Assembly (NCBI GenBank): GCA_045600225.1
Contig: JAZRXL010000040.1
Location: forward strand, 2,733 to 66,732
Direction of reading: 5' to 3'
DNA length: 64,000 nt
Source: Paludibacteraceae bacterium
GTDB taxonomy: Bacteria > Bacteroidota > Bacteroidia > Bacteroidales > Paludibacteraceae
Part shown: positions 1-64,000 of the stretch, in pieces
Layout of the letters: each line of letters opens with the position of its first letter
Position numbering within the stretch: position 1 is the stretch's first letter
Position numbers and translations under genes: made by a program
Notes under the pieces: generated by a model
Told to the model about the DNA's origin: nothing
Database searches by the model: none
The model's input: only the letters and a program-made list of their open reading frames with translations

Positions 1-3000
1 GTACACTCCTGGATCTACTATAACGCCATTCTTAGTTCCATCCCAACCGTCATTTCCTTCAAACACCTTCATTCCATAACGATCGAATATAACCACATAG
101 AATCCCTTCATAAACACATCGTTCATTCCATCTTGGATATGAGGAGTAATCGCAGTAGGGATAAGTACACCTATTTCGAGAGAAGAACTAGTTGACGGAC
201 AAACGCCATCCGAAGCAAATACCTTGTATTCTGCAGACGACTGAGGAAGATAACCAAGCAATTGGTTATAATCCGTAATTGCAAGAGAATTACCATTGAT
301 TGTCCATTCGAATGAGATTGGCTCTCCTTGAACAATTTCTGCCAAGAAATCAACTGTAGAACCGATTGTCACCTCTGGTTTAGATGCAATCAAGTTTATT
401 ACTGGCTGCTCATACACCTTAACTGGTCCTAACACGAAAGGAACATCAGGACAAACTCCATCAGATGCGATAACCGTATAAGAATATTCTCCAGGCAAAG
501 CAGGAACATCTACCTTTGTCCATGGTTGATTAAACGGAATCTTATAATCTATAGATAAACCATACCAATCAAATGATGTAGGAGCACCTTGGTATACATT
601 CTTCACAAAATGTACGGAATCACCCAAACATATGTTATACTCATTTGTTGGAATTGCAATGTCAAAGAGAATAGGCTGATGAATATCGATCACAATTCCA
701 CCATTAGCATCAAATGCGCCAGGACATACACCATCATATACAACAGCAACAAATCTCTTCATGTTGCTATTAGGTAAAACTTGCCAAGAGTACGACATAT
801 CCGAACTTTGAACACTACTCATAAGAATAGGATTTTCCGTAGTCCAATCATACAAGTCATATTGCAAAGGTTCTCCAGAATATGCGGTAGCAGTAATCGT
901 TATTGGCAAACTCTCAGCTTGCTCACAGAACACATTCGTAGAAGAAGCCAAAGAAACAGTAACAGGTTCGTTAACCTTAACTGTTACAGTATCGGATTGT
1001 AACGGAGGGAATTTTTCTGTGCCGTAACAGATTCCATCCGATATGTTTGCAAAATAAGAATCATATCCTCTATAGGCTTCCGACCAGATTAAGGACTCAT
1101 TAAGATTTCCTACAGAACCTGCTCCAACCTTTTGCCATGAGAACATCTTCAAAAAGTTCAATGCCTCTGCTGGCTCAACCGAAACAAAATCAACTCTAAA
1201 GATTTCGTTTGCACAAACATTAGAGTTCGAAACCTCAACATGAGCCTTAAATGGAGTCTGAATTACAACAGGGACAACATTAGACATTACTGGTCCACAA
1301 ATATTTCCATCGTTTATTGTAACTGAATAGTACAATACAGATCCAGGAACAAATCCTTGATAATTATTCATGGTGTCAACCAACATCATTGGGTTTGGTT
1401 GATACAAATTCTTTACATTATACAAAGAATCATTCAATGCAGAATGGAACTCATAGGTATAATGAACGAACGAGTCTAACGCCTGCGTATTTGTAGAAAC
1501 CAATGTTATCAAATCATTCTTAGAACATGCAAACGACTTATCCGTTACCAATGAGACTTCGTATGGAGTATTGATGCTCACATAATCAACAGCTGTCTCA
1601 GGAGATGCAGAGGAAACACAAATTCCATCAAAAGCAAACACCTCAAATTTCACTTGGTCGGCTGGTCTCATCCATCCTTCCAATGAAGTCACATCCAAGG
1701 TTGTCGACTCAGAAATATATTCCATTTCCTTGTCATTTGCAGTTCTTCTATAAATGAATCCAGGAATATGATTTATGGCATTTGCCGGATCAACAGAAAC
1801 ATTCAACTCCAACTTATCCCCTGGCTGGTAACAAACCGAATTAGAAGATGCAGAAAGGGACAAGCGGAATGGCTCATTCACATCAAAATGTAATGTGTCA
1901 TTTGACATGGCTGAAGAACAAATGCTATCATCTGCCACAACAAATATCTTAAACGAATTTCCTGGAACAAATAGTTCAGGATGTTCTTGTTTAGACAATG
2001 TCAACTGAGATTCTGTTGCCTTACCAGCCAACAACAATCGAGTATTATTCAATGTGTCAATTGCATACCAACTATAACTCTTAATGTAAGCACGAGAAGA
2101 TTCAGGAGTCACTACTGTCGAGATAACAGCGCTCTCTGTAGAACAAATCTTCTTAACAGGACATGTAATAGACAATGTGTAATTAATTGCAATATTAGAT
2201 GTAAACTCATGTTCAACATCCGGACAAATACCATCCGAAGTTACTAATTTGAATGTACCCGTCATGCTTTGCTCTACTGGATAAGCATACGACAAACCAG
2301 TACCAATCAAAGGGGTTCCATTCAAAGACCAAGAGTAAGAGGCAATATGATTCACAGCATTTGCAGAATCAATTGTTGCCATAATATTGAAGTTATTTGA
2401 CTCTGCAGTCAAACATGAATCTGGCTCATTGAATTTCCAATCATAAGCATTGTATTTTACAGAGATCTCGTTTGACTCATTCTCACTCTTACAAGTCATA
2501 TCATAAACAGAGACCTTGTAGACTGCAGTATTTCCTGATTTGAAAATAGAAGGATAAGTTGCATCATCAAGAACAACCTTAAATGTCTCGTTCAACTCCG
2601 TCAACTCCTTTAATTTATTTCCATTCATATACAAATCAACCTTTTCTATATTCAGCAACGCTGTTGCTGGAGATATCGTGATTTGCAATTCTTGAGATCT
2701 TTGATTCAACAAACATACAGCATTGCTTGCATCCATAAACATAGAGAATCCACCTTCACGGATTTCTATACTTATCTCTGACGGAGCAGCATCATGCTCT
2801 ATTGTCGCACAGACATCTGTTGTTGTTGCAGAGATATAAGCCATCAACTGATTAGCTTTAATTTGAGTCTTTTCCCCGTTCAACAAATCCAAATTAGTGA
2901 ATGTCAACTCTTTTGTTGTAGTTACGGTATCCACAGAAGAACCATCAGAGAACTCAACATGCCACTTATACGATGTAATCTTCTGATCAATCTTTGCTGC

Positions 3001-6000
3001 CTCTTCTGCGCTTATCACGTCAGTCTTTACCTTAGCAGTCAAAACCAAAACCTCCGTGTCATAACTCCTCTCGTTGGTAGATACACAAACAGGATCCTTA
3101 CTTGAAGTAATAGACATTGTGTAATGCCCATTGTGGATTGAATAAGGAACCTCTATTTGGTCTTGTAAGAAGCAATATTTATCATCTACATTTACCGGAG
3201 TAATCTTAACACTACCCTCAATCACAGAATATGCATTTAGATTGTCAGGCACAAAAGTTTGAGTAGTATCATCCACAACTTTCACTGTTCCCGGCACCGA
3301 AGACCAATCAAACACCAATGTTGGTTCAGTATAGTTTCTTACCACCTTCACTGTTGCAGAGTTGCAATCAACAATACTTGATGCTTCTGGAGCAATATTC
3401 AAATTCATCTTTGCATGAGTAACCACATTCTGATAGAATGAGCAACCTCCTTCATCGTTTCCTCTGAAGATCAAAGAATCCATCTTAGCAAATGGGAAGG
3501 TTCCCAAATCTGTTCCATCAGATGCCTTTACTGAAAATTCATTTCCTTCTAAAACTGTCAAGGTTAGAGTATCCTTAGATACACCTTTAACATCCTTAGT
3601 ATATATCACAGTACTATCAGAAGCCAACCAAGACATTGTCCACTCATGGTCTGCAACAGTTAAAATTCTTTCGCCAGGAATTTGAACAACAGTTCCAGGA
3701 ATATTACAAAATGCAACAGAATCTCTTGGAGCCATCTCTCCTCCGTAAGTATTTCGAATCGTGATATTCGTAGTCGCTTGGTGGAATGTAAACTCACATT
3801 CTGTCAATTCAGAAATCATTCCATCTGCCACTTTACGGATAACATCCTTATCATCGGAAACGATAACACGATACGAAACCTCTCCCCAGAAATTAGAATC
3901 TTTTGTCGACACAGAGGCTGAGTCTATACTCATCATTTCAGGATGACTTGAATAGTCAATCAAATCAACCCACTTTTTCTCAGTTCCAACCGTCTTCTCA
4001 TATTGGAATATATAAAGAGGATTCTCCAAGTATGTACTGGTTTGGAATGCATGTAAAACGACCTCGTCGCCAGAGCAAGAAACAGCCTCGCTCTTCAAAG
4101 TGTCTCCGTGCATTGTTGCCAACAAACCTGCCTTAGGAATACATACAGAGAAGGTGATATCATCCAACAACATATCGTTTCCATCACCCGATTTACCATC
4201 ATTATAAATAACCACCCACACATAAGGTGTTTTGTCTGCCAACTGAATGAACTCATCAATACGGGTCCAATCTTTTCCTGCAACAACATCTCCTGTTGTA
4301 ACGCGACCCAACACATTAGGATCACCAGCATTTGGCAATGTTTTTGCATCATCATTGAACTCTTTCAACAAACAAATAGTTAAGTTCACAGGATTCTTAG
4401 ACTCTGTAGAATCAACATTAGTTGCGTTTCGCACGCTCATACCGAAGTTGAATCGGTCTGCAGGACACGACAAAGAAGCTTTTTGTGCATAAATAGCTGC
4501 TTTAGAAACATCTGTTTGTCCAGCGTTCACAAACAACATTGCTCCATTTTTGTTTCCTGTATAATCCGAACATGCAATAAAATCTTTATGATTCTTGTTA
4601 TGGTCACAGCTATCTGGAGAACTCACAATTGCATAGTAACCATCTTGCAAACGCAAAGATCCATCAGTACACCAAGTATCTTGCATATATTGGCTCAACA
4701 TTGGATTCTCTGTCAAATACAAGTGTCCGTTAGTTCCCACAAACTGGTTGGCTCCATTTCCGTCTGGATTAATAAAGTTAGTTGCCGTAACCACACATCC
4801 ATTAGGATCAGGAGCGACAAAGTGACGAATTGACATTGTATTCGGAGCAGACATATCTACCGACATCTTATCCCCTGCACTTGCACGAGCCGAATAGTAA
4901 TCTCCCTTGTAAACGAAATCACCAGAAGTGAACTTGTCACCACTTGCATTCATCGTTACAGAAGTTGTATGATCAACATCAATCTTAGATTGATAAATCG
5001 CTTCATCTCTAACATAAACATTCTCAGCCATGAAGAATCCGAATGTTTCGTAGAACAAAGTCTTCATCTCCAATCCATCACAATATTGTTGGCTTGAACA
5101 ATCTGGTTTTGGATAGAATAGGCCTTCCGACAAACCATTGTACTCAACCTTGTAGTAATAGTCGTTTTCTGCCCACACAGGAAGTTGATAAGTACTTTGG
5201 TCGTCTATATATACCCATGAAATAGAGTCCTTTGAATAGTACCATTTAAAAACAGGCTTCTCAATATCCTCTAACATCGCAGTTCCCACCGCCATCAATA
5301 TGTTTGTATCTTGCAAACAAGAACTAATTGGAAATTTAGATGCGATAAAGAAAGAGCACTCCCTTGACTCCACGTCAACGCTTCCAACATAAAGCTCATC
5401 TGCATACAAGGAGTATGTAGTAGACTCTGTCGGCGAAACAGCGATGTAAGGTACATTTGTTATACCCACCACTTGATTATCAGCATCTCTCCACACATAG
5501 GAAGAGGCTCCTGTAAAGTTAGTATATAACGAATCGGAACCACCAAGACATGCATATCCACGCTTAGCAGACACAGTGAATCCACAATCCGACATAGGGG
5601 TCACCTCAACTTTTGCTGAAGCAACTTTCAATCCATCCGCGAAAACAGAAAAATTATAGATTCCTGATTTTTTCGGGGTTACAGATATTGAACTGGTTGT
5701 AGTTGATCCGTAATCATTCCCTAAATCATCCTTCCAAGAATAGGAAGTGCCACTAGTATAAGTCGTAGCCAAGTTAATTGCTTTACTCAAGCACACTTTT
5801 GTACCAGAGGTTGTCATAAAGAAACCGCAGTCCTCCAATGACGGACTAACTTCAATAGAACTAACAACAGTCTCACCTCCCGATTTTGCGACCACTTTCG
5901 AAATGAAAGTAACAGGTTTCAATGTTTCCATTGTATAGGAAATGCTTGTCTTATCAGCATATTGGGTCAACCAAGTAGTATCGGAAGCTGATTTCAAAAC

Positions 6001-6474
6001 GCCCCAAGAGACATTATAAGAAGACAAATCCACATCAACAACGTATAGATTCGCATCAGCACCCAAACAAACACTCTCCTCATCAACAGTAATAGCACCC
6101 AAAGCGCCACCATCAATCACATAAACAGTCTGATTGGAAGGATCATACCTCATTGCTATCTTGCCATTCGCCTCGCCAGAAGTTTGGATCTTCATCTTGG
6201 TAGGATCAGAAGCATACACATAATTCTTAGAGAACATACTACTTTGAGAGTAGTCAACATTAAGAATTGTAACATCTCCGAACATCACTGTTCCATTAAA
6301 CCCATTTGCATCGATTGTCACATAACGACCTGACACTTCAAGTGTAGCTGAACCATTCCATCTATCACCCACCTCACAAGTCATAGAAGAAACAGCACAA
6401 ACATTAAAAACAAAAGAAACAACAGCTAAAAAGGTTCCTTTTATCCAATTATTTTTCACTAAAGTGTCTTTCAT
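1..6474 (-). CDS. Giant secreted cell-surface protein, 3'-truncated by the window edge (at least 2158 aa), with a T9SS type B C-terminal sorting domain
   Basis: Absent from the ORF track because no stop lies inside the window. ATG at 6474..6472, and 6474 = 3 x 2158. A full manual translation met no stop, and explicit triplet checks of eleven 60-nt lines found no in-frame tta/cta/tca. The N-terminus MKDTLVKNNWIKGTFLAVVSFVFNVCAVSS is signal-like. The last residues IPTAITPHIQDGMNDVFMKGFYVVIFDRYGMKVFEGNDGWDGTKNGVIVDPGVY fit the gliding-motility/T9SS type B CTD pattern. Many Ig-like modules end in SDG(I/V)C-type motifs. Confidence 0.85.
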   Translation of the reverse strand, partial: MKDTLVKNNWIKGTFLAVVSFVFNVCAVSSMTCEVGDRWNGSATLEVSGRYVTIDANGFNGTVMFGDVTILNVDYSQSSMFSKNYVYASDPTKMKIQTSGEANGKIAMRYDPSNQTVYVIDGGALGAITVDEESVCLGADANLYVVDVDLSSYNVSWGVLKSASDTTWLTQYADKTSISYTMETLKPVTFISKVVAKSGGETVVSSIEVSPSLEDCGFFMTTSGTKVCLSKAINLATTYTSGTSYSWKDDLGNDYGSTTTSSISVTPKKSGIYNFSVFADGLKVASAKVEVTPMSDCGFTVSAKRGYACLGGSDSLYTNFTGASSYVWRDADNQVVGITNVPYIAVSPTESTTYSLYADELYVGSVDVESRECSFFIASKFPISSCLQDTNILMAVGTAMLEDIEKPVFKWYYSKDSISWVYIDDQSTYQLPVWAENDYYYKVEYNGLSEGLFYPKPDCSSQQYCDGLEMKTLFYETFGFFMAENVYVRDEAIYQSKIDVDHTTSVTMNASGDKFTSGDFVYKGDYYSARASAGDKMSVDMSAPNTMSIRHFVAPDPNGCVVTATNFINPDGNGANQFVGTNGHLYLTENPMLSQYMQDTWCTDGSLRLQDGYYAIVSSPDSCDHNKNHKDFIACSDYTGNKNGAMLFVNAGQTDVSKAAIYAQKASLSCPADRFNFGMSVRNATNVDSTESKNPVNLTICLLKEFNDDAKTLPNAGDPNVLGRVTTGDVVAGKDWTRIDEFIQLADKTPYVWVVIYNDGKSGDGNDMLLDDITFSVCIPKAGLLATMHGDTLKSEAVSCSGDEVVLHAFQTSTYLENPLYIFQYEKTVGTEKKWVDLIDYSSHPEMMSIDSASVSTKDSNFWGEVSYRVIVSDDKDVIRKVADGMISELTECEFTFHQATTNITIRNTYGGEMAPRDSVAFCNIPGTVVQIPGERILTVADHEWTMSWLASDSTVIYTKDVKGVSKDTLTLTVLEGNEFSVKASDGTDLGTFPFAKMDSLIFRGNDEGGCSFYQNVVTHAKMNLNIAPEASSIVDCNSATVKVVRNYTEPTLVFDWSSVPGTVKVVDDTTQTFVPDNLNAYSVIEGSVKITPVNVDDKYCFLQDQIEVPYSIHNGHYTMSITSSKDPVCVSTNERSYDTEVLVLTAKVKTDVISAEEAAKIDQKITSYKWHVEFSDGSSVDTVTTTKELTFTNLDLLNGEKTQIKANQLMAYISATTTDVCATIEHDAAPSEISIEIREGGFSMFMDASNAVCLLNQRSQELQITISPATALLNIEKVDLYMNGNKLKELTELNETFKVVLDDATYPSIFKSGNTAVYKVSVYDMTCKSENESNEISVKYNAYDWKFNEPDSCLTAESNNFNIMATIDSANAVNHIASYSWSLNGTPLIGTGLSYAYPVEQSMTGTFKLVTSDGICPDVEHEFTSNIAINYTLSITCPVKKICSTESAVISTVVTPESSRAYIKSYSWYAIDTLNNTRLLLAGKATESQLTLSKQEHPELFVPGNSFKIFVVADDSICSSAMSNDTLHFDVNEPFRLSLSASSNSVCYQPGDKLELNVSVDPANAINHIPGFIYRRTANDKEMEYISESTTLDVTSLEGWMRPADQVKFEVFAFDGICVSSASPETAVDYVSINTPYEVSLVTDKSFACSKNDLITLVSTNTQALDSFVHYTYEFHSALNDSLYNVKNLYQPNPMMLVDTMNNYQGFVPGSVLYYSVTINDGNICGPVMSNVVPVVIQTPFKAHVEVSNSNVCANEIFRVDFVSVEPAEALNFLKMFSWQKVGAGSVGNLNESLIWSEAYRGYDSYFANISDGICYGTEKFPPLQSDTVTVKVNEPVTVSLASSTNVFCEQAESLPITITATAYSGEPLQYDLYDWTTENPILMSSVQSSDMSYSWQVLPNSNMKRFVAVVYDGVCPGAFDANGGIVIDIHQPILFDIAIPTNEYNICLGDSVHFVKNVYQGAPTSFDWYGLSIDYKIPFNQPWTKVDVPALPGEYSYTVIASDGVCPDVPFVLGPVKVYEQPVINLIASKPEVTIGSTVDFLAEIVQGEPISFEWTINGNSLAITDYNQLLGYLPQSSAEYKVFASDGVCPSTSSSLEIGVLIPTAITPHIQDGMNDVFMKGFYVVIFDRYGMKVFEGNDGWDGTKNGVIVDPGVY

Positions 6475-6578
6475 AACGTCGTAACAACTTAACTCTTAAT
6501 ACTTAGTCTCAAATTATTATGTAATAAAAATGGTCGATGCCAACATTCTTTGTGAGCACACTACGCACAAAAAACGAG

Positions 6579-6586
6579 CAAATATA
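6579..6586 (-). promoter_or_regulatory. Candidate Bacteroides-type -7 box (TATATTTG on minus strand) for the giant gene
   Basis: Plus-strand CAAATATA is the reverse complement of TAnnTTTG, about 105 nt upstream of the ATG at 6474. Confidence 0.3.
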
Positions 6587-6649
6587 AGAAAACCTAGTAA
6601 AAAAAGGAAGAATATATTAAAAAAAACTAAAACTAAGAATCTATTTTTT

Positions 6650-8482
6650 TTAGAAAGATTGCATTGAGTACAATTTTCGATATAAACCATCTTTCTTCAG
6701 AAGCTCATCATGAGTTCCTCTTTCCACAATCTCTCCTTCATGCAAAACGCAAATTTCATCAGCATTCTTGATTGTAGACAAACGATGGGCAATCACAATA
6801 GTTGTTCTTGATTTCATCAAATTCTCCAAAGCTTCTTGCACCAGCTTTTCCGATTCCGTATCCAACGCAGAGGTTGCCTCATCCAAAATTAAAATTGGTG
6901 GATTTTTCAAAATAGCCCTAGCTATACTTAATCGTTGACGTTGTCCTCCCGACAAACGACCACCTCTATCGCCAATATTCGTTTGGTAGCCATCTTCCAT
7001 TGCCACAATAAACTCATGGGCATTAGCAATCTTTGCCGCTTCAATCACTTGTTCCTCTGTAGCATTTTCAACTCCAAATGTAATGTTATTAAATACGGTA
7101 TCGTTAAACAGAATCGCCTCCTGATTCACATTACCCATGTAGGATCTTAAATCGTGCAAAGTCATATTCTTCACATTGACACCATCAATGGTAATCTCTC
7201 CTTCGTTCACATCATAGAAGCGAGGCAATAAATCGACCATTGTTGATTTTCCCGATCCTGATTGACCAACCAATGCCACCATCTTTCCCTTCTCTATGGT
7301 TAAGTCAATGTTTCTCAACACCCAATTATCCTCGTATTTGAAAGATACATTTTTATATTCAATCTTGTTTTCAAAAGGTTTGGGTGCCACAGGATTCTTA
7401 ACCTCTTTTAAAGGGTTCACTGCTGTCAACACCATGTCTATACGATCCAAAGAGGCCTTACCTTTTTGAATGCTATACATCGCTTTGGAAAGTTCTTTAG
7501 CCGGATTAATAATACTATAAAATATAACTAAATAGTATATGAATTCAGCAGCAGACAACGAGCTGTTATCATTTAGAATGAGCATACCACCAAAGAACAA
7601 GACTACCGCAATGGTTGCTGTACCCAAGAATTCACTCATCGGGTGTGCTAACATATAGCGACGGTTCACCTTTGTTGTTGTCCTTCTCAAATTATCGTTT
7701 AAATGATGGAAATTCTTTCCTACCGATTTTTCTGCATTGAACGCTTTAATTACTCTCAAGCCCCCCAATGTCTCCTCTATTTGAGATAACAGTTGGCCAG
7801 ATTGTTCTTGTGCTGTTTTCGACTGTCTCTTCAACGACTTACCCACTCTACCCATAACAAAGCCGGCGAATGGAAGCACAGCCAACACAAAAAGAGTGAG
7901 TTTCCAACTTAACAATAAGAGAATACATAGATAGATAACAATCATAATTGGGTTTTTGGACAACAATTCGATGGAACTCATAATAGAAGCTTCCACCTCA
8001 TTCACATCCCCCATCATACGGGCCATAATATCGCCCTTCTTCTGTCTACTGAAGAACCCTAAATTCAGATCAACCACCTTCTCATAGAGTTGGTTACGCA
8101 TATCGCGCACCAACCCTGTTCGAAGAGGTATGATAAAATAACTTGCCAAATAGGCAACTCCTGTTTTCAAAAATGTCGTAAACACCAAGAAGAAAGCCAA
8201 AAGCATCAATGTGCTTAAAGCTCCATGAACCTCAATATAATTTGCCACCCAACAATAGGCATTGTTCTTTATCACATCAAAGTTCCAAGAGAATGGCAAA
8301 TAGGTATATGTAACACTTTTCGTCTTAAACAAGATCTCCAAAATTGGAACGATCAAAGCAAAAGAGAAAAGGCTAAATATGGTTGATAAAATGTTGCATA
8401 GAACATTTAGAATGACATTCTTCTTATAAGGTCCTACAAACCTTTTTATCAACCTAATGAACTGAGGTTCCGAAATATTCAT
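6650..8482 (-). CDS. ABC transporter permease/ATP-binding protein, MsbA-like exporter
   Basis: 610 aa with an N-terminal 6-TM exporter domain. Walker A GQSGSGKST, signature LSGGQRQR, Walker B ILILDEATSALD. Confidence 0.9.
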   Translation of the reverse strand: MNISEPQFIRLIKRFVGPYKKNVILNVLCNILSTIFSLFSFALIVPILEILFKTKSVTYTYLPFSWNFDVIKNNAYCWVANYIEVHGALSTLMLLAFFLVFTTFLKTGVAYLASYFIIPLRTGLVRDMRNQLYEKVVDLNLGFFSRQKKGDIMARMMGDVNEVEASIMSSIELLSKNPIMIVIYLCILLLLSWKLTLFVLAVLPFAGFVMGRVGKSLKRQSKTAQEQSGQLLSQIEETLGGLRVIKAFNAEKSVGKNFHHLNDNLRRTTTKVNRRYMLAHPMSEFLGTATIAVVLFFGGMLILNDNSSLSAAEFIYYLVIFYSIINPAKELSKAMYSIQKGKASLDRIDMVLTAVNPLKEVKNPVAPKPFENKIEYKNVSFKYEDNWVLRNIDLTIEKGKMVALVGQSGSGKSTMVDLLPRFYDVNEGEITIDGVNVKNMTLHDLRSYMGNVNQEAILFNDTVFNNITFGVENATEEQVIEAAKIANAHEFIVAMEDGYQTNIGDRGGRLSGGQRQRLSIARAILKNPPILILDEATSALDTESEKLVQEALENLMKSRTTIVIAHRLSTIKNADEICVLHEGEIVERGTHDELLKKDGLYRKLYSMQSF

Positions 8483-8492
8483 TCGTATGGTA

Positions 8493-9836
8493 TTACATTC
8501 CTGTATAATTGTGAGGAGTAATTGCTCTCAACTCGTTCTTTACAGACTCGCTTACATTCAAAGTCTCGATGAAATCCTTGATCGACTTCTCTGTGATACC
8601 TTCATTGGTACGGGTCAACGCCTTCAATGTCTCGTACGGATTTGGATAACCTTCGCGACGAAGAATGGTTTGAATACCCTCGGCTACTACAGCCCAACAC
8701 TTATCCAAATCATTATACAAAGCCTTTTCATTCAACAACAGCTTGCCAATTCCCTTCAAAGAGCTTTGGATAGCAATGATGATATGTGAGAACGGAACAC
8801 CAACGTTACGCAAAACGGTTGAATCGGTCAAGTCGCGTTGCAAACGAGAGATCGGCAACTTGATTGACAAGTGTTGAAGGATTGCACTTGCAATACCCAA
8901 GTTTCCTTCTGCATTCTCGAAATCGATAGGATTCACCTTATGAGGCATAGCGGAAGAGCCCACCTCGCCGGCCTTGATCTTCTGTTTGAAATACTCCATA
9001 GAGATGTATTGCCAGAAGTCGCGGTTCATATCGATCATGATCGTATTGATACGGGTCAAGCAATCGAAGATAGCACCCAAATTATCGTAGTTGGAAATTT
9101 GAGTCGTCCACTGCTCTCTTTGCAAACCAAGGATATCATTTACGAAATGGTTACCAAATGCCTTCCAATCGTTTTGAGGGTATGCCACGTGATGTGCATT
9201 GAAGTTACCCGTTGCACCACCAAACTTAGCCGGCAACTGCATCTGCTTCAACTGGTTCAACTGAACAGTCAGACGGTTGACGAAGACCATGATCTCCTTA
9301 CCCAAACGGGTTGGAGATGCTGGTTGACCATGTGTCTTGGCCAACATGGCAATATCCTTCCACTCGTCTGCACGAGCCTGCAATTCGCTGATCAACTTCT
9401 CCAAATTAGGAACGTACACATTCTTGATAGCCTCCTTAATAGAATAAGGGATGGAAGTGTTGTTGATATCCTGAGAAGTCAATCCGAAGTGGATGAACTC
9501 CTTGAACTGCTGAAGGTTCAAGGCATCAAACTTTTCCTTGATGAAATACTCGACTGCCTTCACATCGTGATTAGTCACCTTCTCGATGTCCTTAATCTTT
9601 TGAGCATCTTCCAAAGAGAAGTTCTTGTAGATCTCTCTCAAAGCGGCGAACTTCGAAGAATCAAAATCCTTCAAGTTAGGGAGAGGCAAGTCGCACAATG
9701 CGATGAAATACTCTACCTCAACCAGCACCCTGTAACGGATAAGTGCGAATTCTGAAAAATACTCGGCCAAAGCCTCCGATTTGCTTCTGTATCTTCCGTC
9801 TACCGGAGAGATGGCAGTCAATGCATTCAATTCCAT
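8493..9836 (-). CDS. purB: Adenylosuccinate lyase
   Basis: 447 aa. The N-terminus LTAISPVDGRYRSK and the SSAMPHKVNP signature are typical of the PurB/fumarate lyase family. Confidence 0.92.
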   Translation of the reverse strand: MELNALTAISPVDGRYRSKSEALAEYFSEFALIRYRVLVEVEYFIALCDLPLPNLKDFDSSKFAALREIYKNFSLEDAQKIKDIEKVTNHDVKAVEYFIKEKFDALNLQQFKEFIHFGLTSQDINNTSIPYSIKEAIKNVYVPNLEKLISELQARADEWKDIAMLAKTHGQPASPTRLGKEIMVFVNRLTVQLNQLKQMQLPAKFGGATGNFNAHHVAYPQNDWKAFGNHFVNDILGLQREQWTTQISNYDNLGAIFDCLTRINTIMIDMNRDFWQYISMEYFKQKIKAGEVGSSAMPHKVNPIDFENAEGNLGIASAILQHLSIKLPISRLQRDLTDSTVLRNVGVPFSHIIIAIQSSLKGIGKLLLNEKALYNDLDKCWAVVAEGIQTILRREGYPNPYETLKALTRTNEGITEKSIKDFIETLNVSESVKNELRAITPHNYTGM

Positions 9837-9898
9837 ACTTATTATGTATTCTTTTTTAATTATTTTCTAATTGAAAGGGCAAATTTACAAAATCATTT

Positions 9899-9945
9899 GC
9901 AAAAAGCAAAAAAAGTGGACCATCCACAAAACGGTGGACCACTTT
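9899..9945 (-). terminator. Rho-independent terminator after the 572-aa gene
   Basis: Hairpin AAAGTGG...CCACTTT with inner TCCAC/GTGGA pairing. On the minus strand it is followed by CTTTTTTTGCTTTTT. Confidence 0.6.
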
Positions 9946-9991
9946 AGAAGTTGTCTAGAAGTTCACAAAAAAAACTTCTTATTTGACTTTC

Positions 9992-11710
9992 CTATTTGTC
10001 AAGAACAGCACGAATACTCAAGCCATAGTATCTCATATTGTGTACAATTTGAGCGTAATGACCTGCAGAACCTGGTTGCAACTTCATACTGCCTGCAACA
10101 ATGGTACTCTCTTCCGACATGTCATTGGCCCAATAATATCCATATACTCCTACATAGTTATTGGTCGAAGTAGTACCAGTCATAGATGAACCTGCAGGGA
10201 AATATAACTTATTTCCGTTAGGTCCTACTGCAATATAAAGGTGGTTTGTTTCATCTCTTTCCCAAGTACACTCTTTTATCAACTCTTCAAAGTCAGCAAT
10301 AGAAGGCATGTGCCACTGACCACCCATCTTTACTCGTGCCACATCATCCGTCAAAGACAAGGATGTTTTCTTGTCAGACGAATTATATTTGCTATATTCT
10401 CCCTTTGCTGAATCGTAAGAGTAAGCATAGTTTGATCGAGAGAAATCTGCATCTTTATCTTTTCCCGTATTGGTAGTTTCTCCCCATGAGAAATACTCTC
10501 CGTAGTCAGATGGCGAACTTGCACCTATATTCGCAGTTGCCCACTTCTTTCCACTTTTCAATCCTAGATCCACATACGCGTAACCATTGTAACGGCATGC
10601 GTTTGATGCATCGTCAATCTCTGCCTGAAGCCTTTCGTTCTCTGATTTCAACTTTGCATTTTCATCAGTCAAACTCTCGTTCTTTGTTTTTAGTTCCGAG
10701 CCCTCCGATTTCAACTGCTCATTTTCACTAGTCAAACTCTCATTCTTTGTTTTCAATTCTGAGTTCTCCGATTTCAACTTTGTATTTTCACTAGTCAGAC
10801 TCTCATTTTTTGTTTTTAGTTCCGAGTTCTCTGGCTTCAATTGGTCATTCTCTGCTGTCAACGTAGAAATTTGCTTCTCGTATTCTGATTTGATCTGCTC
10901 GACTTCAGCAGATGATGTGCAATCATCATTTCCATACAGATCTTTTTCTGAAAATACCGGACGAACCATCATACCTATGTATTCCCAACCTTTCGTATCG
11001 TCAACTCCAGAAAACAAGCCTTTTGTCGTATATGAGTACGCAATATTTAAAGCATAACATTGGGTTGATGTCCAGTACATTCCGCATGGGAATTCGTCAT
11101 AGTGTTTAATTTTAGGATTTTCTTCATCATCTTGTGGGGTATAAAAAGGGAAGAAGATAGAATTTCCGTTGATTTTAGATGTGTACAAGAATCCAGAAAC
11201 CGATGACCCGTTGTAATTTTCGATCCACTCTTCAACACAATTATACATCAACTCTTCAAACTCTTCCTTCGTAGGCATTCTCCATGGTTTATCCAACGCA
11301 CGTCTTGCATGATCACTCTTTCCTACCAATATTCCATTCTCAATATTAGGTTCGCCATGTGTTGAACAATAGTTAGCCTTATTGAACTTTCCTTCATGCG
11401 CCCAATTTTCTCCCCAAGCATACAATGTTCCTTTTTCGTAAGGACGAGAGGCCCACAGGTTACTAACTGCCCACTTCACACTTAATCCTAAATCCACATA
11501 CCCCCATTGATCCAAGACAAATCCATTAGAGTCTTTACGCGGAACAAATCCTGTATAACTTGAACCTTCTTCGTAGGTAACACGTTTTACATTTTCCACA
11601 GAGAAAGTGACCTTCGTATTGTCAGAATTCTCTACTACCATCTGCGTATTAGCGGCAAACGCATTTACCAATGCAAATATCGCCAACACCGACATCACAA
11701 TTTTTTTCAT
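9992..11710 (-). CDS. Secreted protein with two FISUMP/DUF1566-like lectin-type domains joined by a repetitive coiled coil
   Basis: Signal peptide MKKIVMSVLAIFALVNAFA. Two copies of the pattern (V/K)KWAxxN(L/I)...Y(A/F)(A/S)WGE...W(R/H)MP(T/S)xx(E/D)FEEL...YW. Central ENSELKTKNESLTSEN repeats. Confidence 0.65.
   Translation of the reverse strand: MKKIVMSVLAIFALVNAFAANTQMVVENSDNTKVTFSVENVKRVTYEEGSSYTGFVPRKDSNGFVLDQWGYVDLGLSVKWAVSNLWASRPYEKGTLYAWGENWAHEGKFNKANYCSTHGEPNIENGILVGKSDHARRALDKPWRMPTKEEFEELMYNCVEEWIENYNGSSVSGFLYTSKINGNSIFFPFYTPQDDEENPKIKHYDEFPCGMYWTSTQCYALNIAYSYTTKGLFSGVDDTKGWEYIGMMVRPVFSEKDLYGNDDCTSSAEVEQIKSEYEKQISTLTAENDQLKPENSELKTKNESLTSENTKLKSENSELKTKNESLTSENEQLKSEGSELKTKNESLTDENAKLKSENERLQAEIDDASNACRYNGYAYVDLGLKSGKKWATANIGASSPSDYGEYFSWGETTNTGKDKDADFSRSNYAYSYDSAKGEYSKYNSSDKKTSLSLTDDVARVKMGGQWHMPSIADFEELIKECTWERDETNHLYIAVGPNGNKLYFPAGSSMTGTTSTNNYVGVYGYYWANDMSEESTIVAGSMKLQPGSAGHYAQIVHNMRYYGLSIRAVLDK
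10643..10831 (-). repeat. 3 x 63-bp in-frame tandem repeat (21-aa ENSELKTKNESLTSENxxLKS units)
   Basis: Read directly: units at 10769..10831, 10706..10768 and 10643..10705, with degenerate partial units flanking them. Confidence 0.85.
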
Positions 11711-11730
11711 TATCTTATCTTTTAATTTTA

Positions 11731-12204
11731 TTATTTACGAACGATTTTGAATGATAGAGTACCTATAGTCAAAACATAGACTCCCTTAGCCGATGGCAAT
11801 TGTAGTGTTGCTTCTCCTTCTGCGTTTGCCTCTACCAATGCCAACGTAATTCCATTCACACTGAACAATGCGATCTTCTCCGACGCTTTTACATTTTTTA
11901 TATTCACAATGTCTTCTTCCACATAAAACAAAACAGGGGCATCGCCAGAAACAATTTCCGACTTCACTGATCCTTGTGTTTCTTCTGTGAAACGATACTC
12001 CTTCACATCTGCAAAGGCATAAGATGTAGATGACTTCCCATTCACAACAAGTTGTGACTCATTGTAGGTAATCACAGGTTTTTCCGACAAGGCGAAATCA
12101 ATTGTCTTGCCAGACTTTAACTCAATCGTCATGTATGTTGTAGCCTGACTAGCCGACAAACATCCACCCAAAAGAGTTAAAGCTAATAAATGTTTGAAAT
12201 TCAT
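11731..12204 (-). CDS. Small secreted protein with a T9SS type A (Por) C-terminal sorting domain
   Basis: 157 aa. Signal MNFKHLLALTLLGGCLSASQA. C-terminus IALFSVNGITLALVEANAEGEATLQLPSAKGVYVLTIGTLSFKIVRK fits the Por secretion tail pattern. The stop lies 20 nt before the 572-aa gene's ATG, so the two look like one operon. Confidence 0.7.
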   Translation of the reverse strand: MNFKHLLALTLLGGCLSASQATTYMTIELKSGKTIDFALSEKPVITYNESQLVVNGKSSTSYAFADVKEYRFTEETQGSVKSEIVSGDAPVLFYVEEDIVNIKNVKASEKIALFSVNGITLALVEANAEGEATLQLPSAKGVYVLTIGTLSFKIVRK

Positions 12205-12247
12205 ATTTATAAATTTATGACTTATAATTTCTAATTTTTTTCGGTTG

Positions 12248-12255
12248 CAAAAATA
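12248..12255 (-). promoter_or_regulatory. -7 box TATTTTTG for the 157-aa/572-aa operon
   Basis: Plus-strand CAAAAATA is the reverse complement of TAnnTTTG, 44 nt upstream of the ATG at 12204. Confidence 0.5.
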
Positions 12256-12287
12256 ACAAAAAATCCTATAAAATTACCCGGCATTTC

Positions 12288-12301
12288 TTGATTTACATCA
12301 A
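12288..12301. promoter_or_regulatory. Perfect FNR-type palindrome TTGAT-TTAC-ATCAA
   Basis: Read directly. It lies 32 nt upstream of the -7 box, and a homologous site exists at 18790..18803. Confidence 0.5.
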
Positions 12302-12342
12302 ACAGTCAAAGACATTGCCACCGATTATACATAGGTATATTT

Positions 12343-12425
12343 CCCGTGGGCGTTACCATGGGCGAATGCAATTCGGTCCAATTGTGTACATTGTTTGCCA
12401 CGGGCGAATGCAATTCACCCCTACC
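12343..12425 (-). repeat. Two degenerate copies of the 42-bp hairpin unit (GGGCGAATGCAATTC...)
   Basis: ccatgggcgaatgcaattcggtcc and gccacgggcgaatgcaattcacccctac. The TAG stop of the 1304-aa gene (12421..12423) lies in the CCCCTAC part of the unit. Confidence 0.8.
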
Positions 12426-15400
12426 TAATTAACGCAAAATGTCCCGTATATTCCCTATCGATTTCTCTCAATTGGATGACATACCAATAATCTGTACTTG
12501 GCATCGGATGTCCGTTATAGGTTCCGTCCCAACCGTCGAACTCGTTATCTATCTCTATCAATAGTTTTCCGAAACGGTCGTAGATACTGACGGTATAGTA
12601 GTTGTAATAGTCCAAATTCTCCACCTCCCATAGGTCATTGACTCCGTCTCCATCTGGAGTCATTATCTCTGCCGGAATAATCTGAACCGCCAAAGAGACC
12701 ACCGAGTCTGCCTGACAGCCCTTTGAATCCATCACCTTCACCAACATCGGCGCTGGAGAGAACTTGGTAGGATAGGTATTCTCCATCTGCCATGGTTCTG
12801 TTCTCCAGAAATATTGGTAACCTGGCGTTCCTCCACTCACCTCCATCGCCAACCATTGGAACGCATCCTCATAGTAGACCGTATCGATCCGAGGATTCTC
12901 CAACACGGCAACTTCCACCGTAAACGAATCTTCACACACCTCGTCTGTCACGTTCACCCTGTAGGTTATATCCGCCACGCCCGCCATGGACGGAGTACTC
13001 TCATTCGTTGAGCTTAGATATGCCGACGGTGTCCACGTATAGTGCAGATTCTCGCAACAGTTTGGCTTGAATCGATAGGTTTCTCCTTCGCATATCTCTA
13101 CCGACACCTGCTCTTCCAATCCAAACTTCGGACGGGTATCTATACGCAACATTCGGATCGTATCATCCTTCAACGTACTCTCGTCGGTATAGTAGCCGTC
13201 ACCAATGTAGCTTCCGCCTCGCCAATCTACATAATGGTCGGGACATGGATCCACAAACAACGTGTCGTAGGTAAAGACATGCAGACTCAAATGCAACAGA
13301 CTATCGCAACCATAGATGGTTTGCTTCAAAAGTTCGTGCGTATAGTCACCCACATCCTTGTGAGTCAGGTTGAAGCCATGACGGGTAAAGAGGTCATTCA
13401 CCTTGACCGTATCGATCAAATAAGTATCCTTGGTCTCATGGACCGTCAACTGCAACGTCACGATACTATCACAGCCATGGATCGTCTTCAACTCATCCAC
13501 ATACGTACCAGCCACCGTATATGGTTTGCCTCCAAAGATAAACTCTTCTCCGTCGCAGATTGTATCGTGTACAGTTACATGGAAGGTATCATGCACAGTC
13601 AAATACAACGTCACAATGCTATCACAACCATAAATGGTCTTTAGTTCGTCAACATAGCTACCTGCCTTCGTGTAAGGATTGCCTCCGAAGATATATTCAT
13701 CTCCGTTGCAGATAGTGTCATAAACAGATACATGGAAGGTATCGTTTACAGTCAAATGCAACGTCACAATGCTATCGCAACCATAAATGGTCTTTAGTTC
13801 GTCAACATAGCTACCTGCCTTCGTGTAAGGTTTGCCTCCGAAAATATATTCATCTCCATTACAGATTGTATCCTTTACCGTCACATGGAAGGTATCATGG
13901 ACTGTCAACTGCAACGTCACGATACTGTCGCAGCCGTGGATCGTTTTCAACTCATCTACATACGTACCTGCCACTGTATATGGCTTGCCTCCGAAGATAT
14001 ACTCGTCTCCATCACAGATTGTATCGAGTACGGTTATATGGAAGGTATCATGCACCGTCAAGTACAACGTCACGATACTGTCACAACCATGGATGGTCTT
14101 CAGTTCGTCCACATAGCTTCCTGCTACTGTGTATGGATTTCCTCCGAAGATATATTTCTCTCCGTTGCAGATGGTATCATAGACAGAGACGTGGAAAGTG
14201 TCGTGCACCGTCAAGTACAAGGTGACGATACTGTCGCAACCATAAATCGTTTTCAGTTCGTCAACATATTTGCCAGACGTCTTATAGGTCTTTCCACCAA
14301 AGATGTATCGCTCTCCGTTGCAGATCGTATCATAGACTGAGACGTGGAAGGTATCGTTCACCGTCAAATGTAACGTCACAATACTATCACAACCATAGAT
14401 GGTCTTCAGTTCATCTACATATTTGCCTGATGTCTTATAAGTTTTTCCACCAAAGATGTATCGCTCTCCATTGCAGATAGTGTCATAAACAGACACGTGG
14501 AACGTATCATGCACAGTCAAATACAACGTCACAATACTATCGCAACCATAAATGGTCTTTAGTTCGTCAACATAGCTACCTGCCTTTGTGTAAGGTTTGC
14601 CTCCGAAGATATATTCATCTCCGTTGCAAATAGTGTCATAAACAGACACATGGAAGGTATCGTTCACCGTCAAATGCAACGTCACAATACTATCGCAACC
14701 ATAAATGGTCTTCAATTCATCTACATATTTGCCCGACTTTTTATAAGTCTTTCCGCCAAAGATGTATTGTTCTCCATTGCAGATGGTGTCATAGACTGAG
14801 ACGTGGAAGGTGTCCAATACGACCAACTCCAAGGTGACGATACTATCTCGTCCTGTGACAGACTTCAACTCATCCACGTAGGTATCCGCTTCAGTCAATT
14901 TCTTTCCTCCAAACAGATACTCTTCTCCCCTACAGATGGAGTCTACGATGGTCGTATCCAGTGGACCCAAAACATTCAGCGTCAGGCGTACTAGACTATC
15001 GCAACCGGCAGCTGTCTTGAGCGACAACTCATGCACATCGCTCGTAGTCTGGGAAGGCAGGTTGAATCCATGCTTCTTGTAGGTCTCTCCCATGCCAACA
15101 GAATCCATGATACCGACTTGATAGGTGGTGTCGACAGTCAGTGCCAACACTGTGGTATGTTTGCATCCGTTGCTACCCGTTGTCTCCACGCTATAGTAGT
15201 TCAGTCCGCAAGAGAGTCCGGCAGGAAGATCGAAGCCATGGCGTCCATACTCCTCCGTCTGGCAGATACGATCGCGCACAGTATCGCGGGTAAGTGGTAG
15301 GACATTCAAGGCAAGTGTCACCGTACTGTCGCATCCGAAAGCTGTGTTCAGATAGGCAGTGTCTTTGTAGACTCCCGCCGCCGTTGCCTTGATGGCGAAG

Positions 15401-16335
15401 CCGTTTTTATTGTAGTATTCCCCTTGGCAGACCTTGTCGGTCAGATTCGTCTTCTTATTGGGCATCACCACCAGTTGGAGGGTTGTGGTGACATCACACT
15501 CACCATTCTCACCTTTCAGTGTCTTTTTGTAGGTTCCGCTCCTTGTCGCCGAGAAACCGAACTTCTCGTAGGTATATCCTTCACAGATGGTATCCTTGAT
15601 AACGGTTGGTGTGGAGGTATTGACAATGATGGTCTTCTCAGCCTTAGCCTGACAGCCATAGTTGTTGGTAGCAGTCACCTCGTAGGTAAAGGTTTTCTTT
15701 GCCTCCTCCACAATCACGCGGCTAGTAGCACCTGTGTTCCACTCATAGGAGATGGTCTCGTCGTACTCTGTATCATCAAAATCTTTTACCAAGAAGAATG
15801 AATTTTTCTCCCTTTGACTTACCGGCTCGAATATTTTCCAAGTTTGAGTATAGCACCAATTATAGCCACTCCCCGCCTCCGTACTCGTTTGAAAGTCATA
15901 ATGTCCGAAAAGGAAATCAGCACTACCTCCCAAATAACCACGGTTGGCCAGCAAATGAAATATTTGCCCAACGGAAGGAACATACCAACCATTCTTGAGT
16001 GATGAAAAATAGGGGTATGCATTTTCATCCCCAGCCTCACGTAATGTCATCGAATTACCATACCCATCAAGATCACCCATCGCTTCTTCTAACGTTTCAT
16101 AATCAGGTAAGGGGCTATTATTATTTTCCCTATTAGAGAAAGCCGCTTTCACAATAGGTTGCTGATCATTGAAGACCCATCCGCTATTGCCATCTTCACT
16201 AAGATAAAAAATAATACCAGATTCACCATTTTCAAAGAAATATCGCTCTCCTAAAAAATGTCTCGCATTCATAGAGGAACAAATGAACCATAAACTAATG
16301 ACAAGGGCAATATGCTTACAATATGATTTGCTCAT
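12421..16335 (-). CDS. Large repetitive surface protein with an N-terminal DUF1566-like domain, about 15 Cys-containing 51-aa modules and a T9SS type B C-terminal domain
   Basis: 1304 aa with a signal-like N-terminus. GIIFYLSEDGNSGW...NGWYVPSVGQIFHLLAN. Repeats DTxCxGxxYxFGGxxYxxxGxYVDELKTIxGCDSIVTLxLTV. C-terminus IPAEIMTPDGDGVNDLWEV...IYDRFGKLL...WDGTYNG...YWYVI is the type B CTD pattern. Confidence 0.85.
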   Translation of the reverse strand: MSKSYCKHIALVISLWFICSSMNARHFLGERYFFENGESGIIFYLSEDGNSGWVFNDQQPIVKAAFSNRENNNSPLPDYETLEEAMGDLDGYGNSMTLREAGDENAYPYFSSLKNGWYVPSVGQIFHLLANRGYLGGSADFLFGHYDFQTSTEAGSGYNWCYTQTWKIFEPVSQREKNSFFLVKDFDDTEYDETISYEWNTGATSRVIVEEAKKTFTYEVTATNNYGCQAKAEKTIIVNTSTPTVIKDTICEGYTYEKFGFSATRSGTYKKTLKGENGECDVTTTLQLVVMPNKKTNLTDKVCQGEYYNKNGFAIKATAAGVYKDTAYLNTAFGCDSTVTLALNVLPLTRDTVRDRICQTEEYGRHGFDLPAGLSCGLNYYSVETTGSNGCKHTTVLALTVDTTYQVGIMDSVGMGETYKKHGFNLPSQTTSDVHELSLKTAAGCDSLVRLTLNVLGPLDTTIVDSICRGEEYLFGGKKLTEADTYVDELKSVTGRDSIVTLELVVLDTFHVSVYDTICNGEQYIFGGKTYKKSGKYVDELKTIYGCDSIVTLHLTVNDTFHVSVYDTICNGDEYIFGGKPYTKAGSYVDELKTIYGCDSIVTLYLTVHDTFHVSVYDTICNGERYIFGGKTYKTSGKYVDELKTIYGCDSIVTLHLTVNDTFHVSVYDTICNGERYIFGGKTYKTSGKYVDELKTIYGCDSIVTLYLTVHDTFHVSVYDTICNGEKYIFGGNPYTVAGSYVDELKTIHGCDSIVTLYLTVHDTFHITVLDTICDGDEYIFGGKPYTVAGTYVDELKTIHGCDSIVTLQLTVHDTFHVTVKDTICNGDEYIFGGKPYTKAGSYVDELKTIYGCDSIVTLHLTVNDTFHVSVYDTICNGDEYIFGGNPYTKAGSYVDELKTIYGCDSIVTLYLTVHDTFHVTVHDTICDGEEFIFGGKPYTVAGTYVDELKTIHGCDSIVTLQLTVHETKDTYLIDTVKVNDLFTRHGFNLTHKDVGDYTHELLKQTIYGCDSLLHLSLHVFTYDTLFVDPCPDHYVDWRGGSYIGDGYYTDESTLKDDTIRMLRIDTRPKFGLEEQVSVEICEGETYRFKPNCCENLHYTWTPSAYLSSTNESTPSMAGVADITYRVNVTDEVCEDSFTVEVAVLENPRIDTVYYEDAFQWLAMEVSGGTPGYQYFWRTEPWQMENTYPTKFSPAPMLVKVMDSKGCQADSVVSLAVQIIPAEIMTPDGDGVNDLWEVENLDYYNYYTVSIYDRFGKLLIEIDNEFDGWDGTYNGHPMPSTDYWYVIQLREIDREYTGHFALIR
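13438..14814 (-). repeat. 9 x 153-bp near-identical in-frame tandem repeats
   Basis: 1377 bp = 9 x 153. Each unit encodes DTFH(V/I)(S/T)V.DTIC(N/D)G..(Y/F)IFGG..Y....G.YVDELKTI(Y/H)GCDSIVTL.LTV(N/H). Confidence 0.95.
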
Positions 16336-16338
16336 TTC

Positions 16339-18666
16339 TCAAAAATGTTTAAATTGACGAATGGTTAAAGGAACAGCATCCCCAAATAAAAAAGTATGGA
16401 AATTAGGAATATTTAGATAATGAAAATAAGAAGTATTTGGAGTAATGCTCGAGGCCATAAAATAGTTTTCCGAATCCACATACATTTCACCACCTATCAT
16501 AGATAATGATTGATTAATCTTAGATAAATTTGCCATAACCGAATACATTTCACCTACTGCTGGAACATACCAACCATTATCAAAATCAACATCTTCAAAT
16601 ATATGGTATTTCAGACTTTTATAATATATATTATTTTCAATAATCTCCTGTAAAGTTGAAGACATCTTCTCCCCATCATTAAACGCGTCATTAAATAACG
16701 GTGCCGTGACGAGACCACCATGTAGATAAGAAAAAACCCGTTCAATGTATGGATTTCCCATTCCAGGATAAACACTTTTTGTAAGATTTGTGATTGCTCC
16801 ATGTTCTCCCGTGTCATCCAAATAAACAACCACGCCTTCTGCAGTCTTGTTGCTTTTTGCAAATTCATCCGGATGGAGAATCGTTCCATCCGTACAATAA
16901 ATGTCTCCCACCTTTATTCTATCATCCTCCTTTTTCTCGTAATCCAAACCTCCCTTGGCTGTCAGTTTTATCTCCTTGCCTTCACAAAGAACAGAGTCGC
17001 CATCCAAGTCAATACGCACCTTCACCTCGGGTGCCACTACAAGACTCAACACCACCAAACTATCACAACCATAGACGGTCTGCAAGTTTTTATTTCGAAC
17101 GATTTTTCCCTCCTCGCTAAGCGTTCCCAAATTAAAACCATACTTCGAGTATTTTGTACCAATACAAACCGTATCGAAATAAACCTTTTTGTAATTCTCG
17201 TGTACATTTAACTTGACACTTTGCGTTTTGGAGTTACATCCATTACCCGCAGTCAACGAAATTGTTTTTGTACCACTATCCTCGAAATCGAGACTCAATG
17301 TAGGCGAATATGAAACATGTTCAACGCCACCTTCCTTCCACTTCCACTGATAAGTAGAAAGATCCTCACCACCCTTAGCAATGAACACAGCAGGCTCTCC
17401 TTCACAAACATTCAAAGGTCCCTCTATCGTAGGAAAAACGGGTAGTTGACTCACAGTCAGACGTAACGTATAATATTGAGGATAACTCTCTCTACATGTT
17501 GTACACGGCAACGTGTCATAATAAGTTCCGACTGCAGGTTTGATGTATCTAAAACCATACTCTTCAAAACTTTCGCCCTCACAAATACCTTTTGAAATTT
17601 GAATATACGGTTTTTTACTATCCAACTTAATTCGTATCTTCTTCCCCACCTTAAAGGCACAAGTGGCAGGGTCGTAATAATTCATGATTACCTCCCTAGC
17701 TGCATCCGTAGGCAAAACAATTCCATCCACTTCATAAGAATCACCTGTCGTCACTGTCACCTCGTAATCTTCTGCTTTGATATTAGAAAGGGAGGTTATC
17801 ACTCCAACCAGCACGAACTCAGAGCCAGTAGCAGAACGGACAATACACGAAACAGAACTGTTCGTGGTATTCTTTGGAACTGTAGTGCTACGCTCCGTGG
17901 AACCGTTGCTCCACTTGTAAGAAGCAAAACCTTCTGGAGCTGAGAATGTCACTTTATCACTCTGACACCTTTCCACATAGAGTGTTTTCTCTATGCATTC
18001 TGCCGTAAAATAGGCGTATGCGAAATGCTCAAAAGCACCACAGTCGTAGGTGGAAATGCGTATTTGGACTTCTTGCCCCACTTTGGAAGATAAATCCACT
18101 CCCATGCTCGACCAATCACACCAAATAATACTGCTTCCCAGCTTTCCCTTTTGAGCAGATGTGTGAAAACCAGCGGCATTGGCGCTGGCATAGACGTCGT
18201 AACTAGAATTGTCATTGATCAATCTGCCACTCACATCCAACACCTGAAGGTTGAAGCGTGGCTGTTCGTCCTTGGCGTGCCCTGGATTCTCCATCACCAC
18301 CGCATAGCGTAGCTTCAATATAGGATTATCGGCATTCACCCTGAAATGGTAGACCAACACGTCTGTCTCGGCCTCAGCCAAATCATTGCCCAAGCGAACC
18401 ACACTCGTAGTTCCCTCTGGAAGCAACTTCAACTTGTTGTCTGTATAGGGATCTGTTCCTTGCGTGGAGATAACCGTGTGGCGACCCTCCACGACTCCCT
18501 TATCCTGCATCGGTTCCCAAGTACGACCGGTATATGCCTCTACATACGAGGCGCCCAAATTGGTCAAATCAGGACAACCATTATAGACCGTATATCCACT
18601 GGCCGAAAAAATAGTCGATAGTAATACTAATAAAACGAAAAACGTCCTTCTAAAATATGAAACCAT
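16339..18666 (-). CDS. Secreted protein with an N-terminal beta-rich domain, Cys-repeat modules and a C-terminal DUF1566-like domain; no recognisable T9SS CTD
   Basis: 775 aa. Signal MVSYFRRTFFVLLVLLSTIFSASG. Modules ICEGESFEEYGF... and VCIGTKYSKYGF...YGCDSLVVLSLVV. C-terminus EGVVVYLDDTGEHG...NGWYVPAVGEMYSVMAN. The stop is 3 nt before the 1304-aa gene's ATG. Confidence 0.75.
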   Translation of the reverse strand: MVSYFRRTFFVLLVLLSTIFSASGYTVYNGCPDLTNLGASYVEAYTGRTWEPMQDKGVVEGRHTVISTQGTDPYTDNKLKLLPEGTTSVVRLGNDLAEAETDVLVYHFRVNADNPILKLRYAVVMENPGHAKDEQPRFNLQVLDVSGRLINDNSSYDVYASANAAGFHTSAQKGKLGSSIIWCDWSSMGVDLSSKVGQEVQIRISTYDCGAFEHFAYAYFTAECIEKTLYVERCQSDKVTFSAPEGFASYKWSNGSTERSTTVPKNTTNSSVSCIVRSATGSEFVLVGVITSLSNIKAEDYEVTVTTGDSYEVDGIVLPTDAAREVIMNYYDPATCAFKVGKKIRIKLDSKKPYIQISKGICEGESFEEYGFRYIKPAVGTYYDTLPCTTCRESYPQYYTLRLTVSQLPVFPTIEGPLNVCEGEPAVFIAKGGEDLSTYQWKWKEGGVEHVSYSPTLSLDFEDSGTKTISLTAGNGCNSKTQSVKLNVHENYKKVYFDTVCIGTKYSKYGFNLGTLSEEGKIVRNKNLQTVYGCDSLVVLSLVVAPEVKVRIDLDGDSVLCEGKEIKLTAKGGLDYEKKEDDRIKVGDIYCTDGTILHPDEFAKSNKTAEGVVVYLDDTGEHGAITNLTKSVYPGMGNPYIERVFSYLHGGLVTAPLFNDAFNDGEKMSSTLQEIIENNIYYKSLKYHIFEDVDFDNGWYVPAVGEMYSVMANLSKINQSLSMIGGEMYVDSENYFMASSITPNTSYFHYLNIPNFHTFLFGDAVPLTIRQFKHF

Positions 18667-18745
18667 AAAATCTCTTTAAAATAGTGAGAAGTGAGACATG
18701 TGAAATGCAAAACGAGTAATTTCTGACTTCTATCTTTTTCAGTTA

Positions 18746-18753
18746 CAAATATA
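18746..18753 (-). promoter_or_regulatory. -7 box TATATTTG for the 775-aa/1304-aa operon
   Basis: Plus-strand CAAATATA, 80 nt upstream of the ATG at 18666. The flanking sequence is roughly 70% identical by eye to the 12243..12310 promoter region. Confidence 0.5.
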
Positions 18754-18774
18754 ACAAAAAAAACTTTTAATTTA

Positions 18775-18782
18775 CCCCCCCC
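18775..18782. repeat. C8 homopolymer (G8 on the sense strand) between the palindrome and the -7 box
   Basis: tttacccccccc read directly. An adjacent A8 run lies at 18756..18763. Confidence 0.9.
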
Positions 18783-18789
18783 ATAATTC

Positions 18790-18803
18790 TTGATTTATAT
18801 CAA
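18790..18803. promoter_or_regulatory. Perfect FNR-type palindrome TTGAT-TTAT-ATCAA
   Basis: Read directly, 36 nt upstream of the -7 box. Confidence 0.5.
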
Positions 18804-18820
18804 TGTAATTTACTCCTACA

Positions 18821-19236
18821 ATGTGCATTGTTTACCATGGGCGAATGCAATTCACCCCTACTGTGCGCATTGTTCAACATGGGCGAATGCAATTCGCCTC
18901 TACTGTGCGCATTGTTCAACATGGGCGAATGCAATTCGCCCTGTGCGCATTGTTCAACATGGGCGAATGCAATTCGCCTCTACTGTGTGCATTGTTCAAC
19001 ATGGGCGAATGCAATTCGCCCCTACTGTGCGCATTGTTCAACATGGGCGAATGCAATTCGCCTCTACTGTGCGCATTGTTCAACATGGGCGAATGCAATT
19101 CGCCCCTACTGTGCGCATTGTTCAACATGGGCGAATGCAATTCGCCCCTACTGTGCGCATTGTTCAACATGGGCGAATGCAATTCGCCTCTACTGTGTGC
19201 ATTGTTCAACATGGGCGAATGCAATTCGCCCCTACT
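18821..19236 (-). repeat. Tandem array of 10 hairpin-bearing units (nine of 42 bp, one of 38 bp)
   Basis: Unit GTG(C/T)GCATTGTTCAACATGGGCGAATGCAATTCGCC(C/T)CTACT. Unit boundaries at 18821, 18863, 18905, 18943, 18985, 19027, 19069, 19111, 19153 and 19195. Each has an 8-bp stem GGGCGAAT/ATTCGCCC and a 3-nt loop. There are no variable spacers. Confidence 0.95.
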
Positions 19237-20608
19237 CATTTCTAATTTCTAAATATTTTTCGATATTTTCCTCAAACCCCTTCACTCGTTTTTTGCTCTT
19301 ATTCTTCTTAAACCATTCAGACACACGAATTCGTTCGGAAAACTTCTTTCCCGCATCAATCGAACGACAACCCAGTTCGTTTTTTACAAGTGTCACTCTG
19401 TCATATAGACCCTGATCCGCACCAAACGTTTCGAACAACAGCGAATCGCCCACAAAAGAGATGCGTTGATAGTATCTGTCGTCCGTTCCCCATTTATCCA
19501 CATCACCCTTAAACTCCATGATGTAGTCCTTCTGAGAAGCATAGGAAACGACTCGCACGGGAGAATACTCATTGCCCAGCTTCATATTGCTCCGTGCATA
19601 CACATGTTCATGGCCCTGTAATACCAAATCGACTTTATACTTCACAACCAAATCATCGAAATAGTAGCGTTGGAAAAGGTTATTCATCGTACCTTTGGTG
19701 GAATGCAACGGATGGTGAAGCACTACAATCTTCCATTTTTCGGCCGTTTTATCCAACTCAGTTTCCAACCATTCCCTCTGTTTGGGCAACTTCCAGAAAT
19801 CCTTGTTGGAATCCAAGAAGAAGAAACGAGCATCTCCTTTTGCGAACGTGTAGAGCGCATTATCTGCATTTTGTTCCATTGTATTCAAGAAATAAGGGAA
19901 CGTCAACGGAAAGCGTCGTTCCAACGTGCGTGTCACACCTTTCAAATATTCATGATTACCCGCAACTGCCAGAATTGGATATCTTGTTGCAAACGTATCC
20001 AACGAACGGAACACCACGTTCCAGTACTGATCCATCGGACGTTCGATCAGATCACCACCAAACAGCAAGAATGAGGACTCTGAATTCGCCGCCATCACCT
20101 TAGGCAACAGCGTGTCAAAACCGCCATCCAGATCATCCTGCACATCCCCGAAATAGAGGAATGAGAAATCCTTGTTGTTATTTTTTATGAAACAAAACCA
20201 TTCCGTACTGTCCTTCTCCGAGCGTATTCGATAACACCAAACACCTTCTTCGTTTACATTCTTTATTTGCGCTCTATGAAATGCAGCCACGCCAGAACGA
20301 GAATGGTAAACCTCACACTCCGACGACAACGTAATCGTATCGGACGACCCTGGTCTTACATAATCCAGCCAACACGGATGCGGCAAGGAGTCATATTGCC
20401 ATGTTACATATCTCGACTCCGAATCATCCCCCATGGTAAGCAGAACTCGTGACGGATGGTGCTGAACATCGTAAGTTGGCTCAGGAGGATTACCAAACCA
20501 AGTATTCCATCGAACGACACACAATACGACGATAGCGATCAATAAACACGCAAAAAAAATCTTCTTCTTCATAAACAAAAAAGAGACGAAATTTGCACTT
20601 CGTCTCAT
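19232..20608 (-). CDS. Metallophosphoesterase (calcineurin-like / purple-acid-phosphatase-like)
   Basis: 458 aa with an N-terminal TM/signal segment. Motifs GDVQDD, GGDLIE, GNHEY, VVLHHPL and GHEHVY. Confidence 0.8.
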   Translation of the reverse strand: MRRSANFVSFLFMKKKIFFACLLIAIVVLCVVRWNTWFGNPPEPTYDVQHHPSRVLLTMGDDSESRYVTWQYDSLPHPCWLDYVRPGSSDTITLSSECEVYHSRSGVAAFHRAQIKNVNEEGVWCYRIRSEKDSTEWFCFIKNNNKDFSFLYFGDVQDDLDGGFDTLLPKVMAANSESSFLLFGGDLIERPMDQYWNVVFRSLDTFATRYPILAVAGNHEYLKGVTRTLERRFPLTFPYFLNTMEQNADNALYTFAKGDARFFFLDSNKDFWKLPKQREWLETELDKTAEKWKIVVLHHPLHSTKGTMNNLFQRYYFDDLVVKYKVDLVLQGHEHVYARSNMKLGNEYSPVRVVSYASQKDYIMEFKGDVDKWGTDDRYYQRISFVGDSLLFETFGADQGLYDRVTLVKNELGCRSIDAGKKFSERIRVSEWFKKNKSKKRVKGFEENIEKYLEIRNE

Positions 20609-20622
20609 ATATTAGATAGGAA

Positions 20623-22014
20623 TTAATAACCTAAAATCTTCAACATAGATTTGAAGCTCTGCTCCTTAGCAAACAGTTTAGTATAATACTCACCATTCTC
20701 ATCCACATCGATCACAACCAACTTAGGCGCAGGCAACAAGCAGTGTTTGATACCGCCGAATCCGCTCAACGCCTCCTGATAAGCACCCATATGGAAGAAT
20801 CCGATGAATTGTTCTCTACCCTGCTGCATCTTCGGCAAGAAGATCGCATTGGAGTGGACCTCCGCATTATAGAAGTCCTCACTATCACAAGTCAAACCGC
20901 CCAAGTGAACGCGCTCATACTCTTGATCCCAGTTGTTGATAGCCAAGAACGGGAAGCGTTGGTTCAACGCCCAAGTATCCGGCATCGTATTGATGAACGA
21001 GCTATCGATCATATTCCACAACTCACGGTCGTTCTGCTGTTTCTGATTAACGATGGAATAGAGCATCGCACCGCTTTCGCTGACCGTATAAGAACCGAAT
21101 TCGGTAAAGATGTTTGGCTCCGGAACGCCCTGTTGCATACAAGTGTTCTTGATCTGAGCCACGATCTCCTCCGCCATATACTCGTAGTCGTACGAGAAAT
21201 CCATGTGACTCTGGAATGGGAAACCACCACCGATATCCAAGCAATCCAGATCCGGACAAATCTTACGAAGTTCGCAATACAGGTTGATTCCCTTGCTCAA
21301 CTCATTCCAATAGTAAGAGGTATCTCTGATACCTGTATTCACAAAGAAGTGAAGCATTTTGAGCTTTACCTGCTTATTGTTTTGAATCTTTTCCTTGTAA
21401 TAAGGTACGATATCCTTGAAGCGCATTCCCAATCGAGAGGTATAGAAATCGAACTTTGGTTCCTCTTCCGTAGCAATTCTGATACCTACATTAAATGGCT
21501 CATCAAAGTCCTTCAACATCATATCCAACTCCTCTTTGTTGTCCAAGATCGGAATTACATTGGTAAAACCTTGTTTAATTAAGGACTGGATATTCTCAAT
21601 ATATTGAGGTATTTTAAATCCATTACATAGCACAAAACGACTAGGATCCAAGTGACCTGAATCTCGCAAGCACTCCAACAAGTTTGCATCATAAGCAGAC
21701 GAGATCTCCACATGCGTATCATGTTTCAAGACCTCTTCCATCACAAACGAGAAGTGAGAACTTTTGGTACAAAAACAATAGTTGTAAGTTGACTTATAAT
21801 CCACCTTTGCCATTGCTACATTAAAAAGGCGTTTAGCCCTTTGAATATTTTGCGCAATCTTAGGCAGATAGGCGATTCTAAGAGGAGTACCATACTGTTT
21901 GATGACATCCATCAAGGGCACATCAAACCAGTGTAGATCATTGTCCACCACACTAAATTCCTCATTCGGAAACTCAAAAGATTGCTCGATAAGATCAACG
22001 TATTTATTCTTCAT
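20623..22014 (-). CDS. Fold-type III PLP-dependent decarboxylase (arginine/ornithine decarboxylase-like)
   Basis: 463 aa. PLP-lysine context FCTKSS, DIGGGFP, and GGLTCDSEDFY corresponding to the CxxxD substrate motif of the Orn/DAP/Arg decarboxylase family. Confidence 0.6.
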   Translation of the reverse strand: MKNKYVDLIEQSFEFPNEEFSVVDNDLHWFDVPLMDVIKQYGTPLRIAYLPKIAQNIQRAKRLFNVAMAKVDYKSTYNYCFCTKSSHFSFVMEEVLKHDTHVEISSAYDANLLECLRDSGHLDPSRFVLCNGFKIPQYIENIQSLIKQGFTNVIPILDNKEELDMMLKDFDEPFNVGIRIATEEEPKFDFYTSRLGMRFKDIVPYYKEKIQNNKQVKLKMLHFFVNTGIRDTSYYWNELSKGINLYCELRKICPDLDCLDIGGGFPFQSHMDFSYDYEYMAEEIVAQIKNTCMQQGVPEPNIFTEFGSYTVSESGAMLYSIVNQKQQNDRELWNMIDSSFINTMPDTWALNQRFPFLAINNWDQEYERVHLGGLTCDSEDFYNAEVHSNAIFLPKMQQGREQFIGFFHMGAYQEALSGFGGIKHCLLPAPKLVVIDVDENGEYYTKLFAKEQSFKSMLKILGY

Positions 22015-22123
22015 TTCTACAATAAAAATAAAACAATAAACAATAAGTTACCACCACTATTTTTTTTTAAAATTTCGCAACACTCTCACCATTAATCAAC
22101 AAATCCAACTCACGCAGATTCAC

Positions 22124-22156
22124 AAAAAAAATGCAATCCGAGTAAATCGGATTGCA
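22124..22156 (-). terminator. Rho-independent terminator after fabG
   Basis: TGCAATCCGA-gtaaa-TCGGATTGCA, followed on the minus strand by TTTTTTTT. Confidence 0.75.
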
Positions 22157-22192
22157 AATTTATATACAAAAAATATATTATACAATAATATA

Positions 22193-22939
22193 TTACATAT
22201 TCATGCCACCGCAGCAGTGGATAACTTGACCAGACACATAAGACGACAAATCTGATGCCAAGAACAATGCTACATTTGCAACATCTTCTGGAGTACCACC
22301 TCTTCTCAATGGAATTTGTTTCTCCCACTCCTTACGTACTTCTTCAGATAATTGAGCAGTCATATCAGTAATGATGAAACCAGGAGCGATACAGTTTGCA
22401 CGGATACCACGAGAACCAACCTCCTTGGCAATAGACTTAGCCAAACCAATCATACCAGCCTTTGAAGCTGAATAGTTACACTGCCCAGCATTTCCAGAAA
22501 CACCAACAACAGAGCTCATGTTAATAATGCTACCTGCCTTTTGACGCATCATGATTGGAGTACAAGCATGAACGAAGTTGAAAGCCGACTTCAAGTTAAC
22601 TGTCAAAACAGCATCCCATTGAGCCTCACTCATACGCATCATCAAACCATCTTTTGTGATTCCCGCATTGTTAACCAAGATATCTATAGAGCCAAATTCT
22701 TTTTGAATTTCTTCAACAACTTTATGAGTCTCCTCGAAATCTGCGGCATTTGAAGCATATCCTTTTGCCTTCACACCCATAGCAGCAATCTCCTGCTCTG
22801 TTGCCTTAGCCAAATCATCAATTCTCAAATCAGTAAAAGCGATATTTGCACCTTCACTCGCAAACTTCAAAGCAATTGCCTTTCCAATTCCTCTTGCGGC
22901 ACCTGTAATCAAAGCCGTCTTTCCTGTTAATAATCCCAT
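22193..22939 (-). CDS. fabG: 3-oxoacyl-[acyl-carrier-protein] reductase
   Basis: MGLLTGKTALITGAARGIGKAIA, NNAG, and a YxxxK context (YSASKAG). I prefer the start at 22939 (248 aa) over the track ATG at 22978, because a -7 box lies at 22976..22983. Confidence 0.88.
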   Translation of the reverse strand: MGLLTGKTALITGAARGIGKAIALKFASEGANIAFTDLRIDDLAKATEQEIAAMGVKAKGYASNAADFEETHKVVEEIQKEFGSIDILVNNAGITKDGLMMRMSEAQWDAVLTVNLKSAFNFVHACTPIMMRQKAGSIINMSSVVGVSGNAGQCNYSASKAGMIGLAKSIAKEVGSRGIRANCIAPGFIITDMTAQLSEEVRKEWEKQIPLRRGGTPEDVANVALFLASDLSSYVSGQVIHCCGGMNM

Positions 22940-22975
22940 AGAATTAATATTAAATGAATATTTCGAAAATTGTTG

Positions 22976-22983
22976 CAAAGATA
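22976..22983 (-). promoter_or_regulatory. -7 box TATCTTTG for fabG
   Basis: Plus-strand CAAAGATA, 37 nt upstream of the ATG at 22939. Confidence 0.45.
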
Positions 22984-23245
22984 ATGCTTGAAATTAAGAA
23001 TTAAGAAGAAAGTAACAAGAATTACACATTGGGTTCTTTTTCTACACACCTTATATATAATACATGTGCTGAAACCTTCTGCCATTTTGTCACGAACAAA
23101 GACACGTACCATGCCACGACTGTCACCAAACACGCAGTTTTACACTTTGGCATAGATTATGATGTACTAATTATGGTCGCGAACAGAAAGGAGCGTGACA
23201 AAAAAGATGAAACTAATAATATAAACTAATAAAATCAAACAAACA

Positions 23246-23515
23246 ATGAACATTAAACCATTAGCAGACAGAGTTTTAGTAAAACCTGCAGCAGCAGAAT
23301 CTAAAACTGCAAGTGGAATCATTATTCCAGATTCAGCAAAAGAGAAACCATTAAAAGGTGAAGTTCTTGCCATTGGTAACGGAACAAAGGATGAGGAAAT
23401 GGTAGTTAAGGTAGGCGACACTGTCCTTTATGGTAAGTATGCAGGAACAGAGTTGGAACTTGACGGAGAAAAATACCTTATCATGCGCCAAAGCGACATT
23501 CTTGCAATCATTTAA
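23246..23515 (+). CDS. groES: Co-chaperonin GroES
   Basis: 89 aa. [14 protein letters not shown]...[18 protein letters not shown]. Confidence 0.97.
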
Positions 23516-23587
23516 TTCAAATTAATTAACTCTATCAAAAAAAACGATTAAGAGCAAAGAAATCAATTCATAATTCTCACCTCTTAA

Positions 23588-25240
<1,653 letters not shown>

Positions 25241-25265
25241 TTCCAACTTTACAACCATATGAAAT

Positions 25266-25297
25266 GGGAGACTGAAGAGGTCTCCCATTTTTGTTTT
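25266..25297 (+). terminator. Rho-independent terminator after groEL
   Basis: GGGAGAC-tgaagag-GTCTCCC followed by ATTTTTGTTTT. Confidence 0.8.
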
Positions 25298-25338
25298 CAC
25301 ACCACCCCACTTTGTTTGATTTCTCTACAACATTTTCC

Positions 25339-25346
25339 TATATTTG
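25339..25346 (+). promoter_or_regulatory. -7 box TATATTTG for the AAA+ gene
   Basis: Matches TAnnTTTG, 33 nt upstream of the ATG at 25379. Confidence 0.5.
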
Positions 25347-25378
25347 TAGTAATAAAAACAATCAGATTAACTACTCAT

Positions 25379-27376
25379 ATGAAATATCAAATATCCATCA
25401 TAACTGGTTCTGTTAAGGATGGTCTTATCTCTTTCAAGAAAGAGATTGAGACAAACACCATACAAGGCGCCTTAGAATCTTATTTCGGACCGAACAACTT
25501 ATCCATTATCGAGTGTGATGAAGAAAAAATATCTTGTACACTAACAACTAGTGCAAGCCCGGAAGAGACCATCGCCACTGTAGCCAGCAGAATCATCGAA
25601 ACCTACCCTCAGATCAAAGGAGCAAGTCCCATACATCGTACAGGAGATGATTATCAAATGTTGCTAGGTTCTACCATTACTATAAAAGCGACCATCGTTG
25701 AGACAACAAGACACGACAAAGCTCAACTAAACACGCTTCTTTCCGACATCGACGCCCTCATTGGATGGGAATCTTTCAAAGAGTACGCTCACGAATCTGC
25801 AAGATTTGCAGACAAGATAGAATTTCATAAGACACATAGTTGCTTCTGCTCTCAAAGTTACCTTTTCTCCATCAACGATGGTTGCGGATTGACGAACGGG
25901 ATCAAACTGCTTACCCTTTTGGGCGTCCACATGGGGGCTTTCTCTCAAAAATACTATTTTGAATATATCCTTTCAAGCGAAAGAATCGGTTCCAAGATAT
26001 CCATTAAAGAGTTTTTGGAAGTAATCAGCAACCAAGACAATTTCGGATGCTTGGTATGTTTGGACATCAGTGAATTCATTGAAAAATCAAAACAAGGCGA
26101 GCTGAAAGACCTGCTTAAAGAGTTGGCTCACTACACAGAGTACTATAATTTCGTTTTCAGAGTGCCTTATATCGAGCCTCACGAACTAAAGCAAGTGGAG
26201 AACATATTGTCTGACATTCTATTCATCAGAACTTTCGCCATTCCTCCTTTCACTGATACACAATTAGAGATGTATGCAGATCAGAAACTTGCACAATACG
26301 GATTCTCAATGAACGAAGGGGCAAAGAAGATCTTCCACTCTCGTGTAAGAGAGGAGAAAAGCGATGGCCGCTTCTACGGACTTCGCACCATTGGCAAGAT
26401 CACAGACGAAATTATCTTATTGAAACATAAAGCAGATTCAGAAAGAGACGATGATCATTCTTCCACCAACAACTACATCATCAGCGAAAGCGACATAGAG
26501 ACTCTCTCTAAGCAGGAAGACATTGCAGAAATAGATGCCTTCGAAGAGCTGAACGAGATGATTGGAATGGAGAAGGTTTGTGAACGAATAAGAGAGATTG
26601 TAGCTCAAGTGAAAGTTTCCATCCAAAACGACAAAATAGAACGTCCTTGTATGCATATGCGCTTTTTGGGCGCACCCGGAACCGGAAAAACCACAGTTGC
26701 CCGTATCGTCGGAAAGATATTCACCCAGAATGGTATTCTTTCAAACGGTTATTTCTTCGAATATGGAGCAAGAGACTTCTGTGGACAATATGTAGGCCAA
26801 ACTGCACCGAAAACAGCAGCCATTTGTCGAGACGCATACGGTTCCGTTCTATTCATTGACGAAGCTTACGACCTGTACCGTGGAGGTTTTGGTTCCGAGA
26901 ATGATTTTGGGAAAGAGGCTCTAACCACCCTTATTGCAGAGATGGAGAACCACCGAAACAATCTGGTAGTCATTATGGCAGGATACAAAGAACCTATGGA
27001 GAAACTAATGGATGGCAACATGGGATTAAAGAGCCGCATGCCTTTCGTAATAGAGTTCCCGTCATACACAAAGGAACAGTTAACCAACATATTCATGCAG
27101 ATGACGCAAAAGCATTTTCCTATTAAGGAAGACCTTCGTCCTGCTGTTGCAGAATACTTCCAATCTGCTCCTCAGGAATTTATCGATTCGGAAGACTTCC
27201 CTAATGCACGTTTCGTTAGAAATCTATACGAACGCACTTGGTCAAAAGCAGCAATGAGAGTACAACTCAACGAATTACCAGAAATTGAGATCATGGCAGA
27301 AGATTTCAAAGCTGCAACTGCCGAAAAGGAGTTTGCTTTCCACATTCCTACCACAAGGAAGAGAGTTGGTTTCTAA
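25379..27376 (+). CDS. AAA+ ATPase of the SpoVK/CbbX type with a long N-terminal extension
   Basis: Walker A GAPGTGKTTVAR, Walker B VLFIDEAYDL, VVIMAGY. The start is moved to MKYQISII because the track ATG at 25259 precedes the groEL terminator and the -7 box. Confidence 0.8.
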   Translation: MKYQISIITGSVKDGLISFKKEIETNTIQGALESYFGPNNLSIIECDEEKISCTLTTSASPEETIATVASRIIETYPQIKGASPIHRTGDDYQMLLGSTITIKATIVETTRHDKAQLNTLLSDIDALIGWESFKEYAHESARFADKIEFHKTHSCFCSQSYLFSINDGCGLTNGIKLLTLLGVHMGAFSQKYYFEYILSSERIGSKISIKEFLEVISNQDNFGCLVCLDISEFIEKSKQGELKDLLKELAHYTEYYNFVFRVPYIEPHELKQVENILSDILFIRTFAIPPFTDTQLEMYADQKLAQYGFSMNEGAKKIFHSRVREEKSDGRFYGLRTIGKITDEIILLKHKADSERDDDHSSTNNYIISESDIETLSKQEDIAEIDAFEELNEMIGMEKVCERIREIVAQVKVSIQNDKIERPCMHMRFLGAPGTGKTTVARIVGKIFTQNGILSNGYFFEYGARDFCGQYVGQTAPKTAAICRDAYGSVLFIDEAYDLYRGGFGSENDFGKEALTTLIAEMENHRNNLVVIMAGYKEPMEKLMDGNMGLKSRMPFVIEFPSYTKEQLTNIFMQMTQKHFPIKEDLRPAVAEYFQSAPQEFIDSEDFPNARFVRNLYERTWSKAAMRVQLNELPEIEIMAEDFKAATAEKEFAFHIPTTRKRVGF

Positions 27377-27396
27377 ATAAAACAAATATCAAATAC

Positions 27397-27435
27397 AAGG
27401 CAGTCTTCAATTAAGGGCTGCCTTATCTATTTTCT
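27397..27435 (+). terminator. Rho-independent terminator after the AAA+ gene
   Basis: AAGGCAG...CTGCCTT hairpin followed by a T-rich run (atctatttt). Confidence 0.55.
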
Positions 27436-27536
27436 CCATAATTCCATTCAAAAAGTACTACCCTATTTTATTTGCCTATTATCGACAATAGCTCTACCTT
27501 TCCACCATCAAAAAAACAACAAAATTATTTACAATT

Positions 27537-27989
27537 ATGAAGAAAATTATTTATTTCAGATTAGCATTGAGCTTAGCGCTCTCTATGCTACTAATCGATG
27601 GAGCTTGTGTGGAATACAACAACTCCGTTAAGTGGGAAGAGTTACCTACGAAAAGCCTCTCATTCATCCAACAGAACTTTCCGGAAGATGAAGTTTCATC
27701 TGCTTTTGTCGAGCGAGAGTTCTTGGAAGTTCATTACAATGTGCTTCTGTCGGACAACACTCACATTGAGTTCTACAAAAATGGAGAATGGAAAGAGATC
27801 AATTGTAGGAATACGTCAGTACCAAGAAGCCTTATCCCAGATGAGATACTTGCGAAAGTAGACCAAATGTACTCCGACGCAATGATTGTAGAAATCGACA
27901 GAGACAATCAGGAATACGACATCAAACTCTCCAACGGAGTCGAGATGACATTTGACAAGAGGTATAACCTTACCGACATCGACGACTAA
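27537..27989 (+). CDS. PepSY-like (beta-lactamase-inhibitor-like) secreted protein
   Basis: 150 aa with a signal peptide. It has a two-fold repeat: LPTKSLSFIQQNFPEDEV...HIEFYKNGEWKEI, then VPRSLIPDEILAKVDQMYSDAMIVEI...VEMTFDKRYNL. Confidence 0.65.
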   Translation: MKKIIYFRLALSLALSMLLIDGACVEYNNSVKWEELPTKSLSFIQQNFPEDEVSSAFVEREFLEVHYNVLLSDNTHIEFYKNGEWKEINCRNTSVPRSLIPDEILAKVDQMYSDAMIVEIDRDNQEYDIKLSNGVEMTFDKRYNLTDIDD

Positions 27990-28011
27990 ACAACTTAATT
28001 TTTTTTACAAT

Positions 28012-28725
28012 ATGAAGAAAGTATTTATCATGAGCGCATTGTTCTTGGTAGCGATGCTATCAAATGCGCAAGAGTCTAAAAAAGGAACCTATTCAATGGG
28101 CATCACCTATGGTGCAGGTTACTCTATGATGCGAATGGATGACCCTAACGACATCTTAGACACAAAAGGCATTACAAACATCCAAGGTGGTTTGGCCGTC
28201 GATTATTGGTTCACCGACCATATTTTCATGGAAACAAGTCTCACTTATCAAAGAAGAGGCTGGAGGATGAATGGCATTGGATATGAAAAAGACGGACAAT
28301 TCGAAATTGACCAAGAGGTTAAGTCCTGCCTTCACTACATTGTCATTCCAATGACCTACAACTACTGGTACAAACTAAAAAGAATCGGCATGGTGTATGA
28401 ATTCGGCCCCTATTTTGGCATTGGATTGGGTGGCAAACACAAAAGCACTTATGAATTGGAGGTTGAAGATTCAAACTTCCTAACACTCGCCAATAGCATA
28501 TTGAAAGAGTTGGAAAACGAATCAGAGACAGATGTATTTGACGGAGATGACACAAAGCGATTTGACTTTGGTTTACGGTTTGGTTTAGGTGTCACATTTG
28601 GCAAAAGAATGAAGTTTATGGCCGGTTATGACTTAGGTCTACTCGATCTATACCGAGGAGGTGAACAAGACAAAAAATCCAAGAACGGAACTGTTTATGG
28701 GGCTCTTACTGTTTACATTAAATAA
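28012..28725 (+). CDS. Outer-membrane beta-barrel (porin-family) protein
   Basis: MKKVFIMSALFLVAMLSNAQ signal, alternating aromatic/Gly beta-strand pattern, and a C-terminal aromatic-rich last strand. The start at 28012 is preferred over the track ATG at 27952, which overlaps the upstream gene. Confidence 0.7.
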   Translation: MKKVFIMSALFLVAMLSNAQESKKGTYSMGITYGAGYSMMRMDDPNDILDTKGITNIQGGLAVDYWFTDHIFMETSLTYQRRGWRMNGIGYEKDGQFEIDQEVKSCLHYIVIPMTYNYWYKLKRIGMVYEFGPYFGIGLGGKHKSTYELEVEDSNFLTLANSILKELENESETDVFDGDDTKRFDFGLRFGLGVTFGKRMKFMAGYDLGLLDLYRGGEQDKKSKNGTVYGALTVYIK

Positions 28726-28748
28726 ACCTATTTCAATTTTCTCTCTTG

Positions 28749-28786
28749 CAATCGTCACTTCCCCATAGGTGACGATTGTTTTTTTT
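28749..28786 (+). terminator. Terminator hairpin (probably bidirectional)
   Basis: CAATCGTCAC-ttccccatag-GTGACGATTG followed by TTTTTTTT. It overlaps the last codons of the convergent MATE gene. Confidence 0.75.
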
Positions 28787-30131
28787 ACAAACTCTTTTTA
28801 CTTCGAACCACAAAATAGGCTACGACAACCAGCGTACCCGTAACAACCCAAGAAATGGGATAGACAACCATCAGCCATTGAAAAGTGTGATGTGCAGGCA
28901 CTATCACATTAACCCACCACAATCGAAGCACGCAAGTGCCCACCACAGTCAAAGCCGCAGGTAAAGAAGAATATCCCAACCCCCTTAACGCACCACCTGC
29001 CACTTCATAGCTACTTGCAATAAACTGAAAGAAAAGCACCCATTCCAAACGAATATAGGCAAACTCATGAACTTGAGGATCCGTATTAAACAAATTGACA
29101 AAGAAAGTCTCTTGCCAAGTAAACAGAAAATTAAAAGAGGCACAACAAACCACGCTGAGCCACATGGTGTGAAACAACACCCGTCTACATCTGTCATACT
29201 TCCCTGCCGCATAGTTTTGTCCCGTAAAGGTAACCGCCGCATTGGCAAAAGAAGCAATAATAAAATAGCAAAAGTGTTCGAAATTAAGTGCAGCAGCAGA
29301 ACCAGACATTGCCTCCGAACCAAAACTGTTGATAGAAGATTGGATGGTCACATTGGAAATGGCAAAAACCATCCCCTGCATACCAGTAGGCAATCCGATT
29401 GAAACAATCGTGTTCAGCTCCGCTCTATAGACACCCAACTGCTTCAAGTTTAAATTATACGGAGCGGGTTCACAAAGAAGAATTCGGATGATCATAATTG
29501 CACAGATCGCATTTGCCACCGAAGTTGCCACACCAACACCCACCACTCCTAAATCGAAGCCCACAACCAAAATTACATTCAATATTGCATTAATCAGCCC
29601 AGAATAGAGCAAACAATAGAGCGGTCGCTTCGTATCTCCTTGTGCACGAAGAACGGCAGAGCCAAAATTGAAAATCATGATAAAAGGGATACCAACAAAA
29701 TAGATTTGAAGATAGACTGTCGAAAGACCTATCACATCTTCTGGTGTATCAATCCACTCTAAAATAGGACGAGCTAACGCAATACCCAACACCAATAGAA
29801 GAAGGCCACTCACAAGAGTGACATTTGCAATAGTAGAAATGGATCGCTTAACACCTTCTTCGCTACCCTCACCTATACGATTGGCGACGACCACGTTAGC
29901 ACCGACAGAAAGTCCCACAAAAAGAGAAACAACCAAATTGATAACAGCGCTATTACTACCCACTGCAGCCAAGGCTTCCTTTCCGGCAAAATGTCCAACC
30001 ACAGCCATATCGACAGAATTAAACAGTTGCTGCAACAAACTGCTGAATGCTAACGGCAAGGCAAACAAAATTATCTTGTCAAGCAAACTACCATTCAGCA
30101 TATCCATGCCAGTACCTTCGTTTCTCATCAC
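28785..30131 (-). CDS. MATE family efflux transporter
   Basis: 448 aa with about 12 TM segments and an N-terminal LLDKIILFALPLAFSSLLQQLFNSVDMAVVGH motif. The start may be M9 at 30107, because a -7 box (CAAAGTTA) lies at 30145..30152. Confidence 0.85.
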   Translation of the reverse strand: MMRNEGTGMDMLNGSLLDKIILFALPLAFSSLLQQLFNSVDMAVVGHFAGKEALAAVGSNSAVINLVVSLFVGLSVGANVVVANRIGEGSEEGVKRSISTIANVTLVSGLLLLVLGIALARPILEWIDTPEDVIGLSTVYLQIYFVGIPFIMIFNFGSAVLRAQGDTKRPLYCLLYSGLINAILNVILVVGFDLGVVGVGVATSVANAICAIMIIRILLCEPAPYNLNLKQLGVYRAELNTIVSIGLPTGMQGMVFAISNVTIQSSINSFGSEAMSGSAAALNFEHFCYFIIASFANAAVTFTGQNYAAGKYDRCRRVLFHTMWLSVVCCASFNFLFTWQETFFVNLFNTDPQVHEFAYIRLEWVLFFQFIASSYEVAGGALRGLGYSSLPAALTVVGTCVLRLWWVNVIVPAHHTFQWLMVVYPISWVVTGTLVVVAYFVVRSKKSL

Positions 30132-30258
30132 TTCTATTTTTCTGCAAAGTTACAAAATGCAAAGGTTAGAATGGAATCAAAAGTTGTCAAGGCAGAGATT
30201 TTTTATAAAGAGACATTCTGCAAATTTCACATCCTAGTCTTATATTCACCAAATCAAT

Positions 30259-31107
30259 CTAAATAAACAACCTTGTCTCCTTACGATATTGCGCATAGTC
30301 TGGTTTGTTTTTCATCTGACGGCTCTCCATCAATGGAATACTAACACAAAGAAAAAGCAATGTGTTAAGAATTGCTCCTGCAATGGTCCAATCAACAGGC
30401 ATGACGAGTGATTGTACCCAAACACCCCACCACATTAGGATCTCACCAAAATAGTTAGGGTGGCGACCATGTTTCCACAAACCAACACGACAAACCTCTC
30501 CTGGATGTTCCTTACGAAATTGGTGGGCACTTGTGTCTGCCAAATGTTGAATAAAGACCGCCCAAAGCGACATGGCACCTCCCACCCATGTAAAAATTGT
30601 CGCACTTGGTGCTTCTTCCAAAATACGGAAGGCTGGTGTCATCACACCAAACACAACAATGGTTGGGACTAGATTAAGTCCAAAGAAATTTACCAACTGA
30701 AACAAGACGGGATGCAAAGAGCAACGGAACTTGGTGTAGCGCCAATCCTCATAGCGTAAACCCATAAAGGTTACCGCCCAGTTACCCGTCAGGCGAATAG
30801 CCCATACAAACACCGTGCACAACATCACACACGCAGGCAAGGAAATCTGGTCCATCAACAAAGCATAAAGCGAGAGCATGACAGGTGGTGCCACACTCCA
30901 ATAAGGATCGTAGACCGACACATTACGGTAGAAACAACCCACACCCCATGTAAACACAGTGGCAACAAAATCTGCCAAGAAAAGTGCCCATAGAGCAGTG
31001 AGATGAGGTGTACAATAGAGATAAGTGGCAACGCCTAATAACGTAGCCACAAGATAGACAACCGCTATGATGATAAAACTGGTTGTTCGTGATTGAGGAA
31101 TATTCAT
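30259..31107 (-). CDS. DUF1295 / steroid 5-alpha-reductase-like membrane protein
   Basis: 282 aa, polytopic. GLWKHGRHPNYFGEILMWWGVW is the characteristic C-terminal motif. Confidence 0.75.
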   Translation of the reverse strand: MNIPQSRTTSFIIIAVVYLVATLLGVATYLYCTPHLTALWALFLADFVATVFTWGVGCFYRNVSVYDPYWSVAPPVMLSLYALLMDQISLPACVMLCTVFVWAIRLTGNWAVTFMGLRYEDWRYTKFRCSLHPVLFQLVNFFGLNLVPTIVVFGVMTPAFRILEEAPSATIFTWVGGAMSLWAVFIQHLADTSAHQFRKEHPGEVCRVGLWKHGRHPNYFGEILMWWGVWVQSLVMPVDWTIAGAILNTLLFLCVSIPLMESRQMKNKPDYAQYRKETRLFI

Positions 31108-31147
31108 GTTGTTTTTCTTTTACAATAGTTTCTGTTGAAATCACATG

Positions 31148-31155
31148 CAAATATA
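31148..31155 (-). promoter_or_regulatory. -7 box TATATTTG for the DUF1295 gene
   Basis: Plus-strand CAAATATA, 41 nt upstream of the ATG at 31107. Confidence 0.45.
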
Positions 31156-31216
31156 CAAGAAAAAACGCACTAGTATCACTCTCGAATATAAAACATCAGC
31201 TCGCCTTTTATAAATA

Positions 31217-31248
31217 AAGTCCCGAAAGATTTTCCACTTCCGGGACTT
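31217..31248 (-). terminator. Terminator hairpin after the phosphatase gene
   Basis: AAGTCCCG...CGGGACTT, with a T-rich tract following on the minus strand. Confidence 0.5.
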
Positions 31249-31270
31249 CAAACGAAGAGATGCATAGGTC

Positions 31271-32491
31271 TTACCTATTCTGAAGTTTATCGACAAGCTT
31301 GGCACATTCAATCTCTGTGAGTCCACAATCGATCACATATTCGTGAGCAGCCTTTTGAAGATCAACAGAAGCAGGGTCAACATTGTTCCAATCAATCACC
31401 TCACCATCTTGAATTGATTTGTAGTTAGCCAGCAACCAGACCATTCTATCAACAGACAATTTACGTCTCATATCATATTCAACACTTCCTTTTTTTATTA
31501 AATAGAAGTTAGACATTGTCACCATATAGTCGTCGGCTACCTCCGTATAAGAAGCTCCAGCCAAGGCTTCAAGTAAAAGAGAAACGAATCCGCATCTATC
31601 CTTTCCCTCATTGCAGTGCACTAGGTAGGGGGCTGAATGATCAACCATAAACAAAAGACCGCGACGCAACTTCGTCTTAAATGTCTCAGAGAAGACAGAA
31701 GCGTCAAGAGCGAGACATACCATATTGCCAGTTCTATACAATTCAGGGCAATATGTAGCAGAGAATCCATCATACATCATATACTCCTCGATTTTCGCAT
31801 CAGTATCAGACAAATCAATTTCTGTCTGAATACCAGCCATTCGAGCCAATTGATCGGCATAAACATACCTCACGGAATTGTTTTTCAGATTGATCGGGTT
31901 ACTAGATCTGTACAATACGCCCTTTGCCATGCCAGAGGTAGTGACCTCCCTGAAGTTGGCGAATTGTGCATCTGTACCATACTTATTCCTATCTGTATCA
32001 TAAACAGAGTGCATAATCTTATAGAGGTCCTTGTATCCACCTTTCTTACTCAAAGTAACGACTATTGGATCGCCCACCTTTCCTCCAATATTGTTTTGGA
32101 AATTCTCATGTAGTTTAGCGAAGCCGAAAGAGATACCTAAGGCGTTGTAATCACACAAGCACACGTCAAAAACTCCAATCTCGTTAAAGCTAGTGACAAA
32201 AGGAATATCCTTCAAGAAGATATCATCACCAATTTGCACGTTGATCAAGTCGGCATAGTCAAAACCTTTTCTTTTCATCTCATCCACCGAAAATGTCGGA
32301 ATCAGCATACCATAGCTGTCAAAGTCAGACACTCTGCCTGAAATTTCAACCTTCGATAAACTATCAGATTCTATTGTTTGTGCTTCATCCTTATCGTACT
32401 CGTCCTTAAGCTCATCTTCGCAGCTTACGAAAAACAATGAAGCCAATGAAATCAAAATCAAAAAAGGGTACTTGAAAAATTTTGTATTCAT
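31271..32491 (-). CDS. Lipoprotein with a C-terminal protein-tyrosine-phosphatase-like domain
   Basis: Lipobox LFFVSC. CX5R signature HCNEGKDRCG. The N-terminal region of about 200 aa is of unknown function. Confidence 0.7.
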   Translation of the reverse strand: MNTKFFKYPFLILISLASLFFVSCEDELKDEYDKDEAQTIESDSLSKVEISGRVSDFDSYGMLIPTFSVDEMKRKGFDYADLINVQIGDDIFLKDIPFVTSFNEIGVFDVCLCDYNALGISFGFAKLHENFQNNIGGKVGDPIVVTLSKKGGYKDLYKIMHSVYDTDRNKYGTDAQFANFREVTTSGMAKGVLYRSSNPINLKNNSVRYVYADQLARMAGIQTEIDLSDTDAKIEEYMMYDGFSATYCPELYRTGNMVCLALDASVFSETFKTKLRRGLLFMVDHSAPYLVHCNEGKDRCGFVSLLLEALAGASYTEVADDYMVTMSNFYLIKKGSVEYDMRRKLSVDRMVWLLANYKSIQDGEVIDWNNVDPASVDLQKAAHEYVIDCGLTEIECAKLVDKLQNR

Positions 32492-32668
32492 AATATTCAG
32501 ATTTTAATTATTTGAAATCTAGTTTTTGCCATCATCGGGTGATTGTTTGTTCCCGTTGACAATGCAAAGTTAGATCAGGTTTCAGGAGCGCAACGAACAA
32601 GAAAGGAAAAAAGAACGGACAGATTGAGAACTTCATATTTTGTACATTTTTCACGAATTGTACATCTT
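32492..32668 (-). promoter_or_regulatory. Conserved promoter/5'-leader module, copy 1
   Basis: -7 box TAACTTTG (plus-strand CAAAGTTA at 32565..32572), then a leader of about 67 nt, with TGTACA motifs at 32641 and 32659. It closely matches 60017..60189. Confidence 0.6.
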
Positions 32669-32722
32669 TATAAATTACTGTATATAAAATAGATAAGATA
32701 AAAACCGGCAATAAAACAAAGA

Positions 32723-32764
32723 TAAAAAAAATCCTAACACATTCATTTCCGAACATGTTAGGAT
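32723..32764 (-). terminator. Rho-independent terminator after tmRNA
   Basis: ATCCTAACA...TGTTAGGAT 9-bp stem, followed on the minus strand by TTTTTTTT. Confidence 0.75.
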
Positions 32765-32774
32765 TAAAATTTCG

Positions 32775-33169
32775 TGGAGATGCAGGGGTTCGAACCCTGG
32801 TCCAAACGAGGAAATCATAAGCTTTCTACATGCTTATTCCTGCCTAGATTTTCGTACGATAGCAAGACCAGGACCACCAACTACCGTCTTATCCTCTAAA
32901 ATTTCATTTAGATATCGAGGCCTACCTAAACTATTCCTGAATTTTCCGCTCCTCCGTATCCGACCGCCTCAGGACTTAGCATCGGGGAGAAGTCTTGTCC
33001 AAACACCCGTGTCTGGATTAAGCCAGTAATCTACTATTATTCGATTAGGCAGCAAGAGCAAAGTTATTCTCGCCAGTTAAATTTTTGGTCTCCAAGATTA
33101 TAGTGCTAGCCACCAGCGCACTGCATGCTTACTTACCACTTCTGCCCGCTGTCAAATCCAGTCATCCCC
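32775..33169 (-). ncRNA. ssrA: tmRNA (transfer-messenger RNA)
   Basis: The 5' end GGGGATGACTGGATTTGACAGCGG pairs with the 3' end GCATCTCCA, giving an acceptor stem with G3:U. T-arm GGGTTCGAACCCC. The internal tag ORF GGC GAG AAT AAC TTT GCT CTT GCT GCC TAA encodes GENNFALAA (33044..33073). Confidence 0.93.
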
Positions 33170-33217
33170 AAACTTGACACGTAACATGGTATCATCTAAC
33201 CGCTGTCAAATGGATTG

Positions 33218-33225
33218 CAAATATA
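33218..33225 (-). promoter_or_regulatory. -7 box TATATTTG upstream of tmRNA
   Basis: Plus-strand CAAATATA, 49 nt upstream of the mature 5' end. Confidence 0.4.
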
Positions 33226-33458
33226 GCGCAAAAAGCAATTACTTTCATCTATTATTAGTTAAAAATAAATAAAAGTTTGTTCCACTCTCTTTTATCAGCA
33301 CCTTCTTGAATTCGCAACAATAGTAATATTTTGGGCAAGTATATACTTTTTGACCCCAAGGAATGAAAATACTATCAATGATGGCTGTGTTTTTAGGGAT
33401 TATGTAGAATTTATTTGTTGAATATCGTGACTTAGTAGGGTCTAATAGTATATAGACC

Positions 33459-33495
33459 CAAAAGAAAAGCAAGAGGATTACTAGGTTCCTCTTGC
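33459..33495 (-). terminator. Terminator after rny
   Basis: GCAAGAGGA-ttactaggt-TCCTCTTGC, followed on the minus strand by TTTTCTTTTG. Confidence 0.65.
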
Positions 33496-33524
33496 TTTCG
33501 TATTCATTTCTGTCAGTCTTGAGA

Positions 33525-35054
33525 TTACTTAGCGAAACTTACCGCTCTTGTCTCACGAATAACTGTGATCTTCACTTGTCCTGGGTAAGTCATCTCATCT
33601 TGAATCTTCTTAGCGATGTCATATGACAATGTTTCTATCTCCTTGTCATCAATCTTATCAGCACCAACAATCACACGAAGCTCACGACCTGCTTGAATAG
33701 CATATGTCTTCACAACTCCCGGATATGAAAGAGCCAACTTCTCCAAGTCATTCAAACGCTTGATGTAAGCCTCAACGATTTCGCGACGAGCACCTGGGCG
33801 AGCACCTGAGATAGCATCACAAGCTTGCACGATAGGAGACAATAGGCTATCCATTTCGATTTCATCGTGGTGTGCACCAATAGCATTGCAGATTTCAGGT
33901 TTCTCCTTATACTTCTCTGCCAACTTCATACCTAAAATTGCGTGTGGCAATTCTGGCTCATCATCAGGCACCTTACCAATATCGTGTAACAAACCTGCAC
34001 GTTTAGCCTTCTTTGCATTCAAGCCCAACTCAGTTGCCATGATAGCACAAAGGTTAGCCGTTTCACGAGCATGTTGCAATAGGTTTTGTCCGTATGAAGA
34101 ACGATACTTCATCTTTCCGATCAAACGAATCAAATCCGGATGCAAACCATGGATACCCAAATCGATAGTAGTACGCTTACCTGTTTCAACGATCTCTTCC
34201 TCCACTTGCTTCTTCACCTTAGCAACCACCTCCTCGATACGGGCAGGGTGGATACGACCATCTGTCACCAATTGGTGAAGTGCCAAACGAGCCACCTCGC
34301 GACGAACAGGATCAAAAGCAGAAAGCACGATAGCTTCTGGAGTATCATCTACGATAATCTCAACACCAGTTGCTGCTTCCAAGGCACGAATGTTACGGCC
34401 TTCACGACCAATAATTCTACCCTTTATCTCGTCAGAATCGATATTAAATACAGTTACAGAGTTCTCGATAGCCGCCTCTGTTGCTACACGTTGAATAGTT
34501 TGAACAACAATACGCTTTGCCTCTTTGTTTGCGGACATCTTGGCCTCTTCCATGATTTCATTCACATAAGACATAGCGTCAGTCTTTGCCTCCTCTTTCA
34601 AAGATTCGATCAAACTAGCTTTTGCCTCTTGAGCAGACAAACCAGAGATAGTTTCCAAACGCTCATTAGCCATTCGGTTCAACTTCTCCAACTCCATTTT
34701 TCTGGAATTTACAATGTCTAATTGGTTGTTGAGGTTTTCCTTTACACTCTCATTCTCAGCTCTACCCCTTTGCACCTCTGATTGCATCTGATTAAGTTGC
34801 ATCTCACGTTGCTTCAACTTAGACTCGAACTGCTGCATCTTCGCATTACGTTGATTACACTGAGCCTCATACTCATTCTTCAACGTTAAATATTTCTCCT
34901 TCACCTCCAGCATCTTCTTGTCTCGCTGGTTTTGCGCCTCTGCCTCAGCCTCCTTAAGGATATTGGCAGTACGGGACTTGAGCATGGTGTTCATCACCAA
35001 CCAAGTAACTAATCCGCCCACCACGAAGGCTGCTATAACTAGTAAGATATTCAT
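33525..35054 (-). CDS. rny: Ribonuclease Y
   Basis: 509 aa. N-terminal TM helix, coiled coil, KH domain ([12 protein letters not shown]) and HD domain (LLHDIGK). Confidence 0.95.
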
Positions 35055-35154
35055 AAAATATAAAAAATTAATATATAAAAAAACGCTCCCCTCCTCCGAG
35101 CCATACGGAGAAAGATCGCGGAAATTACATGTAAAAAAATTGTAGGAAAAACAA

Positions 35155-35463
35155 CTAATTCAAAGCTTCGTCAACATCCTTTTCCAGTTGTTCCAAACTC
35201 TTCATTAGTTCTGTATCTGTAGCTTCTTTCTTTTTTAGTCTTACACCAAAATCCAAAGCCACAAGTTTTAGATAGGTTTCAATTTTAAAATCGTTGTTTG
35301 CTGAAGAAAATCGTTTTGTGTATTCCTGATACGTTTTCTCTATTAATTTAACAGCCTGTCTAAAATATTCCTCATCCGATCTCCTTACTGGAAATTTAAA
35401 CTCAGATCCGAGCACCTTAACGGTTATGGTGAATACTTCATCAGGGTTCGGCATATTACTCAT
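35155..35463 (-). CDS. zapA: Cell division protein ZapA-like
   Basis: 102 aa. [14 protein letters not shown]...[13 protein letters not shown] pattern, in the conserved position upstream of rny. Confidence 0.65.
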
Positions 35464-35755
35464 TTAAAAGTGAAATACATTTTTCTACTTCCCGCTCCAA
35501 TTTCAACATACGATTGCGCAACCGCTTAGCCTCCTCTTCTGTCACCTGAGACGCTTTCACGCATGCAAGACTCTCCAATCTCTTGCGGCAATTTTCCAAT
35601 TCACTTTGATTTTCAGAAAGTTGCTGTTTCAAAGACTCTATTTTCTTCGATAATGCAGCATTTTCCAACTTCAAGCCATTACACACCACAATAAGTCTGT
35701 GTACCTTAGCCTCAACTTTCTTTTCCAAACTTTCTGTACTCTCCGAAGTGGCCAT
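35456..35755 (-). CDS. Small coiled-coil protein (ZapB-like?)
   Basis: 99 aa with heptad-rich sequence. It overlaps the zapA start by 8 nt. Confidence 0.5.
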   Translation of the reverse strand: MATSESTESLEKKVEAKVHRLIVVCNGLKLENAALSKKIESLKQQLSENQSELENCRKRLESLACVKASQVTEEEAKRLRNRMLKLEREVEKCISLLNE

Positions 35756-35866
35756 ATTGTCGAAATTCTATGCAAAAATAGCAATCTACATTGAATAAAA
35801 AAAGATTTTTTGCAAAAATAAAATCAAAATAGAATGTCATTTAAGAGTGGTCCCACTCATTTTTTT

Positions 35867-35874
35867 TATCTTTG
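35867..35874 (+). promoter_or_regulatory. -7 box TATCTTTG for the ABC exporter operon
   Basis: Matches TAnnTTTG. It lies inside the track ORF's first 14 codons and 23 nt upstream of an in-frame TTG at 35897. Confidence 0.45.
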
Positions 35875-35896
35875 TGAGGCTAAACAAGAGTATTCA

Positions 35897-37636
35897 TTGA
35901 AACGATCAACAAAAAACATACTTAATTGTTTAAAGCCCAACCTAAAATGGGCCATACTCTCCCCCATTCTCGTTGGAATGGAGGTTTGTGCCGAATTGGC
36001 TCAACCCTACCTAATGTCTGAAATCGTCAACCAAGGCGTACTTGGACAACATGCCGAAATCATACTGCCTCTCGGTCTAAGGATGCTGCTCATCACCTTT
36101 ATCGGAATGATCGGCGGAGTCCTCTCCATTTTTGCCGCGGGACATGTTGCTTATAGTTTCGGGGCGGATATGCGCCAAACCTTATTCGGTCGAATCACAC
36201 AATTCTCTTTTCGTAGGATCGACCAACTGCAAACAGGATCTCTCATCACCCGCATAACAAGTGATGTTCACAAAGTGCAGAGTGTAATTCAATCGTCCAT
36301 GCGACTACTTTTCCGATCCCCCTTCTTGTTTGTCGGATCGGTCGTAATGGTGCTAACCATTAGCAAACAACTATCTACAGTTCTGCTAATCACGCTCCCC
36401 ATTCTTCTCATAAGCGTAACATTGGTCGTGAGAAGCGCATACCCCATCTTTAAAAAGATCCAAGAGAAGATCGACCGACTCAACACCGTGGTGCAAGAAT
36501 CCATCGCTGGTATTCGCGTAGTGAAAGCCTACACACAGGAGGAGAAAGAGCAAAAGAGATTTCAAGAGGCCAACGACAACCTTATCGAGCACAACCTTCA
36601 AATCAGCAAACTTATCGTTGTCTTGGGTCCTATAATGTCTCTCATTCTCAATATAGGAATCGCCTTTGTCGTCTATATTGGAGCAAAGTTGATCGATAAA
36701 GGTTCATCTGTCAATGTGGGAGAGATAATGGCAGTCACCAACTACCTAACCCAAATACTAATGTCCTTAATGATGGCTCAAAGAATCATACTGTCGATTA
36801 CCGAGGCCCAAGCCTCCATGGGCCGCATCAGCGAGGTTCTTGACACCGAATGCAGAGCTGACATGACCCGCATTTCCCCAAAAGACACAAACGCCAAGGA
36901 AGGAAAAATCCGTTTCGAGAATGTTTATTTTAGATATAACGAACCCGTGGAGAACGCCAAGGACAATTATGTACTAAAAGGAATTAGTTTTTCAGTCGAC
37001 ACAAGAGAAACAATAGGCATTATCGGAGGAACTGGATCAGGAAAGAGTTCCTTAGCTCAGCTAATACTTAGGTGCTACACAACCAATCAAGGACACATAT
37101 ACATCAACGACAAAGAGATCAACAACTACAATTCAGAAGATCTCCATCATTTGGTTGGATTGGCCATGCAAAACATCCAACTCTTCTCTGGCACCATAGC
37201 CGAGAACCTTCGTTGGGGAAAGTCTAACGCCTCGGTAGAAGAGATAAAAGAGGCTTGCAAGAAAGCTCAGATTGATGACTTCATAAACAGTTTGGAGAAG
37301 GGATACGATTACGAAATCAAACAGGGAGGCGTCAACCTGTCCGGCGGACAAAAGCAACGAATCTCCCTCGCGCGTACACTTATCGGAGCGCCTGCCATTT
37401 TAGTTTTGGACGATTGTCTCAACGCTGTCGATCTAAAAACAGAAGCGGCTCTCAACAAAGCTTTGAAAGAGATGGAGTGTACAAAAATCATCATCTCTCA
37501 ACGAGTCAGTACTATTAAAGACGCAGACCGGATCTTACTTCTAGAAGACGGTGTCATTATCGGAGAGGGAACCCATCAACAACTGATGGAAAGCAATAGT
37601 GTTTACCAAGAGATTTGTCGTTCTCAACTAGAATAG
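35897..37636 (+). CDS. ABC exporter permease/ATPase, subunit 1 of a heterodimeric pair
   Basis: 6 TM segments plus an NBD. Walker A GGTGSGKSS, LSGGQKQR, ILVLDD. A TTG start is proposed; the track ATG at 35834 is the alternative. Confidence 0.85.
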   Translation: MKRSTKNILNCLKPNLKWAILSPILVGMEVCAELAQPYLMSEIVNQGVLGQHAEIILPLGLRMLLITFIGMIGGVLSIFAAGHVAYSFGADMRQTLFGRITQFSFRRIDQLQTGSLITRITSDVHKVQSVIQSSMRLLFRSPFLFVGSVVMVLTISKQLSTVLLITLPILLISVTLVVRSAYPIFKKIQEKIDRLNTVVQESIAGIRVVKAYTQEEKEQKRFQEANDNLIEHNLQISKLIVVLGPIMSLILNIGIAFVVYIGAKLIDKGSSVNVGEIMAVTNYLTQILMSLMMAQRIILSITEAQASMGRISEVLDTECRADMTRISPKDTNAKEGKIRFENVYFRYNEPVENAKDNYVLKGISFSVDTRETIGIIGGTGSGKSSLAQLILRCYTTNQGHIYINDKEINNYNSEDLHHLVGLAMQNIQLFSGTIAENLRWGKSNASVEEIKEACKKAQIDDFINSLEKGYDYEIKQGGVNLSGGQKQRISLARTLIGAPAILVLDDCLNAVDLKTEAALNKALKEMECTKIIISQRVSTIKDADRILLLEDGVIIGEGTHQQLMESNSVYQEICRSQLE

Positions 37637-37638
37637 CG

Positions 37639-39462
37639 ATGAGCAAGGGACTTACAGCAAACGCAGGGCAAAAGAGAATGGTTGCCATGGGCAGCACCGC
37701 AGAGAAAGCCAAAGACATTCGCGGTACTGTTGTTCGTCTGTTGTCCTATTGGAAAGATCACAGAGTTCTTCTTATCACAGTCTCTCTCCTATCCATTGTC
37801 GGAGTGGGATGTTCTCTACTAGGTCCGTACATTTTAGGATTAGCGATCGACCAATGCATCTCCGACGCACTCTCTATCGACAATCATATAAATTTTGGAG
37901 AACTCACAAAAATGTTAGGTTTATTCCTCGGTATACACCTATTCTCTGCCTTCTGCACCTGGTTTCAAGAATACGGCATGATGTACGCCACCCAAAAGAT
38001 TGTGAAAAGACTGAGAGAAGAGTTAATTCAAAAGCTACAAACGCTTAGTTTGCGCTTCTACGACAACAATTTGAGAGGTAACCTGATGAGCTACTTCACA
38101 AACGACATAGACCTCATCAAAGAGGCGATGGGTGCATCCCTCATTCAACTAATCACCAGCGTTTTATCTCTGATTGGCACCATCATTATCATGGCAAGAC
38201 TCAGTCCGATTCTAATGGTAGTAACCTGTCTTACTGTTCCGTTAACCATCTTGTTGAGCAAGTTTGTGATGAAACGGACAAGAAAGCACTTCACTCAACA
38301 GCAGATTGCCTTAGGAAACCTAAATGGCATGGTGGAAGAATCTGTCAGTGGAATGAAAGTAATCCAAACCTTCGGACAAGAGGAAGATCAGAAGAAAAAG
38401 TTTAAAGAACTGAACGTTCAAGTGAGAGAGACTGGCGTTCGTGCACAAATATACAGTGGAATTCTAATGCCGTTAATGAGAGTATTGGATAACTGCAGTT
38501 ACATCCTTGTAACCATCGCAGGAGGAATCTTAGCAACCAAAGGATCCATATCCGTCGGTACCATACAATCCTTCCTCCTTTACACTAAAAACTTTCAAAG
38601 GCCAATCAATGCCATTGCGACCCAGCTCAACTCCATCCAATCGGCTATTGCGGGTGCAGAAAGGATCTTTCATTTATTAGACGAAAATCCCGAGATAACC
38701 GATTCCGAGAATGCCATCCAACTCGAAAACATTCAGGGAGAAATCGAGTTTGAAAATGTTCATTTTGCGTACAACCTAGAGAAACCAGTACTGAAAGGGA
38801 TCTCATTCACAGTCAAACCGAACGAAATGGTGGCCATTGTAGGGACAACCGGTGCTGGGAAAACAACCATCATCAACCTTCTCACTCGATTCTACGACGC
38901 AAAAGAGGGATCAATCAGAATCGATGGCATCGACATTCAAAAGGTATCCCAAAGAAGTCTAAGACAAAACATAGGCATTGTGCTTCAAGACCCGTACCTC
39001 TTCTCCGAAAGCATTCGTTACAACATCGGTTACGGGAAAGAAACATATGATGAACAAGAGATTATTCAGGCTGCACAATCGTCCAACTGCGAAAGTTTCA
39101 TTTCAAAGTTGCCAATGCAATACGAACAACCTATCACAGAGCAAGGTGGTGGCATCAGTCATGGGCAAAAGCAACTACTTACCATTGCAAGAGCCATACT
39201 CTCACAAGCACCCATTCTGGTATTAGACGAAGCCACCAGTAACATCGACACCAGAACGGAAATCCTTATCCAACAAGCCATCCAAAGGTTATCCGTAGGG
39301 AAAACGTGCATCGTAATTGCTCATAGACTAAGCACCATCAAGAACGCAGATAAAATCATCGTAATAGACGATGGTAAAATTGTAGAGAGTGGCAAGCACC
39401 AAGAGTTATTAGACAAAGGAGGAGTATACCATCAAATCTACCATAGTCAATTTGCCTCATAA
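37639..39462 (+). CDS. ABC exporter permease/ATPase, subunit 2
   Basis: Walker A GTTGAGKTT, an atypical signature ISHGQKQL, and ILVLDEATSNID. The ATG is 2 nt after the upstream stop. Confidence 0.88.
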   Translation: MSKGLTANAGQKRMVAMGSTAEKAKDIRGTVVRLLSYWKDHRVLLITVSLLSIVGVGCSLLGPYILGLAIDQCISDALSIDNHINFGELTKMLGLFLGIHLFSAFCTWFQEYGMMYATQKIVKRLREELIQKLQTLSLRFYDNNLRGNLMSYFTNDIDLIKEAMGASLIQLITSVLSLIGTIIIMARLSPILMVVTCLTVPLTILLSKFVMKRTRKHFTQQQIALGNLNGMVEESVSGMKVIQTFGQEEDQKKKFKELNVQVRETGVRAQIYSGILMPLMRVLDNCSYILVTIAGGILATKGSISVGTIQSFLLYTKNFQRPINAIATQLNSIQSAIAGAERIFHLLDENPEITDSENAIQLENIQGEIEFENVHFAYNLEKPVLKGISFTVKPNEMVAIVGTTGAGKTTIINLLTRFYDAKEGSIRIDGIDIQKVSQRSLRQNIGIVLQDPYLFSESIRYNIGYGKETYDEQEIIQAAQSSNCESFISKLPMQYEQPITEQGGGISHGQKQLLTIARAILSQAPILVLDEATSNIDTRTEILIQQAIQRLSVGKTCIVIAHRLSTIKNADKIIVIDDGKIVESGKHQELLDKGGVYHQIYHSQFAS

Positions 39463-39465
39463 GAG

Positions 39466-40170
39466 ATGAAGACAAAAAGCAGATTAGCCATAGTGGATGC
39501 TCGCTGTCATCCCGGAATAATCGAGAGATTGCAAGATTATGCAGAGATCGTTTTCCCTTTCCGAAGTTCAGGCATCACTTACGAGTCTATCTCTTGTCAT
39601 CCCGACATCTTTTTATACCAAGACGCAACACATCTAATCGTTGCTCCCAATGCTCCAAAAGAACTTTTCCTAGCTCTAGAGGAAAGCAAGATTGAATACG
39701 AGAAAGGGGAATCTGGAATAGGTTCGGAATTAAGCAATTCATGTTTCTACAATTGCGTATCTACACAAGAGAACTTTTTCCATAGAGAAGGTTATTCGGA
39801 CACATCCGTATTAAAGGCGAACGAAAGGAAAAAATTTGTGCCACTTCCTCAATCCTACACACGCTGCTCTATGCTCCCATTAAGCAAGGATTCATTTATC
39901 ACATCCGATCAGGGCATACACAAAACATTGCAGCAACATGGTTTTAACAGTTTCTGCTTTTCACCCGAGGAAATAACCATTAAAGTGCACAGAAACGGTT
40001 TTTTAGGTGGAACCTGTGGCTTATTGGGGAAGCAGATATTCTTTTTAGGCAATCCGTTACTTCACAAAGATGGGAAAGATCTTTATGAATTTATCGAAAA
40101 TTCCGGGTTTGAAATCATAACATTGCACGATCAGAAACTATACGACGGAGGTGGCGTTTTCTTCTTATAA
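39466..40170 (+). CDS. Conserved hypothetical protein, possibly pentein/GME-fold (DUF6873-like)
   Basis: 234 aa, starting 3 nt after the ABC subunit 2 stop. Motifs SCHPDIF and GFLGGTCGLLG. The family assignment is from memory only. Confidence 0.4.
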   Translation: MKTKSRLAIVDARCHPGIIERLQDYAEIVFPFRSSGITYESISCHPDIFLYQDATHLIVAPNAPKELFLALEESKIEYEKGESGIGSELSNSCFYNCVSTQENFFHREGYSDTSVLKANERKKFVPLPQSYTRCSMLPLSKDSFITSDQGIHKTLQQHGFNSFCFSPEEITIKVHRNGFLGGTCGLLGKQIFFLGNPLLHKDGKDLYEFIENSGFEIITLHDQKLYDGGGVFFL

Positions 40171-40175
40171 AGAAA

Positions 40176-40201
40176 GAAGGCGCCACAACCATGACGCCTT
40201 C
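40176..40201. terminator. Hairpin between convergent genes
   Basis: GAAGGCG...CGCCTTC 7-bp stem. Confidence 0.45.
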
Positions 40202-40227
40202 ATATTCATTACTTATATCTAATCGGA

Positions 40228-42285
40228 TTATCCTACACGAGAACCGTTTGCCACCTTCTTAGACACGGAAGTTACAACCAACTTACCATCCTTATCTACG
40301 GCAGACATGATCATACCTTGACTCTCAATACCCATCATCTTACGAGGAGGGAAGTTTGCCACAAATAGAATTTGCAAACCTACCAGTTCTTCTGGATTTG
40401 GATATGATTTTGCAATACCCGAAAGAATAGTTCTTCCACCCATTCCATCATCAATCTTGAATTGCAATAACTTATCAGACTTAGGCACCTTTTGGCACTC
40501 CAAGATTGTTCCAACACGAATATCCAACTTAGCGAAATCATCGATAGTGCTTTCTCCTTCGATTGGTTCTGGTTGCCAGTTGTTCTTCTCATTCTCCTTC
40601 TTGATATCAGTCAAACGCTTGATTTGCGCATCAATAGCGTCGTCTTCAATCTTCTCGAACAACAACTCTGCAGTTCCCAACTGAGCACCTTCAGCAAGAA
40701 GATCAACTTTACCCAAGTTCTCCCAAGAGAAGGTTGTCATGTTCAACATCTTACGGAGTTTCTCCGAAGAGAATGGAAGGAATGGTTCGAAAGCGATTGC
40801 CAAATTTGCCGCAATTTGCAAAGCAATATGCAAAATAGACGCTGTGCGATCCATATCAGTCTTTGCCAATTTCCAAGGCTCTGTCTCTGCCAAGTATTTG
40901 TTTCCGATGCGAGCCAAGTTCATAGCCTCTTTCTGAGCATCACGGAACTTAAAGTTATCCAACAACTGCTCTACACGAACCTTCACATCTGCGAACTCTT
41001 GTAAAGTTTCCTTATCATAGTCAGTCAAGCCTTTCAATGCAGGCACCTTACCATCAAAATATTTATTAGTAAGCACCAATGCTCTATTCACGAAGTTTCC
41101 GTAGATAGCCACCAACTCACTATTGTTTCTTGCTTGGAAATCTTTCCATGTAAAGTCGTTATCTTTTGTTTCTGGAGCGTTGGCAGTCAACACATAACGC
41201 AATGTATCTTGCTTTCCTGGGAAATCAACCAAATACTCATTCAACCATACTGCCCAGTTACGAGAAGTAGAAATCTTATCACCTTCCAAGTTCAAGAACT
41301 CATTACTTGGCACATTGTCTGGCAAGATATAGCTACCTTCAGCCTTCAACATAGCTGGGAATACAATACAGTGGAATACAATATTATCCTTACCGATAAA
41401 ATGGATCAAACGAGTATCAGAGTCTTTCCACCACTTCTCCCAATTACCATATTTAGGATTTGCGTCACAAAGTTCCTTTGTATTACTGATATATCCAATT
41501 GGAGCATCAAACCAAACATACAACACCTTACCCTCGGCACCTTCTACTGGCACTGGAATTCCCCATTCCAAGTCGCGAGTTACTGCACGAGGCATCAAGT
41601 CCATATCCAACCAGCTCTTACATTGTCCATATACATTTGGTCTCCACTCTTTATGATCTTCCAAGATCCATTTCTTCAACCAATCCTGATGCTTGTTCAA
41701 CGGCAAGAACCAGTGTTTTGTAGGACGTTTTACTGGTTTAGAACCAGACAACTTACTTACAGGGTTGATCAACTCCTCTGGAGAAAGAGTGCTACCGCAC
41801 TTCTCACATTGATCTCCGTATGCACCTTGTGCATGACAACGAGGACACTCACCCACAATGTATCTGTCGGCCAAGAATTGCTTAGCTTCTTCATCGTAGT
41901 ATTGCTCGCTTGTTTGCTCTACAAACTCGTTCTTGTCATACAAAGTACGGAAGAAATCAGAAGCCAACTTATGGTGAGTGTCTGAAGTAGTTCTTGAATA
42001 TACATCAAATGAGATACCAAATTCAGAGAAAGAGTCCTTAATGATCTTGTGATAACGATCCACCACATCTTGAGGAGTAACACCTTCTTTCCTTGCACGG
42101 ATAGTTACAGGCACACCGTGTTCGTCAGAACCACCAATGAAAAGCACCTCTTCTCCCTTCAAACGAAGGTATCTTACATAAATATCTGCGGGAACATATA
42201 CTCCTGCCAAGTGTCCGATATGCACGGGACCATTGGCATATGGCAAAGCGGATGTTACCGTCGTACGCTTAAATTTCTTATCCAT
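40228..42285 (-). CDS. metG: Methionine--tRNA ligase
   Basis: HIGH motif (PVHIGH), Zn knuckle CPRCHA...CEKCG, KMSKS-like KISTSRN, and a C-terminal tRNA-binding domain. The start at [20 protein letters not shown] is preferred over the track ATG at 42309. Confidence 0.95.
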
Positions 42286-42364
42286 ATATATTGTTTTTAT
42301 TATTTTCAAGAAAACATTCGCAAAGATAAACTTTTTCGTGTGTTTTGTAATGCTCCAAAAGTAA

Positions 42365-43270
42365 TTATTTCGCCTTACTTTTATTTACCACCGCAACACC
42401 GACGAATACCAATATGGCCGCACAAACCTTTTGCCAAGTAATCACATCCATACCTAAATAGATGCTCAAACACGACGCCACGATAGGCTGCACATAAGAA
42501 TAAAGACTAACCAAGGTAGGCCTCAACTGCTTCTGCGCATAAGACACCAACAGATAGGCAACAAAAGTGGAGAAGAACACAACGCCAAGGACTGTCAGAG
42601 TCAACTGCCATGTGAATTCCGAATAGTGAAGAGAGATCAACTCCTTTGCATCAATTGTCAGTCCCACAAGTGCCGAAAAAGTAAACATCCACTTCATAAA
42701 GGTCACAACACTATACTTGGCAATAATCGGTCGAAAGATTCCCAAATAAGAAGCGAAGAACAATGCATTCAAAACAATCAAGAACAATCCTAATGTCGTA
42801 GACGACTCCACTCCATTAGTGGACGACACAGAGTTCAATATCAAATAAATAACACCTCCGAAACTCAACAACACGCCTGCCACTTTCTTTATTGTGATGG
42901 GTTCTTTCAAAAAAATAGCAGAGATAAACATCGTAAAGATCGGAGTTAACGAAGCGACCACAGAGCAATCCACGGGTGTTGTCTCCTTAATGGCAATCAA
43001 AAAGGACAACTGAGTAAGGAACAAACCCAACATCGATGCAAAAAAGATCTGTATCAGATCCTTTTTATCTACAACTTCTTTTGGTTGAGTAAGCGAAAGA
43101 AGCGAAAAAAGAAGAGCTGCCCCTGTTGCTCTAAAGCAGAACAATGCAAGAGGAGGTACCAAACCAGACAGAGCGATATTGCGACAAGCCACTATATTAA
43201 AGCCGAAAATCAGATAACAAAAAAAGGCTGCCAAGTGACCTGTAACAGAGGATTTTGTACTATTCGTCAT
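42365..43270 (-). CDS. DMT-superfamily (EamA-like) transporter
   Basis: 301 aa with 10 predicted TM segments in two repeats. Confidence 0.75.
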
Positions 43271-43327
43271 AAGAGCTTATTTACACGCATAATAAAAAAA
43301 GCGCCAAAACCTTTCGATTTCGGCGCT

Positions 43328-43404
43328 TGGTGATCGAGGAGGGATTCGAACCCTCGACCCACAGCTTAGAAGGCTGTTGCTCTATCCAACTGAGCTACCC
43401 GACC
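43328..43404 (-). tRNA. tRNA-Arg (anticodon TCT)
   Basis: GGTCGGGTAGCTCAGTTGGATAGAGCAACAGCCTTCTAAGCTGTGGGTCGAGGGTTCGAATCCCTCCTCGATCACCA. It folds as a cloverleaf and the CCA is encoded. Confidence 0.92.
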
Positions 43405-43421
43405 ATCCTTTTTTGCGACTG

Positions 43422-43429
43422 CAAAGATA
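43422..43429 (-). promoter_or_regulatory. -7 box TATCTTTG for tRNA-Arg
   Basis: Plus-strand CAAAGATA, 18 nt upstream of the tRNA 5' end. Confidence 0.5.
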
Positions 43430-43495
43430 GAACTATTTTTTTTCAATGCAAAATTTTTGCAATAAAAAAAGGAAGTCATTTTTGACCTCCTCTTG

Positions 43496-43569
43496 TAGCG
43501 GGATCGAGAATTGAACTCGAGACCTCCGGGTTATGAATCCGACGCTCTAACCAACCGAGCTCTCCCGCC
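43496..43569 (-). tRNA. tRNA with CAT anticodon (Met; Ile2 or initiator not excluded)
   Basis: GGCGGGAGAGCTCGGTTGGTTAGAGCGTCGGATTCATAACCCGGAGGTCTCGAGTTCAATTCTCGATCCCGCTA. The cloverleaf folds with the CAT anticodon in the right place, and the CCA is not encoded. Confidence 0.8.
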
Positions 43570-43595
43570 ATCACATTCATTTCTGAATTGCGGTG

Positions 43596-43603
43596 CAAAG
43601 ATA
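43596..43603 (-). promoter_or_regulatory. -7 box TATCTTTG for tRNA(CAT)
   Basis: Plus-strand CAAAGATA, 27 nt upstream of the tRNA 5' end. The octamer is identical to the tRNA-Arg box. Confidence 0.5.
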
Positions 43604-43635
43604 TACTTTTTTTTGAATTTCAAAAAATCTTTTAG

Positions 43636-43643
43636 TATTTTTG
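43636..43643 (+). promoter_or_regulatory. -7 box TATTTTTG for the HTCS gene
   Basis: Matches TAnnTTTG, 20 to 26 nt upstream of the ATGs at 43663 and 43669. Confidence 0.45.
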
Positions 43644-43662
43644 TATCGTTTCCTGAAAGAAA

Positions 43663-46600
43663 ATGTTCATGAAAAAGTTATTGTACATAATTATATTGCT
43701 AACATTGTGCAGTTTACACATACACGGAGAATCCTCTAGATTTTCCATATATCAGTCACAATCGTATGTACCCTACAGTAATATCAATGATATGTTGGAG
43801 GACTCTTATGGTTTCTTGTGGATTGCAACCGAAAACGGATTGATAAAATTCAACGGATACGACTATGTACAATACCAACAAAACAAAGACATTAGCAATT
43901 CCCTACCCAACAACAACTGTCGTACATTAATCGAGGATTCTCAAAACAGATTGTGGATCGGCACTGATAACGGAATAGCCATCTACAACAGAGAGAACGA
44001 CGGATTCGACAGAATAAAACTATCAGGACTCACCAGCTACAACTTTGTGGGTATACAAGAAGACTCTGACGGCAGTTTATGGGCGCTATCTTTCCAAGAA
44101 CTAATAAAACTTTCTCCCGAAGGCGAATTGCAACAAATCTATTCTTATCCTAACGCAGTATGCATGCACCTTGACGGCGACCAAATATGGCTGGGTTCCC
44201 TAATTTATGGACTACACTCTTTCAACAAGGAAGATGCTTCCATCAAAAAACTTGAGATTAAGGATCTGCCAGACGAGCAAGGCCTTCATGTTCGCTGTAT
44301 AAAAAAAGCCTCCAATGGAGATCTTCTAATCGGAACAAGAGACTTGGGACTGGTCATCTACCATCCAGAAACCCATACGTCCGAAGCTCACTACTCTAAC
44401 AACCATCCTGACGTGTTTATTAGTGATTATGTTCTAAGCATATACGAAGATCACAAACACAAAATATGGATCGGATCTGTCAACGGACAATTAATCGAAT
44501 ACGACCCTCAAAAGGACAAGTTCACCGTTCCTGTCTTTAAACACCCTTCCGGAGTAAAGCAACTCACCATCGGTTGCATCATGGAAGACAAGCGACAAGA
44601 CATCTGGGTGGGAACTCACCACTATTGGATTTATCAATGCAATCGAAGCATAAACGCATTCGAACTTCATCAACAAAAAGATCAGCAGGGAAGCCTTTCT
44701 CACAATGCCATCACCTGCTTCTCCGACAACCCTGAGAAAGTACTCATCGGAACCGATGGTGGAGGTTTGAACATATACGACAAGGCATCTGGACAATTTG
44801 CAACGGACACCCGATTCGGGAAGATCATCTTGGACATCAAGAAAGGAAACAAGGAAGGCGAATATTGGATCAGCACTTGGGGAAATAGTCAAATGGGGCT
44901 TATTCAATACAATATCCTAACAAAAGAGTTCAAAAAGCACGAATACAACGTAAACGACTCTTCGTCAATCACTTCAAATCTGCTTCGTGCCATTTTGGTC
45001 GACGGCCCTTATGTATGGGTATCAACCGACGGTGCCGGACTTTGTAGATTAAACACAAACACAGGCCGCATAGACAATAAATACAATTGCGAGGAACCTA
45101 TATTCTCCGTAAAAAACCCACAGTGGGTTAACCATTTAATGCGCGACAAGAAAGGCAGATTATGGTTATGTTCCAGTGAGGGTATCATCTTGTACGACAA
45201 CAATCAATGCAAGAGACTTCGTATCAACCTGATAAGTAACGAAAACCTTCAAAATGAGGTTAAGATGTCTATTGAGGATTCCGATGGCAAAATTTTGTTT
45301 GTCACAGCAAGCAACGGATTAATCCAATACAACGAATCCGACAGCACATTCATCAACCTAAGCAAGACATACAACATACCAACGAACTTGAGTTCACTAT
45401 GCGAGGATGACGAGAAGAACCTATGGATCATATCCGCAGAGGAGATCATCCGATTGAATAGGAAGGAAAATATCGTCCATAATTTCAATATGAGAAACGA
45501 CTTGAATGGTAATCCATTCACGCCTAATGCCATATTCAAATCCGGAGACGATCTGTATGTGGGTTCCAACAATGGTTTTTTCAAATTCAATGTTAAAACG
45601 TTGAGTTTCTCCGATTCTAATCCAAGAATCTATCTGAACGATCTATTTGTTTGGGGAGAAAAGCAGAAGGTGGAGGAGAACGGCATCCTTACCAAAGCCT
45701 TGGTGATGACAGATACCTTAACCCTCACCCACCACAACAACTCCATCAGTATCGATTTCTTTGCGATTGATTACGAACACGCAGACCAGATCAACTATCT
45801 ATACAAGATGGACGGCTTTCAAGATGGCTGGGTGAACACTGGGAAAACAAGACAGGCTTACTTTACCAACCTATCACCAGGGACCTACACATTCCAAGTA
45901 AAAACAATCAGTTTGGATAATAACACAGAAGTCTATTCCAAACCTCTTACCATTATCATACTACCACCATGGTGGCGTACCTGGTGGTTTAGAATTGTCA
46001 GTGGCTTATCTATCTTATTGGCGCTTAACCTATTCCTTTCGTTAAGGGAAAAAGGGCACAAAAAGAAACAAGCCGAATTGGAGAACCTTGTTGCCATAAG
46101 AACCGAAGAGCTTCGATTGATAAACAAAGAGGTACAAGACCAAAAGGAAAGTCTTGAGATTCAAAACAAGCGTCTTGACGAATCCTTGAACACTAAGAAC
46201 AAAATTCTTTCTGTCATCGCACACGACCTAAGGAATCCGTTGACCGCCATCGTAGGCAACCTTTCCCTAATGAGCGAAGAGAATGAATGCGACCGTATCA
46301 AGCAGGTATGCAAATCTGCTAAGAACCTACAAACACAGATGGAGAATCTTTTGGATTGGGCTAGAATCCAAAATCAAAGCATCTTGTACTCTCCCAAAAA
46401 CCATTTCTTGGATGCTTTAACCAAAGAGTGCATCACCCTACTCCAAGGTTTGGTCGAAGAGAAAAACATACAGTTATCATTCCACAATCAATGTCAAACA
46501 TCGGCATTCATAGACCAAAGAATGATCAGTACGGTTTGCCGAAACCTATTGAATAACGCCATTAAGTTTACAAACGAAAATGGACATATTGACATTGACA

Positions 46601-47676
46601 TAAAACAAGAAGACGACCATATCCGTTGGCAAATAAAGGATGACGGTGTGGGAATGACACAGGAACAAAAAGAGAAGTTGTTTGACAAAACGACCACATC
46701 CACAACATTTGGAACCAAAAACGAGAAAGGTTCCGGATTAGGACTGAAGATATGTCAAGAATTCATATCCTATAACAAAGGAAAGTTCCTAATCGAAAGT
46801 GAGAAAGGGAACGGAACCACAATCTCTCTACTACTTCCTATCGGAACAGAGACCCAAGAGAGCAAAGAGGAGAACTCTGCAATTATCGAAAGCAAGAATG
46901 AAGCAAACCACGAGAACAAGAAACACCTTCTCATTGTAGATGACAATGCAGAGATTCTTAGTTTCGTATGCGACCTTCTTCGCCCTTACTATCACATAGA
47001 CAGTGCGAACAACGGAGAGGACGCCCTGCAAATAGCAAGGAAGGAGATTCCCGACCTGATCATATCGGACATCGTCATGCCAAAGATGGATGGAAGGGAG
47101 CTTTGCCACTGCATTAAAGAGGATGCTTTAACGCGACATATACCGGTAATACTTCTCACTTCAGAAGACACCGTGGAGGATCAAGTTCAAGGCCTCAACA
47201 TTGGTGCAGACGATTATATCACGAAACCATTCAATGCAGAGATATTGAAAGCAAAGATCGTCACTCTACTCAAAAACAAAGAGTTACAAAGAGAGCATCT
47301 ACGCACACGCATACTTCGCATGCCAGAATTGGAGATACCAGAAAGTATCGATGATGCTTTCATTTCTAAAATCAATGCAGTCATTAAGAAGAACATTGGA
47401 GATAGCAATCTGACCGTCGAATTCTTAGCATCCGAAACTGCATTCAGTCGCGTACAGTTATTCAGGAAGATGAAGGCAATCACTGGTTGCTCTCCTTCTG
47501 AATACATCAAGGCAATGAGACTTGAACATGCGGCAGAGATATTAGTACAAAGTAAACAAAGCATTGCGGATGTTGCCTACATGGTGGGATTCTCCGATCC
47601 TAAATATTTCAGCAACTGCTTCTCCGAGAAGTTTGGTGCAACACCATCTCAATACATAAAAGAGAACAAAGGGTAA
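43663..47676 (+). CDS. Hybrid two-component system protein (periplasmic beta-propeller sensor, histidine kinase, receiver, AraC-type HTH)
   Basis: 1337 aa. Propeller repeats (LWIGT/WVGT), TM helix, HisKA SVIAHDLRNPLT, HATPase GSGLGL, REC LLIVDDN...SDIVMPKMDG, and a C-terminal AraC HTH. Confidence 0.92.
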   Translation: MFMKKLLYIIILLTLCSLHIHGESSRFSIYQSQSYVPYSNINDMLEDSYGFLWIATENGLIKFNGYDYVQYQQNKDISNSLPNNNCRTLIEDSQNRLWIGTDNGIAIYNRENDGFDRIKLSGLTSYNFVGIQEDSDGSLWALSFQELIKLSPEGELQQIYSYPNAVCMHLDGDQIWLGSLIYGLHSFNKEDASIKKLEIKDLPDEQGLHVRCIKKASNGDLLIGTRDLGLVIYHPETHTSEAHYSNNHPDVFISDYVLSIYEDHKHKIWIGSVNGQLIEYDPQKDKFTVPVFKHPSGVKQLTIGCIMEDKRQDIWVGTHHYWIYQCNRSINAFELHQQKDQQGSLSHNAITCFSDNPEKVLIGTDGGGLNIYDKASGQFATDTRFGKIILDIKKGNKEGEYWISTWGNSQMGLIQYNILTKEFKKHEYNVNDSSSITSNLLRAILVDGPYVWVSTDGAGLCRLNTNTGRIDNKYNCEEPIFSVKNPQWVNHLMRDKKGRLWLCSSEGIILYDNNQCKRLRINLISNENLQNEVKMSIEDSDGKILFVTASNGLIQYNESDSTFINLSKTYNIPTNLSSLCEDDEKNLWIISAEEIIRLNRKENIVHNFNMRNDLNGNPFTPNAIFKSGDDLYVGSNNGFFKFNVKTLSFSDSNPRIYLNDLFVWGEKQKVEENGILTKALVMTDTLTLTHHNNSISIDFFAIDYEHADQINYLYKMDGFQDGWVNTGKTRQAYFTNLSPGTYTFQVKTISLDNNTEVYSKPLTIIILPPWWRTWWFRIVSGLSILLALNLFLSLREKGHKKKQAELENLVAIRTEELRLINKEVQDQKESLEIQNKRLDESLNTKNKILSVIAHDLRNPLTAIVGNLSLMSEENECDRIKQVCKSAKNLQTQMENLLDWARIQNQSILYSPKNHFLDALTKECITLLQGLVEEKNIQLSFHNQCQTSAFIDQRMISTVCRNLLNNAIKFTNENGHIDIDIKQEDDHIRWQIKDDGVGMTQEQKEKLFDKTTTSTTFGTKNEKGSGLGLKICQEFISYNKGKFLIESEKGNGTTISLLLPIGTETQESKEENSAIIESKNEANHENKKHLLIVDDNAEILSFVCDLLRPYYHIDSANNGEDALQIARKEIPDLIISDIVMPKMDGRELCHCIKEDALTRHIPVILLTSEDTVEDQVQGLNIGADDYITKPFNAEILKAKIVTLLKNKELQREHLRTRILRMPELEIPESIDDAFISKINAVIKKNIGDSNLTVEFLASETAFSRVQLFRKMKAITGCSPSEYIKAMRLEHAAEILVQSKQSIADVAYMVGFSDPKYFSNCFSEKFGATPSQYIKENKG

Positions 47677-47689
47677 ACTTTCTTCCCTT

Positions 47690-49114
47690 CTACACTCCTC
47701 TACCAGTAAATACGGTTTTAATTGTGTAGATCAAAATCTTCACATCAATCAGTAAAGAAAGATTCTCCAAATAGATTATATCATACTTTAATCGTTCAAT
47801 CATCTTATCAACGGAATCTGCGTAACCATACTTAACCATTCCCCAAGATGTGATTCCCGGACGCACCTTATGGATTACTCGATAATAAGGCACCTTCTCC
47901 TCTATTTTTTCTACGAAATATGGCCTTTCTGGGCGAGGACCTACCAACGACATATCCCCTTTCAGTACATTTATAAATTGTGGAATTTCATCGATTCTAT
48001 ACTTCCTTAAGAATTTTCCAACACGCGTAACTCTGCGATCATCTCTCGATGCAAGTTGAGGAACCGATCCTTCCGAATCATGCGCCATTGTTCGGAACTT
48101 ATATATCTTAAACAATTTTCCTTTCAAACCTACTCTTTCCTGTTGGTAAATCACAGGTCCCTCTGATGTGAATCTCACCAAGAGAGAAACAACAAGCAAC
48201 AAAGGAGACAATAGGACTAAAAACAGCAAAGAGGAAGTGACATCAAAGAAGCGCTTTACATTTTTATCATGTTCTGAAAATCTGACATCAAAGAAATTCA
48301 CCAAAGGAGCTCCATAAATAGATGACAATCGGACGCCTCCAGCAAACAAATCGTACAAACGAGGCGTAACCCTCACCTCCACATCATGTTCCACCAAACT
48401 GCTTACCAAATCATAGAAACATTTCTTATCATCGCTATCCATCGCAACAATCACCTCTTCCACCTTATGATCGCTTAGTAGTTTTTCCAAGTCAGTCAAA
48501 CCACCCAAGACCATATCACTCGGAACTGAGCATGGAGAGGAATCCACAGATACAAAACCTTCGATTATATGTCCCGAAGACTGTTCCTGAGACTGCAACT
48601 CTTTATATAGCTCCATTGCCTTATTACCCGTTCCTATAATCAATGTGTTAAAGCCCCAAACTCGATGATGAATATTATAAGTGGTTATTCGGGTTAAAGT
48701 ATACCTTCCAATGTAAACAACAACAAAATAGATCAAGAAAAGGACACCAAAGGCCAAATAGTAATCGGTATATTGTCCTACAGGATCATTCAATAGGAGC
48801 ACGAAGAAAAGTCCCAACGAACCTAAGAATATACTGGCAACAGTTTGAGACAACTCCTCCAATCTGGATTTCCTAAATGGCAGATTATAGTAGCCCGACA
48901 ACCAAAAGACGAAGAACCAATAAAGAGGGATACCCAATACTAACTTTTCAAAATTATAGATGGGAGAAAACAGATCAAAATTTTGCGTCGATGAAGATTC
49001 AATCTCCAATCGACGGAAAACAAAGAAAAGAAACCACGCGATCAGGACACATAGCATATCCACAACCACATATTTCAAACGTTGCTTCCTTCGTTTCTGC
49101 GTTAAACTCTCCAT
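47690..49114 (-). CDS. Polyprenyl-phosphate sugar phosphotransferase (WbaP-like initiating transferase)
   Basis: 474 aa. N-terminal TM segments, and the C-terminal bacterial sugar transferase motif DEIPQFINVLKGDMSLVGPRPERP. Confidence 0.85.
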   Translation of the reverse strand: MESLTQKRRKQRLKYVVVDMLCVLIAWFLFFVFRRLEIESSSTQNFDLFSPIYNFEKLVLGIPLYWFFVFWLSGYYNLPFRKSRLEELSQTVASIFLGSLGLFFVLLLNDPVGQYTDYYLAFGVLFLIYFVVVYIGRYTLTRITTYNIHHRVWGFNTLIIGTGNKAMELYKELQSQEQSSGHIIEGFVSVDSSPCSVPSDMVLGGLTDLEKLLSDHKVEEVIVAMDSDDKKCFYDLVSSLVEHDVEVRVTPRLYDLFAGGVRLSSIYGAPLVNFFDVRFSEHDKNVKRFFDVTSSLLFLVLLSPLLLVVSLLVRFTSEGPVIYQQERVGLKGKLFKIYKFRTMAHDSEGSVPQLASRDDRRVTRVGKFLRKYRIDEIPQFINVLKGDMSLVGPRPERPYFVEKIEEKVPYYRVIHKVRPGITSWGMVKYGYADSVDKMIERLKYDIIYLENLSLLIDVKILIYTIKTVFTGRGV

Positions 49115-49130
49115 TCGCTCTCCCCTATAG

Positions 49131-49736
49131 TTACTCTCTTATGATCTTAACCAAACCACCTTTCTCCAATTTGATAATTGAAGAAGGAGTCGCCTTAGAC
49201 TTATCGTCCTGTCTGTATTTTACTATATAGTCCACACCTTTCTTTATCTCTTCCGAAATTTCAGAAAAATTCTGTGCAGAAGGCTGTCCACTAATATTAG
49301 CAGACGTAGAGACTATTGGCATACGGAAAGCCTCACAAAGTGCCTTAGAGAAGTTCTCTTTTGTAAGTCTGATTCCCACGCTACCATCTTCTGCAATAAG
49401 GTTAGGAGCTAGATTTTTCGCTCCAGAATATATTATAGTCAATGGTTTTTCGCTCAAATCTATCAGGTCGTACGCTACTTCAGGGACCTCCTCCACTATT
49501 CGTTCCAATTTTGCAATGTGATCTGTCAAGACCAACAAAGACTTGCTATCTGGGCGTTGCTTTAACGCATATATTTTTTTCACTGCCTCCTCGTTAGTAG
49601 CATCACATCCCAATCCCCAAATCGTATCTGTAGGATACAAGATAATGCCACCTGCACGCAAAACCTTAACAGCCTCACGTATATCATCTCTGAAATCTGG
49701 CATTGCAACCGTATTATTTCTTTTATTATCACTCAT
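49131..49736 (-). CDS. tsaC: L-threonylcarbamoyladenylate synthase (YrdC/TsaC family)
   Basis: 201 aa. ILYPTDTIWGLGCDATNEEAV, and SANISG near the C-terminal half. Confidence 0.85.
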   Translation of the reverse strand: MSDNKRNNTVAMPDFRDDIREAVKVLRAGGIILYPTDTIWGLGCDATNEEAVKKIYALKQRPDSKSLLVLTDHIAKLERIVEEVPEVAYDLIDLSEKPLTIIYSGAKNLAPNLIAEDGSVGIRLTKENFSKALCEAFRMPIVSTSANISGQPSAQNFSEISEEIKKGVDYIVKYRQDDKSKATPSSIIKLEKGGLVKIIRE

Positions 49737-49748
49737 AGTTTCTCTCTT

Positions 49749-52559
49749 TTATTCACTCATCTTTTCTTTCAAGAAACGACCCGTGTAAGATCTTTCACAT
49801 TTCGACAACTCCTCTGGCGTACCTGCAAATACCAGTTCACCACCAGCATTACCGCCTTCTGGACCTATATCAATCACATGATCGGCAGCCTTCACCACAT
49901 CCAAATCATGCTCTACGATTACTACGGTATGACCATTTGCAATCAAAGCATTAAACGCTTTTAGCAATGTCTTTACATCATGGAAATGCAATCCTGTTGT
50001 AGGCTCATCAAAGATAAACAATGTTGGTTCTGGTTTCTCTGCACCTAAGATGGCCGCCAACTTCACACGCTGACTTTCACCGCCCGACAATGTATCTGAG
50101 GATTGTCCCAACTTCACATATCCAAGACCTACATCTTGCAGAGTTTTCAATCTTCGGGTTATCTTCTTTTCCAATGTACCCGTTGCTTCAGAGAAAAACT
50201 CGACAGCTTGGTTGACAGTCATCTCCAAAACATCAAAAATCGAGTTGCCCCTATAAAGAACCTCAAGCACATCATTCTTAAAGCGCTTACCTTGGCAAGA
50301 CTCACAAGGGAGAACCAAATCGGCCATAAACTGCATCTCAACAGTTACAGTTCCTTCACCCTGGCACTCTTCACATCGGCCACCCTCTACATTAAAAGAG
50401 AAGAAGGCTGGGGAATAACCCATCTGTTTTGCCAAAGGCTGTTCTGAGAATAGCTTACGTATATCATCATACGCTTTCACGTATGTTACCGGGTTAGATC
50501 GGGAAGACTTTCCTATAGGATTCTGATCTACAAAATCTACACCATGAAGCATATTGATACTACCTTTTATCTCCCTAAACGATCCCGGTTTCTCTGCCAC
50601 CTCGTCAAACTCTCGCTTCAAAGCATTGTAGAACACATCATATACCAAAGAGGATTTTCCAGAACCACTAACACCTGTAACAACCGTCATCACATTAAGA
50701 GGGAACTTCACATCAAATCCTTTAAGGTTGTTATGACAAACGCCTGTCAATTCTATATAGTTTGTCCACTTTCTACGAAAAGCAGGAACTTCTATTTTTT
50801 CTAATCCATTTAAATATTTTAGGGTATAACTCTCCTCACATAGCTTCTTATCTTTTAGAATTTCAGGAGACAATGCGCCTTGAAACACTACATTACCACC
50901 CAAACGACCAGCATTAGGTCCTATATCCACAATATAATCAGCTGCTCGCATAAATGCCTCTTCATGCTCAACCACCACAACAGTATTTCCCAGCTGTTGT
51001 AACTTACGAAGAACATTAATCAACAAATGGGTGTCACGAGGATGTAATCCAATGCTTGGCTCATCCAACACATAAAGAGAGCCTACTAAACTGCTGCCCA
51101 AAGATGTGACCAAATTGATTCGTTGGCTCTCTCCTCCGGAAAGCGTATTAGACAAACGGTTGAGGGTCAAATATCCCAGTCCCACATCCTGCAAGAACTG
51201 TATGCGATTACGAATCTCTGTCAACAATCGTTTTGCAACCTTCTCCTCCGATTCCGTAAAATCAAGTGAATTGAAAAAAGCTGCGAGGTCCGTAATAGGC
51301 AACGATACCAATTCCGTGATTGTCTTTCCACCCACTTTCACATAGCTAGCATCTTTTCTCAACCGTGTTCCATTGCAATCAGGGCAAGTGGTCTTTCCTC
51401 GGTAACGAGCAAGCATCACCCTATACTGTATCTTATATTGATTCTCTTTTACAAAATCGAAAAACGCATCAATTCCCTGTATCTTATGATTGCCATGCCA
51501 CAAAATAGATTTCTCTTCTTCTGTAAGATTCATATAGGGTTGATGAATCGGGAACTTCACGCTTGCTGCGTGCATAACGAAATATTGAAGCCATTCAGAC
51601 ATCTTCTCTCCTTTCCAACACACCACAGCACCATCGTAGACCGATCTCGTCTTATCAGGAACCACCAAATCTTCATCAATACCCATTACCTTTCCAAACC
51701 CTTCACAAGTAGGGCAAGCGCCATACGGTGTATTGAAACTAAACATCAAATCAGAAGGCTCCTCAAAAAGCATTCCATCCGCCTCAAATTTCTTCGAGAA
51801 GGTTCTCTCTTCTTCCTTCCCTTCTGGCAAATACATTCTAACCAAACAAGAATCATCTGCTTCAGCAAACGCAGTTTGAATAGAGTCAGAAAGACGGTTT
51901 TTCGTATCTCGGTCGTCACGAACCACAAAACGATCTATCACCAGGCGAACCGCAGAGGAAGCGGTCAAAGAATCTTCAGACAAAACCTCTTCGATCTTCT
52001 TGAATACGCCATCAACTTCTACCCTACTATAACCCTGTTGTTGGAATATGGCCAGTTGTTCAACCATCGATCTTCCCTTACTCAACAAGAATGGAGAGAA
52101 AAGGACGCCCTTAGTTCCCTCCGGATATGAGAAAATGAAATCAACAACATCACTCAATTGATGTTTCTTCACCTCTGCTCCAGAAATCGGAGAATAGGTC
52201 TTACCTACACGGGCAAAGAGCAACTTAAGATATTCATAAATCTCAGTGGAAGTACCAACGGTAGAACGAGGGTTGCGAGTGTTCACCTTCTGTTGGATGG
52301 CAATTGCTGGGGGGATACCCTTTATATAATCGACTTCCGGCTTGCTCATTCTACCCAAGAACTGACGCGCATAAGAAGAGAGACTCTCCACATAACGACG
52401 TTGTCCCTCTGCATAGAGCGTATCAAAAGCCAAAGAGGATTTTCCAGAACCTGAAAGTCCTGTAACCACCACCAATTTGTTTCGAGGAATCGTCACATCC
52501 ACCCCTTTTAAATTATGGACATGAGCATTCTTTATTGTTATTTCACCAACACTTGACAT
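49749..52559 (-). CDS. uvrA: Excinuclease ABC subunit A
   Basis: 936 aa. Two ABC modules ([26 protein letters not shown] twice) and Zn-finger cysteines. Confidence 0.97.
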
Positions 52560-52578
52560 AAACTACTTTGTAAGAATG

Positions 52579-52586
52579 CAAATTTA
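52579..52586 (-). promoter_or_regulatory. -7 box TAAATTTG for uvrA
   Basis: Plus-strand CAAATTTA, 20 nt upstream of the ATG at 52559. Confidence 0.4.
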
Positions 52587-52664
52587 GTCATAAAAACGGA
52601 GATTGCATTTTAGCAGACGGCAATAAATAACAAAACAAGACGAAAAAAACAATGTTTTTTATCT

Positions 52665-53276
52665 TTATAAATGATCCGTATTATCCCAATCCAAAACACA
52701 CCAAACACCATCTCGTTTTTCTACGATGCACAAACCTGTAGAGTGAGGATGAGGTGCATTAGCGATATCATGTATCGGTTGATATTTCAAGTAAGTATAA
52801 AGTATTTTTAGCAAAGCACCATGGGTGACCACCAACACATTCTCCCCTTGATGTTTCTTTGCGGCTTCTTCAATAAACGAGGAAGCCCGGTCGCGTACTT
52901 GCTGATAAGTCTCACAAGTAGGACGAGAAAAACTTTCCGGATGATGATAAAAGACATCCAGTTCTTCCTTGTATTTTTCTTCCAAGTCAGACACTAACCA
53001 ACCTTGCCAATCCCCCATAAGAATCTCCTTTAATTCATCGGCGAATATTGGTTCCAAGCCAAATCCATCAGCAAGGAGTTCGGCGGTGCGACGTGTACGT
53101 CGAAGAGGACTAACATAAAGAGCAGAGAAAGAAACATCTTTCAACTTTTTATTCAAAGCAATGGCCTGCTGTTCACCCTCTGGCGTCAGATCAGATTCCA
53201 TCTGTCCTTGGATACGATGCTCCACATTGAAGAAGGTCTGTCCGTGTCTTACTAAATAAAAACGAGTCATATACAA
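52665..53276 (-). CDS. Histidine phosphatase family protein (phosphoglycerate-mutase-like)
   Basis: LVRHGQT...N catalytic RHG motif and a later HG (VVTHGA). The start may be M3 at 53270. Confidence 0.8.
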   Translation of the reverse strand: MYMTRFYLVRHGQTFFNVEHRIQGQMESDLTPEGEQQAIALNKKLKDVSFSALYVSPLRRTRRTAELLADGFGLEPIFADELKEILMGDWQGWLVSDLEEKYKEELDVFYHHPESFSRPTCETYQQVRDRASSFIEEAAKKHQGENVLVVTHGALLKILYTYLKYQPIHDIANAPHPHSTGLCIVEKRDGVWCVLDWDNTDHL

Positions 53277-53337
53277 ACAAGAAATGAGGAAAACCCGAAG
53301 ATTTTCCTCTTATCTTTTGATTTTTTAATCAAGGAAA

Positions 53338-53523
53338 TTAAACTGCAGCTTCTTTCTCTACAGCAACCATTCCGCGGTAGTAGCCACACTCGCCACATAC
53401 ACGGTGGTACAAATACAATGCACCGCAGTTAGGGCATACTGCCAATGTAGGAGCCTCTGCCTTGTAGTGAGTTCTTCTCTTTGCTCCTCTTGATTTTCCT
53501 TGTCTTCGCTTAGGATGTGCCAT
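53338..53523 (-). CDS. rpmF: 50S ribosomal protein L32
   Basis: MAHPKRRQGKSRGAKRR... with CPNCG...CGECG zinc-ribbon cysteines. Confidence 0.93.
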   Translation of the reverse strand: MAHPKRRQGKSRGAKRRTHYKAEAPTLAVCPNCGALYLYHRVCGECGYYRGMVAVEKEAAV

Positions 53524-53561
53524 TTTGTTTTTATTTTAAATTAGTTATTATCTTTTATTAT

Positions 53562-54131
53562 TTACTTTGTTTCTTCCTTATCCAACAATCCTCGAAGTCC
53601 TTCCCAGCGAGGATCAACATAATCAGAATCAGAATTTGCATCTTCCTCCTCTTCTGTTCGCTCTCCAATCAAATAACTATTCAACTGAGTCATCATCTCT
53701 TCTGAGCATTCACCCTCTGGATGCACATGCTGTACCGGAATATCCAATGCGATAAATTCATACATATACCACGAAAGATCAATCTCTCCGGGATATTCTG
53801 GCACCACAACCAAAGTGTCATCAACCTCCTCAAACTCATCACCAAATTTTACAACCAACTGATTCTCTGCTTCAATCTCCTGCTTCATATCCTCCAAGCA
53901 TCGGTCACATGGAATATACACATAACCACTCAACTCAAAGTTGAACTCAAAAGAGTGGGCCGACTTCTTTAAAGAAACATTAACCGCAACATCTCCTCGT
54001 TGAACTTCAGGAGCCTCTATCCTCTCGAAGAACGCATCCTCTAAACGGAACTCATACTCATGCGTTCCCAAAGGCAAGTCCTTCAGTTGTATGACATAGG
54101 TCTCTTTATTATCCATCAGCATGGTCTTCAA
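53562..54131 (-). CDS. yceD: YceD/DUF177 family protein
   Basis: 189 aa, acidic, with the CDRCL motif. It sits in the conserved position upstream of rpmF. The start is uncertain (M1, M4 or M6). Confidence 0.75.
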   Translation of the reverse strand: MKTMLMDNKETYVIQLKDLPLGTHEYEFRLEDAFFERIEAPEVQRGDVAVNVSLKKSAHSFEFNFELSGYVYIPCDRCLEDMKQEIEAENQLVVKFGDEFEEVDDTLVVVPEYPGEIDLSWYMYEFIALDIPVQHVHPEGECSEEMMTQLNSYLIGERTEEEEDANSDSDYVDPRWEGLRGLLDKEETK

Positions 54132-54265
54132 AAACTCCGCAAAATTACAAAATTTACCAATACAAAATCCTATCGGATTGGCATTTTTTCAAAAAAAATA
54201 TCAACAATAAAACTATATTCCTAAAAATCAAACAGTTAAACACAACAACAGCAATAAAATCAAAC

Positions 54266-55444
54266 TCATGTCTGTGAAAGATTTTTCCCATCAATTCTCT
54301 CTAACATAATCCTGAAAGTTGTACCCTTCCCTATCTCTGATTTTTTTACAAATATTTTTCCGTGATGATACTCCTCAACAATTCGCTTGACCAAAGAAAG
54401 TCCCAATCCCCAACCTCTTTTCTTGGTCGTAAAACCAGGATTAAAGACGGTCGAAAACTTCGACTTCGGAATTCCCTTACCCGAATCCTGGACATCAATC
54501 AACACATCTCCACCATCCACGGAGACAAAGGCCGTTATCGTCCCCTCCTTCGATATTGCATCAATTGCATTCTTGCATAGGTTCTCAATCACCCAAGCGA
54601 ACAATGGTTTGTTCATCTTCACAAAGACAGTCTCTTCTGTCTCATACACGGAAGAGATAACAATCCTGCTCGACGTCCTTTTTTGCATATAACCGAGAGT
54701 ATTATCCAACACATCCCTCAGTGGTGTCGGCGTCAATTCCGGCACAGAGCCTATTTTCGAAAATCGTTCCGCAATGACTTGCAAACGATCCACATCTTTC
54801 TGCATCTCCGGGATCATTTCAGCTGGCACATTTCCCTCTTTTATGATCTCCATCCAAGCCATAAGGGAGGAGATGGGAGTACCCAACTGATGAGCTGTTT
54901 CTTTTGAAAGTCCAACCCACAATCGATTCTGTTCCGATTTCTTTGCACTTGCGAAGAAGAAAAACAAGACACAGAAAAAGACTACAATTATAACTGCTTG
55001 TATATACGGATAATAGGCCAGTTTTTTTAACAACAGAGAGTCATCATAATAAAGGTATTGGTACAAGTTTTCATCCAACTGCATTTCAATTGGCGTATGC
55101 ACCTCTTTTAAATCCTTTAGTTTATTCTGCAAAAACGAAAGCGTATCACTTTCCTTTATCTCAATATTACGATAGGTTATCACCTCATCATCAGCATCGG
55201 CTATCATCACAGGTATGGTGTTATTATCCTCAATCACTTTCAGTATAAAAGTAAAGTCTGAACCCGATACATCCGTCACCAAAAGCTTCGTAGCCTCTGC
55301 CCAGAGTTCAATGCGGCGATGTTCCTCTTGTGCCATATCGTCAGCCAACTTATCCGTAAAATAGACGGACAGGGCGACAATACATACTGCCACCAACGAA
55401 AAGAAATACTTTACATACCGAAAATTATCAAATGTGATCTGCAC
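54266..55444 (-). CDS. Membrane sensor histidine kinase
   Basis: 392 aa, 2 TM segments. H-box ETAHQLGTPISSL, N-box ENLCKNAIDA, G-boxes DSGKGI and GWGLGLS. Confidence 0.85.
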   Translation of the reverse strand: MQITFDNFRYVKYFFSLVAVCIVALSVYFTDKLADDMAQEEHRRIELWAEATKLLVTDVSGSDFTFILKVIEDNNTIPVMIADADDEVITYRNIEIKESDTLSFLQNKLKDLKEVHTPIEMQLDENLYQYLYYDDSLLLKKLAYYPYIQAVIIVVFFCVLFFFFASAKKSEQNRLWVGLSKETAHQLGTPISSLMAWMEIIKEGNVPAEMIPEMQKDVDRLQVIAERFSKIGSVPELTPTPLRDVLDNTLGYMQKRTSSRIVISSVYETEETVFVKMNKPLFAWVIENLCKNAIDAISKEGTITAFVSVDGGDVLIDVQDSGKGIPKSKFSTVFNPGFTTKKRGWGLGLSLVKRIVEEYHHGKIFVKKSEIGKGTTFRIMLERIDGKNLSQT

Positions 55445-55447
55445 TGC

Positions 55448-56371
55448 CTATCGATATTTTCCTTCTTCACAATCTTCCAACACACTCAAATAGCTGTTAT
55501 AGCGTGACTCGCTAATCAAATGATTTTCCAAAGCTGCACGCACCGCACATCCTGGCTCATGTATATGGGTACAGTTGCCGAACTTACAATCTGCCGAATG
55601 CTTGAATATTTCAGGAAAGTAGTGTCCTACTTCTTCCTTTTGAAAATCTATCGTGCCAAAACCTTTGATTCCTGGAGTATCTATCAGATAGCCATCTCCA
55701 TCCACCTCAAACATTTCGGAGAATGTTGTAGTGTGCATTCCCTTATTATGAATATCAGAAATCACACCAGTTTTTGTCACAACAGAAGAGGACACTGCAT
55801 TTATTAGAGATGATTTGCCCACACCAGAATTACCCGACAACAATGTAGTCTTATTCATAAGCATAGAACGTAACTCCTCCACCCCAGCTCCTTCCTTAGC
55901 CGACACGCACGAAACCTTGTATCCAATAGATTCATACAAATACTTAAGTGCATTCATATACTCTAGTTCCTCCTCCGTATACAAATCTATCTTATTAATC
56001 ACAATGGTGGCAGGAACTCTATACGCTTCGGCTGTCGCCAACACACGATCAATAAACACCGTCGATGTCTCAGGATGGTTGATCGTAACAATAAGCATCA
56101 ACAGATCGACATTCGCAGCTATAATGTGCAGCTGCTTTGAGAGGTTCGTAGGACGGCGGACTATATAGTTTCTCCTATCTTCGATATTGGTAATCCAACC
56201 AGTGCCATCCGCCATCACATCAAAAGAAACCCGATCGCCTACGGCAACCGGGTTTGTACTTTTTATGCCTTTAATACGGAAATTGCCTTTGACTCTACAC
56301 TCAACAAAGTTACAATCCGGTGTTTTCACCAAGTAACTACTTCCCGTATTTCTAACAATTAATCCAACCAT
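55448..56371 (-). CDS. rsgA: Ribosome small-subunit-dependent GTPase A
   Basis: 307 aa. Circularly permuted GTPase (NKIDL...[10 protein letters not shown]) and a C-terminal CxxxxCxHxxxxxC zinc motif. Confidence 0.92.
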
Positions 56372-56380
56372 TAGACAAGA

Positions 56381-56941
56381 CTAGACTGTCATGATTTCCT
56401 TTTCTTTTGCAGCCAAAAGTTCGTCAACCTTCTTAATGTAACGATCGTGAATCTTTTGGATCTCTGCCTCTGCATCTTTCTCCACATCTTCAGAAAGTCC
56501 ATTCTTTATCTCTTTCTTCAAACCCTCAATAGCATCACGACGAGCATTACGAACACTTACCTTTGCATCTTCTCCCTCGCCACGTGCTTGCTTTACCAAG
56601 ACTTTACGACGATCTTCTGTCAATGGAGGAATACAAAGACGAATCAACTCACCATTGTTTTCTGGAGTGATACCCACCTCTGAATTCATGATTGCTCTTT
56701 CAATCTCAGAGATCATTTTCTTCTCCCATGGTTGAATGGCAATTGTTCTTGCATCAGGAGTTGTAATTGTAGCCACACCCGACAAAGGAACGATACTTCC
56801 ATAATAATCAACACGGACAGGATCCAAAATACGGACATTCGCCTTTCCAGCACGAATGTGCGCTAATGAATCATCCAAGTGAGCAACAGCCTGAGACATT
56901 TTATCTTCTGCTGCTTTGTAATATTCTTTTACTTCTGCCAT
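56381..56941 (-). CDS. frr: Ribosome recycling factor
   Basis: 186 aa. [20 protein letters not shown]...[15 protein letters not shown]. Confidence 0.95.
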
Positions 56942-57048
56942 AATTTCAATACCTAATAATTTGTAAAAATATAATCCTCGTAAAATAGAGACGCAAAAAT
57001 AAAATTTTTATTCTATCTCAACAAATTGTGACCAAACAAATTAAGATT

Positions 57049-59034
57049 TCACTCAACCGTCACACTATCCTTACCCAAAGGAATCCACTTCACTTGTCTT
57101 GTTTCTCCTCCGATTATGGATTTACCAGAAGCATCAACCACACCTCGTTTTCCTGCCACCTTTACCGAGAACATTCCATCTCCATTATATTTCAAATCAT
57201 CATACAAACAAGGCACCACAATATTTCCCTGGCAGTCGATTACTCCCCAACGATTCACAATCTTCAATGGGGCGTAGCCATTCTCAAAATCTCCAATATG
57301 ATCAAAGATGCAAGATGTCAAGATTGCTCCCTTCTCATCCAATAGTCCGTAAAGTCCATTCTTCTCCACCACCTGAGATGCACAGACAGCCTCACTATCC
57401 TCAGAGATGTTTCGACTAGGTTTCTCCACACCCTTCGCATCCAAAATATATTTCACCCCACCACGAGTCACAATGGCAAATCCTTTTCGGAAAGTGGAAG
57501 CCTTCTCATATTGACAAGGAATGACCTGTTCTCCTTTCTCGTTAACAAATCCATACTTTCCATCTTTCTGGACTCTCGCCAAACCATTTGTAGCAAATGC
57601 CAAAGCATCTTCATACTGGCATAAGATTACCTCCTTACCCAAACGATCTATGAATCCAAACTTGCCTTCTTTCGAAACTGGTATCAAGTTTGATTTCGAC
57701 CATCGATAAGACCATTTCTCCCTGACATCCGAGAAAGAGTAGTCGTATTTGAACGAGGAGATTGGTTTCATTTCTTCATTCACGAAACCCCACTTGCCCT
57801 TTTTCTTAACAGGACATACACCATTGCAGAAAGTCAATATCTCATCATACTCGGGAGTTGAAACGATTTCTCCCTTTTGGTTCATAAAGTTCCACACCAA
57901 CTTATCCTTTTTCCTTATAACGACACCTGTCACCGAGGAGTTAAAAGGAGCAAGATCTTCATATTGGCAAGGGATCTTCAAGGTTCCATTTTTATCTGCG
58001 AATCCCTTCAAACCATCTTTTTGAACCATAATCATCTCCGACCCTTCCGAGAATACCTTATCGTATTCGCATGCCAACAAAGGAGTTCCGTCCGTTTTCA
58101 CTGCTCCAATCTTGCCACCTCTCTCTACGACGAAATAGGTTACTGCAGATGTGAATGGACCCTCAATCTGATCATATTCGCAAGGGACAACCATCAAACC
58201 TTTTGTATTTAACACACCATATTGTTTCTTTCCATTTTTGTTCTTTTGCATAACTACAGCAAATCCATTTTGGAATGACAAAAGCTCATCAAATGGAGTT
58301 GGCGCCTGATTATAAATCTCCAAACTCCTCAACTTATCCAACTGAGATCGCTCAATACTCGTTTTTCTCTCCACCTTTGTCACAACATCAAATCGCTCAC
58401 CTTTTTTATTGATAGAAAAGGCCGTTCCAATCTTACGAACCGAACATAAAGAATCGACAAATGCTATTTCATCCAAACGATCGTAGTAATAAGGGATCAC
58501 CAACAATCCAAATGGATCTATAAATCCGACAGAGTCTTTTTCATCCACTACAGCAGCCATTTGCGATGAGAATGGATAGGCAAATTTGAAAGAGGGCTCA
58601 ACCATCATTTCCCCTTGTTTATCCACATATCCCCACACTCCGTTTACCTTTACAGCAGCCATTCCATCGGAAAAATCCTGAGCATCTTCATATTGGCAGG
58701 CAATCACCTCTGTGGCCGATCCATCGATGAAGCCGTACTTTCCGTTTTTCACAACTCTCATCATTCCATCTCGGAATTCATAATTGACAGGATATTTAGA
58801 GTTGGATTTATCCTTATCATAGGTTGGTGCCAGTATCAATTCCCCATCCAAAGAAAGGAATCCACACTTATCACTTGTCCATACTGGCAAAAGATTCCCT
58901 TGAGGAAGACTCACTTCTGCGTAACGCTGAGTTGCCACCCTCATACCCAAAGTAACGGGTACACTCTTCTGTGCAAACATAGCCGACTGAGAACAAATGG
59001 CTAACGCACCCAATATCAAATGTAACTTTTTCAT
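57049..59034 (-). CDS. WG-repeat (KWG) beta-propeller-like secreted protein
   Basis: More than 12 repeats of the (K/G)(Y/W)G(F/Y)(I/V)(D/N)xxGxxV(I/V)PCQYE type. The start at MKKLHLILGALAICSQSAMFAQ is preferred because a -7 box lies at 59065..59072. Confidence 0.8.
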   Translation of the reverse strand: MKKLHLILGALAICSQSAMFAQKSVPVTLGMRVATQRYAEVSLPQGNLLPVWTSDKCGFLSLDGELILAPTYDKDKSNSKYPVNYEFRDGMMRVVKNGKYGFIDGSATEVIACQYEDAQDFSDGMAAVKVNGVWGYVDKQGEMMVEPSFKFAYPFSSQMAAVVDEKDSVGFIDPFGLLVIPYYYDRLDEIAFVDSLCSVRKIGTAFSINKKGERFDVVTKVERKTSIERSQLDKLRSLEIYNQAPTPFDELLSFQNGFAVVMQKNKNGKKQYGVLNTKGLMVVPCEYDQIEGPFTSAVTYFVVERGGKIGAVKTDGTPLLACEYDKVFSEGSEMIMVQKDGLKGFADKNGTLKIPCQYEDLAPFNSSVTGVVIRKKDKLVWNFMNQKGEIVSTPEYDEILTFCNGVCPVKKKGKWGFVNEEMKPISSFKYDYSFSDVREKWSYRWSKSNLIPVSKEGKFGFIDRLGKEVILCQYEDALAFATNGLARVQKDGKYGFVNEKGEQVIPCQYEKASTFRKGFAIVTRGGVKYILDAKGVEKPSRNISEDSEAVCASQVVEKNGLYGLLDEKGAILTSCIFDHIGDFENGYAPLKIVNRWGVIDCQGNIVVPCLYDDLKYNGDGMFSVKVAGKRGVVDASGKSIIGGETRQVKWIPLGKDSVTVE

Positions 59035-59064
59035 ACTTTCTATATATTTAAACAATTGACAAGG

Positions 59065-59072
59065 CAAATATA
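59065..59072 (-). promoter_or_regulatory. -7 box TATATTTG for the WG-repeat gene
   Basis: Plus-strand CAAATATA, 31 nt upstream of the ATG at 59034. It overlaps the track's longer start at 59067. Confidence 0.45.
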
Positions 59073-59203
59073 CAGCAAAATTAGGAATGATTCGTTGCCT
59101 TTCTTGTTTTTACGCCATCATCATCGAAAATTCACAATATACACAAACAAGAATAAGAGAAGCCAAACCAATGACTTCTCTTATTGTCGAAACAGGGAGC
59201 TCT

Positions 59204-59791
59204 CTACACGATCCGCTTTGTTTCAATCACCCTATCTCCTCCTCCTATGAATTTAATCACTTTTTCCTTTGACAACCCTCTTAGTTCCAATCTTCGAACT
59301 CCTGAATTAGCTGCTGGATCTTCCAATTGGTTAAGTACCTTAGCGGCAAATTTACAGTTGAGTACCGCATCATCCGCTTTAGTCTCCATCTTGGCAATAG
59401 CGTCTGACTTTGGCGTGGCAATGACTTTTACTGTGACAGGTGAATTACCAAACTGCTTAGTCATTTTATATTTCTTATACTTAACGATACGTGGTTCTCC
59501 ATTTTTATTGCATTCGGTAATCTCTTCCGTTTTGTTCATATCATCAAGCACTTCAACGATCTCCTCGCCTTGATATTCGTAGGTAGCTTTGAGAACATAA
59601 AAATCAGCTATGTCCTCGGCAATGTCTGCATAAACATCAATTACCTTGGTGTCTGCTCGTTTTGAGTTTTGGACATATTCTGACATATTGTCGAGTTCCT
59701 CCATTTCTTCGTTCTTACAAGAAACACAGAAGAAATTTGTAGTTGCAGTTAAAAGAAGAGTTGCTACTGGGAAAAAGAATTTTGTATTCAT
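59204..59791 (-). CDS. Hypothetical lipoprotein
   Basis: 195 aa. MNTKFFFPVATLLLTATTNFFCVSC lipobox. The first codons and the upstream leader closely match those of the 31271..32491 gene. Confidence 0.6.
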   Translation of the reverse strand: MNTKFFFPVATLLLTATTNFFCVSCKNEEMEELDNMSEYVQNSKRADTKVIDVYADIAEDIADFYVLKATYEYQGEEIVEVLDDMNKTEEITECNKNGEPRIVKYKKYKMTKQFGNSPVTVKVIATPKSDAIAKMETKADDAVLNCKFAAKVLNQLEDPAANSGVRRLELRGLSKEKVIKFIGGGDRVIETKRIV

Positions 59792-59866
59792 AATATTTAA
59801 ATTTTGACTGTTAGTAATCTTGTTTCGTTTTTATCATCGGGTTGTCTTATCTTTTCTATTCGTCTA
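59792..59866 (-). promoter_or_regulatory. Truncated copy of the conserved 5'-leader (copy 2)
   Basis: aatatttaaattttgactgttagtaatcttgtttcgtttttatcatcgggtt aligns with 32492..32545 and 60017..60068. It lacks the -7 box part. Confidence 0.5.
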
Positions 59867-60016
59867 CTAAATAGATAGGCAAGCCAACAAAAATATCACA
59901 ACGTAAGCGACGCCCATCGCTATCATGACTTTACGTGTCTTAGGATCTTTCATATCCTTTTCCATTTGGGGAACATCTACTGAATAAAATAAGTAGTTAA
60001 CATCATTCGTATACAT
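59867..60016 (-). CDS. Small ORF, 49 aa, single predicted TM helix (below the track cutoff)
   Basis: MYTNDVNYLFYSVDVPQMEKDMKDPKTRKVMIAMGVAYVVIFLLACLSI*. It sits directly after a full leader module. Confidence 0.35.
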   Translation of the reverse strand: MYTNDVNYLFYSVDVPQMEKDMKDPKTRKVMIAMGVAYVVIFLLACLSI

Positions 60017-60189
60017 AATCTTAAATTTTAATTGTTAATAATCTTTTCCGTTTGTGTCATTGGGTTGTCGTTTGTTCCCGTTGACAATGCAAAGGTAGGG
60101 TGACTTTCAGGGGGACGACGGACAGTTCAGGAAAAGCATACGGACAAGTTGTGAAGTTCTCATTTTGTACATTTTCACAGATTGTACAT
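60017..60189 (-). promoter_or_regulatory. Conserved promoter/5'-leader module, copy 3
   Basis: -7 box TACCTTTG (plus-strand CAAAGGTA at 60089..60096). The segment gtttgttcccgttgacaatgcaaag is identical to copy 1. TGTACA motifs at 60165 and 60182. Confidence 0.6.
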
Positions 60190-60215
60190 ATATGTAAACC
60201 ATTATAAATAAAGCA

Positions 60216-60255
60216 CATACAAAAAGAGTGTATCAAAACTCTTCATTTTGACACA
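60216..60255 (-). terminator. Terminator after the 629-aa gene
   Basis: GTGTATCAAAA...TTTTGACACAC (one mismatch), followed on the minus strand by CTCTTTTTGT. Confidence 0.5.
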
Positions 60256-60362
60256 CCCTATCTTCTTTTGAAAAAGTTGAAGGAGATTTATCTTAAAACG
60301 TAAAATTTTCTGTTTTTTCGGGATCTGATGTATTTTTTCGGAAGAATAATATTTCATCCATT

Positions 60363-62252
60363 TCACTTAACCACGACTCGATAAGGACGATCATTCACCA
60401 CTACCCAATAAACTCCTTGCTGTTGCACGAAAAACTGCGACTCGTTTCCGTTCGCACGCTTCTGTCCTTGCTTTGCCCCTTTGGCATCATATAGGCAAAG
60501 AGTCTTCCCTTTTGCATTTGTGACATGGATTGTGTTTCCGACAACATAAAGAGACACCGCATCATTCGTCACGCCTTCGATAGGCAGGTCGGTTGACTGT
60601 TCGACCGAAAGTATTTCCTCCTCATACGAGGAACAATTGTCAATGGTACAAACACGTCTTCGCAAACCCGTTTCTTCGAAAGTAGCGACTCGAGTCGTGT
60701 CCCACGGACCATACGCATGAAGATGTGATGAGAGAAGCAGCTTTTTATTCCCTAGAATACCATCATTATCGAAACGGACAGTCGGATTGGCACCCTTCTC
60801 GTAAGCCTCTTCGCTTTCATAGAGAGAAAGCAACACAGAAACGCACTTCTCAGTCGGAGCAACAGATTCAAACAAAAACTCCTTCGCCATTTCATCCTTG
60901 AACGTCCCTTTCGGGATAGAAATCGCACTTCCAAACTGGAAAATCGTCTCACCCGTAGAGTCAGCCCACTCGGCTACCAGATAAAGATCAAAGAAGCATG
61001 GCGCAACGCCTGTGTTTTTCACGGTAAGTCTTAACGTATTGGTGGATGTTTGCTCTTCCGTCACAGTCAGAAGATCCGCGCTTAAAATTCTAAAATTATA
61101 ACCGATCACTTTGGTCATGGAATCCACCGCCGACTTGTTATCATTATAAAACCGGTAGCCCGCATCACTGTCCTGATCCAGCACATAATAGGTCAAGTGA
61201 GCCGTAGTGATAACATTCTTCCAACGTTCCAAAGTCCACTTCAAGTAACCACCAGGGATCACATCGTTGTAGGTAAGCATCGTCGCATAACCTGCCAGAT
61301 TCTCCCCTATTGTAGGCAGATTGGCCTCATAAGCAGGGATCAACGTCTCTTCTCGCTTAGGAGTCGCAATCAGTCCGTCATCCCGTTTAGTGATACCAAG
61401 ACTCAACGCATGCTCATAAACGACACCCGAGCCACTGGATGGCAAGACTAACTGCGTTTTATGGAAAATGGAGGCGTAATAGGTCAGCATATCCATTTGC
61501 ACCTCTTCCGAGGGCATCTGAGTACCATTAAAGTGAGAGACATGCCACTCGCCCCAGTTGCCAAAACTGCGAACATCAATATATTCAATACGAGGGTCTC
61601 CATCATACTTTTCAGCCAGGGCAGCAGCGAACTCTTTATGGGCTTCCAAGTAAAGAGAATCATCCCAGACAGGGACAGCCAGAGTGTAGACTGTACCATT
61701 GACAGGAAGCGTGGCATAGGTTTTCTTAGCACCTGATTCATAGACGAACGAAGGAGTCCAGTCGTAATCCTGCTCAACGGTGTAGTTATTTTTTTGTCCC
61801 ATTGACGAGGAGTACGGAAAGACACGCAGAGCATATCCCATTCCATGTTTTTCGCACGCATCCAATAGTTTATCGAGATCTTTCCAATCATAGACGCCTT
61901 TCTCGGGGTTCAACTTATCCCAACGCTGATAACCCGAACCATAGGTCACCACGTTCCACGCCTGGTTATTCTTCGACCCAACCGGACTATACTCCCACTC
62001 AGGAACGAAACACCATGTGCCTCCTGTAGGAAACGTAAAACCCTTATGAGGATTAGCCAACGGTCCGTCGAAAGGCTTCATATCATAACTGTTTTTCACC
62101 GCACAAACCGTATTCGTTTGCGCGAATAAGGATGGAACGAAGAAGACTGTCACAAAGATTGAGACAACACACCTTACACAACAATTAACATACAACACTC
62201 TTTCAAGCAGAGATATTCCCCGGTTCTGCAAAAGACTCTGATCGTTTTTCAT
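60363..62252 (-). CDS. Putative glycoside hydrolase-like TIM-barrel protein (DUF4874/DUF4832-like) with a T9SS type A C-terminal domain
   Basis: 629 aa. Signal-like N-terminus, NPHKGF motif, C-terminus LCLYDAKGAKQ...GVYWVVVNDRPYRVVVK. The family names are from memory. Confidence 0.55.
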   Translation of the reverse strand: MKNDQSLLQNRGISLLERVLYVNCCVRCVVSIFVTVFFVPSLFAQTNTVCAVKNSYDMKPFDGPLANPHKGFTFPTGGTWCFVPEWEYSPVGSKNNQAWNVVTYGSGYQRWDKLNPEKGVYDWKDLDKLLDACEKHGMGYALRVFPYSSSMGQKNNYTVEQDYDWTPSFVYESGAKKTYATLPVNGTVYTLAVPVWDDSLYLEAHKEFAAALAEKYDGDPRIEYIDVRSFGNWGEWHVSHFNGTQMPSEEVQMDMLTYYASIFHKTQLVLPSSGSGVVYEHALSLGITKRDDGLIATPKREETLIPAYEANLPTIGENLAGYATMLTYNDVIPGGYLKWTLERWKNVITTAHLTYYVLDQDSDAGYRFYNDNKSAVDSMTKVIGYNFRILSADLLTVTEEQTSTNTLRLTVKNTGVAPCFFDLYLVAEWADSTGETIFQFGSAISIPKGTFKDEMAKEFLFESVAPTEKCVSVLLSLYESEEAYEKGANPTVRFDNDGILGNKKLLLSSHLHAYGPWDTTRVATFEETGLRRRVCTIDNCSSYEEEILSVEQSTDLPIEGVTNDAVSLYVVGNTIHVTNAKGKTLCLYDAKGAKQGQKRANGNESQFFVQQQGVYWVVVNDRPYRVVVK

Positions 62253-62390
62253 AACACAAATTTTGAAAGTGGAAAAATAACGCTTTTTTCACGATTCGCC
62301 AAACACTCCATCTAAGTCCCGAAAGCGACAATTTCAAAAGATGAAATAGATGAGGTGTCATACTGGACGCTTGGTTCAATCCAATTACCA

Positions 62391-62430
62391 TAAAAAAAGA
62401 GCCTCGGAAGTATCTTTCCTCCGAGGCTCT
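62391..62430 (-). terminator. Rho-independent terminator after the OmpA-family gene
   Basis: AGAGCCTCGGA...TCCGAGGCTCT 11-bp stem, followed on the minus strand by TTTTTTT. Confidence 0.8.
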
Positions 62431-62458
62431 TTACATTATTTCTCACCGATTCGTACTA

Positions 62459-63904
62459 TTACTCTACATCTTTTGCCTGATACTTATCGATGCTGATTTC
62501 GATACGTCGGTTCAACTTACGGTTCGCCTCCGAAGTATTAGGAACCAATGGTTGATTAGGACCCATTCCGACCGTTTCAATATTAGCTGGATTGATACCC
62601 TTCATAACGAGAGCAGCCTTCATCGCTTCCGCACGTTGCTTACTCAACTTGACGTTTTTCTCATAAGCACCCAAGTCACACGTATGACCCGTAACCACTA
62701 AAACACGATCTGGGTTGGAGTTCAAGAATTTCCTGATAAACTCAAGGTTTTCCTCCACTTCCGGAGTAAAGATAATATCAGCCTTACCCAAAGCGAAGTT
62801 CGCACGAATGTTCTTGCTCAACCATTGAACAGTCTCTTGTGCCTTCTGCAACTCAGCCTCTTTTTCTTTAGCTAGTCTTTCGGCCTCTTCTCTAGCAATA
62901 CGTTCTTGCTCCTCACGTGCCAGACGCTCTTGTTCGGCCTGCGCAGCTGCGATACTATCGTTGATACGTTTCTCCTCGGCCAGACGGGCCTCCTCAGCTG
63001 CTATGCGTTCAGCAATAATGGCACTACTATCAATCTTAGGGAATCCAATGGTGATACCGATCTTGACACCCGCAGATAATGTTCTAGCCTTGTCCTCCAT
63101 ATCAGAAGAGATGACTCCGATATAATTATTCGATTCTGGCTCATAAAGAGGCGTTGTTGACTCTTTAATCATGTTGGTGAATCGATATGCCACGTACGCA
63201 CCTAAGTAGAGCGACACATTATCTTTCAATACTCTTGTAAACGCCAAATCCAAGTAAGCAGAAGCACCAGCAGGGCGTAACGTCGCACGGCCTGCGAAAT
63301 AGTCCTGCACATAGAAATTATGTTGCGGCAACTTCTCGTACTCGATATTGGTATAGTCTTCAAAGAAACCTTTTGTTTCGAGAGTACCATCCACAATCTT
63401 GAACTTATTCCAGAAAGGAAGGTTAAACTTCACACCAAACCCGGTCAGGAAGTTCCACTTCTCGTTGACCTCAGTAGTGTAATAGAATCCGAAAGGAATC
63501 TCAAGATCCAACATTCTCTGTACCTCGTCCCACTCGTCGAACGTAGCAGAGTGTGAATAAGTGTGACCATTCTCAGGGTGAACGATCATCTTCTCTATGC
63601 GCAAGCTGTCATATTTACTGTGCGCATTGTAGAAGCCTAACCCGATACCGGTACCGATACCCCAATGTTTGCTAAAGTTGTAACGGTACAACAGGTTGAA
63701 ATTAGCACCTATTCCAGGCTTGTGGTCGCCACCCTGATCGGGGTTGAACTGAATAGACTGCAAACCACCACCTGCAGTAATATCCAAATTATGAACATAT
63801 ATATCCGCTGCTTGCAATGAGACGGCACTCATCAAGAGCGACATAAAAAATGAAAACGTTTTTTTCATAACTACCTTTTTCATAAACGTAGGTGTACCCT
63901 GCAT
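62459..63904 (-). CDS. OmpA-family outer-membrane protein (beta-barrel, Ala/Glu-rich coiled coil, OmpA-like peptidoglycan-binding domain)
   Basis: 481 aa. C-terminus VVTGHTCDLGAYEKNVKLSKQRAEAMKAAL...NRRIEISI. The central region is AEEARLAEEKR...EQERLAREEQERIAREEAERLAKEKEAELQKAQE. The start is probably an internal M (MKKVVMKKTF...). Confidence 0.85.
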   Translation of the reverse strand: MQGTPTFMKKVVMKKTFSFFMSLLMSAVSLQAADIYVHNLDITAGGGLQSIQFNPDQGGDHKPGIGANFNLLYRYNFSKHWGIGTGIGLGFYNAHSKYDSLRIEKMIVHPENGHTYSHSATFDEWDEVQRMLDLEIPFGFYYTTEVNEKWNFLTGFGVKFNLPFWNKFKIVDGTLETKGFFEDYTNIEYEKLPQHNFYVQDYFAGRATLRPAGASAYLDLAFTRVLKDNVSLYLGAYVAYRFTNMIKESTTPLYEPESNNYIGVISSDMEDKARTLSAGVKIGITIGFPKIDSSAIIAERIAAEEARLAEEKRINDSIAAAQAEQERLAREEQERIAREEAERLAKEKEAELQKAQETVQWLSKNIRANFALGKADIIFTPEVEENLEFIRKFLNSNPDRVLVVTGHTCDLGAYEKNVKLSKQRAEAMKAALVMKGINPANIETVGMGPNQPLVPNTSEANRKLNRRIEISIDKYQAKDVE

Positions 63905-63925
63905 CAGAGTACACCCTTGTTGTTA

Positions 63926-64000
63926 TTATCTCTTAATCTCTTTAACAGTTAAACCATCTACGTTTACCACATACGCACCGGTTGGATAAGAAGACATATT
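63926..64000 (-). CDS. 3' end of a CDS running in from beyond the window; the tail resembles a T9SS type A sorting domain
   Basis: The minus-strand frame reads ...NMSSYPTGAYVVNVDGLTVKEIKR*, with TAA at 63926..63928. Only 24 codons are visible. Confidence 0.4.
   Translation of the reverse strand, partial: NMSSYPTGAYVVNVDGLTVKEIKR

Follow-up and report, generated by a model that had tools for sequence, protein, structure and literature searches.

Two gene pairs for adhesin-like surface proteins in a Bacteroidales genome lie behind a duplicated segment of REP elements and a predicted sigma-ABfr promoter with a candidate Crp/Fnr operator

Introduction

Repeats that supply genes with protein-binding sites or promoters include the Correia elements of Neisseria and the BIME/RIP IHF-site elements of E. 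coli. The large repetitive adhesins of the SprB type in Flavobacterium are type B cargo of the type IX secretion system (T9SS). REP elements tagged by GTAG often provide the TAG stop codon of a gene and form head-to-tail clusters (PMC3733652); a 2013 survey reported GTAG repeats only from Proteobacteria, Cyanobacteria, Chloroflexi and the PVC group. On the promoter side, TTGAT-N4-ATCAA is the classical consensus of the FNR/FixK box (PMC7888657, PMC2908626), and TAnnTTTG is the -7 consensus of the sigma-ABfr type (PMC7366714).

Here we describe a region in which parts of these kinds come together. It lies in a 64-kb stretch of an uncultured Bacteroidales genome (the window, to which all coordinates refer) and is a lineage-specific cluster encoding four secreted surface proteins, arranged as two gene pairs. 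Locus A denotes the region 5' of the 775+1304 pair and locus B the region 5' of the 157+572 pair, the numbers being protein lengths in residues.

Gene layout and comparison with relatives

The four minus-strand reading frames named in a preliminary description of this DNA are all in the ORF list at the sizes given there (Table 1). Their upstream neighbour is a metallophosphatase-type gene, on whose same-species copy Pfam Metallophos is found. No terminator of the GC-hairpin-plus-T-tract type follows either the 1304-aa or the 458-aa gene. We infer transcription start positions, operon boundaries and promoter activity from the sequence.

Table 1. Features of the gene cluster and its upstream regions, by position in the window
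Feature	Position	Strand	Remark
572-aa secreted protein gene	9992-11710	-	ORF; 20-nt gap behind the 157-aa gene
157-aa secreted protein gene	11731-12204	-	ORF
1304-aa protein gene	12421-16335	-	ORF; 3-nt gap behind the 775-aa gene
775-aa secreted protein gene	16339-18666	-	ORF
458-aa metallophosphatase-type gene	19232-20608	-	ORF; upstream neighbour
Canonical intrinsic terminator	9908-9945	-	GC hairpin and T7; closes the 157+572 unit
Hypervariable cassette, about 1.0 kb	15783-16798	-	Across the 775/1304 gene junction; encodes both DUF1566-like modules
Locus A array of 10 GTAG-tagged REP units	18825-19236	-	Head to tail, 42-bp period
Locus A palindrome TTGATATAAATCAA	18790-18803	.	Perfect; FNR/FixK-type box
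Locus A G8 homopolymer	18775-18782	-	Between palindrome and -7 box
Locus A -7 box TATATTTG	18746-18753	-	Sigma-ABfr type; 775+1304 operon; inside conserved core TTTTTTGTTATATTTGTAAC
Locus B REP units (two)	12402-12420 and 12360-12378 (feature 12360-12424)	-	GTAG head 12421-12424
Locus B palindrome TTGATGTAAATCAA	12288-12301	.	Perfect; FNR/FixK-type box
Locus B -7 box TATTTTTG	12248-12255	-	157+572 operon; 43 nt upstream of the ATG

In the relatives examined only the 775+1304 pair is kept. Neither the REP nor the palindrome is present in any of them, and the intergenic module as a whole is absent from every one; the quartet of genes with conserved upstream elements that the preliminary description had envisaged is therefore not upheld. 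In the syntenic relative L267 the intergenic region measures 65 nt and holds the core promoter only, this core, TTTTTTGTTATATTTGTAAC, being conserved. Four others (L139, L140, L141 and L142) have an intrinsic terminator and a short promoter in place of the module.

The surface proteins

Signal-peptide-like N-terminal sequences are visible in all four translations, as had been claimed, and the four products are adhesin-like, with DUF1566/Lcl_C-type modules on the 775-aa, 1304-aa and 572-aa proteins. The 775-aa protein begins with a conserved domain for which there is no family model, continues with a PKD_6 domain and Cys-containing repeats, and ends in a DUF1566/Lcl_C-like module (residues about 585-775) with no T9SS tail. 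In the 1304-aa protein an N-terminal DUF1566-like module is followed by Cys-containing repeats, each about 51 aa long (9 copies of a 153-bp tandem unit, 13432-14811), and the protein closes with a type B T9SS C-terminal domain. The latter, already suspected, scores 99 bits with TIGR04131 against a cut-off of 35, and export or anchoring by T9SS can be regarded as established for this protein.

The earlier assignment of DUF1566/FISUMP modules to three proteins holds in part: the DUF1566 family is correct for the 572-aa protein, direct HMM search does not find it in the 775-aa and 1304-aa proteins, and FISUMP is not supported, matching the 572-aa protein far below threshold and being absent from the other two in direct HMM searches. 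The module that ends the 775-aa protein is homologous to the N-terminal one of the 1304-aa protein. Support for calling them DUF1566-like comes from a homologue that exceeds the Pfam threshold and from matches to 4EPS and to the Lcl C-terminal domain. Both modules are encoded by a hypervariable cassette (Table 1): blastn against L141 gives about 95% identity in both flanks and no match inside, with an identical gap in L139, L140 and L142, and at the protein level the cassette module is roughly one-third identical while the adjoining core is almost 100% so.

The 572-aa protein carries a pair of DUF1566/Lcl_C-like domains (residues about 56-262 and 368-571), with 21-aa repeats forming a coiled coil between them (63-bp tandem, 10637-10831); its homologues are annotated DUF1566 almost without exception, and no orthologue was found outside the species. 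The type A T9SS tail ascribed to the 157-aa protein is a borderline case, with 20.9 bits for TIGR04183 against a cut-off of 23. In the AF2 model its C-terminus forms a seven-strand beta-sandwich like that of a type A tail (pLDDT 61-86 in the C-terminal half), and the fold-search matches are generic Ig-like folds, including the T9SS substrate domain 8gl8_D. Export or anchoring of this protein by a type A-like tail is plausible, and its LGGC motif suggests that it is possibly a lipoprotein. It has a single non-self homologue, whose gene stands alone elsewhere.

The hairpins as GTAG-tagged REP elements

The hairpin units do begin at the stop codon of the upstream gene, whose TAG at both loci directly abuts the first hairpin. 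Reading the locus A junction directly, the TAG stop of the 458-aa gene (19232-19234) is the 'TAG' of the first REP's GTAG head; likewise, the TAG stop of the 1304-aa gene is the head of the first locus B REP. Each unit of the locus A array consists of a 19-nt hairpin, GGGCGAATTGCATTCGCCC (8-bp stem, 3-nt loop, about -12.3 kcal/mol), and a 23-nt linker. TRF reports the array as a 42-bp tandem repeat of 9.9 copies with 94% matches, and an 11th, degenerate unit extends into the palindrome. At up to two mismatches there are 12 units of GGGCGAATTGCATTCGCCC (10 at 18839-19231 and 2 at 12360-12420; 0.01 expected by chance) and none elsewhere in the 64 kb. The linker between the locus B REPs is homologous to that of the array, agreeing at 16 of 23 positions. 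The locus B units are kept in the same-species contigs L144 and L146, and L143, an independent contig of the species, ends within the locus A array.

Beyond the window, exact copies of the 19-mer were found in 19 viral and over 120 metagenome stretches, with fewer than one expected by chance (an estimate for the viral collection). Of 167 copies elsewhere, 128 bear the GTAG head, as do 10 of the 12 window units. The 139 REP-bearing loci contain 129 singletons and 33 inverted dimers, tandem arrays being rare, and nine of these loci hold members of one Y1/RAYT gene family. Two of the three family members scanned reach 24.6-28.5 bits on Pfam Y1_Tnp (cut-off 23), the third scores 20.0, and the family matches NCBIfam REP_Tyr_transpos with E of about 1e-17. 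By these marks we identify the hairpins as GTAG-tagged, RAYT-associated REP elements, which occur in hundreds of unrelated contexts and are not a private regulatory part. Since they have no T-tract, they are not canonical terminators either.

The duplicated segment, its palindrome and its promoter

That the two upstream regions are paralogous, as the preliminary description had it, proved correct: the homology extends from the REP units and their linker through palindrome, spacer and -7 box into the beginning of the 5' UTR. Aligned from the palindrome onward, the two loci agree in 70 of 100 columns (78% of the ungapped ones), in line with the earlier figure of about 70% for the spacer. Searched against the whole window by blastn, locus A recovers locus B (E = 1.3e-12), and nhmmer finds no third copy of the block in the 64 kb, within which REPs and blocks are confined to these two loci. 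Of 226 REP units elsewhere none is followed by the 23-nt linker common to both loci and none by the palindrome, so that REP and promoter are seen linked at just two loci of one species; a block-specific pattern found no copies in the metagenome or viral collections. Judged by alignment, the intergenic module (REP, 23-nt linker, palindrome and promoter) is one segment of about 200 bp or more that is present twice. The duplicated segment is real, yet lineage-specific and assembled from known kinds of parts.

The perfect TTGAT-N4-ATCAA palindromes are indeed present at both loci and are the only two in the window, where 0.33 would be expected; no further site at up to one mismatch occurs in the mapped intergenic DNA of the window. 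Both palindromes were copied from one ancestral sequence, and hence their perfection counts as one event and not as two independent signs of selection. The TAnnTTTG boxes, read directly from the sequence at both loci, lie downstream of the palindromes by 36 nt at locus A and 32 nt at locus B, a difference of 4 nt that is due to the G8 tract of locus A, the sole G/C run of at least 7 bases in the 64 kb. The same 17-mer is found 55-59 nt upstream of -7 boxes at 19 loci counted in Prevotellaceae and related genomes, six of which drive FopS sRNA genes; this fixed position shows that Bacteroidales employ the motif as a positioned element upstream of promoters. The 4-nt difference, together with the departure from the 55-59 nt of FopS-type promoters, is awkward for an activator that depends on the face of the helix. 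No Crp/Fnr gene is among the ten small window ORFs scanned.

Proposed explanation and its alternatives

We propose, with a probability of roughly 0.6, that each pair lies behind a duplicated segment in which stop-codon-donating RAYT-type REPs are joined to a sigma-ABfr promoter with a candidate Crp/Fnr operator. The segment would comprise two functionally separate halves. In the 5' half, REPs have settled on the TAG stop codons of the upstream genes, which they now supply, and at locus A have been amplified head to tail to 10 units. Enterobacterial REPs suggest by analogy that their probable target is the upstream transcript, where they might act as 3' stability barriers, as partial terminators or as brakes on translation termination; that they belong to the downstream promoter is improbable. 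The 3' half is a predicted sigma-ABfr-type promoter that carries a TAnnTTTG -7 box, and its core is ancestral at the 775-aa gene, as the syntenic relative shows. To this the palindrome, centred about 39-43 nt upstream of the -7 box, would have been added in this lineage, most likely as the operator of a Crp/Fnr-family dimer; we infer that both pairs are co-controlled through it.

The preliminary description had instead taken hairpins, palindrome, spacer and -7 box for a dedicated four-part module, evolved to co-regulate a conserved four-gene adhesin system, with the hairpins as terminator-insulators or RNA-level switches. All four elements do follow one another in identical order at the two loci and are confined to them within the 64 kb, and the promoter-nearest REP ends in an ATGGTAA junction at both; however, a generic REP without a T-tract, which in none of 226 copies elsewhere precedes the palindrome, and the absence of quartet and elements from all relatives examined make this reading quite improbable. 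We would give as small a chance to a portable REP-associated promoter cassette, copied by REP/RAYT-mediated or REP-templated recombination and phase-variable at locus A through G8 slippage that alters the operator-promoter spacing. Such a cassette would account for the duplication of the whole module down to its genome-specific linker, for the replacement or extension of a simple ancestral promoter, and, by the position of G8, for the unequal spacing, and the surface-protein genes already show cassette-like hypervariability. Against this, only two copies are known, none being found in the collections by the block-specific pattern; the window holds no RAYT gene; and, to our knowledge, phase variation in Bacteroidales does not usually work through homopolymers.

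The similarity might also be a mere footprint, left when an ordinary constitutive promoter region was recently copied by segmental duplication or gene conversion, the palindrome binding nothing and the pairs not being specifically co-regulated. In favour of this, both palindromes descend from one sequence and so count as a single event, the spacing is not conserved, there is no third site in the window, and the closest relatives drive the same operon without a palindrome. We consider it unlikely, since the block has diverged to about 70-78% identity while both 5-nt half-sites are still perfect, the sole difference within the 14-mer falls in the non-specific centre, and many Bacteroidales promoters have the identical 17-mer as a positioned upstream element.

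Comparison with known systems

The nearest counterpart of the 5' half is the GTAG REP/BIME system with its RAYT (TnpA_REP) in E. coli, Pseudomonas and others (PMC3733652, PMC2817692, PMC3479197), with which it shares the short GC-rich hairpin bearing an unpaired GTAG at one end, extragenic copies directly 3' of genes that often donate the TAG stop, the occurrence as singletons, inverted dimers and head-to-tail clusters, and recurrence beside Y1/RAYT genes. It differs in its Bacteroidales host, in the sharing of an identical 19-mer by contigs of 30-60% GC from many habitats, in the presence of the 19-mer inside the RAYT reading frame itself, and in an array of 10 units that stands at the large end for the family, with one comparable array found, in L155.

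As for the proteins, the sequence profile and predicted fold of the 775-aa C-terminal module match two DUF1566/Lcl_C adhesin domains, the C-terminal ones of the GAG-binding Legionella adhesin Lcl (PDB 8Q4E; PMC11162425) and of BACOVA_04982, a fimbrial protein of Bacteroides ovatus (PDB 4EPS), and the W-x-x-P...L core motif is shared. In contrast to these, the 775-aa and 1304-aa modules score nothing directly on the Pfam model and carry a helical insertion, where model confidence is lower, and their carrier proteins are neither pilins nor collagen-like. The 1304-aa protein resembles the SprB-type adhesins in being large and repetitive with a TIGR04131/CHU_C C-terminal domain; unlike them, it is built from a 51-aa Cys-containing unit that has no family model, and no PorP/SprF-like partner gene was seen adjoining its gene.

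The palindrome is a perfect match to the 'anaerobox' of FNR/FixK/CRP-family promoters and sits a short way upstream of the promoter core, but the host uses sigma-ABfr promoters of the -7/-33 and not the -10/-35 type, and the box centre would fall at roughly -50 to -55 instead of -41.5 or -61.5. Finally, whereas in this genome the promoter part lies outside the dispersed repeat, the arrangement recalls the Correia and BIME/RIP elements in linking a small dispersed palindromic repeat to a promoter or binding site before surface-protein genes.

A duplicated segment upstream of both gene pairs

The four minus-strand ORFs, of exactly the sizes claimed in the preliminary description, form two tightly packed pairs, with gaps of 3 nt (775/1304) and 20 nt (157/572). 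The intergenic region upstream of the 775+1304 pair (locus A) and that upstream of the 157+572 pair (locus B) share one succession of elements, a module made of REP units, a 23-nt linker, a palindrome, a spacer and a -7 box; we term its promoter half, from the palindrome onward, the block. A blastn search of the whole window with locus A retrieves locus B at E = 1.3e-12. From the palindrome onward, 70 of 100 alignment columns are identical (78% of ungapped positions), as the approximately 70% originally judged by eye for the spacer had indicated. The linker agrees between array A and locus B at 16 of its 23 positions, and nothing like it follows REPs elsewhere, where even the closest sequence differs at 10 or more positions; at A and B alike, the REP next to the promoter terminates in an ATGGTAA junction; and the REPs, like the blocks, are visible in the window genome at just these two loci within 64 kb, nhmmer finding no third block copy in the window. 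The common linker, the common junction and the confinement to two loci thus justify the term paralogous for the whole segment, and the module is a real duplicated segment before two operons for secreted, lectin-like proteins. Elsewhere none of 226 REP units has TTGAT-N4-ATCAA within 200 nt, and a block-specific gapped pattern gave no match in metagenome and viral collections: REP and promoter block are separable in general, yet have been copied together in this genome.

Features of the adhesin region and RNA genes of the window
Feature	Positions	Strand	Remark
775-aa gene	16339-18666	minus	ORF
1304-aa gene	12421-16335	minus	ORF
157-aa gene	11731-12204	minus	ORF
572-aa gene	9992-11710	minus	ORF
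REP array, locus A	18825-19236		42-bp tandem repeat, 9.9 copies, upstream of 775-aa gene
Open frames over REP array	18790-19415		five of six frames open
Palindrome, locus A	18790-18803		perfect TTGAT-N4-ATCAA
G8 run, locus A	18775-18782		C8 on plus strand
-7 box, locus A	18746-18753		TATATTTG
Palindrome, locus B	12288-12301		perfect TTGAT-N4-ATCAA
-7 box, locus B	12248-12255		TATTTTTG
N-terminal domain of 775-aa protein	17970-18600		residues ~25-230
Flank matching L141	18594-16799		95.7% DNA identity
Gap relative to L141	15783-16798		no detectable DNA similarity
Flank matching L141	15782-14782		94.9% DNA identity
Tandem repeat in 1304-aa gene	13432-14811		153 bp, 9 copies, 459-bp higher-order period
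Tandem repeat in 572-aa gene	10637-10831		63 bp, 3.1 copies
Terminator 3' of 572-aa gene	~9908-9945		canonical
tmRNA gene	32772-33169	minus	Rfam
tRNA gene	43331-43404	minus	Rfam
tRNA gene	43496-43569	minus	Rfam

The 572-aa gene is followed by a canonical terminator. After the 1304-aa gene and after the 458-aa gene, a metallophosphatase-type neighbour upstream of locus A, there are just REP hairpins without a T-tract, so that read-through from both into the downstream pairs is possible. A sigma-70 promoter scan was uninformative (24 matches against 24.6 expected). Above threshold, the Rfam scan of the window returned only the tmRNA and two tRNAs, and nothing in the adhesin region.

The hairpins are GTAG-REP units

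The preliminary description had taken the hairpins for one of four elements of a regulatory module. At up to 2 mismatches the hairpin GGGCGAATTGCATTCGCCC occurs 12 times in the window, 10 times upstream of the 775-aa gene and twice upstream of the 157-aa gene, with 0 other copies in the 64 kb (chance expectation 0.01). The 19-nt unit has a stem of 8 bp and a loop of 3 nt (about -12.3 kcal/mol), and a GTAG head is present on 10 of the 12 window units and on 128 of 167 copies in other contigs. As originally noted, the first hairpin directly adjoins the TAG stop codon of the upstream gene at locus A and at locus B; that stop codon is itself the TAG of the GTAG head. The exact 19-mer recurs in 19 IMG/VR contig stretches and more than 120 metagenome stretches and is dispersed over more than 139 public contigs, which span ~30 to 60% GC; the samples of origin were gut, soil, freshwater, marine and wastewater. 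At up to 2 mismatches the 139 loci have 226 units, which occur as singletons (129), as inverted dimers (33) and in a few tandem arrays; the longest array, at locus L155, has 8 units at a 45-bp period. A class of palindromic repeats tagged by GTAG, precisely as here, has been described by Di Nocera et al. (PMC3733652).

When all ORFs of the 139 REP-bearing loci were compared with one another, one protein family emerged, in 9 of the loci, with the HUH and Tyr motifs of a Y1 transposase (HRRSIRLKGYDY ... MPNHxHGI ... WQRNYYEHIIR), resembling the RAYTs (REP-associated tyrosine transposases). Of three members scanned with Pfam Y1_Tnp, two score 24.6-28.5 bits and the third 20.0 (cut-off 23); two scanned with NCBIfam REP_Tyr_transpos reach 63-65 bits (E ~1e-17), below the equivalog cut-off of 80. 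These reading frames include the REP 19-mer between their HUH and Tyr motifs, translated as RGELHSP or, from the opposite strand, GECNSP; this embedding probably explains the uniform conservation of the hairpin sequence. The window itself holds no RAYT gene or remnant by tblastn with RAYT sequences, the matches being translated REPs only. The GTAG heads, the dispersal, the recurrence of RAYT-like genes and the published class (PMC3733652) together identify the first of the four supposed regulatory elements as an ordinary REP cluster, GTAG-tagged and of a RAYT-associated family. It is an element of a known kind, and its 19-mer is not confined to these loci.

Some further features of these repeats may be recorded. 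The RAYT-like genes with an embedded 19-mer are at L155:565-913, L258, L212, L264, L196, L186, L184, L176 and L265, and the 8-unit tandem array of L155 lies inside its RAYT-like ORF. In the GC-rich, viral-labelled IMG/VR contigs L120-L136 the REP belongs to a larger conserved composite, with two inverted REPs ~85 bp apart around further hairpins (...CCATTAGACGGCCCCC...GGGCCGAATAAATATGTCCGG...GGGACGTCTGTAGGGCG). In the window, the frames left open by the array can mislead gene callers, since they give rise to false ORFs (107-195 aa) composed of repeated peptides such as SRGELHSPMLNNAH. A CRISPR-like array was considered and rejected, its would-be spacers being identical linkers. Searching the full text of the literature for the hairpin sequence gave no match.

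Promoter, palindrome and G8 run

The TAnnTTTG -7 boxes are present at both loci and fit the sigma-ABfr consensus TAnnTTTG (PMC7366714). The -33 TTTG is absent from both, with a conserved GGGTAA in its place; some Bacteroidota reportedly dispense with this element or lack it (PMC7366714). A perfect TTGAT-N4-ATCAA indeed stands upstream of each pair, these being its sole occurrences in the window, and it corresponds to the textbook FNR/FixK 'anaerobox' (PMC7888657, PMC2908626).

A scan of GTDB genomes for TTGATNTAAATCAAGAA, an extended form of the palindrome motif, gave at least 119 loci, mostly chance background and with the source genome not among them; none of those listed has the block or a REP. 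Among the matches in Prevotellaceae, Paraprevotella and Bacteroidaceae genomes, 19 loci were counted with the motif 55-59 nt upstream of TAnnTTTG, and 6 of these 19 boxes drive Rfam FopS sRNA genes. This recurrence at one spacing shows the sequence to serve as a positioned upstream element in the Bacteroidales order, and for that reason the palindrome is most likely a Crp/Fnr-type operator. Both half-sites have stayed perfect at both loci since the duplication, the surrounding block having drifted to ~70-78% identity. Against an operator stand the distance from palindrome to -7 box, which differs between the loci (36 nt at A, 32 nt at B), the descent of the two sites from one ancestral sequence, so that they are not independent, and the absence of a Crp/Fnr gene among the ten small window ORFs scanned and of a further palindrome box in the window. 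As an IHF site, the flank of the palindrome matches WATCAANNNNTTR just imperfectly, by eye. The PM2 motif of B. thetaiotaomicron is centred at -10/-30 (PMC7366714), in a text that gives no sequence; we do not equate it with the palindrome, since its position differs. A literature search for a published Cur/BT4338 binding motif was unproductive. Against an invertible promoter, there are no flanking inverted repeats, and the palindrome occurs just twice, in the same orientation. Co-regulation of both pairs through the FNR-type palindrome is plausible.

The motif was seen in the form TTGAT[N]TAAATCAAGAA, 55-59 nt upstream of TAnnTTTG, in Prevotellaceae, Paraprevotella, Bacteroidaceae and Lentimicrobiaceae genomes; the FopS-associated loci are L034, L045, L078, L110, L112 and L114, and others include L012, L015, L017, L035, L050, L052, L054, L061, L070, L100 and L101. 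The FopS paper makes no mention of an upstream palindrome element.

The 4-nt difference in spacing between A and B is due to a G8 run that separates palindrome from -7 box at locus A; no other G/C homopolymer in the 64 kb reaches 7 bases. Slipped-strand phase variation, as at the Bordetella fim promoters, classically has this layout, with a homopolymer separating activator site and core promoter; by this analogy the G8 run is a candidate slipped-strand switch.

Domain architecture of the four proteins

The models for T9SS C-terminal domains are TIGR04131/PF13585 for type B and TIGR04183/PF18962 for type A. The type B tail proposed for the 1304-aa protein is firm, its C-terminus scoring 99.2 bits with TIGR04131 (cut-off 35) and 55.4 bits with CHU_C (cut-off 27). 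The 157-aa protein reaches 20.9 bits with TIGR04183 against a cut-off of 23 and has no match in a Pfam scan. Its AF2 model has a seven-strand C-terminal sandwich (pLDDT 61-86), and the fold search with it returned generic Ig-like matches, including the T9SS substrate domain 8gl8_D (TMt 0.59), which are weakly informative because the N-terminal half of the model is of low confidence. A type A tail on this protein is plausible. The 775-aa protein carries no T9SS tail.

DUF1566-like modules had been proposed for three of the proteins and are supported for all three, for two of them solely through intermediates. The direct case is the 572-aa protein, with 32.9 bits for DUF1566/Lcl_C (PF07603), below the cut-off of 34.9 (E 9e-8), two DUF1566/Lcl_C-like domains that each match the other's profile, and PF07603 on nearly all of the best 120 of its 5014 homologues. 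Homology joins the C-terminal module of the 775-aa protein to the N-terminal one of the 1304-aa protein (BLASTP 1e-6; profile E 1e-22), and neither directly matches PF07603 even at E up to 10. In P0020, a full-length homologue, the equivalent module does pass the Lcl_C cut-off (36.4 bits). With the profile of the 775-aa module family, PDB 4EPS is found at 6e-7 and 8Q4E, the C-terminal domain of Legionella Lcl, at 0.005, and the same two structures head a Foldseek search with the AF2 model of the module (pLDDT 80.9), 4EPS at E 2.7e-5 (probability 1.0) and 8Q4E at probability 0.80. Since hhalign of this family against that of the 572-aa domains gave a probability of 1.6%, on a W-x-x-P motif only, the link between the 775-aa and 572-aa modules rests on the Pfam and PDB intermediates. 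Lcl is a GAG-binding adhesin (PMC11162425), and it is from the predicted fold that we infer an adhesin function. The FISUMP-like modules of the preliminary description find no such backing: with TIGR02145 (FISUMP) and PF09603 (Fib_succ_major), the second domain of the 572-aa protein alone scores, far below the cut-offs (22.3 against 41.65 bits and 12.5 against 33.9 bits), and the 775-aa and 1304-aa proteins have no match.

The 63-bp tandem of the 572-aa gene encodes 21-aa coiled-coil repeats (ENSELKTKNESLTSEN.KLKS) joining its two domains. The tandem of the 1304-aa gene encodes a 51-aa Cys-containing repeat, C.G..Y.FGG..Y...G.YVDELKT..GCDSIVTL.LTV, which has no Pfam or NCBIfam model and whose type is also present in the 775-aa protein. 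The N-terminal domain of the latter (CPDFTDL ... GRHTVI ... QPRF ... GYAYFTA.C) is strongly conserved across ~35 homologues; it has no match among Pfam families, NCBIfam families or PDB sequences.

A hypervariable cassette at the 775/1304 junction

Comparison with L141, a contig locus from a relative, shows two closely similar flanks interrupted by a 1.0-kb gap that spans the 775/1304 junction and encodes exactly both DUF1566-like modules (Table). Protein identity in the N-terminal module is roughly one-third, against almost 100% in the adjoining core. The hole recurs at the relatives' loci L139, L140 and L142, where the flanks show mosaics of differing pattern; close relatives further diverge from one another in signal-peptide codons and promoter, upstream of 18594. 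With 1.0 kb of divergent DNA between ~95% identical flanks, both lectin-like modules behave as one swappable, hypervariable cassette; such variability is typical of surface ligand-binding domains under diversifying selection. Diversification of the DGR type was rejected: it is all of the 1 kb, not just a short variable region, that has diverged past recognition at the DNA level, and no reverse transcriptase is present among the annotated ORFs.

Distribution among relatives

Exact look-ups of the 157-aa and 775-aa proteins found no matching contig. In same-species contigs from other samples locus B is essentially unchanged (L144-L146) or the contig breaks off inside array A (L143), and these four are too close to inform on constraint. 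More distant relatives are informative. L267 has the synteny of the window: its 775-aa homologue (60% identical) lies downstream of a metallophosphatase gene (68%), with ~65 nt between them (TAG ... TTTTTGTTACTTTTGCAACT ... ATG) that keep the core promoter and have neither REP nor palindrome. In L139, L140, L141 and L142 (homologues 56-84% identical) a GH9 T9SS gene precedes the pair; a canonical intrinsic terminator and a short promoter are present, and REP and palindrome are again absent. That the 1304-aa homologue directly follows the 775-aa homologue is shown in L141 and inferred from DNA matches in the others; on these comparisons the 775+1304 pair is conserved across L139-L142 and L267. 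A search of 5.8 billion proteins gives the 157-aa protein one non-self homologue, P0201 (43% identity), whose gene is solitary, with its own promoter and a different neighbourhood. The 572-aa protein has a 95% same-species copy and no further orthologue, the next matches being generic DUF1566 proteins at up to 38% identity. With the 775+1304 pair alone conserved and the other genes scattered or absent, the quartet and its upstream module amount to a lineage-specific arrangement. The expected co-occurrence of quartet and upstream elements in relatives does not hold; the quartet is not a conserved system, an outcome that the preliminary description had itself named as refuting. Taken as a whole, the features it described are confirmed, and its interpretation has support in part.

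Implications

The most ambitious reading of these data would be a portable REP-linked promoter cassette with a Crp/Fnr-type operator, combined with a G8-slippage switch at locus A and a swappable 1-kb lectin cassette; we give it about one chance in ten. Were it true, a T9SS-linked adhesin pair in a Bacteroidales bacterium would undergo both ON/OFF and specificity variation, by homopolymer slippage and REP-mediated promoter spread and not by the invertase-based mechanism known for Bacteroidales.

The value of the present explanation lies mainly in annotation and comparison, and it opens no long-standing question. If right, it (i) corrects a misreading, in that stop-codon hairpins in Bacteroidales intergenic regions would be REPs and not gene-specific regulators; (ii) provides a concrete case of a REP cluster and an operator-bearing promoter duplicated together before surface-protein operons, useful for thinking on the spread of regulatory DNA; and (iii) flags a Crp/Fnr-type motif that in Prevotellaceae also precedes FopS-type sRNA promoters at constant spacing. 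All parts of the arrangement belong to known classes, namely REP/RAYT, sigma-ABfr promoter, Crp/Fnr box, DUF1566 and T9SS cargo. Among them, the explanation would document a GTAG-REP/RAYT family, with an unusually conserved hairpin embedded in the RAYT gene itself, in Bacteroidota, a phylum (Bacteroidetes) for which the 2013 survey (PMC3733652) lists no GTAG repeats.

Follow-up and report, generated by a model that had tools for sequence, protein, structure and literature searches.

A repeat array and its flanking copies in a T9SS type B cargo gene of a Paludibacteraceae bacterium probably encode an old, slowly evolving 15-module stalk

The 1304-aa gene at 12421..16335 (minus strand) of the 64,000-nucleotide stretch analysed here (the window) carries an array of 153-bp repeats that is real and safely assembled, and which has the character of a stalk that is old and constrained at the protein level, not of a repeat undergoing rapid homogenisation. 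We consider it probable that this gene encodes a T9SS type B surface protein with a stalk of 15 beta-domain modules, composed of old unit types that evolve by slow birth-and-death with occasional unequal recombination. Judged from their sequences, the nine core units of the stalk are old duplicates held alike by purifying selection on the protein, with synonymous sites that have been randomised.

The preliminary description of this DNA reported an in-frame array of nine 153-bp repeats, and this was borne out. The array occupies 13438..14814 (minus strand), or 1377 bp, corresponding to aa 508-966, and starts at gene offset 1521, a multiple of 3, so that the reading frame is kept. Its nine units are designated W1 to W9. 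TRF reported a period of 153 bp with 9.0 copies over 13432..14811 (79% matches), and a second period of 459 bp with 3.0 copies for the same array. Unit boundaries coincided with the domain boundaries of both the HMM and the AF2 model, and from W1 to W9 the unit types run D, A, D, D, x, B, a C/A hybrid, A and B. The sequence variants that had been quoted were all found (HLTVN, YLTVH and QLTVH; KTYK(K/T)SGK versus KPYT(K/V)AG(S/T); CNG versus CDG). The repeat HMM also recovered the six degenerate flanking copies previously described: five weaker copies of ~51 aa at aa 244-506 (14815..15606, minus strand; 19.9-53.9 bits) and a single copy downstream of the array at aa 968-1020 (13276..13434, minus strand; 27.3 bits). 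Three antisense plus-strand ORFs (13042..13644, 13866..14225 and 13885..14340) were rejected as genes, as they arise merely because the repeat unit has no stops in those frames.

The presence of a T9SS type B C-terminal sorting domain at aa 1223-1304 (12424..12669, minus strand) identified the 1304-aa protein, taken from the ORF list, as T9SS type B cargo. This domain matched TIGR04131 with 99.2 bits (cut-off 35; E 1.1e-28) and CHU_C PF13585 with 55.4 bits (cut-off 27; E 6.6e-15). At the other end of the protein, a probable Sec signal peptide, MSKSYCKHIALVISLWFICSSMNA (aa 1-24; 16264..16335, minus strand), was read by eye from the translation, in which small residues come after a hydrophobic core. 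This is followed by an N-terminal "head" domain (aa 25-190; 15766..16263, minus strand), which returned no match in a Pfam search at E<=0.1 and no homologue in a word-index search; an AF2 model of the head from a three-sequence alignment had a pLDDT of 34.5 and was discarded as failed. The head contains a GWY[VL]P..G motif with a possible but unsupported resemblance to DUF1566/Lcl_C. A Cys-rich region (aa 1021-1222; 12670..13275, minus strand) separates the repeats from the sorting domain and belongs to no named family: a Pfam search over aa 1021-1304 returned CHU_C only, and the Cys-rich region had its homologues, at 44% identity or less, in further type B CTD proteins annotated as "gliding motility-associated". 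Matches to the NCBIfam "CCRG-2 RiPP" family and to Pfam DUF3685 and EAD6 were dismissed as repeat-summed noise, with no stretch, or one short stretch, passing alone.

Type B cargo such as SprB is anchored at the surface via PorP/SprF-like proteins, and the PorP/SprF-like outer-membrane partner is often encoded beside its cargo (PMC7463736), which is usual but not strictly required. Pfam and NCBIfam scans of the neighbouring genes (the 775-aa, 157-aa and 572-aa genes and those for adenylosuccinate lyase, an ABC transporter and a metallophosphatase) gave no PorP_SprF match, and a partner may be encoded elsewhere. With no PorP/SprF-like gene found among these neighbours, retention of the 1304-aa protein at the surface rather than its release is putative. 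The window genes that were scanned included none of the T9SS core. The label "adhesin" for this protein is plausible, and we use it as putative.

The units of the array had previously been called near-identical. This held for the protein, with amino acid identity between units averaging 84% (range 73-98%), but not for the DNA, in which pairwise nucleotide identity was 67-96% and the longest exact repeat 53 bp. Variable sites were concentrated at third codon positions (12, 6 and 47 at the first, second and third positions respectively; 47 of the 51 third positions). Between unit pairs dN was ~0.09, and NG86 dS, which is noisy on units of 51 codons, was above 1 or incalculable in most. The same codon was used at 0.56 of conserved residues overall (0.38-0.90 for individual pairs), and several pairs were at the random level (0.38-0.45, with 0.39-0.46 expected). 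The closest pair, W2/W8, was 96% identical in DNA with a dS of 0.17, and W7/W8 and W6/W9 were also recent pairs. A comparator array from the same domain family showed synonymous saturation too, with a lower amino acid identity of 64%. The present array, with 84% identity under synonymous saturation, is thus more conserved than the comparator, and a role as "spacer" alone does not explain this.

The only close relative's locus that we identified (L001) is in the Paludibacteraceae MAG GCA_024401515.1, a short-read assembly. Its orthologue, P0002 (1457 aa), is annotated simply as "T9SS type B sorting domain-containing protein". It shares the two-gene module, the domain order and 94% nucleotide identity upstream of the array, and the stretch of degenerate copies at 14815..15606 is 88-100% identical in DNA between the two genomes. 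Compared with L001, the flanks had similar omega, with a dN and dS of 0.014 and 0.24 ahead of the array and of 0.093 and 1.04 beyond it. The two arrays differ in their units: L001 has 12, arranged as D A B C A B C A B C A B, compared with nine here, and it includes type C, which is absent here. Unit matches between the genomes were W1 to L1 (96%), W2 to L2 (97%), W8 to L2 (98%) and W9 to L3 (93%), and W3-W5 had no close counterpart. Near-identity of units at the DNA level, lacking in the window, is present in L001, in which a higher-order repeat of 459 bp has copies that are 97-100% identical and an exact repeat of 521 bp recurs at intervals of 459 bp. The expectation that copy number and order vary between relatives received tentative support from this one orthologue, although its count of 12 is unsafe owing to the 521-bp exact repeat. 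Copy number and order thus appear to change in this gene lineage, and L001 suggests how the same gene can amplify rapidly. A scan of genome contigs with the post-array region for further orthologues returned only one locus (L002), at 33% identity; scans of metagenome contigs with the post-array and pre-array regions returned no orthologue, and when the C-terminal 287 aa were searched against proteins the best match had 44% identity.

The array had also been proposed to undergo ongoing intragenic recombination or gene conversion. Recombination has indeed shaped the array, which was significantly mosaic in the PHI test (55 informative sites; none of 2000 permutations as low as the observed value, p<0.001). 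W7 is chimeric: its head is C-type, its body is A-type and matches W8 exactly along 51 nt, and its tail is D-like. However, "ongoing" conversion was not upheld. In a neighbour-joining tree of 21 units from the two genomes, clades crossed genomes and units grouped by type rather than by genome (bootstrap 100% for A, 97% for B, 100% for C and 97% for D), at odds with array-wide gene conversion. This clustering indicates that the types are older than the split between the genomes and that the units have not been homogenised since.

These data bear on the leading alternative, that this is a contingency-type array in which ongoing gene conversion and unequal crossing-over often alter the number of units and the length of the adhesin, both within strains and between them. 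The significant mosaic signal, the chimeric W7, the recent pairs and the 12 units of L001, whose 459-bp blocks suggest that fast amplification is possible, are all consistent with such activity. Against it stand the saturated synonymous divergence of most pairs, the types common to both genomes but not homogenised within each, and the scarcity of identical tracts longer than 30 bp (53, 50, 44, 36, 32 and 32 bp), which gives homologous recombination little to act on in this genome. We therefore regard a frequently recombining array as unlikely. A slipped-strand phase-variation (contingency) locus does not fit, as gain or loss of a whole unit (153 bp = 51 codons) leaves the frame unchanged and the units are diverged.

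It is very unlikely that the array has instead been scrambled at the DNA level, with selection favouring synonymous differences that reduce recombination and so stabilise an optimal stalk length. The near absence of long identical tracts and a protein identity far above that expected from the DNA divergence would fit such scrambling, but same-codon frequency was never clearly below the random expectation, the comparator array is equally saturated with lower protein identity, and simple saturation suffices; selection for differing synonymous sites was accordingly rejected. That short-read assembly created the nine units by collapse, expansion or chimera formation is the least probable reading of all and close to negligible: repeat arrays are classic sites of misassembly, the source contig appears to be metagenomic and the 521-bp repeats of L001 are unresolvable, but all units in the window are distinct, with the closest pair at 96%, no exact repeat is as long as typical reads or large assembler k-mers, the frame is intact across 1304 aa and W1, W2, W8 and W9 are matched at 93-98% in an independent assembly. 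The concern that such arrays collapse in short-read assemblies thus applies to L001 and not to the window.

Under the reading that we prefer, of an old stalk with slow turnover, the nine core and six diverged copies would together form 15 modules running from the N-terminal head to the sorting domain. The protein would be exported by Sec and fold in the periplasm, where disulfides (Cys12-Cys40) would probably form and O-glycosylation may occur. It would then pass through the type IX translocon and be retained at the cell surface, with the stalk acting as a spacer that projects the head away from the cell. Types A, B and D, together with C in the relative, would predate the divergence from the closest genome known. 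Occasional in-frame unequal recombination would duplicate, delete or fuse units in place of continuous homogenisation; the W2/W8 pair, the chimeric W7 and a 3-unit amplification in L001 are likely examples. Copy number is expected to be fairly stable in this genome.

AF2 modelling of W1-W3 gave a pLDDT of 92.8 and five beta-strands per unit, and each copy carries a single conserved pair of Cys residues together with the invariant motif G-C-D-S-[I/T/V/L]. In Foldseek, the closest folds in the PDB were the Ig-like repeat rods of GhpA, 9flp and 9flw (E 8.8e-6, with probability 1.0, and 3e-5), with a TM-score of only 0.38-0.42 and 13-17% identity. Sequence searches of the PDB returned nothing at E<=1 with the repeat profile and nothing meaningful with the 1304-aa protein. 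Neither three units nor the whole repeat region had a real match in Pfam-A 2025 or NCBIfam 20.0 at E<=10; the curated families considered for the 51-aa unit included PKD, Big, SprB, Ig_7 and the Listeria-Bacteroides repeat, and the SprB repeat PF13573 gave no match. Five other family members searched against the curated libraries returned spurious matches only, with no stretch that passed.

The protein resembles the giant SprB/GhpA-type T9SS type B cargo in having a putative signal peptide, a type B CTD and a body of many small tandem beta-domains. GhpA repeats bear intramolecular disulfides and O-glycans (GhpA paper), and the Cys pair and D-S-[ITVL] motif would permit both here. In contrast to GhpA, units are 51 aa rather than ~70 aa, the protein is 1304 rather than ~6000 aa long and there is no sequence homology in the profile search of the PDB, with a fold likeness limited to the low TM-scores above. 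It differs from SprB in lacking PF13573, and from both in that no PorP/PorE-like genes were found beside the 1304-aa gene. The stalks of Gram-positive Rib/alpha C, SasG and Esp/Bap-type proteins also consist of in-frame, domain-sized repeats, with core units more alike than edge units and copy numbers that vary between relatives, as in the 9 versus (unsafe) 12 seen here. Gram-positive repeat arrays are typically near-identical in DNA and vary by RecA-type deletion and expansion, whereas the array here has 67-96% DNA identity and saturated synonymous sites. Fold family, phylum and secretion route (T9SS here, sortase there) differ too, and Rib domains gave weak fold matches only (E ~1e-2).

The array gene forms a two-gene module with an upstream 775-aa gene (16339..18666, minus strand) that lies 3 nt from its start and with which it is probably co-transcribed. 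The ORF list, Pfam, the repeat HMM and BLASTP showed that the 775-aa protein contains a PKD-like domain and two copies of the 51-aa repeat domain, and that its C-terminal domain is a paralogue of the head in the 1304-aa protein (BLASTP 27.6% over 123 aa, E 2e-7). Over 16799..18594 the 775-aa gene is 95% identical in DNA to that of L001. The C-terminal domain of the 775-aa protein and the head together make up a ~1-kb hypervariable cassette (15783..16798, minus strand; boundaries from BLASTN), which is unalignable in DNA with L001, with proteins 45-50% identical, whereas the flanking DNA is 94-95% identical. The head itself, hypervariable between the two genomes, is ~35-50% identical in protein and unalignable as DNA. 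The genes flanking the module in L001 differ on both sides. In the window, a 42-bp hairpin-containing element is repeated in 9.9 tandem copies upstream of the module (18825..19236, strand not assigned; TRF score 733, 94% matches), and a motif search, with a chance expectation of 0, located two further copies directly past the stop codon of the 1304-aa gene (12355..12420, strand not assigned). The element has a fold z of -4.3, an Rfam search with it returned sub-threshold matches only, and it was absent from L001.

The 51-aa domain itself is widespread. We counted 2,410 instances in 121 homologues, with a modal spacing of 51 aa, and the domain occurs in ~36,100 representative proteins (E<=1e-3). 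Most homologues carry a T9SS CTD (PF13585 or PF18962). The general O-glycosylation sequon of Bacteroidota is D(S/T)(A/I/L/V/M/T), and the G-C-D-S-[I/T/V/L] motif overlaps this sequon in 89% of the 2,410 instances, which offers a testable idea on how surface fibres are built. A broader and doubtful proposal is that this is a very large, phylum-wide mini-domain without a curated model, forming a disulfide-stapled, glycan-bearing rod of T9SS cargo. Strict conservation of its units might then owe more to lateral packing into GhpA-like oligomeric fibres, or to binding of a periodic ligand, than to a simple spacer role, and the two-gene module, bracketed by the 42-bp element and with a swappable head cassette, might be a unit of exchange between genomes. 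A curated HMM would annotate tens of thousands of giant Bacteroidota proteins now called "hypothetical" or "T9SS sorting domain-containing". Copies of the domain reach ~100 or more per protein, and the Bacteroidota with such giant proteins inhabit the gut, rumen, soil and sea.

The nine tandem repeats at 13438..14814 (1377 bp, or 9 x 153) are real, keep the reading frame and have been assembled correctly; they encode an array of domains that makes up the stalk of a probable T9SS-secreted surface protein. At 13432..14811 Tandem Repeats Finder reported 9.0 copies of a 153-bp unit, indel-free and with 79% matches, and alternatively 3.0 copies of a 459-bp unit. The sole long ORF crossing the array lies on the minus strand at 12421..16335 and encodes 1304 aa; the array starts 1521 nt into this gene and is therefore in frame, encoding aa 508-966. 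A repeat profile built from the nine core units (W1 to W9) identified 15 repeat domains in the protein: the nine core copies, five weaker copies before them (aa 244-506) and one after (aa 968-1020). This agrees with the nine in-frame repeats and six degenerate flanking copies of the preliminary description, and every amino-acid variant it quoted was found in the units. However, the units are not near-identical as it had claimed, with pairwise identities of only 67-96% in nucleotides and 73-98% (mean 84%) in amino acids, the amino acid differences being restricted to 16 of 51 positions. The longest exact repeat within the array spans 53 bp, which makes nine a safe count from the assembly and leaves homologous recombination little to act on. 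Plus-strand ORFs of 119-200 aa within the array (13042..13644, 13866..14225 and 13885..14340) were rejected as genes, since they arise because the repeat unit has no stop codons in its antisense frames.

The only region of the protein recognised by Pfam and NCBIfam was a type B T9SS sorting domain at its C-terminus, matched by PF13585 and by TIGR04131, the latter scoring 99.2 bits (cut-off 35). By inspection the N-terminus resembles a Sec signal peptide, and with the type B domain this gives the protein, as judged from its sequence, a secretion-signal architecture. The 51-aa unit matched no curated Pfam or NCBIfam family even at E<=10, nor did five other members of the repeat family, and PDB sequences searched with the protein and the repeat profile gave nothing. 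The domain is nevertheless widespread: in a library of 1.84 billion proteins, 36,100 representatives carried it at E<=1e-3, 12,485 of them at E<=1e-30, with protein sizes up to ~6,300 aa. Most homologues have a T9SS sorting domain, of either type A or type B, at their end, and the modal spacing of the 2,410 repeat-domain instances in 121 proteins examined was 51 aa. AlphaFold2 modelling of W1-W3, using a 49-sequence alignment of three-domain segments, gave three successive modules of five strands each (pLDDT 92.8, pTM 0.63), and the 15 modules form a beta-stalk. The top Foldseek PDB matches were two cryo-EM fragments (E 8.8e-6 and 3e-5, TM 0.38-0.42) of GhpA, a heptameric "grappling hook" T9SS substrate of Aureispira whose stem is a chain of Ig-like repeats bearing disulfides and O-glycans. 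For the modelled units this points to architectural resemblance rather than demonstrated homology. The protein would be exported by Sec, fold in the periplasm and then be translocated by the T9SS, and its stalk would project a variable N-terminal head. SprB is anchored at the surface via a PorP/SprF-like partner (PMC7463736), and by analogy the 1304-aa protein may be anchored in the same style; no gene for such a partner was found among the neighbours scanned.

Two cysteines are conserved in the repeat family, at position 12 (83%) and position 40 (96%), and probably form an intradomain disulfide. The most conserved motif among the 121 homologues is G-C-D-S-[I/T/V/L], in which D41-S42-[I/T/V/L] fits the general Bacteroidota O-glycosylation sequon, (D)(S/T)(A/I/L/V/M/T) (PMC8550257), in 89% of the 2,410 instances. 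In the 1304-aa protein 34 such sequons were counted where 6.5 would be expected, and each core unit holds two of them. Position 42 is Ser in 93% and almost never Thr, and because Thr so rarely replaces Ser a structural role for this motif is just as possible as glycosylation.

Variable sites among the window units fell mainly at third codon positions (12, 6 and 47 of 51 at positions 1, 2 and 3). By the Nei-Gojobori method dN averaged ~0.09, and dS exceeded 1 or was incalculable through saturation in most pairs. Where two units shared an amino acid, the same codon was used at 56% of positions over all pairs, with 39-46% expected under complete randomisation; pairs at the random level include W3-W6 (0.38), W4-W7 (0.40) and W4-W8 (0.44). 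Same-codon use was clearly under expectation in no window unit pair, and there is therefore no sign of selection for synonymous dissimilarity. A few pairs were clearly younger, namely W2-W8 (96% nucleotide identity, dS 0.17), W7-W8, W2-W7, W6-W9 and W1-W3. In dN/dS the units resemble the non-repeat sequence on either side, for which comparison with the orthologue gave 0.014/0.24 ahead of the array and 0.093/1.04 behind it. Most simply read, the units duplicated long ago and are under purifying selection like that on the remaining protein; every module is under strong purifying selection. In the PHI test compatible sites clustered along the unit, with none of 2000 permutations giving so low a value, and recombination between units therefore did occur in the past. 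The clearest chimera is W7, whose 5' third is closest to type C/B (unit types are defined below), whose middle is identical to W8 over 51 nt and whose 3' end is W1-like. This mosaicism supports one part of the proposal of an actively gene-converting array, but the units are ancient and diverged as DNA, with dS mostly saturated, and their likeness is maintained by selection on the protein.

The only close homologue among 5.8 billion proteins was P0002, the orthologue encoded in Paludibacteraceae MAG GCA_024401515.1 at a locus we call L001; further searches of genome contigs, metagenome contigs and proteins found no more orthologues. P0002 has 1457 aa, longer by exactly 153 aa or three units, and the L001 array has 12 units (L1 to L12), a count which is provisional because short reads cannot count its 521-bp exact repeat. 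When all 21 units were placed in a neighbour-joining tree, four cross-genome clades emerged: type A (W2, W8, L2, L5, L8, L11; bootstrap 100%), type B (W6, W9, L3, L6, L9, L12; 97%), type C (L4, L7, L10; 100%) and type D (W1, W3, W4, L1; 97%). Units grouped by type and not by genome, and there has therefore been no array-wide concerted evolution since the genomes split. Unit order is D A D D x B (C/A) A B in the window and D A B C A B C A B C A B in L001. W3-W5 have no close counterpart among the L001 units, type C is absent from the window array, and in L001 an A-B-C block of 459 bp was amplified recently, its copies sharing 97-100% identity. Both arrays have thus been remodelled. Copy number and unit order differ between these relatives (9 versus a provisional 12), the point on which the preliminary description had made its own refutation depend, and its warning of a collapse-prone array applies to L001 but not to the window array. 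Exact repeats of 521, 248 and 230 bp occur in L001 at 7468..8925, spaced by 459 or 918 bp (459 for the 521-bp repeat).

The 1304-aa gene is, on alignment with L001, a mosaic at a larger scale too, as divergence is uneven along the module it forms with the adjacent 775-aa gene (16339..18666, minus strand). The 775-aa gene is 95% identical in nucleotides over 16799..18594, the pre-array part of the 1304-aa gene 94% (96-100% locally) and the post-array part 81.5% (dS 1.04). No nucleotide match to L001 was found for the ~1 kb at 15783..16798, where the 775-aa protein has its C-terminal domain and the 1304-aa protein its first 185 aa (the head). These domains are mutually paralogous (27.6% over 123 aa, E 2e-7) and just 35-50% identical to their L001 counterparts, while the DNA on either side is 94-95% identical. 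This hypervariable segment looks as if a pair of putative binding domains had been swapped as a cassette. Genes flanking the module differ on both sides between the window and L001. As a class the array is ordinary; modest novelty lies in how large the uncatalogued domain family is, in its invariant motif resembling a sequon and in a locus organised like a cassette.

A 42-bp element (GCATTGTTCAACATGGGCGAATGCAATTCGCCCCTACTGTGC; hairpin GGGCGAAT-GCA-ATTCGCCC) occurs as 9.9 tandem copies at 18825..19236, just upstream of the 775-aa gene, and as 2 copies at 12355..12420, directly past the stop codon of the 1304-aa gene, in the same orientation at both ends. The rest of the 64 kb has no copy (chance expectation 0), and the element therefore brackets the two-gene module. 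It was not found in L001 and matched no Rfam family.

On the minus strand, 1..6495 is an open frame that encodes at least 2165 aa and runs off the window start; its end resembles the onset of a T9SS type B sorting domain (…PHIQDGMNDVF…DRYGMKVFEGNDGWDGTKNG…), Pfam gave no match to it at E<=1e-5, and the 51-aa repeat is absent from it. The 572-aa gene at 9992..11710 (minus strand) contains a 63-bp tandem repeat of 3.1 copies at 10637..10888, alternatively of 126-bp period, encoding a coiled-coil repeat of 21 aa (…SELKTKNESLTSEN…). The repeat separates two paralogous domains, of which one has a sub-threshold Lcl_C/DUF1566 match. Directly downstream of the 1304-aa gene, a 157-aa signal-peptide protein (11731..12204, minus strand) showed a weak T9SS type A sorting-domain match (20.9 bits against a cut-off of 23).

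Follow-up and report, generated by a model that had tools for sequence, protein, structure and literature searches.

A ten-unit head-to-tail array of GTAG-tagged REP hairpins that begins on the stop codon of a phosphoesterase gene in a Paludibacteraceae bacterium

Directly behind a metallophosphoesterase gene of a Paludibacteraceae bacterium, ten hairpin units with a 42-nt period follow one another head to tail, forming what we refer to as array A. It is a REP cluster of a described class: the hairpin element itself is ordinary, and what is unusual is the length of the head-to-tail run. The locus is notable for a pure ten-unit head-to-tail array, for the overlap of that array with a stop codon, and for REP units paired with a promoter module that occurs twice, at the border of a lineage-specific surface-protein gene block. 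Taken as a whole, the observations are best explained by a cluster of GTAG-tagged REPs of the TnpA_REP subclass 2.4 (RAYT group 4) type that grew in place, an account that we consider highly probable. A REP is a small hairpin-forming DNA element that cannot move on its own; a Y1/HUH REP-associated tyrosine transposase binds and cuts it in single-stranded form, and the cognate enzyme would in this case be encoded elsewhere in the genome or have since been lost. In the proposed sequence of events, a 42-nt element would have come to sit with its GTAG on the end of the phosphoesterase gene, the TAG acting as stop codon; an ancestral block of two units and a promoter module would have come to occupy two places, array A and a second array B; and at array A the gene-side unit type would have multiplied in place to ten copies, most likely by replication slippage or by unequal recombination between near-identical units. 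Positions refer throughout to the window, which is the whole 64,000-nt stretch of DNA that was analysed, and those of the main features are collected in Table 1.

Array A spans window positions 18820-19236 and reads in the gene sense on the minus strand, where its ten head-to-tail units have the form GTAG + GGGCGAAT-TGC-ATTCGCCC + ATGTTGAACAATGCGCACA. The 42-nt unit thus consists of a 23-nt REP, tag included, and a 19-nt tail. Tandem Repeats Finder returned a period of 42 over 18825-19236 (9.9 copies, 94% matches, score 733), and the start-to-start spacings were 42, 42, 38 and then six times 42. An earlier reading of this DNA, made without database searches and called here the sequence-only reading, had described nine 42-bp units and one 38-bp unit joined head to tail without spacers; the repeat finder and the alignment of the units in register bear this out, and the two recurring variants it had listed (CGCCCC/CGCCTC and GTGCGC/GTGTGC) are both present in the units. 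The GTAG tag precedes the stem in nine of the ten units and is absent from the 38-nt unit.

The hairpins are less uniform than that reading had proposed. It had credited every unit with a perfect 8-bp stem, and such stems were found in only half of them (hairpins at 18923, 19003, 19087, 19129 and 19213). In four further units CGCCTC breaks the closing pair, leaving 7 bp (-8.6 versus -12.3 kcal/mol for the minus-strand RNA), and the distal unit has an internal C/A mismatch that becomes a G.U pair on the minus strand. An asymmetry in wobble pairing was considered as a clue to the functional strand and set aside, since G.U pairing is possible on the plus strand for one variant but on the minus strand for the other. 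When the 19-nt palindrome GGGCGAATGCAATTCGCCC was searched with up to 3 mismatches, the only matches in the window were array A and positions 12360/12402, and shuffled sequence gave 0. A proposal that the 19-nt tail is a decayed inverted REP arm was dropped, the resemblance being weak.

Table 1. Positions of the REP arrays, their units and the neighbouring features in the window.
Feature	Position	Strand	Remarks
REP array A, ten units	18820..19235	minus	GTAG + hairpin (8-bp stem / 3-nt loop) + 19-nt spacer ATGTTGAACAATGCGCACA
Array A units 1-5, in register	18820-18861, 18862-18903, 18904-18941, 18942-18983, 18984-19025	minus	
Array A units 6-10, in register	19026-19067, 19068-19109, 19110-19151, 19152-19193, 19194-19235	minus	
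Unit 10, gene-side	19194..19235	minus	GTAG 19235..19232; perfect hairpin 19231..19213; -12.3 kcal/mol as RNA
38-nt unit	18904..18941	minus	lacks 4 nt (CTAC/GTAG); frame shifted; ends the 107-aa minus-strand ORF
Unit 1, distal and divergent	18820..18861	minus	CCCATGGTAAAC type, GGGGTG stem; homologue is the distal unit of array B
TAG stop codon of the phosphoesterase gene	19232..19234	minus	from the GTAG tag of unit 10
Metallophosphoesterase gene (purple-acid-phosphatase-like), upstream of array A	19232..20608	minus	PF00149, PF16656
PKD-domain surface protein gene, first downstream	16339..18666	minus	
CHU_C type IX secretion sorting domain protein gene	12421..16335	minus	TAG stop 12421-12423 within the GTAG of array B
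REP array B, two decayed 42-nt units, head to tail	12341..12424	minus	gene-side unit with GTAG
Module A palindromic box TTGATATAAATCAA (TTGAT-N4-ATCAA)	18790..18803	minus	17 nt beyond array A
TTTTTTGTTATATTTGTAACTGAAAAA with TAnnTTTG, putative PKD/CHU_C operon promoter	18735..18761	minus	promoter function predicted
Promoter module B: box TTGATGTAAATCAA (12288-12301) and TTTTTTGTTATTTTTGCAACCGAAAAA (12237-12263)	12237..12301	minus	homologous to module A
Canonical hairpin + T7 terminator after the 572-aa gene	9915..9927	minus	far end of the ~9.4-kb region absent from relatives

Three lines of evidence together identify the array element as a GTAG-tagged REP of the subclass 2.4 type: its anatomy, the presence of its 23-mer in transposase genes, and sequence changes that keep the stem. 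With regard to anatomy, the 8-bp stem and 3-nt loop fall within the limits given by Di Nocera et al. 2013 (a 20-40 bp stem-loop with a 6-13-bp stem and a short loop), and the window units carry the unpaired GTAG (GT[AG]G) at the end of the stem-loop. Canonical long REPs of subclass 2.4 are marked by a 5' GT[AG]G directly at the foot and by a stem whose base is three consecutive G-C pairs (PMC6006769). The window unit, in which GTAG is directly followed by GGG...CCC, has both the tag at the foot and the three basal G-C pairs.

To place the element among other genomes, one genome per species was scanned with GGGCGAATGCAATTCRCCYCTAC. The exact 23-mer was found at at least 119 loci from about nine phyla. 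Bacteroidota hosts include three Paludibacteraceae MAG loci, and the other hosts listed belong to Cyanobacteria, Vampirovibrio, Chloroflexota, Bacillota, Desulfobacterota, Ignavibacteriota, Pseudomonadota and Verrucomicrobiota. Only the 23-mer is common to these lineages, its flanks varying from one lineage to the next. The 19-nt tail of the window unit has no counterpart in other genomes, and the unit-specific pattern CATTGTTYRMCAYGGGCGAATGCAATTC had 0 matches in JGI metagenomes and 0 in viral contigs. A phage origin was also considered and rejected: the bare REP core had only 18 matches in 2.9 million viral contigs, which gives no sign of a phage link. No paper came up in a full-text literature search for the hairpin sequence or its covariant form.

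Transposase genes were sought with phmmer on all six-frame ORFs of the listed loci and of the window. Among the 119 loci listed, the REP flanks or lies inside a Y1/HUH transposase gene (MPNHIHGII / WQRNYYEHIIR / YIINNP) at 12, and at 10 of these it is inside the gene. At several loci the DNA behind the hairpin codes for ...MPNHIHGII..., and in the proteins read from the ORFs the REP is placed in frame between the HuH and tyrosine motifs (e.g. HIHGIIRLLGRGELHSP...). One such transposase contains seven ELHSPENAN repeats (L114), and at another locus REP copies lie on both sides of the gene (L070). The REP-bearing transposase matches the Pfam family Y1_Tnp and scores 78 bits against NCBIfam REP_Tyr_transpos, just below the 80-bit cut-off. 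Its motifs agree with those published for TnpA_REP subclass 2.4 (NH[IFV]H, WQ and YIxNNP); in-frame REP insertions within the element's own tnpA_REP gene are unique to this subclass, which abounds in Cyanobacteria and Bacteroidetes, with scattered occurrences in other phyla (Quentin et al. 2018, PMC6006769). RAYT group 4, the equivalent of subclass 2.4, is frequent among Cyanobacteria, Chlorobia and Caldilineae (Bertels et al. 2017, PMC5581495). The identical 23-mer was found inside or beside subclass 2.4 genes in Bacteroidota, Ignavibacteriota and a Rickettsiales MAG. Identity across phyla, combined with presence inside the transposase gene, suggests that the REP and its enzyme travel together, an idea that would not be specific to the array A locus.

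Changes in the stem complete the identification. In co-resident variants, pairing is kept by double changes (CGTAT/ATACG 17, CGGAT/ATCCG 5, CGTTT/AAACG 3, CGCAC/GTGCG 3), and all five inner stem pairs are intact in 227 of 253. Judged from these comparisons, the REP stem is under structural constraint. The sequence-only reading had called the hairpins REP-like. That description stands and can now be sharpened to a GTAG-tagged REP; the reading had been made without the tag, the donation of the stop codon, array B or the link to a transposase.

Comparison with described systems shows where array A is conventional and where it departs from them. Subclass 2.4 / RAYT group 4 REPs (PMC6006769, PMC5581495) are like the units of array A in having GTAG at the foot and three basal G-C pairs, and their spread, which includes Cyanobacteria, Bacteroidota and Chloroflexota, matches the phyla of the 23-mer. 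However, they occur as inverted pairs or in a 'double-foot' form, whereas array A is head to tail throughout and has a private 19-nt tail. Members of the GTAG REP superfamily (Pseudomonas GTAG-1, Stenotrophomonas SMAG; PMC3733652) share the short stem-loop with its unpaired tag, the location downstream of coding regions and the TAG stop, and clusters in which units recur in tandem along with some flanking DNA are described for them too. Head-tail dimers of GTAG REPs are rare in the survey by Di Nocera et al. 2013 (PMC3733652), which found no GTAG repeats in Bacteroidetes; array A is a pure head-tail run of ten. The REPs and BIMEs of E. coli (PMC3333891) are likewise GTAG-footed hairpins clustered between genes, but they alternate REP and inverted REP, an alternation that array A lacks, and their stems are longer, bulged and of subclass 2.2. 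All window copies have the same orientation, unlike a REPIN, in which two inverted REPs are separated by a short spacer (Bertels & Rainey 2011), and the pure head-to-tail run is equally unlike a BIME, in which REPs and inverted REPs alternate with defined linkers. The subterminal hairpins of IS200/IS605 elements are recognised by a Y1 HUH enzyme on one DNA strand, and their left and right hairpins have the same orientation, as arrays A and B do; between A and B, however, there is no transposase gene and instead 6.4 kb of surface-protein genes, and the arrays are not known to have defined cleavage tetranucleotides.

Head-to-tail pairs of this REP are not confined to the window, and long runs of them are scarce. 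In the genome sample, the loci listed include 37 inverted REP pairs with GTAG outside and 18 head-to-tail pairs outside the window; examples of inverted doublets of the same REP in other genomes are L011, L023, L078 and L092. The longest other runs in the loci listed comprise 5 copies with a 44-nt period (L012, Kapaibacterium) and 4 copies with a 168-nt period (L001), and a scan of the JGI metagenomes for close head-to-tail dimers detected four loci only, with at most 4 copies (43 nt x4, 39 nt x3). Because no other run exceeds 5 copies, ten is the longest run found among the loci listed and the metagenomes, and the earlier remark that a 10-copy array is unusual was well founded. Longer arrays would, however, tend to break in short-read assemblies.

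The genes adjoining array A are all on the minus strand. The phosphoesterase gene ends in the GTAG tag of the gene-side unit, whose TAG serves as its stop codon. Phosphoesterase homologues end at most about 6 residues from this stop, and the gene is therefore not truncated. Donation of a stop codon by the REP tag is seen at both arrays of the window, A and B. Among the loci listed from other genomes, 14 of 157 REPs terminate an open frame of no fewer than 100 codons with the TAG of their tag, compared with 9 of 314 control frames. GTAG REPs are known to lie mostly downstream of genes, and their tag often gives the TAG stop codon (Di Nocera et al. 2013, PMC3733652); array A provides a clear Bacteroidales example. 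The nearest named homologues are ~41-43% identical and come from Paludibacteraceae, Prevotella and Muribaculaceae MAGs, which indicates that the host is a poorly sampled member of the Bacteroidales. Close relatives are lacking, the next phosphoesterase homologue being 64% identical.

Two REP sites with 12 units are visible in the 64-kb window, and comparison of the two sites bears on how array A arose. In a local alignment, units 2 and 1 of array A and the module behind them are colinear with the two units of array B and its module over ~190-215 nt. Beyond the units, the shared stretch contains the palindromic box TTGATnTAAATCAA, the segment TTTTTTGTTATnTTTGnAACnGAAAAA, which includes TAnnTTTG, and TAnAAGTCAnAAATT; these three are absent from the rest of the window. 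On this alignment, arrays A and B and the ~100-nt promoter module behind each are colinear homologues, and their colinearity points to an ancestral block made of two REP units and a promoter module. The TAnnTTTG in TTTTTTGTTATATTTGTAACTGAAAAA is what we take to be the Bacteroidota -7 promoter motif, and a 157-aa gene (11731-12204) lies behind promoter module B.

The variants within array A indicate how two units could have become ten. Units 2-10 have in common the derived states TTCAACAT and CGCC[C/T]C, which are absent from unit 1 and from array B, and a two-unit variant motif recurs five units apart. Together these features suggest that the array expanded where it stands, starting from the gene-side unit, through slippage or unequal exchange.

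It is also conceivable, although we consider it unlikely, that the array was built by a transposase through a nick at C^T in CTAC (the caret marks the cut), 3'-OH-primed synthesis across one unit, and a second nick with strand transfer, by which a further unit is joined head to tail. Models of tandem-addition amplification have been proposed for REP units (Ton-Hoang et al. 2012, Fig. 7B/C, PMC3333891) and predict tandem unit addition of this kind, and the E. coli TnpA_REP cuts at C^T within CTAC, the 'iREP II' site (Ton-Hoang et al. 2012, PMC3333891). On the plus strand, CC^TAC or TC^TAC is present at every unit boundary of array A, reproducing the C^T core of the E. coli site. Moreover, the short-period runs of the same REP in Kapaibacterium (44 nt x5) and in the metagenomes are independent arrays with unrelated tails, and such arrays fit a reaction that copies the REP and the following DNA up to the next C^T. 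Nevertheless, the E. coli enzyme is a member of subclass 2.2 (Quentin et al. 2018, PMC6006769), and its cleavage site may not be that of subclass 2.4. No transposase gene was detected in the 64-kb window when its six-frame ORFs were searched with phmmer, the recurrence of a two-unit motif five units apart resembles multi-unit unequal exchange and is not predicted by single-unit addition, and with 42-nt repeats of 94-100% identity slippage needs no help from an enzyme. Slippage or unequal recombination is thus the route that we prefer, and array A is a natural substrate for addressing the question of slippage versus transposase-primed amplification.

Array A also marks one end of a region that relatives lack. 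In relatives with 57-59% protein identity, a ~90-nt REP-free spacer leads from the phosphoesterase gene to an adenylosuccinate lyase gene, which is followed by ABC transporter genes; in the window, the adenylosuccinate lyase and ABC transporter genes are located at 8493-9836 and 6650-8482. Set against the short spacer of the relatives, ~9.4 kb of the window beginning with array A is lineage-specific. This region is made up of two blocks, each consisting of REP units, a ~100-nt promoter module and genes, and ~215-nt direct repeats, each with two REP units and a module, bracket the PKD/CHU_C gene pair. In the PKD/CHU_C cassette, the gene body is ~95% identical, from window position 18594, to copies in a REP-free GH9 context (L148, L150), and the first 72 nt of the gene have visibly lower identity to those copies, roughly 55-60% by eye. 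A clean translocation of the cassette was considered and rejected: the junction is not clean, and the first 72 nt of the gene can still be aligned. As far as can be judged from these alignments, the history of the cassette looks like mosaic recombination or gene conversion.

The arrangement of the direct repeats raises the idea that REP blocks served as points of recombination or capture at which surface-protein gene cassettes were assembled, which we regard as improbable and put forward very tentatively. If a subclass 2.4 Y1 enzyme does act on directly oriented REPs that lie kilobases apart, the locus would be a natural case of the REP-mediated gene sequestration conjectured by Ton-Hoang et al. 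2012 (PMC3333891). Were the capture reading true, the ten-unit array would be the footprint of enzyme-primed tandem amplification.

Two short Logan contigs (L120 and L121), found via protein cluster members, allowed a comparison within the species, and each of them stops within the array. Searches by exact protein (phosphoesterase, GroEL and P0001) gave no contig on record. In L121, which is 98.5% identical over the gene, the array starts from the same stop codon and has another unit order, the terminal-type unit being the third. The L120 contig (97.7% identical) breaks 29 nt into the array. An array starting at the phosphoesterase stop codon is therefore confirmed by two independent same-species contigs, and the count of ten comes from one assembly. 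The different order in L121, a single short contig ending inside the array, suggests that copy number or structure varies between strains. We think it quite unlikely that the copy number of ten, or the order of the units, was created by the assembly of a short-read MAG contig. The exact protein is present on only one NCBI contig (68.4 kb), and the fact that both Logan contigs stop inside the array indicates that short reads do not resolve it easily. On the other hand, the units bear an ordered, non-periodic pattern of three variant kinds, which is rare for a collapsed or expanded repeat, and a REP array is found on the same stop codon in two independent samples. Array A itself explains the break of short-read assemblies of this species at the locus.

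When the phosphoesterase gene is transcribed, the hairpins of array A would form the 3' end of its mRNA. E. coli REPs and BIMEs are reported to function in mRNA 3' protection, gyrase/IHF binding and attenuation. By analogy, the array hairpins probably act as a barrier to 3' exonucleases and as a weak, U-independent attenuator of transcription, and because the first stem begins directly after the stop codon, it may also brake ribosome release. Such RNA effects would be by-products of the element and not the output of a purpose-built switch. No sign emerged of a dedicated insulator, protein-binding platform or switch, which the sequence-only reading had raised among the possible roles. Intrinsic (Rho-independent) termination calls for a GC-rich hairpin followed by a U-run. 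The hairpins of array A are followed by AUGUUGAAC and none has a T-run behind it, and a scan of 18400-19500 gave 0 terminator-like sites. The statement in the sequence-only reading that these are not canonical intrinsic terminators was thus correct. Ordinary terminators with a hairpin and a T-run do occur in the same window, at 25261-25291, 22156-22132 and 9927-9915.

These observations have to be weighed against the possibility that the array is a selected regulatory device, either a multi-hairpin insulator or attenuator between the phosphoesterase operon and the PKD/CHU_C surface-protein operon or a copy-number-variable spacer that tunes the promoter 17-85 nt downstream. Nothing else between the stop at 19232 and the promoter module at 18735-18803 is structured, and no canonical terminator lies behind the phosphoesterase gene although such terminators end other genes of the window. 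In addition, the layout of REP units followed by a promoter module occurs twice, at A and at B, and the order of the units differs in another strain (L121). A device of this kind nevertheless seems to us to have a low probability. Array B occupies the same position with only two decayed units, so that a copy number of ten is not required; half of the stems in array A are imperfect; one unit has a 4-nt deletion; and the relatives have a plain ~90-nt spacer without any REP. A REP cluster that grew in place, with effects on RNA as a by-product, is the reading that we retain.

Known structured RNAs offer another possible identity for the array, as does a CRISPR-like repeat. At gathering thresholds, an Rfam search of the whole window detected only tmRNA and two tRNAs. 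A permissive scan added only a sub-threshold Gut-1 match in a shifted register and chance microRNA matches. The Gut-1 match (RF01706; cmscan, 25.3 bits, E = 0.02) has some basis in architecture, since in Gut-1 RNA, as in array A, short GC-rich hairpins follow one another, joined by AUG(C/A)AAU-like linkers. However, its score is half of the gathering threshold of 50, and in the alignment the 3' arm of a unit is paired to the 5' arm of the following unit, with insertions of 18-25 nt in the loops, which is a shifted register and another hairpin. Array A is not a member of the family. A spacer-less CRISPR-like array would in turn lack the unique spacers that define CRISPR: there are none in array A, where the units abut. 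It is hardly credible, then, that array A is a structured non-coding RNA of the Gut-1 family or a CRISPR-like array, and its identification as a REP cluster is preferred.

Finally, the repeats might encode protein, either through the 107-aa minus-strand ORF at 18916-19239, in which MSRGELHSPMLNNAH is repeated and which starts 5 nt before the phosphoesterase stop codon, or through an ORF on the plus strand. Four frames are open through the array, yielding the ORFs 18790-19245(+), 18821-19252(+), 18828-19415(+) and 18916-19239(-), and the RGELHSP frame is the one that is read through where the REP sits inside transposase genes. This openness nonetheless follows from the divisibility of 42 by 3 together with the sequence of the unit. 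The shift in frame caused by the 38-nt unit ends the minus-strand ORF, the array differs between strains, and a search of the four frame translations against 5.8 billion proteins gave no significant relative. A coding role therefore appears extremely improbable, in line with the sequence-only reading, which had already taken the four open frames to be a source of spurious ORFs. With an anonymous tandem repeat now assigned to a recognisable class, comparable repeats in Bacteroidales genomes and MAGs need no longer be entered as hypothetical proteins, of which the four spurious ORFs of array A are an example, and can be given as REPs.

At the syntenic locus in three relatives (contigs L144, L145 and L146), a block of ~9.4 kb is missing, and the phosphoesterase gene is followed after ~90 nt by adenylosuccinate lyase. 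Within the block, a module of ~100 nt was found behind both REP arrays, array A with its ten head-to-tail units and array B with two decayed ones, and at no third site in the window. Each copy begins with a perfect palindromic box, TTGAT-N4-ATCAA, which is similar to CRP/FNR-type sites, followed by TTTTTTGTTATnTTTGnAACnGAAAAA, which holds TAnnTTTG, and then by TAnAAGTCAnAAATT. The two copies precede unrelated genes, the PKD gene (775 aa) in one case and the 157-aa gene in the other, and the module may be a shared regulated promoter. An Rfam scan of the window returned nothing above threshold except one tmRNA and two tRNA genes.

Features located in the window
Feature	Position	Strand	Remarks
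Lineage-specific block	9837-19231		REP x10, PKD, CHU_C, REP x2, 157-aa gene, 572-aa coiled-coil/Lcl_C gene
Module A	18735-18803	-	~100 nt, after REP array A
Module B	12237-12301	-	~100 nt, after REP array B
tmRNA gene	32772-33169	-	Rfam, above threshold
tRNA gene	43331-43404	-	Rfam, above threshold
tRNA gene	43496-43569	-	Rfam, above threshold

The body of the PKD gene (window 16799-18594) is 94-96% identical to sequences on two other contigs, L148 (1100-2898) and L150 (8073-8680), where each copy follows a GH9 type IX secretion gene that has a normal terminator and no REP. Its initial 72 nt are far more diverged from these copies (roughly 55-60% identity, estimated by eye). This pairing of a conserved body with a diverged start suggests mosaic recombination among surface-protein genes.

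The exact 23-nt REP core was detected in about nine phyla at no fewer than 119 genome loci (L001-L119), with unrelated flanks. In REP-transposase genes of subclass 2.4, a half-REP is multiplied in frame (L114 4851-5625; also L058, L032 and L090), with the L114 gene encoding ELHSPENAN seven times. Since the transposase gene often carries a REP copy within it, transfer would move the element along with its enzyme, and such joint transfer could explain the cross-phylum identity of the core. In two-unit folds of array A, adjacent spacers pair with each other and enclose a REP hairpin, with z = -3.6 for the plus strand and z = -2.4 for the minus strand. By this folding prediction, alternative larger structures can be available to the array. 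The spacer of each unit contains a 6-nt palindrome, TGCGCA (window 18862-19235).

Tandem repeats also occur within coding genes of the block. The CHU_C gene contains nine 153-bp repeats (459-bp x3; window 13432-14811) of ~80% identity, which are coding domain repeats; the relatives' contigs end at this region. The 572-aa coiled-coil gene carries three 63-bp repeats (126-bp x2) at window 10637-10888.

Follow-up and report, generated by a model that had tools for sequence, protein, structure and literature searches.

We analysed a 64,000-nucleotide stretch of Paludibacteraceae DNA (the window) that contains two full copies and one partial copy of a non-coding control region of about 200 bases. 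This region, which we call the cassette, lies 5' of several unrelated genes for cell-surface and secreted proteins in uncultured gut Paludibacteraceae. In the window, the cassette and its genes are all on the minus strand. Full copy 1 (~32489-32663) precedes the gene for a 406-aa lipoprotein (31271..32491), with a signal peptide ending in ...FFVSC and a tyrosine-phosphatase-type domain (Pfam Y_phosphatase3, E = 1.8e-13). Full copy 2 (~60014-60187) precedes the gene for a 49-aa protein with a C-terminal membrane segment (59867..60016), whose relatives at loci L002 and L008 share 55% protein identity. The second gene of this operon (59204..59791) begins 75 bases after the 49-aa ORF and encodes a 195-aa lipoprotein (MNTKFFFPV...FFCVSC). 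An exact look-up of the 406-aa protein gave no match, and a homologue search with the 49-aa ORF found only itself. Copy 1 is located between the tmRNA terminator (32730-32765; tmRNA 32772-33169) and the 406-aa lipoprotein gene.

The similarity between copies 1 and 2 is far above chance, as both alignment and shuffling show. A repeat search aligns 32532-32650 with 60057-60175 over 119 nt at 75% ungapped identity. It also aligns copy 1 (32475-32525) with the leader-only copy 3 (59775-59825) over 51 nt at 82%. The 24-mer TTTGCATTGTCAACGGGAACAAAC occurs exactly twice in the window (32545-32568 and 60070-60093), and 0 of 100 dinucleotide shuffles matched it, even at three mismatches. With a profile of the cassette (nhmmer), the full copies score E = 9e-51 and 2.5e-58, and the leader-only copy (59771-59843) scores 1.2e-6. 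An earlier note on this DNA had claimed that the two segments align and share a list of elements. We recover all of them on the minus strand: the 25 identical nucleotides (TTTGCATTGTCAACGGGAACAAAC and the preceding C), the -7 boxes, the paired TGTACA motifs, ACGGACA, the AT-rich leader and the first codons, which read ATGAATAC and ATGTATAC.

The same note made its proposal of a small regulon depend on the existence of further copies. Such copies are found in at least nine other assemblies, where they precede different genes for envelope or secreted proteins. An exact scan for a core 20-mer, with one genome per species, gave six matches, all in Paludibacteraceae MAGs, and three evident chance matches. 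On closer reading, loci L002 and L008 each contain a second copy. The cassette is open in one frame, and gene callers sometimes predict a spurious hypothetical protein from it. With profiles of this pseudo-protein, a word search retrieved P0002-P0007. An exhaustive HMMER pass over 1.84 billion representatives returned only 10 proteins at E ≤ 0.001: one false positive (P0010) and nine true translations of the cassette (P0002-P0009 and P0011), with P0008-P0011 new. The contigs of the pseudo-protein matches provide loci L020-L029, one of which is annotated as Candidatus Physcocola equi, family Paludibacteraceae.

Altogether, 19 copies or fragments were gathered from related Paludibacteraceae MAGs and metagenomes. 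MAG082 carries at least three copies, MAG085 at least two and contig L021 two. The MAGs with the cassette include GCA_045601005.1, JAKSKV01 (Horse_feces82), JAKSKY01 and GCA_018064855.1. Hence, the cassette is real, occurs in multiple copies within genomes and is confined to a narrow clade. Early copies were found through the exact core 20-mer and later ones through a spurious-ORF profile that includes the core. Because sampling depended on the core or its translation, part of the core's invariance follows from the way in which the copies were found. A metagenome scan with the upstream-only pattern TGTCCG-N5-TTTTCCT-N4-TGTYCGT gave four chance matches and no cassette, and a scan of viral contigs for the core gave one GC-rich chance match only.

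We also considered that the open frame is a small protein-coding gene. In copy 1 a 1-nt insertion interrupts the frame, its start codons are not conserved, and variation shows no three-base periodicity (entropy by codon position 0.33, 0.40 and 0.34). Hence, the pseudo-ORF is not a gene.

The genes 3' of the copies encode the 47-49-aa membrane ORF, secreted repeat proteins of 117-145 aa, lipoproteins of 195-199 aa and proteins of 133, 118, 92 and 406 aa. According to BLASTP, these proteins are mostly unrelated. The two lipoproteins of the window align over their first 33-34 residues only (46% identity, E = 8e-4). The second genes of three operons contain the T9SS type A sorting domain TIGR04183 (28.0, 23.1 and 24.2 bits, cut-off 23). 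Every product has a signal peptide, a lipoprotein signal or a membrane segment, which points to a surface and secretion regulon.

From 5' to 3', the cassette consists of a four-unit array, a -7 box, a leader that can fold into a two-stem hairpin, and an AU-rich translation-initiation stretch. The units of the array are 14 bp long, have the consensus GTACAA-N3-GTGAA and are laid out → → ← ← from about -102 to -35. U1 and U2 are direct repeats 17 nt apart, and U3 and U4, in the opposite orientation, are 22 nt apart. The two pairs face each other at U2 and U3, which together form the palindrome TGTGAAgTTCACA; the array is dyad-symmetric overall.

In copy 1 the array occupies 32595..32663, with U1 at 32650-32663 (GTACAATTCGTGAA), U2 at 32632-32645 (GTACAAAATATGAA), and, reversed within the array, U3 at 32617-32630 (TTCTCAATCTGTCC) and U4 at 32595-32608 (TTCCTTTCTTGTTC). 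The array of copy 2 (60120..60187) has its four units at 60174-60187 (GTACAATCTGTGAA), 60157-60170 (GTACAAAATGAGAA), 60142-60155 (TTCACAACTTGTCC) and 60120-60133 (TTCCTGAACTGTCC). The repeat search finds both the direct repeat at 17-nt spacing and the inverted repeat in this copy. An unguided search of L025 recovers the same anatomy: GTACAATTTGTGAA and GTACAAATTGTGAA at 17-nt spacing, TTCACAAACTGTCC and TTCCTAAACTGTCC at 22-nt spacing, and inverted pairs between the two unit sets that are 83-87% complementary. L029 has the same four units. In the window the unit pattern matches seven times where 1.5 matches are expected, and five of the seven lie inside the two arrays. Over 16 aligned copies, the invariant columns are those of the array units and the -7 box. 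The region 5' of the -7 box, for which an operator had been suggested, resolves into an operator-type repeat array.

The -7 box is of the Bacteroidota primary sigma type, TAnnTTTG (TAACTTTG at 32565..32572 in copy 1, TACCTTTG at 60090..60097 in copy 2). Among the 16 copies TA..T is invariant and TTG nearly so. The Bacteroidota sigma-A box occupies -12 to -5 (PMC9723704). From the position of the box alone, we predict that transcription would begin about 5 nt past it, at the G of TTGTC (32560 and 60085 in the window). For most copies this predicts a leader of about 70-95 nt; in L027 and L029 it would measure about 150-160 nt.

Like known primary-sigma promoters of Bacteroidota (PMC7366714, PMC9723704), the cassette has a TAnnTTTG box at a suitable distance from the start codon. 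Unlike them, it has no TTTG near -33 in any aligned copy, copy 1 included, and its promoter-proximal unit occupies -35. Positions -38 to -30 are the end of U4 followed by GTCGCA. The -33 element was likewise not recovered in Flavobacterium johnsoniae (PMC7366714). A -35 region taken by a repeat unit and a missing -33 TTTG suggest that the promoter depends on a bound factor. Since the TAnnTTTG box is good and the -33 element is missing, this factor would most likely be an activator; the position of U4 is the only other basis for this sign.

A start at the G of TTGTC would place a two-stem hairpin, closed by a CA-rich loop, at the beginning of the mRNA. Its shape is (A)UUGUC-AA-CGGG(A), a loop of 10-18 nt, and (U)CCCG-AC-GACAA. 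In copy 1 the hairpin (32530..32562) is (U)GUCA-A-CGGG, loop AACAAACAAUCA, CCCG-A-UGAU, with an MFE of -8.4 kcal/mol and z = -1.81. In copy 2 (60055..60087) it is UGUCA-AC-GGG, loop AACAAACGACAA, CCC-AA-UGACA, with an MFE of -7.6 kcal/mol and z = -1.78. The same architecture appears in 11 of 12 folded copies and fragments (z-scores -1.0 to -3.9). L027, when folded, shows no hairpin (z = +0.35), and none is evident by eye in L029.

The earlier note had called for structure and covariation analysis of a possibly structured leader. The structural half holds: in most copies one conserved hairpin forms from the opening 35-45 nt of the predicted leader. With the copies aligned by MAFFT, 93.5% of cells pair in register, and sliding the 3' partners lowers this to 33-70%. 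Covariation is thin, with one pair changed on both sides in the formal count and a shuffle control that is not significant. The 5' arm is nearly invariant, and the pairing-preserving changes in the 3' arm are transitions that are expected anyway. Individual copies do differ on both sides. L022, L026 and L028 have CGUC/GACG in place of UGUC/GACA (in L022 and L028 a U-A pair has become C-G), and L025 has GAGA/UCUC in place of GGGA/UCCC (G-C to A-U). A covariance model built on the hairpin recovered all copies, yet it left the 3' arm of L025 in place instead of moving it by one base. Hence, the compensatory inner stem of L025 is visible only in its own fold and not in the pair counts.

Stem-loops at the 5' end stabilise bacterial mRNAs, as in the leader of E. 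coli ompA. The cassette hairpin would resemble such leaders, being predicted 0-3 nt from the 5' end of mRNAs for envelope proteins. It differs from them in its conserved loop sequence, which a purely structural stabiliser does not need, and in its loss from two divergent copies; its 5' end is itself a prediction. Most likely, the hairpin protects the end of the mRNA or docks a factor.

The AU-rich initiation region covers 32489..32520 in copy 1, where it ends in the ATG at 32489-32491, and 60014..60044 in copy 2 (AGATTATTAACAATTAAAATTTAAGATTATG). The stretch GATTATTAACAATTAAAATTTAAA-N-TATG, which would present the start codon, also stands alone before second genes of operons and may be reused there. 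In the window this is copy 3 (AGATTACTAACAGTCAAAATTTAAATATTATG, 59789..59820), which fills part of the 75-nt gap before the second gene and lacks array, -7 box and hairpin. Other stand-alone stretches are found at L008 1203-1249, L021 769-819 and L003 2408-2468.

The cassette is better conserved than the genes it precedes. Between the window and the orthologous small-ORF locus L002, identity is 81% over the 190 nt upstream, 65% in the CDS and 57% in the next 200 nt upstream; the small-ORF proteins are 55% identical. This difference excludes the neutral recent duplication that the earlier note had named as the alternative to its own proposal. Window copy 2 is 79-88% identical to copies in other species compared to 70-78% to window copy 1. 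Hence, both window copies are old.

Copies are also mosaic. In its array, L002a is 99% identical to L008a, a copy that drives a different gene; in its leader, it is 100% identical to L008b. L008b is the orthologue of L002a, yet their arrays are only 85% identical. L002b has an array 99% identical to that of L003 and a leader 100% identical to that of L001. The junction between the array half and the leader half lies in the invariant core. Mosaics of this kind are the signature of recombination or gene conversion, by which the copies appear to have been reassorted and which explains how one control region stands before unrelated genes.

Our best reading, to which we assign a probability of about 0.65, is that the cassette is a cis-regulatory unit that places unrelated envelope and secreted-protein genes of a narrow clade of gut Paludibacteraceae under one control circuit. 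It would combine a regulator-dependent promoter with a conserved leader, define a regulon and have been spread and homogenised by recombination. Most likely, one regulator controls these several genes through the cassette. We propose that the two direct and two inverted units from about -102 to -35 are the binding sites of a regulator, probably a dimer of dimers, which recruits RNA polymerase with the primary sigma factor from the site that abuts -35. Recombination at the invariant core would then spread the copies and keep them alike.

Alternatively, the RNA may be the functional core. The leader would bind a protein, a small RNA or a ligand and control translation or stability, and conservation of the upstream DNA would be secondary. 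The conserved hairpin, with its negative z-scores and two kinds of compensatory change, agrees with this. So do the 5' half of the loop (GGGAACAAAC), which is almost invariant, and the initiation stretch, which recurs even without the promoter. However, about 70 nt 5' of the predicted start are conserved as well as the leader itself. The cassette matches no Rfam family (with E-values up to 10 allowed, nothing but noise from snoRNA and miRNA families appears; in the whole window only the tmRNA and two tRNAs reach the gathering score), and neither a terminator nor a sequestering alternative fold is predicted in the leader. Finally, the most divergent copies, L027 and L029, lose the hairpin but keep the array, the -7 box and, where transcription is predicted to start, GTCAA. 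We regard an RNA core as doubtful, though a serious contender. The persistence of these three elements even in L027 and L029 argues that the cassette acts primarily on transcription, via the array; the hairpin with its invariant loop appears to be a layer added in the main subfamily.

Mobility could also account for the spread of the copies. If the cassette were a MITE- or Correia-like element with an outward promoter, its copies would reflect transposition and not selection for co-regulation. Multiple mosaic copies within single genomes of several species fit such an element, and the neighbours are often variable, defence-like or toxin-like genes. Assemblies also break within the cassette repeatedly (L014-L019, L009, L021b and L026). 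Such breaks are expected at a repeat, and in a metagenome they are no proof of extra copies in the same genome. On the other hand, four loci checked for flanking repeats have no terminal inverted repeats in common. All complete copies are oriented with their gene, as all 19 copies face one, and the core lies about 55-95 nt from the start codon in 13 of 16 copies. The exceptions are L027 and L029, with leaders about twice as long, and L009, which has no nearby start. Conservation is not uniform but comes in blocks, like binding sites. Orthologous sites are kept, with a copy 5' of the small-ORF gene in the window and in the horse-gut MAG loci L002 and L008. Before internal operon genes, the 3' part of the cassette is also found by itself. 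Together, these observations make a transposing element quite improbable.

More improbable still is that the promoter is invertible and phase-variable, or that it serves an alternative sigma factor. Invertible promoters for surface proteins are common in Bacteroidales, according to work cited in PMC7366714. However, no inverted repeats flank the cassette in four loci, and all 19 copies have a single orientation. By eye, the TTGCA that follows the box is similar to the -12 element of sigma-54 promoters, and CCTGAA to an ECF -35 element. For sigma-54, TTGC is present, but -24 reads TTGCCC, CTGATC or TCACCC, without a conserved GG. For ECF, CCTGAA varies between copies (CCTAAT, CCGGAA, CTCTAA and others), and so does the CGT of the proximal unit, whereas TAnnTTTG is conserved. 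That the cassette is a neutral remnant, left by a recent segmental duplication or by paralogues that kept their 5' ends without shared regulation, is barely credible: the similar first codons of several downstream genes (MNTKFF..., MKTRFFF...) and the window lipoproteins that align only at their start would fit, but the window copies are 70% identical to each other in the array region and 79-88% to those of other species, the non-coding part is conserved beyond the CDS, the downstream proteins are mostly unrelated, and conservation across species contradicts it.

The closest described phenomenon is promoter reuse, or putative mobile promoters (Matus-Garcia, Nijveen and van Passel 2012; commentary PMC3575422). 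There, two promoters of one genome qualify if they lie upstream of non-paralogous genes and share 80% identity or more over a stretch of 50 nt or longer between -150 and -50. In MAG082, L003 and L008a are 98% identical over 50 nt, and L003 and L008b 90%, which places both pairs above this threshold; the window pair, at 78%, is just below it. As in putative mobile promoters, closely similar upstream regions precede non-paralogous genes within one genome and are common to related taxa. The cassette differs in that its anatomy is resolved into array, -7 box, hairpin and initiation region, and in that reassortment at a defined junction is visible. Promoter reuse as a phenomenon is known; what we describe is a reused promoter-leader cassette whose operator architecture and hairpin match no assigned family.

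To our knowledge, almost nothing is known about transcription control in Paludibacteraceae. The cassette, read as the control region of a regulon, gives this uncultured family of Bacteroidales from herbivore guts a concrete regulon that can be tested, and its defined array could serve as bait for the regulator. Its small membrane peptides and its secreted proteins, which include T9SS cargo, would be flagged as co-regulated and hence as functionally linked. The cassette is a clear natural case of promoter and leader reuse with visible recombination junctions, and as a compact promoter-leader unit it may serve as an expression part. A bolder version, which we consider unlikely, makes the cassette a self-propagating expression module. 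It would carry the four-unit operator of a global cell-surface regulator and a new leader motif that binds protein or RNA, and would recruit genes for surface proteins and T9SS cargo by recombination at the core. If this were true, the leader motif would consist of the two-stem hairpin with the invariant GGGAACAAAC loop and the reusable initiation stretch, and the whole would be a natural means of promoter swapping by which uncultured gut Bacteroidales diversify their surface.

Which regulator might bind the array? LytTR-family operators are paired direct repeats just 5' of -35, with 11-13 bp between repeats (PMC6193735, PMC4227749). The 22-nt repeat of U3 and U4 ends at about -35 and, read as 9-bp sites, leaves 13 bp between them. 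The reverse strand of U3, ACAGTTTGT, presumably fits the LytTR consensus. Unlike LytTR operators, U1 and U2 are spaced at 17 nt, and the array is dyad-symmetric with the central palindrome TGTGAAgTTCACA. No LytTR gene is found among the 16 window proteins scanned against Pfam, a minority of the ORFs in the window. By analogy, LytTR may be a lead, but only a lead, and not an assignment to that family. Among the loci inspected, the neighbourhoods have no regulator gene in common, and a search of the literature gave no relevant report of a Bacteroidales regulator that has a TGTACA-type site. The only regulator gene found in the window encodes a hybrid two-component protein of AraC type and lies some 11 kb away from copy 1 and 12 kb away from copy 2. 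At L020, an OmpR-type pair lies 1.8 kb from the cassette.

The second genes of three operons that are driven by the module, the promoter-and-leader cassette of about 200 bases, all encode proteins with a T9SS type A sorting domain at the C terminus. These operons belong to three loci from related Paludibacteraceae MAGs and metagenomes, and the second genes lie at 2408 onward in L003, at 1203 onward in L008 and at 806-2875 in L021. Their N-terminal parts are unequal in length (116, 152 and 689 aa). In Candidatus Physcocola equi (L026), the gene downstream of the module encodes a 23-aa hydrophobic peptide, MGFIAAILLASAFGVAINTFVKD (136-207), a parallel to the 47-49-aa membrane ORFs at other module loci. 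The peptide gene is followed by a leader-only stretch, the 3' part of the leader standing alone, and a secreted-protein gene.

Module copies often adjoin variable, defence-like or toxin-like genes (L022, L025, L026 and the flanks of L001 and L008), which hints that the regulon genes are located in flexible regions of the genome. The flanking genes encode NADase_transloc, AAA_15 together with PLDc_2, a Type ISP restriction enzyme, and a HipA-like protein together with an XRE-type regulator (the last two were named by eye from their N-terminal sequences). Among the 16 window proteins scanned, a DNA-binding domain occurs only in a 1337-aa hybrid two-component regulator, where it is of the AraC type (43663-47676, plus strand). 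Its gene is separated from the two full module copies in the window by about 11 kb (copy 1) and 12 kb (copy 2), and nothing connects it with the module.

In the two most divergent module copies, L027 and L029, the leader is longer and contains additional GC-rich hairpins. The hairpin of L027, CTCCTCCCCTCGGGGAGG (3225-3265), stands immediately upstream of the ATG, and that of L029 is GCAAAGGTTTTCCTTTGC (2425-2455). These hairpins may serve as additional elements of a regulatory or terminator-like kind. A second perfect TAnnTTTG, TATCTTTG, lies on the minus strand at 32717-32724, with the tmRNA terminator on one side and the copy-1 array on the other. It is not conserved in the other module copies, and could provide copy 1 with an extra upstream transcription start.

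In the window, a 42-nt unit, GCATTGTTCAACATGGGCGAATGCAATTCGCCCCTACTGTGC, is also repeated 9.9 times in a tandem array (18825-19236; 94% matches). The hairpin GGCGAAT-GCA-ATTCGCC is present in every unit. Two further units lie 6.4 kb from the array (12353-12424), and a related element stands directly upstream of the module in L001. This element has no match in Rfam, and has the appearance of a dispersed REP-like repeat of Paludibacteraceae.

Two minus-strand ORFs of the window are themselves repetitive. Nine tandem repeats of 153 nt, or 51 aa (13432-14811), lie within an ORF of 1304 aa (12421-16335), and three repeats of 63 nt (10637-10831) lie within an ORF of 572 aa (9992-11710). Both ORFs probably encode repetitive surface proteins.
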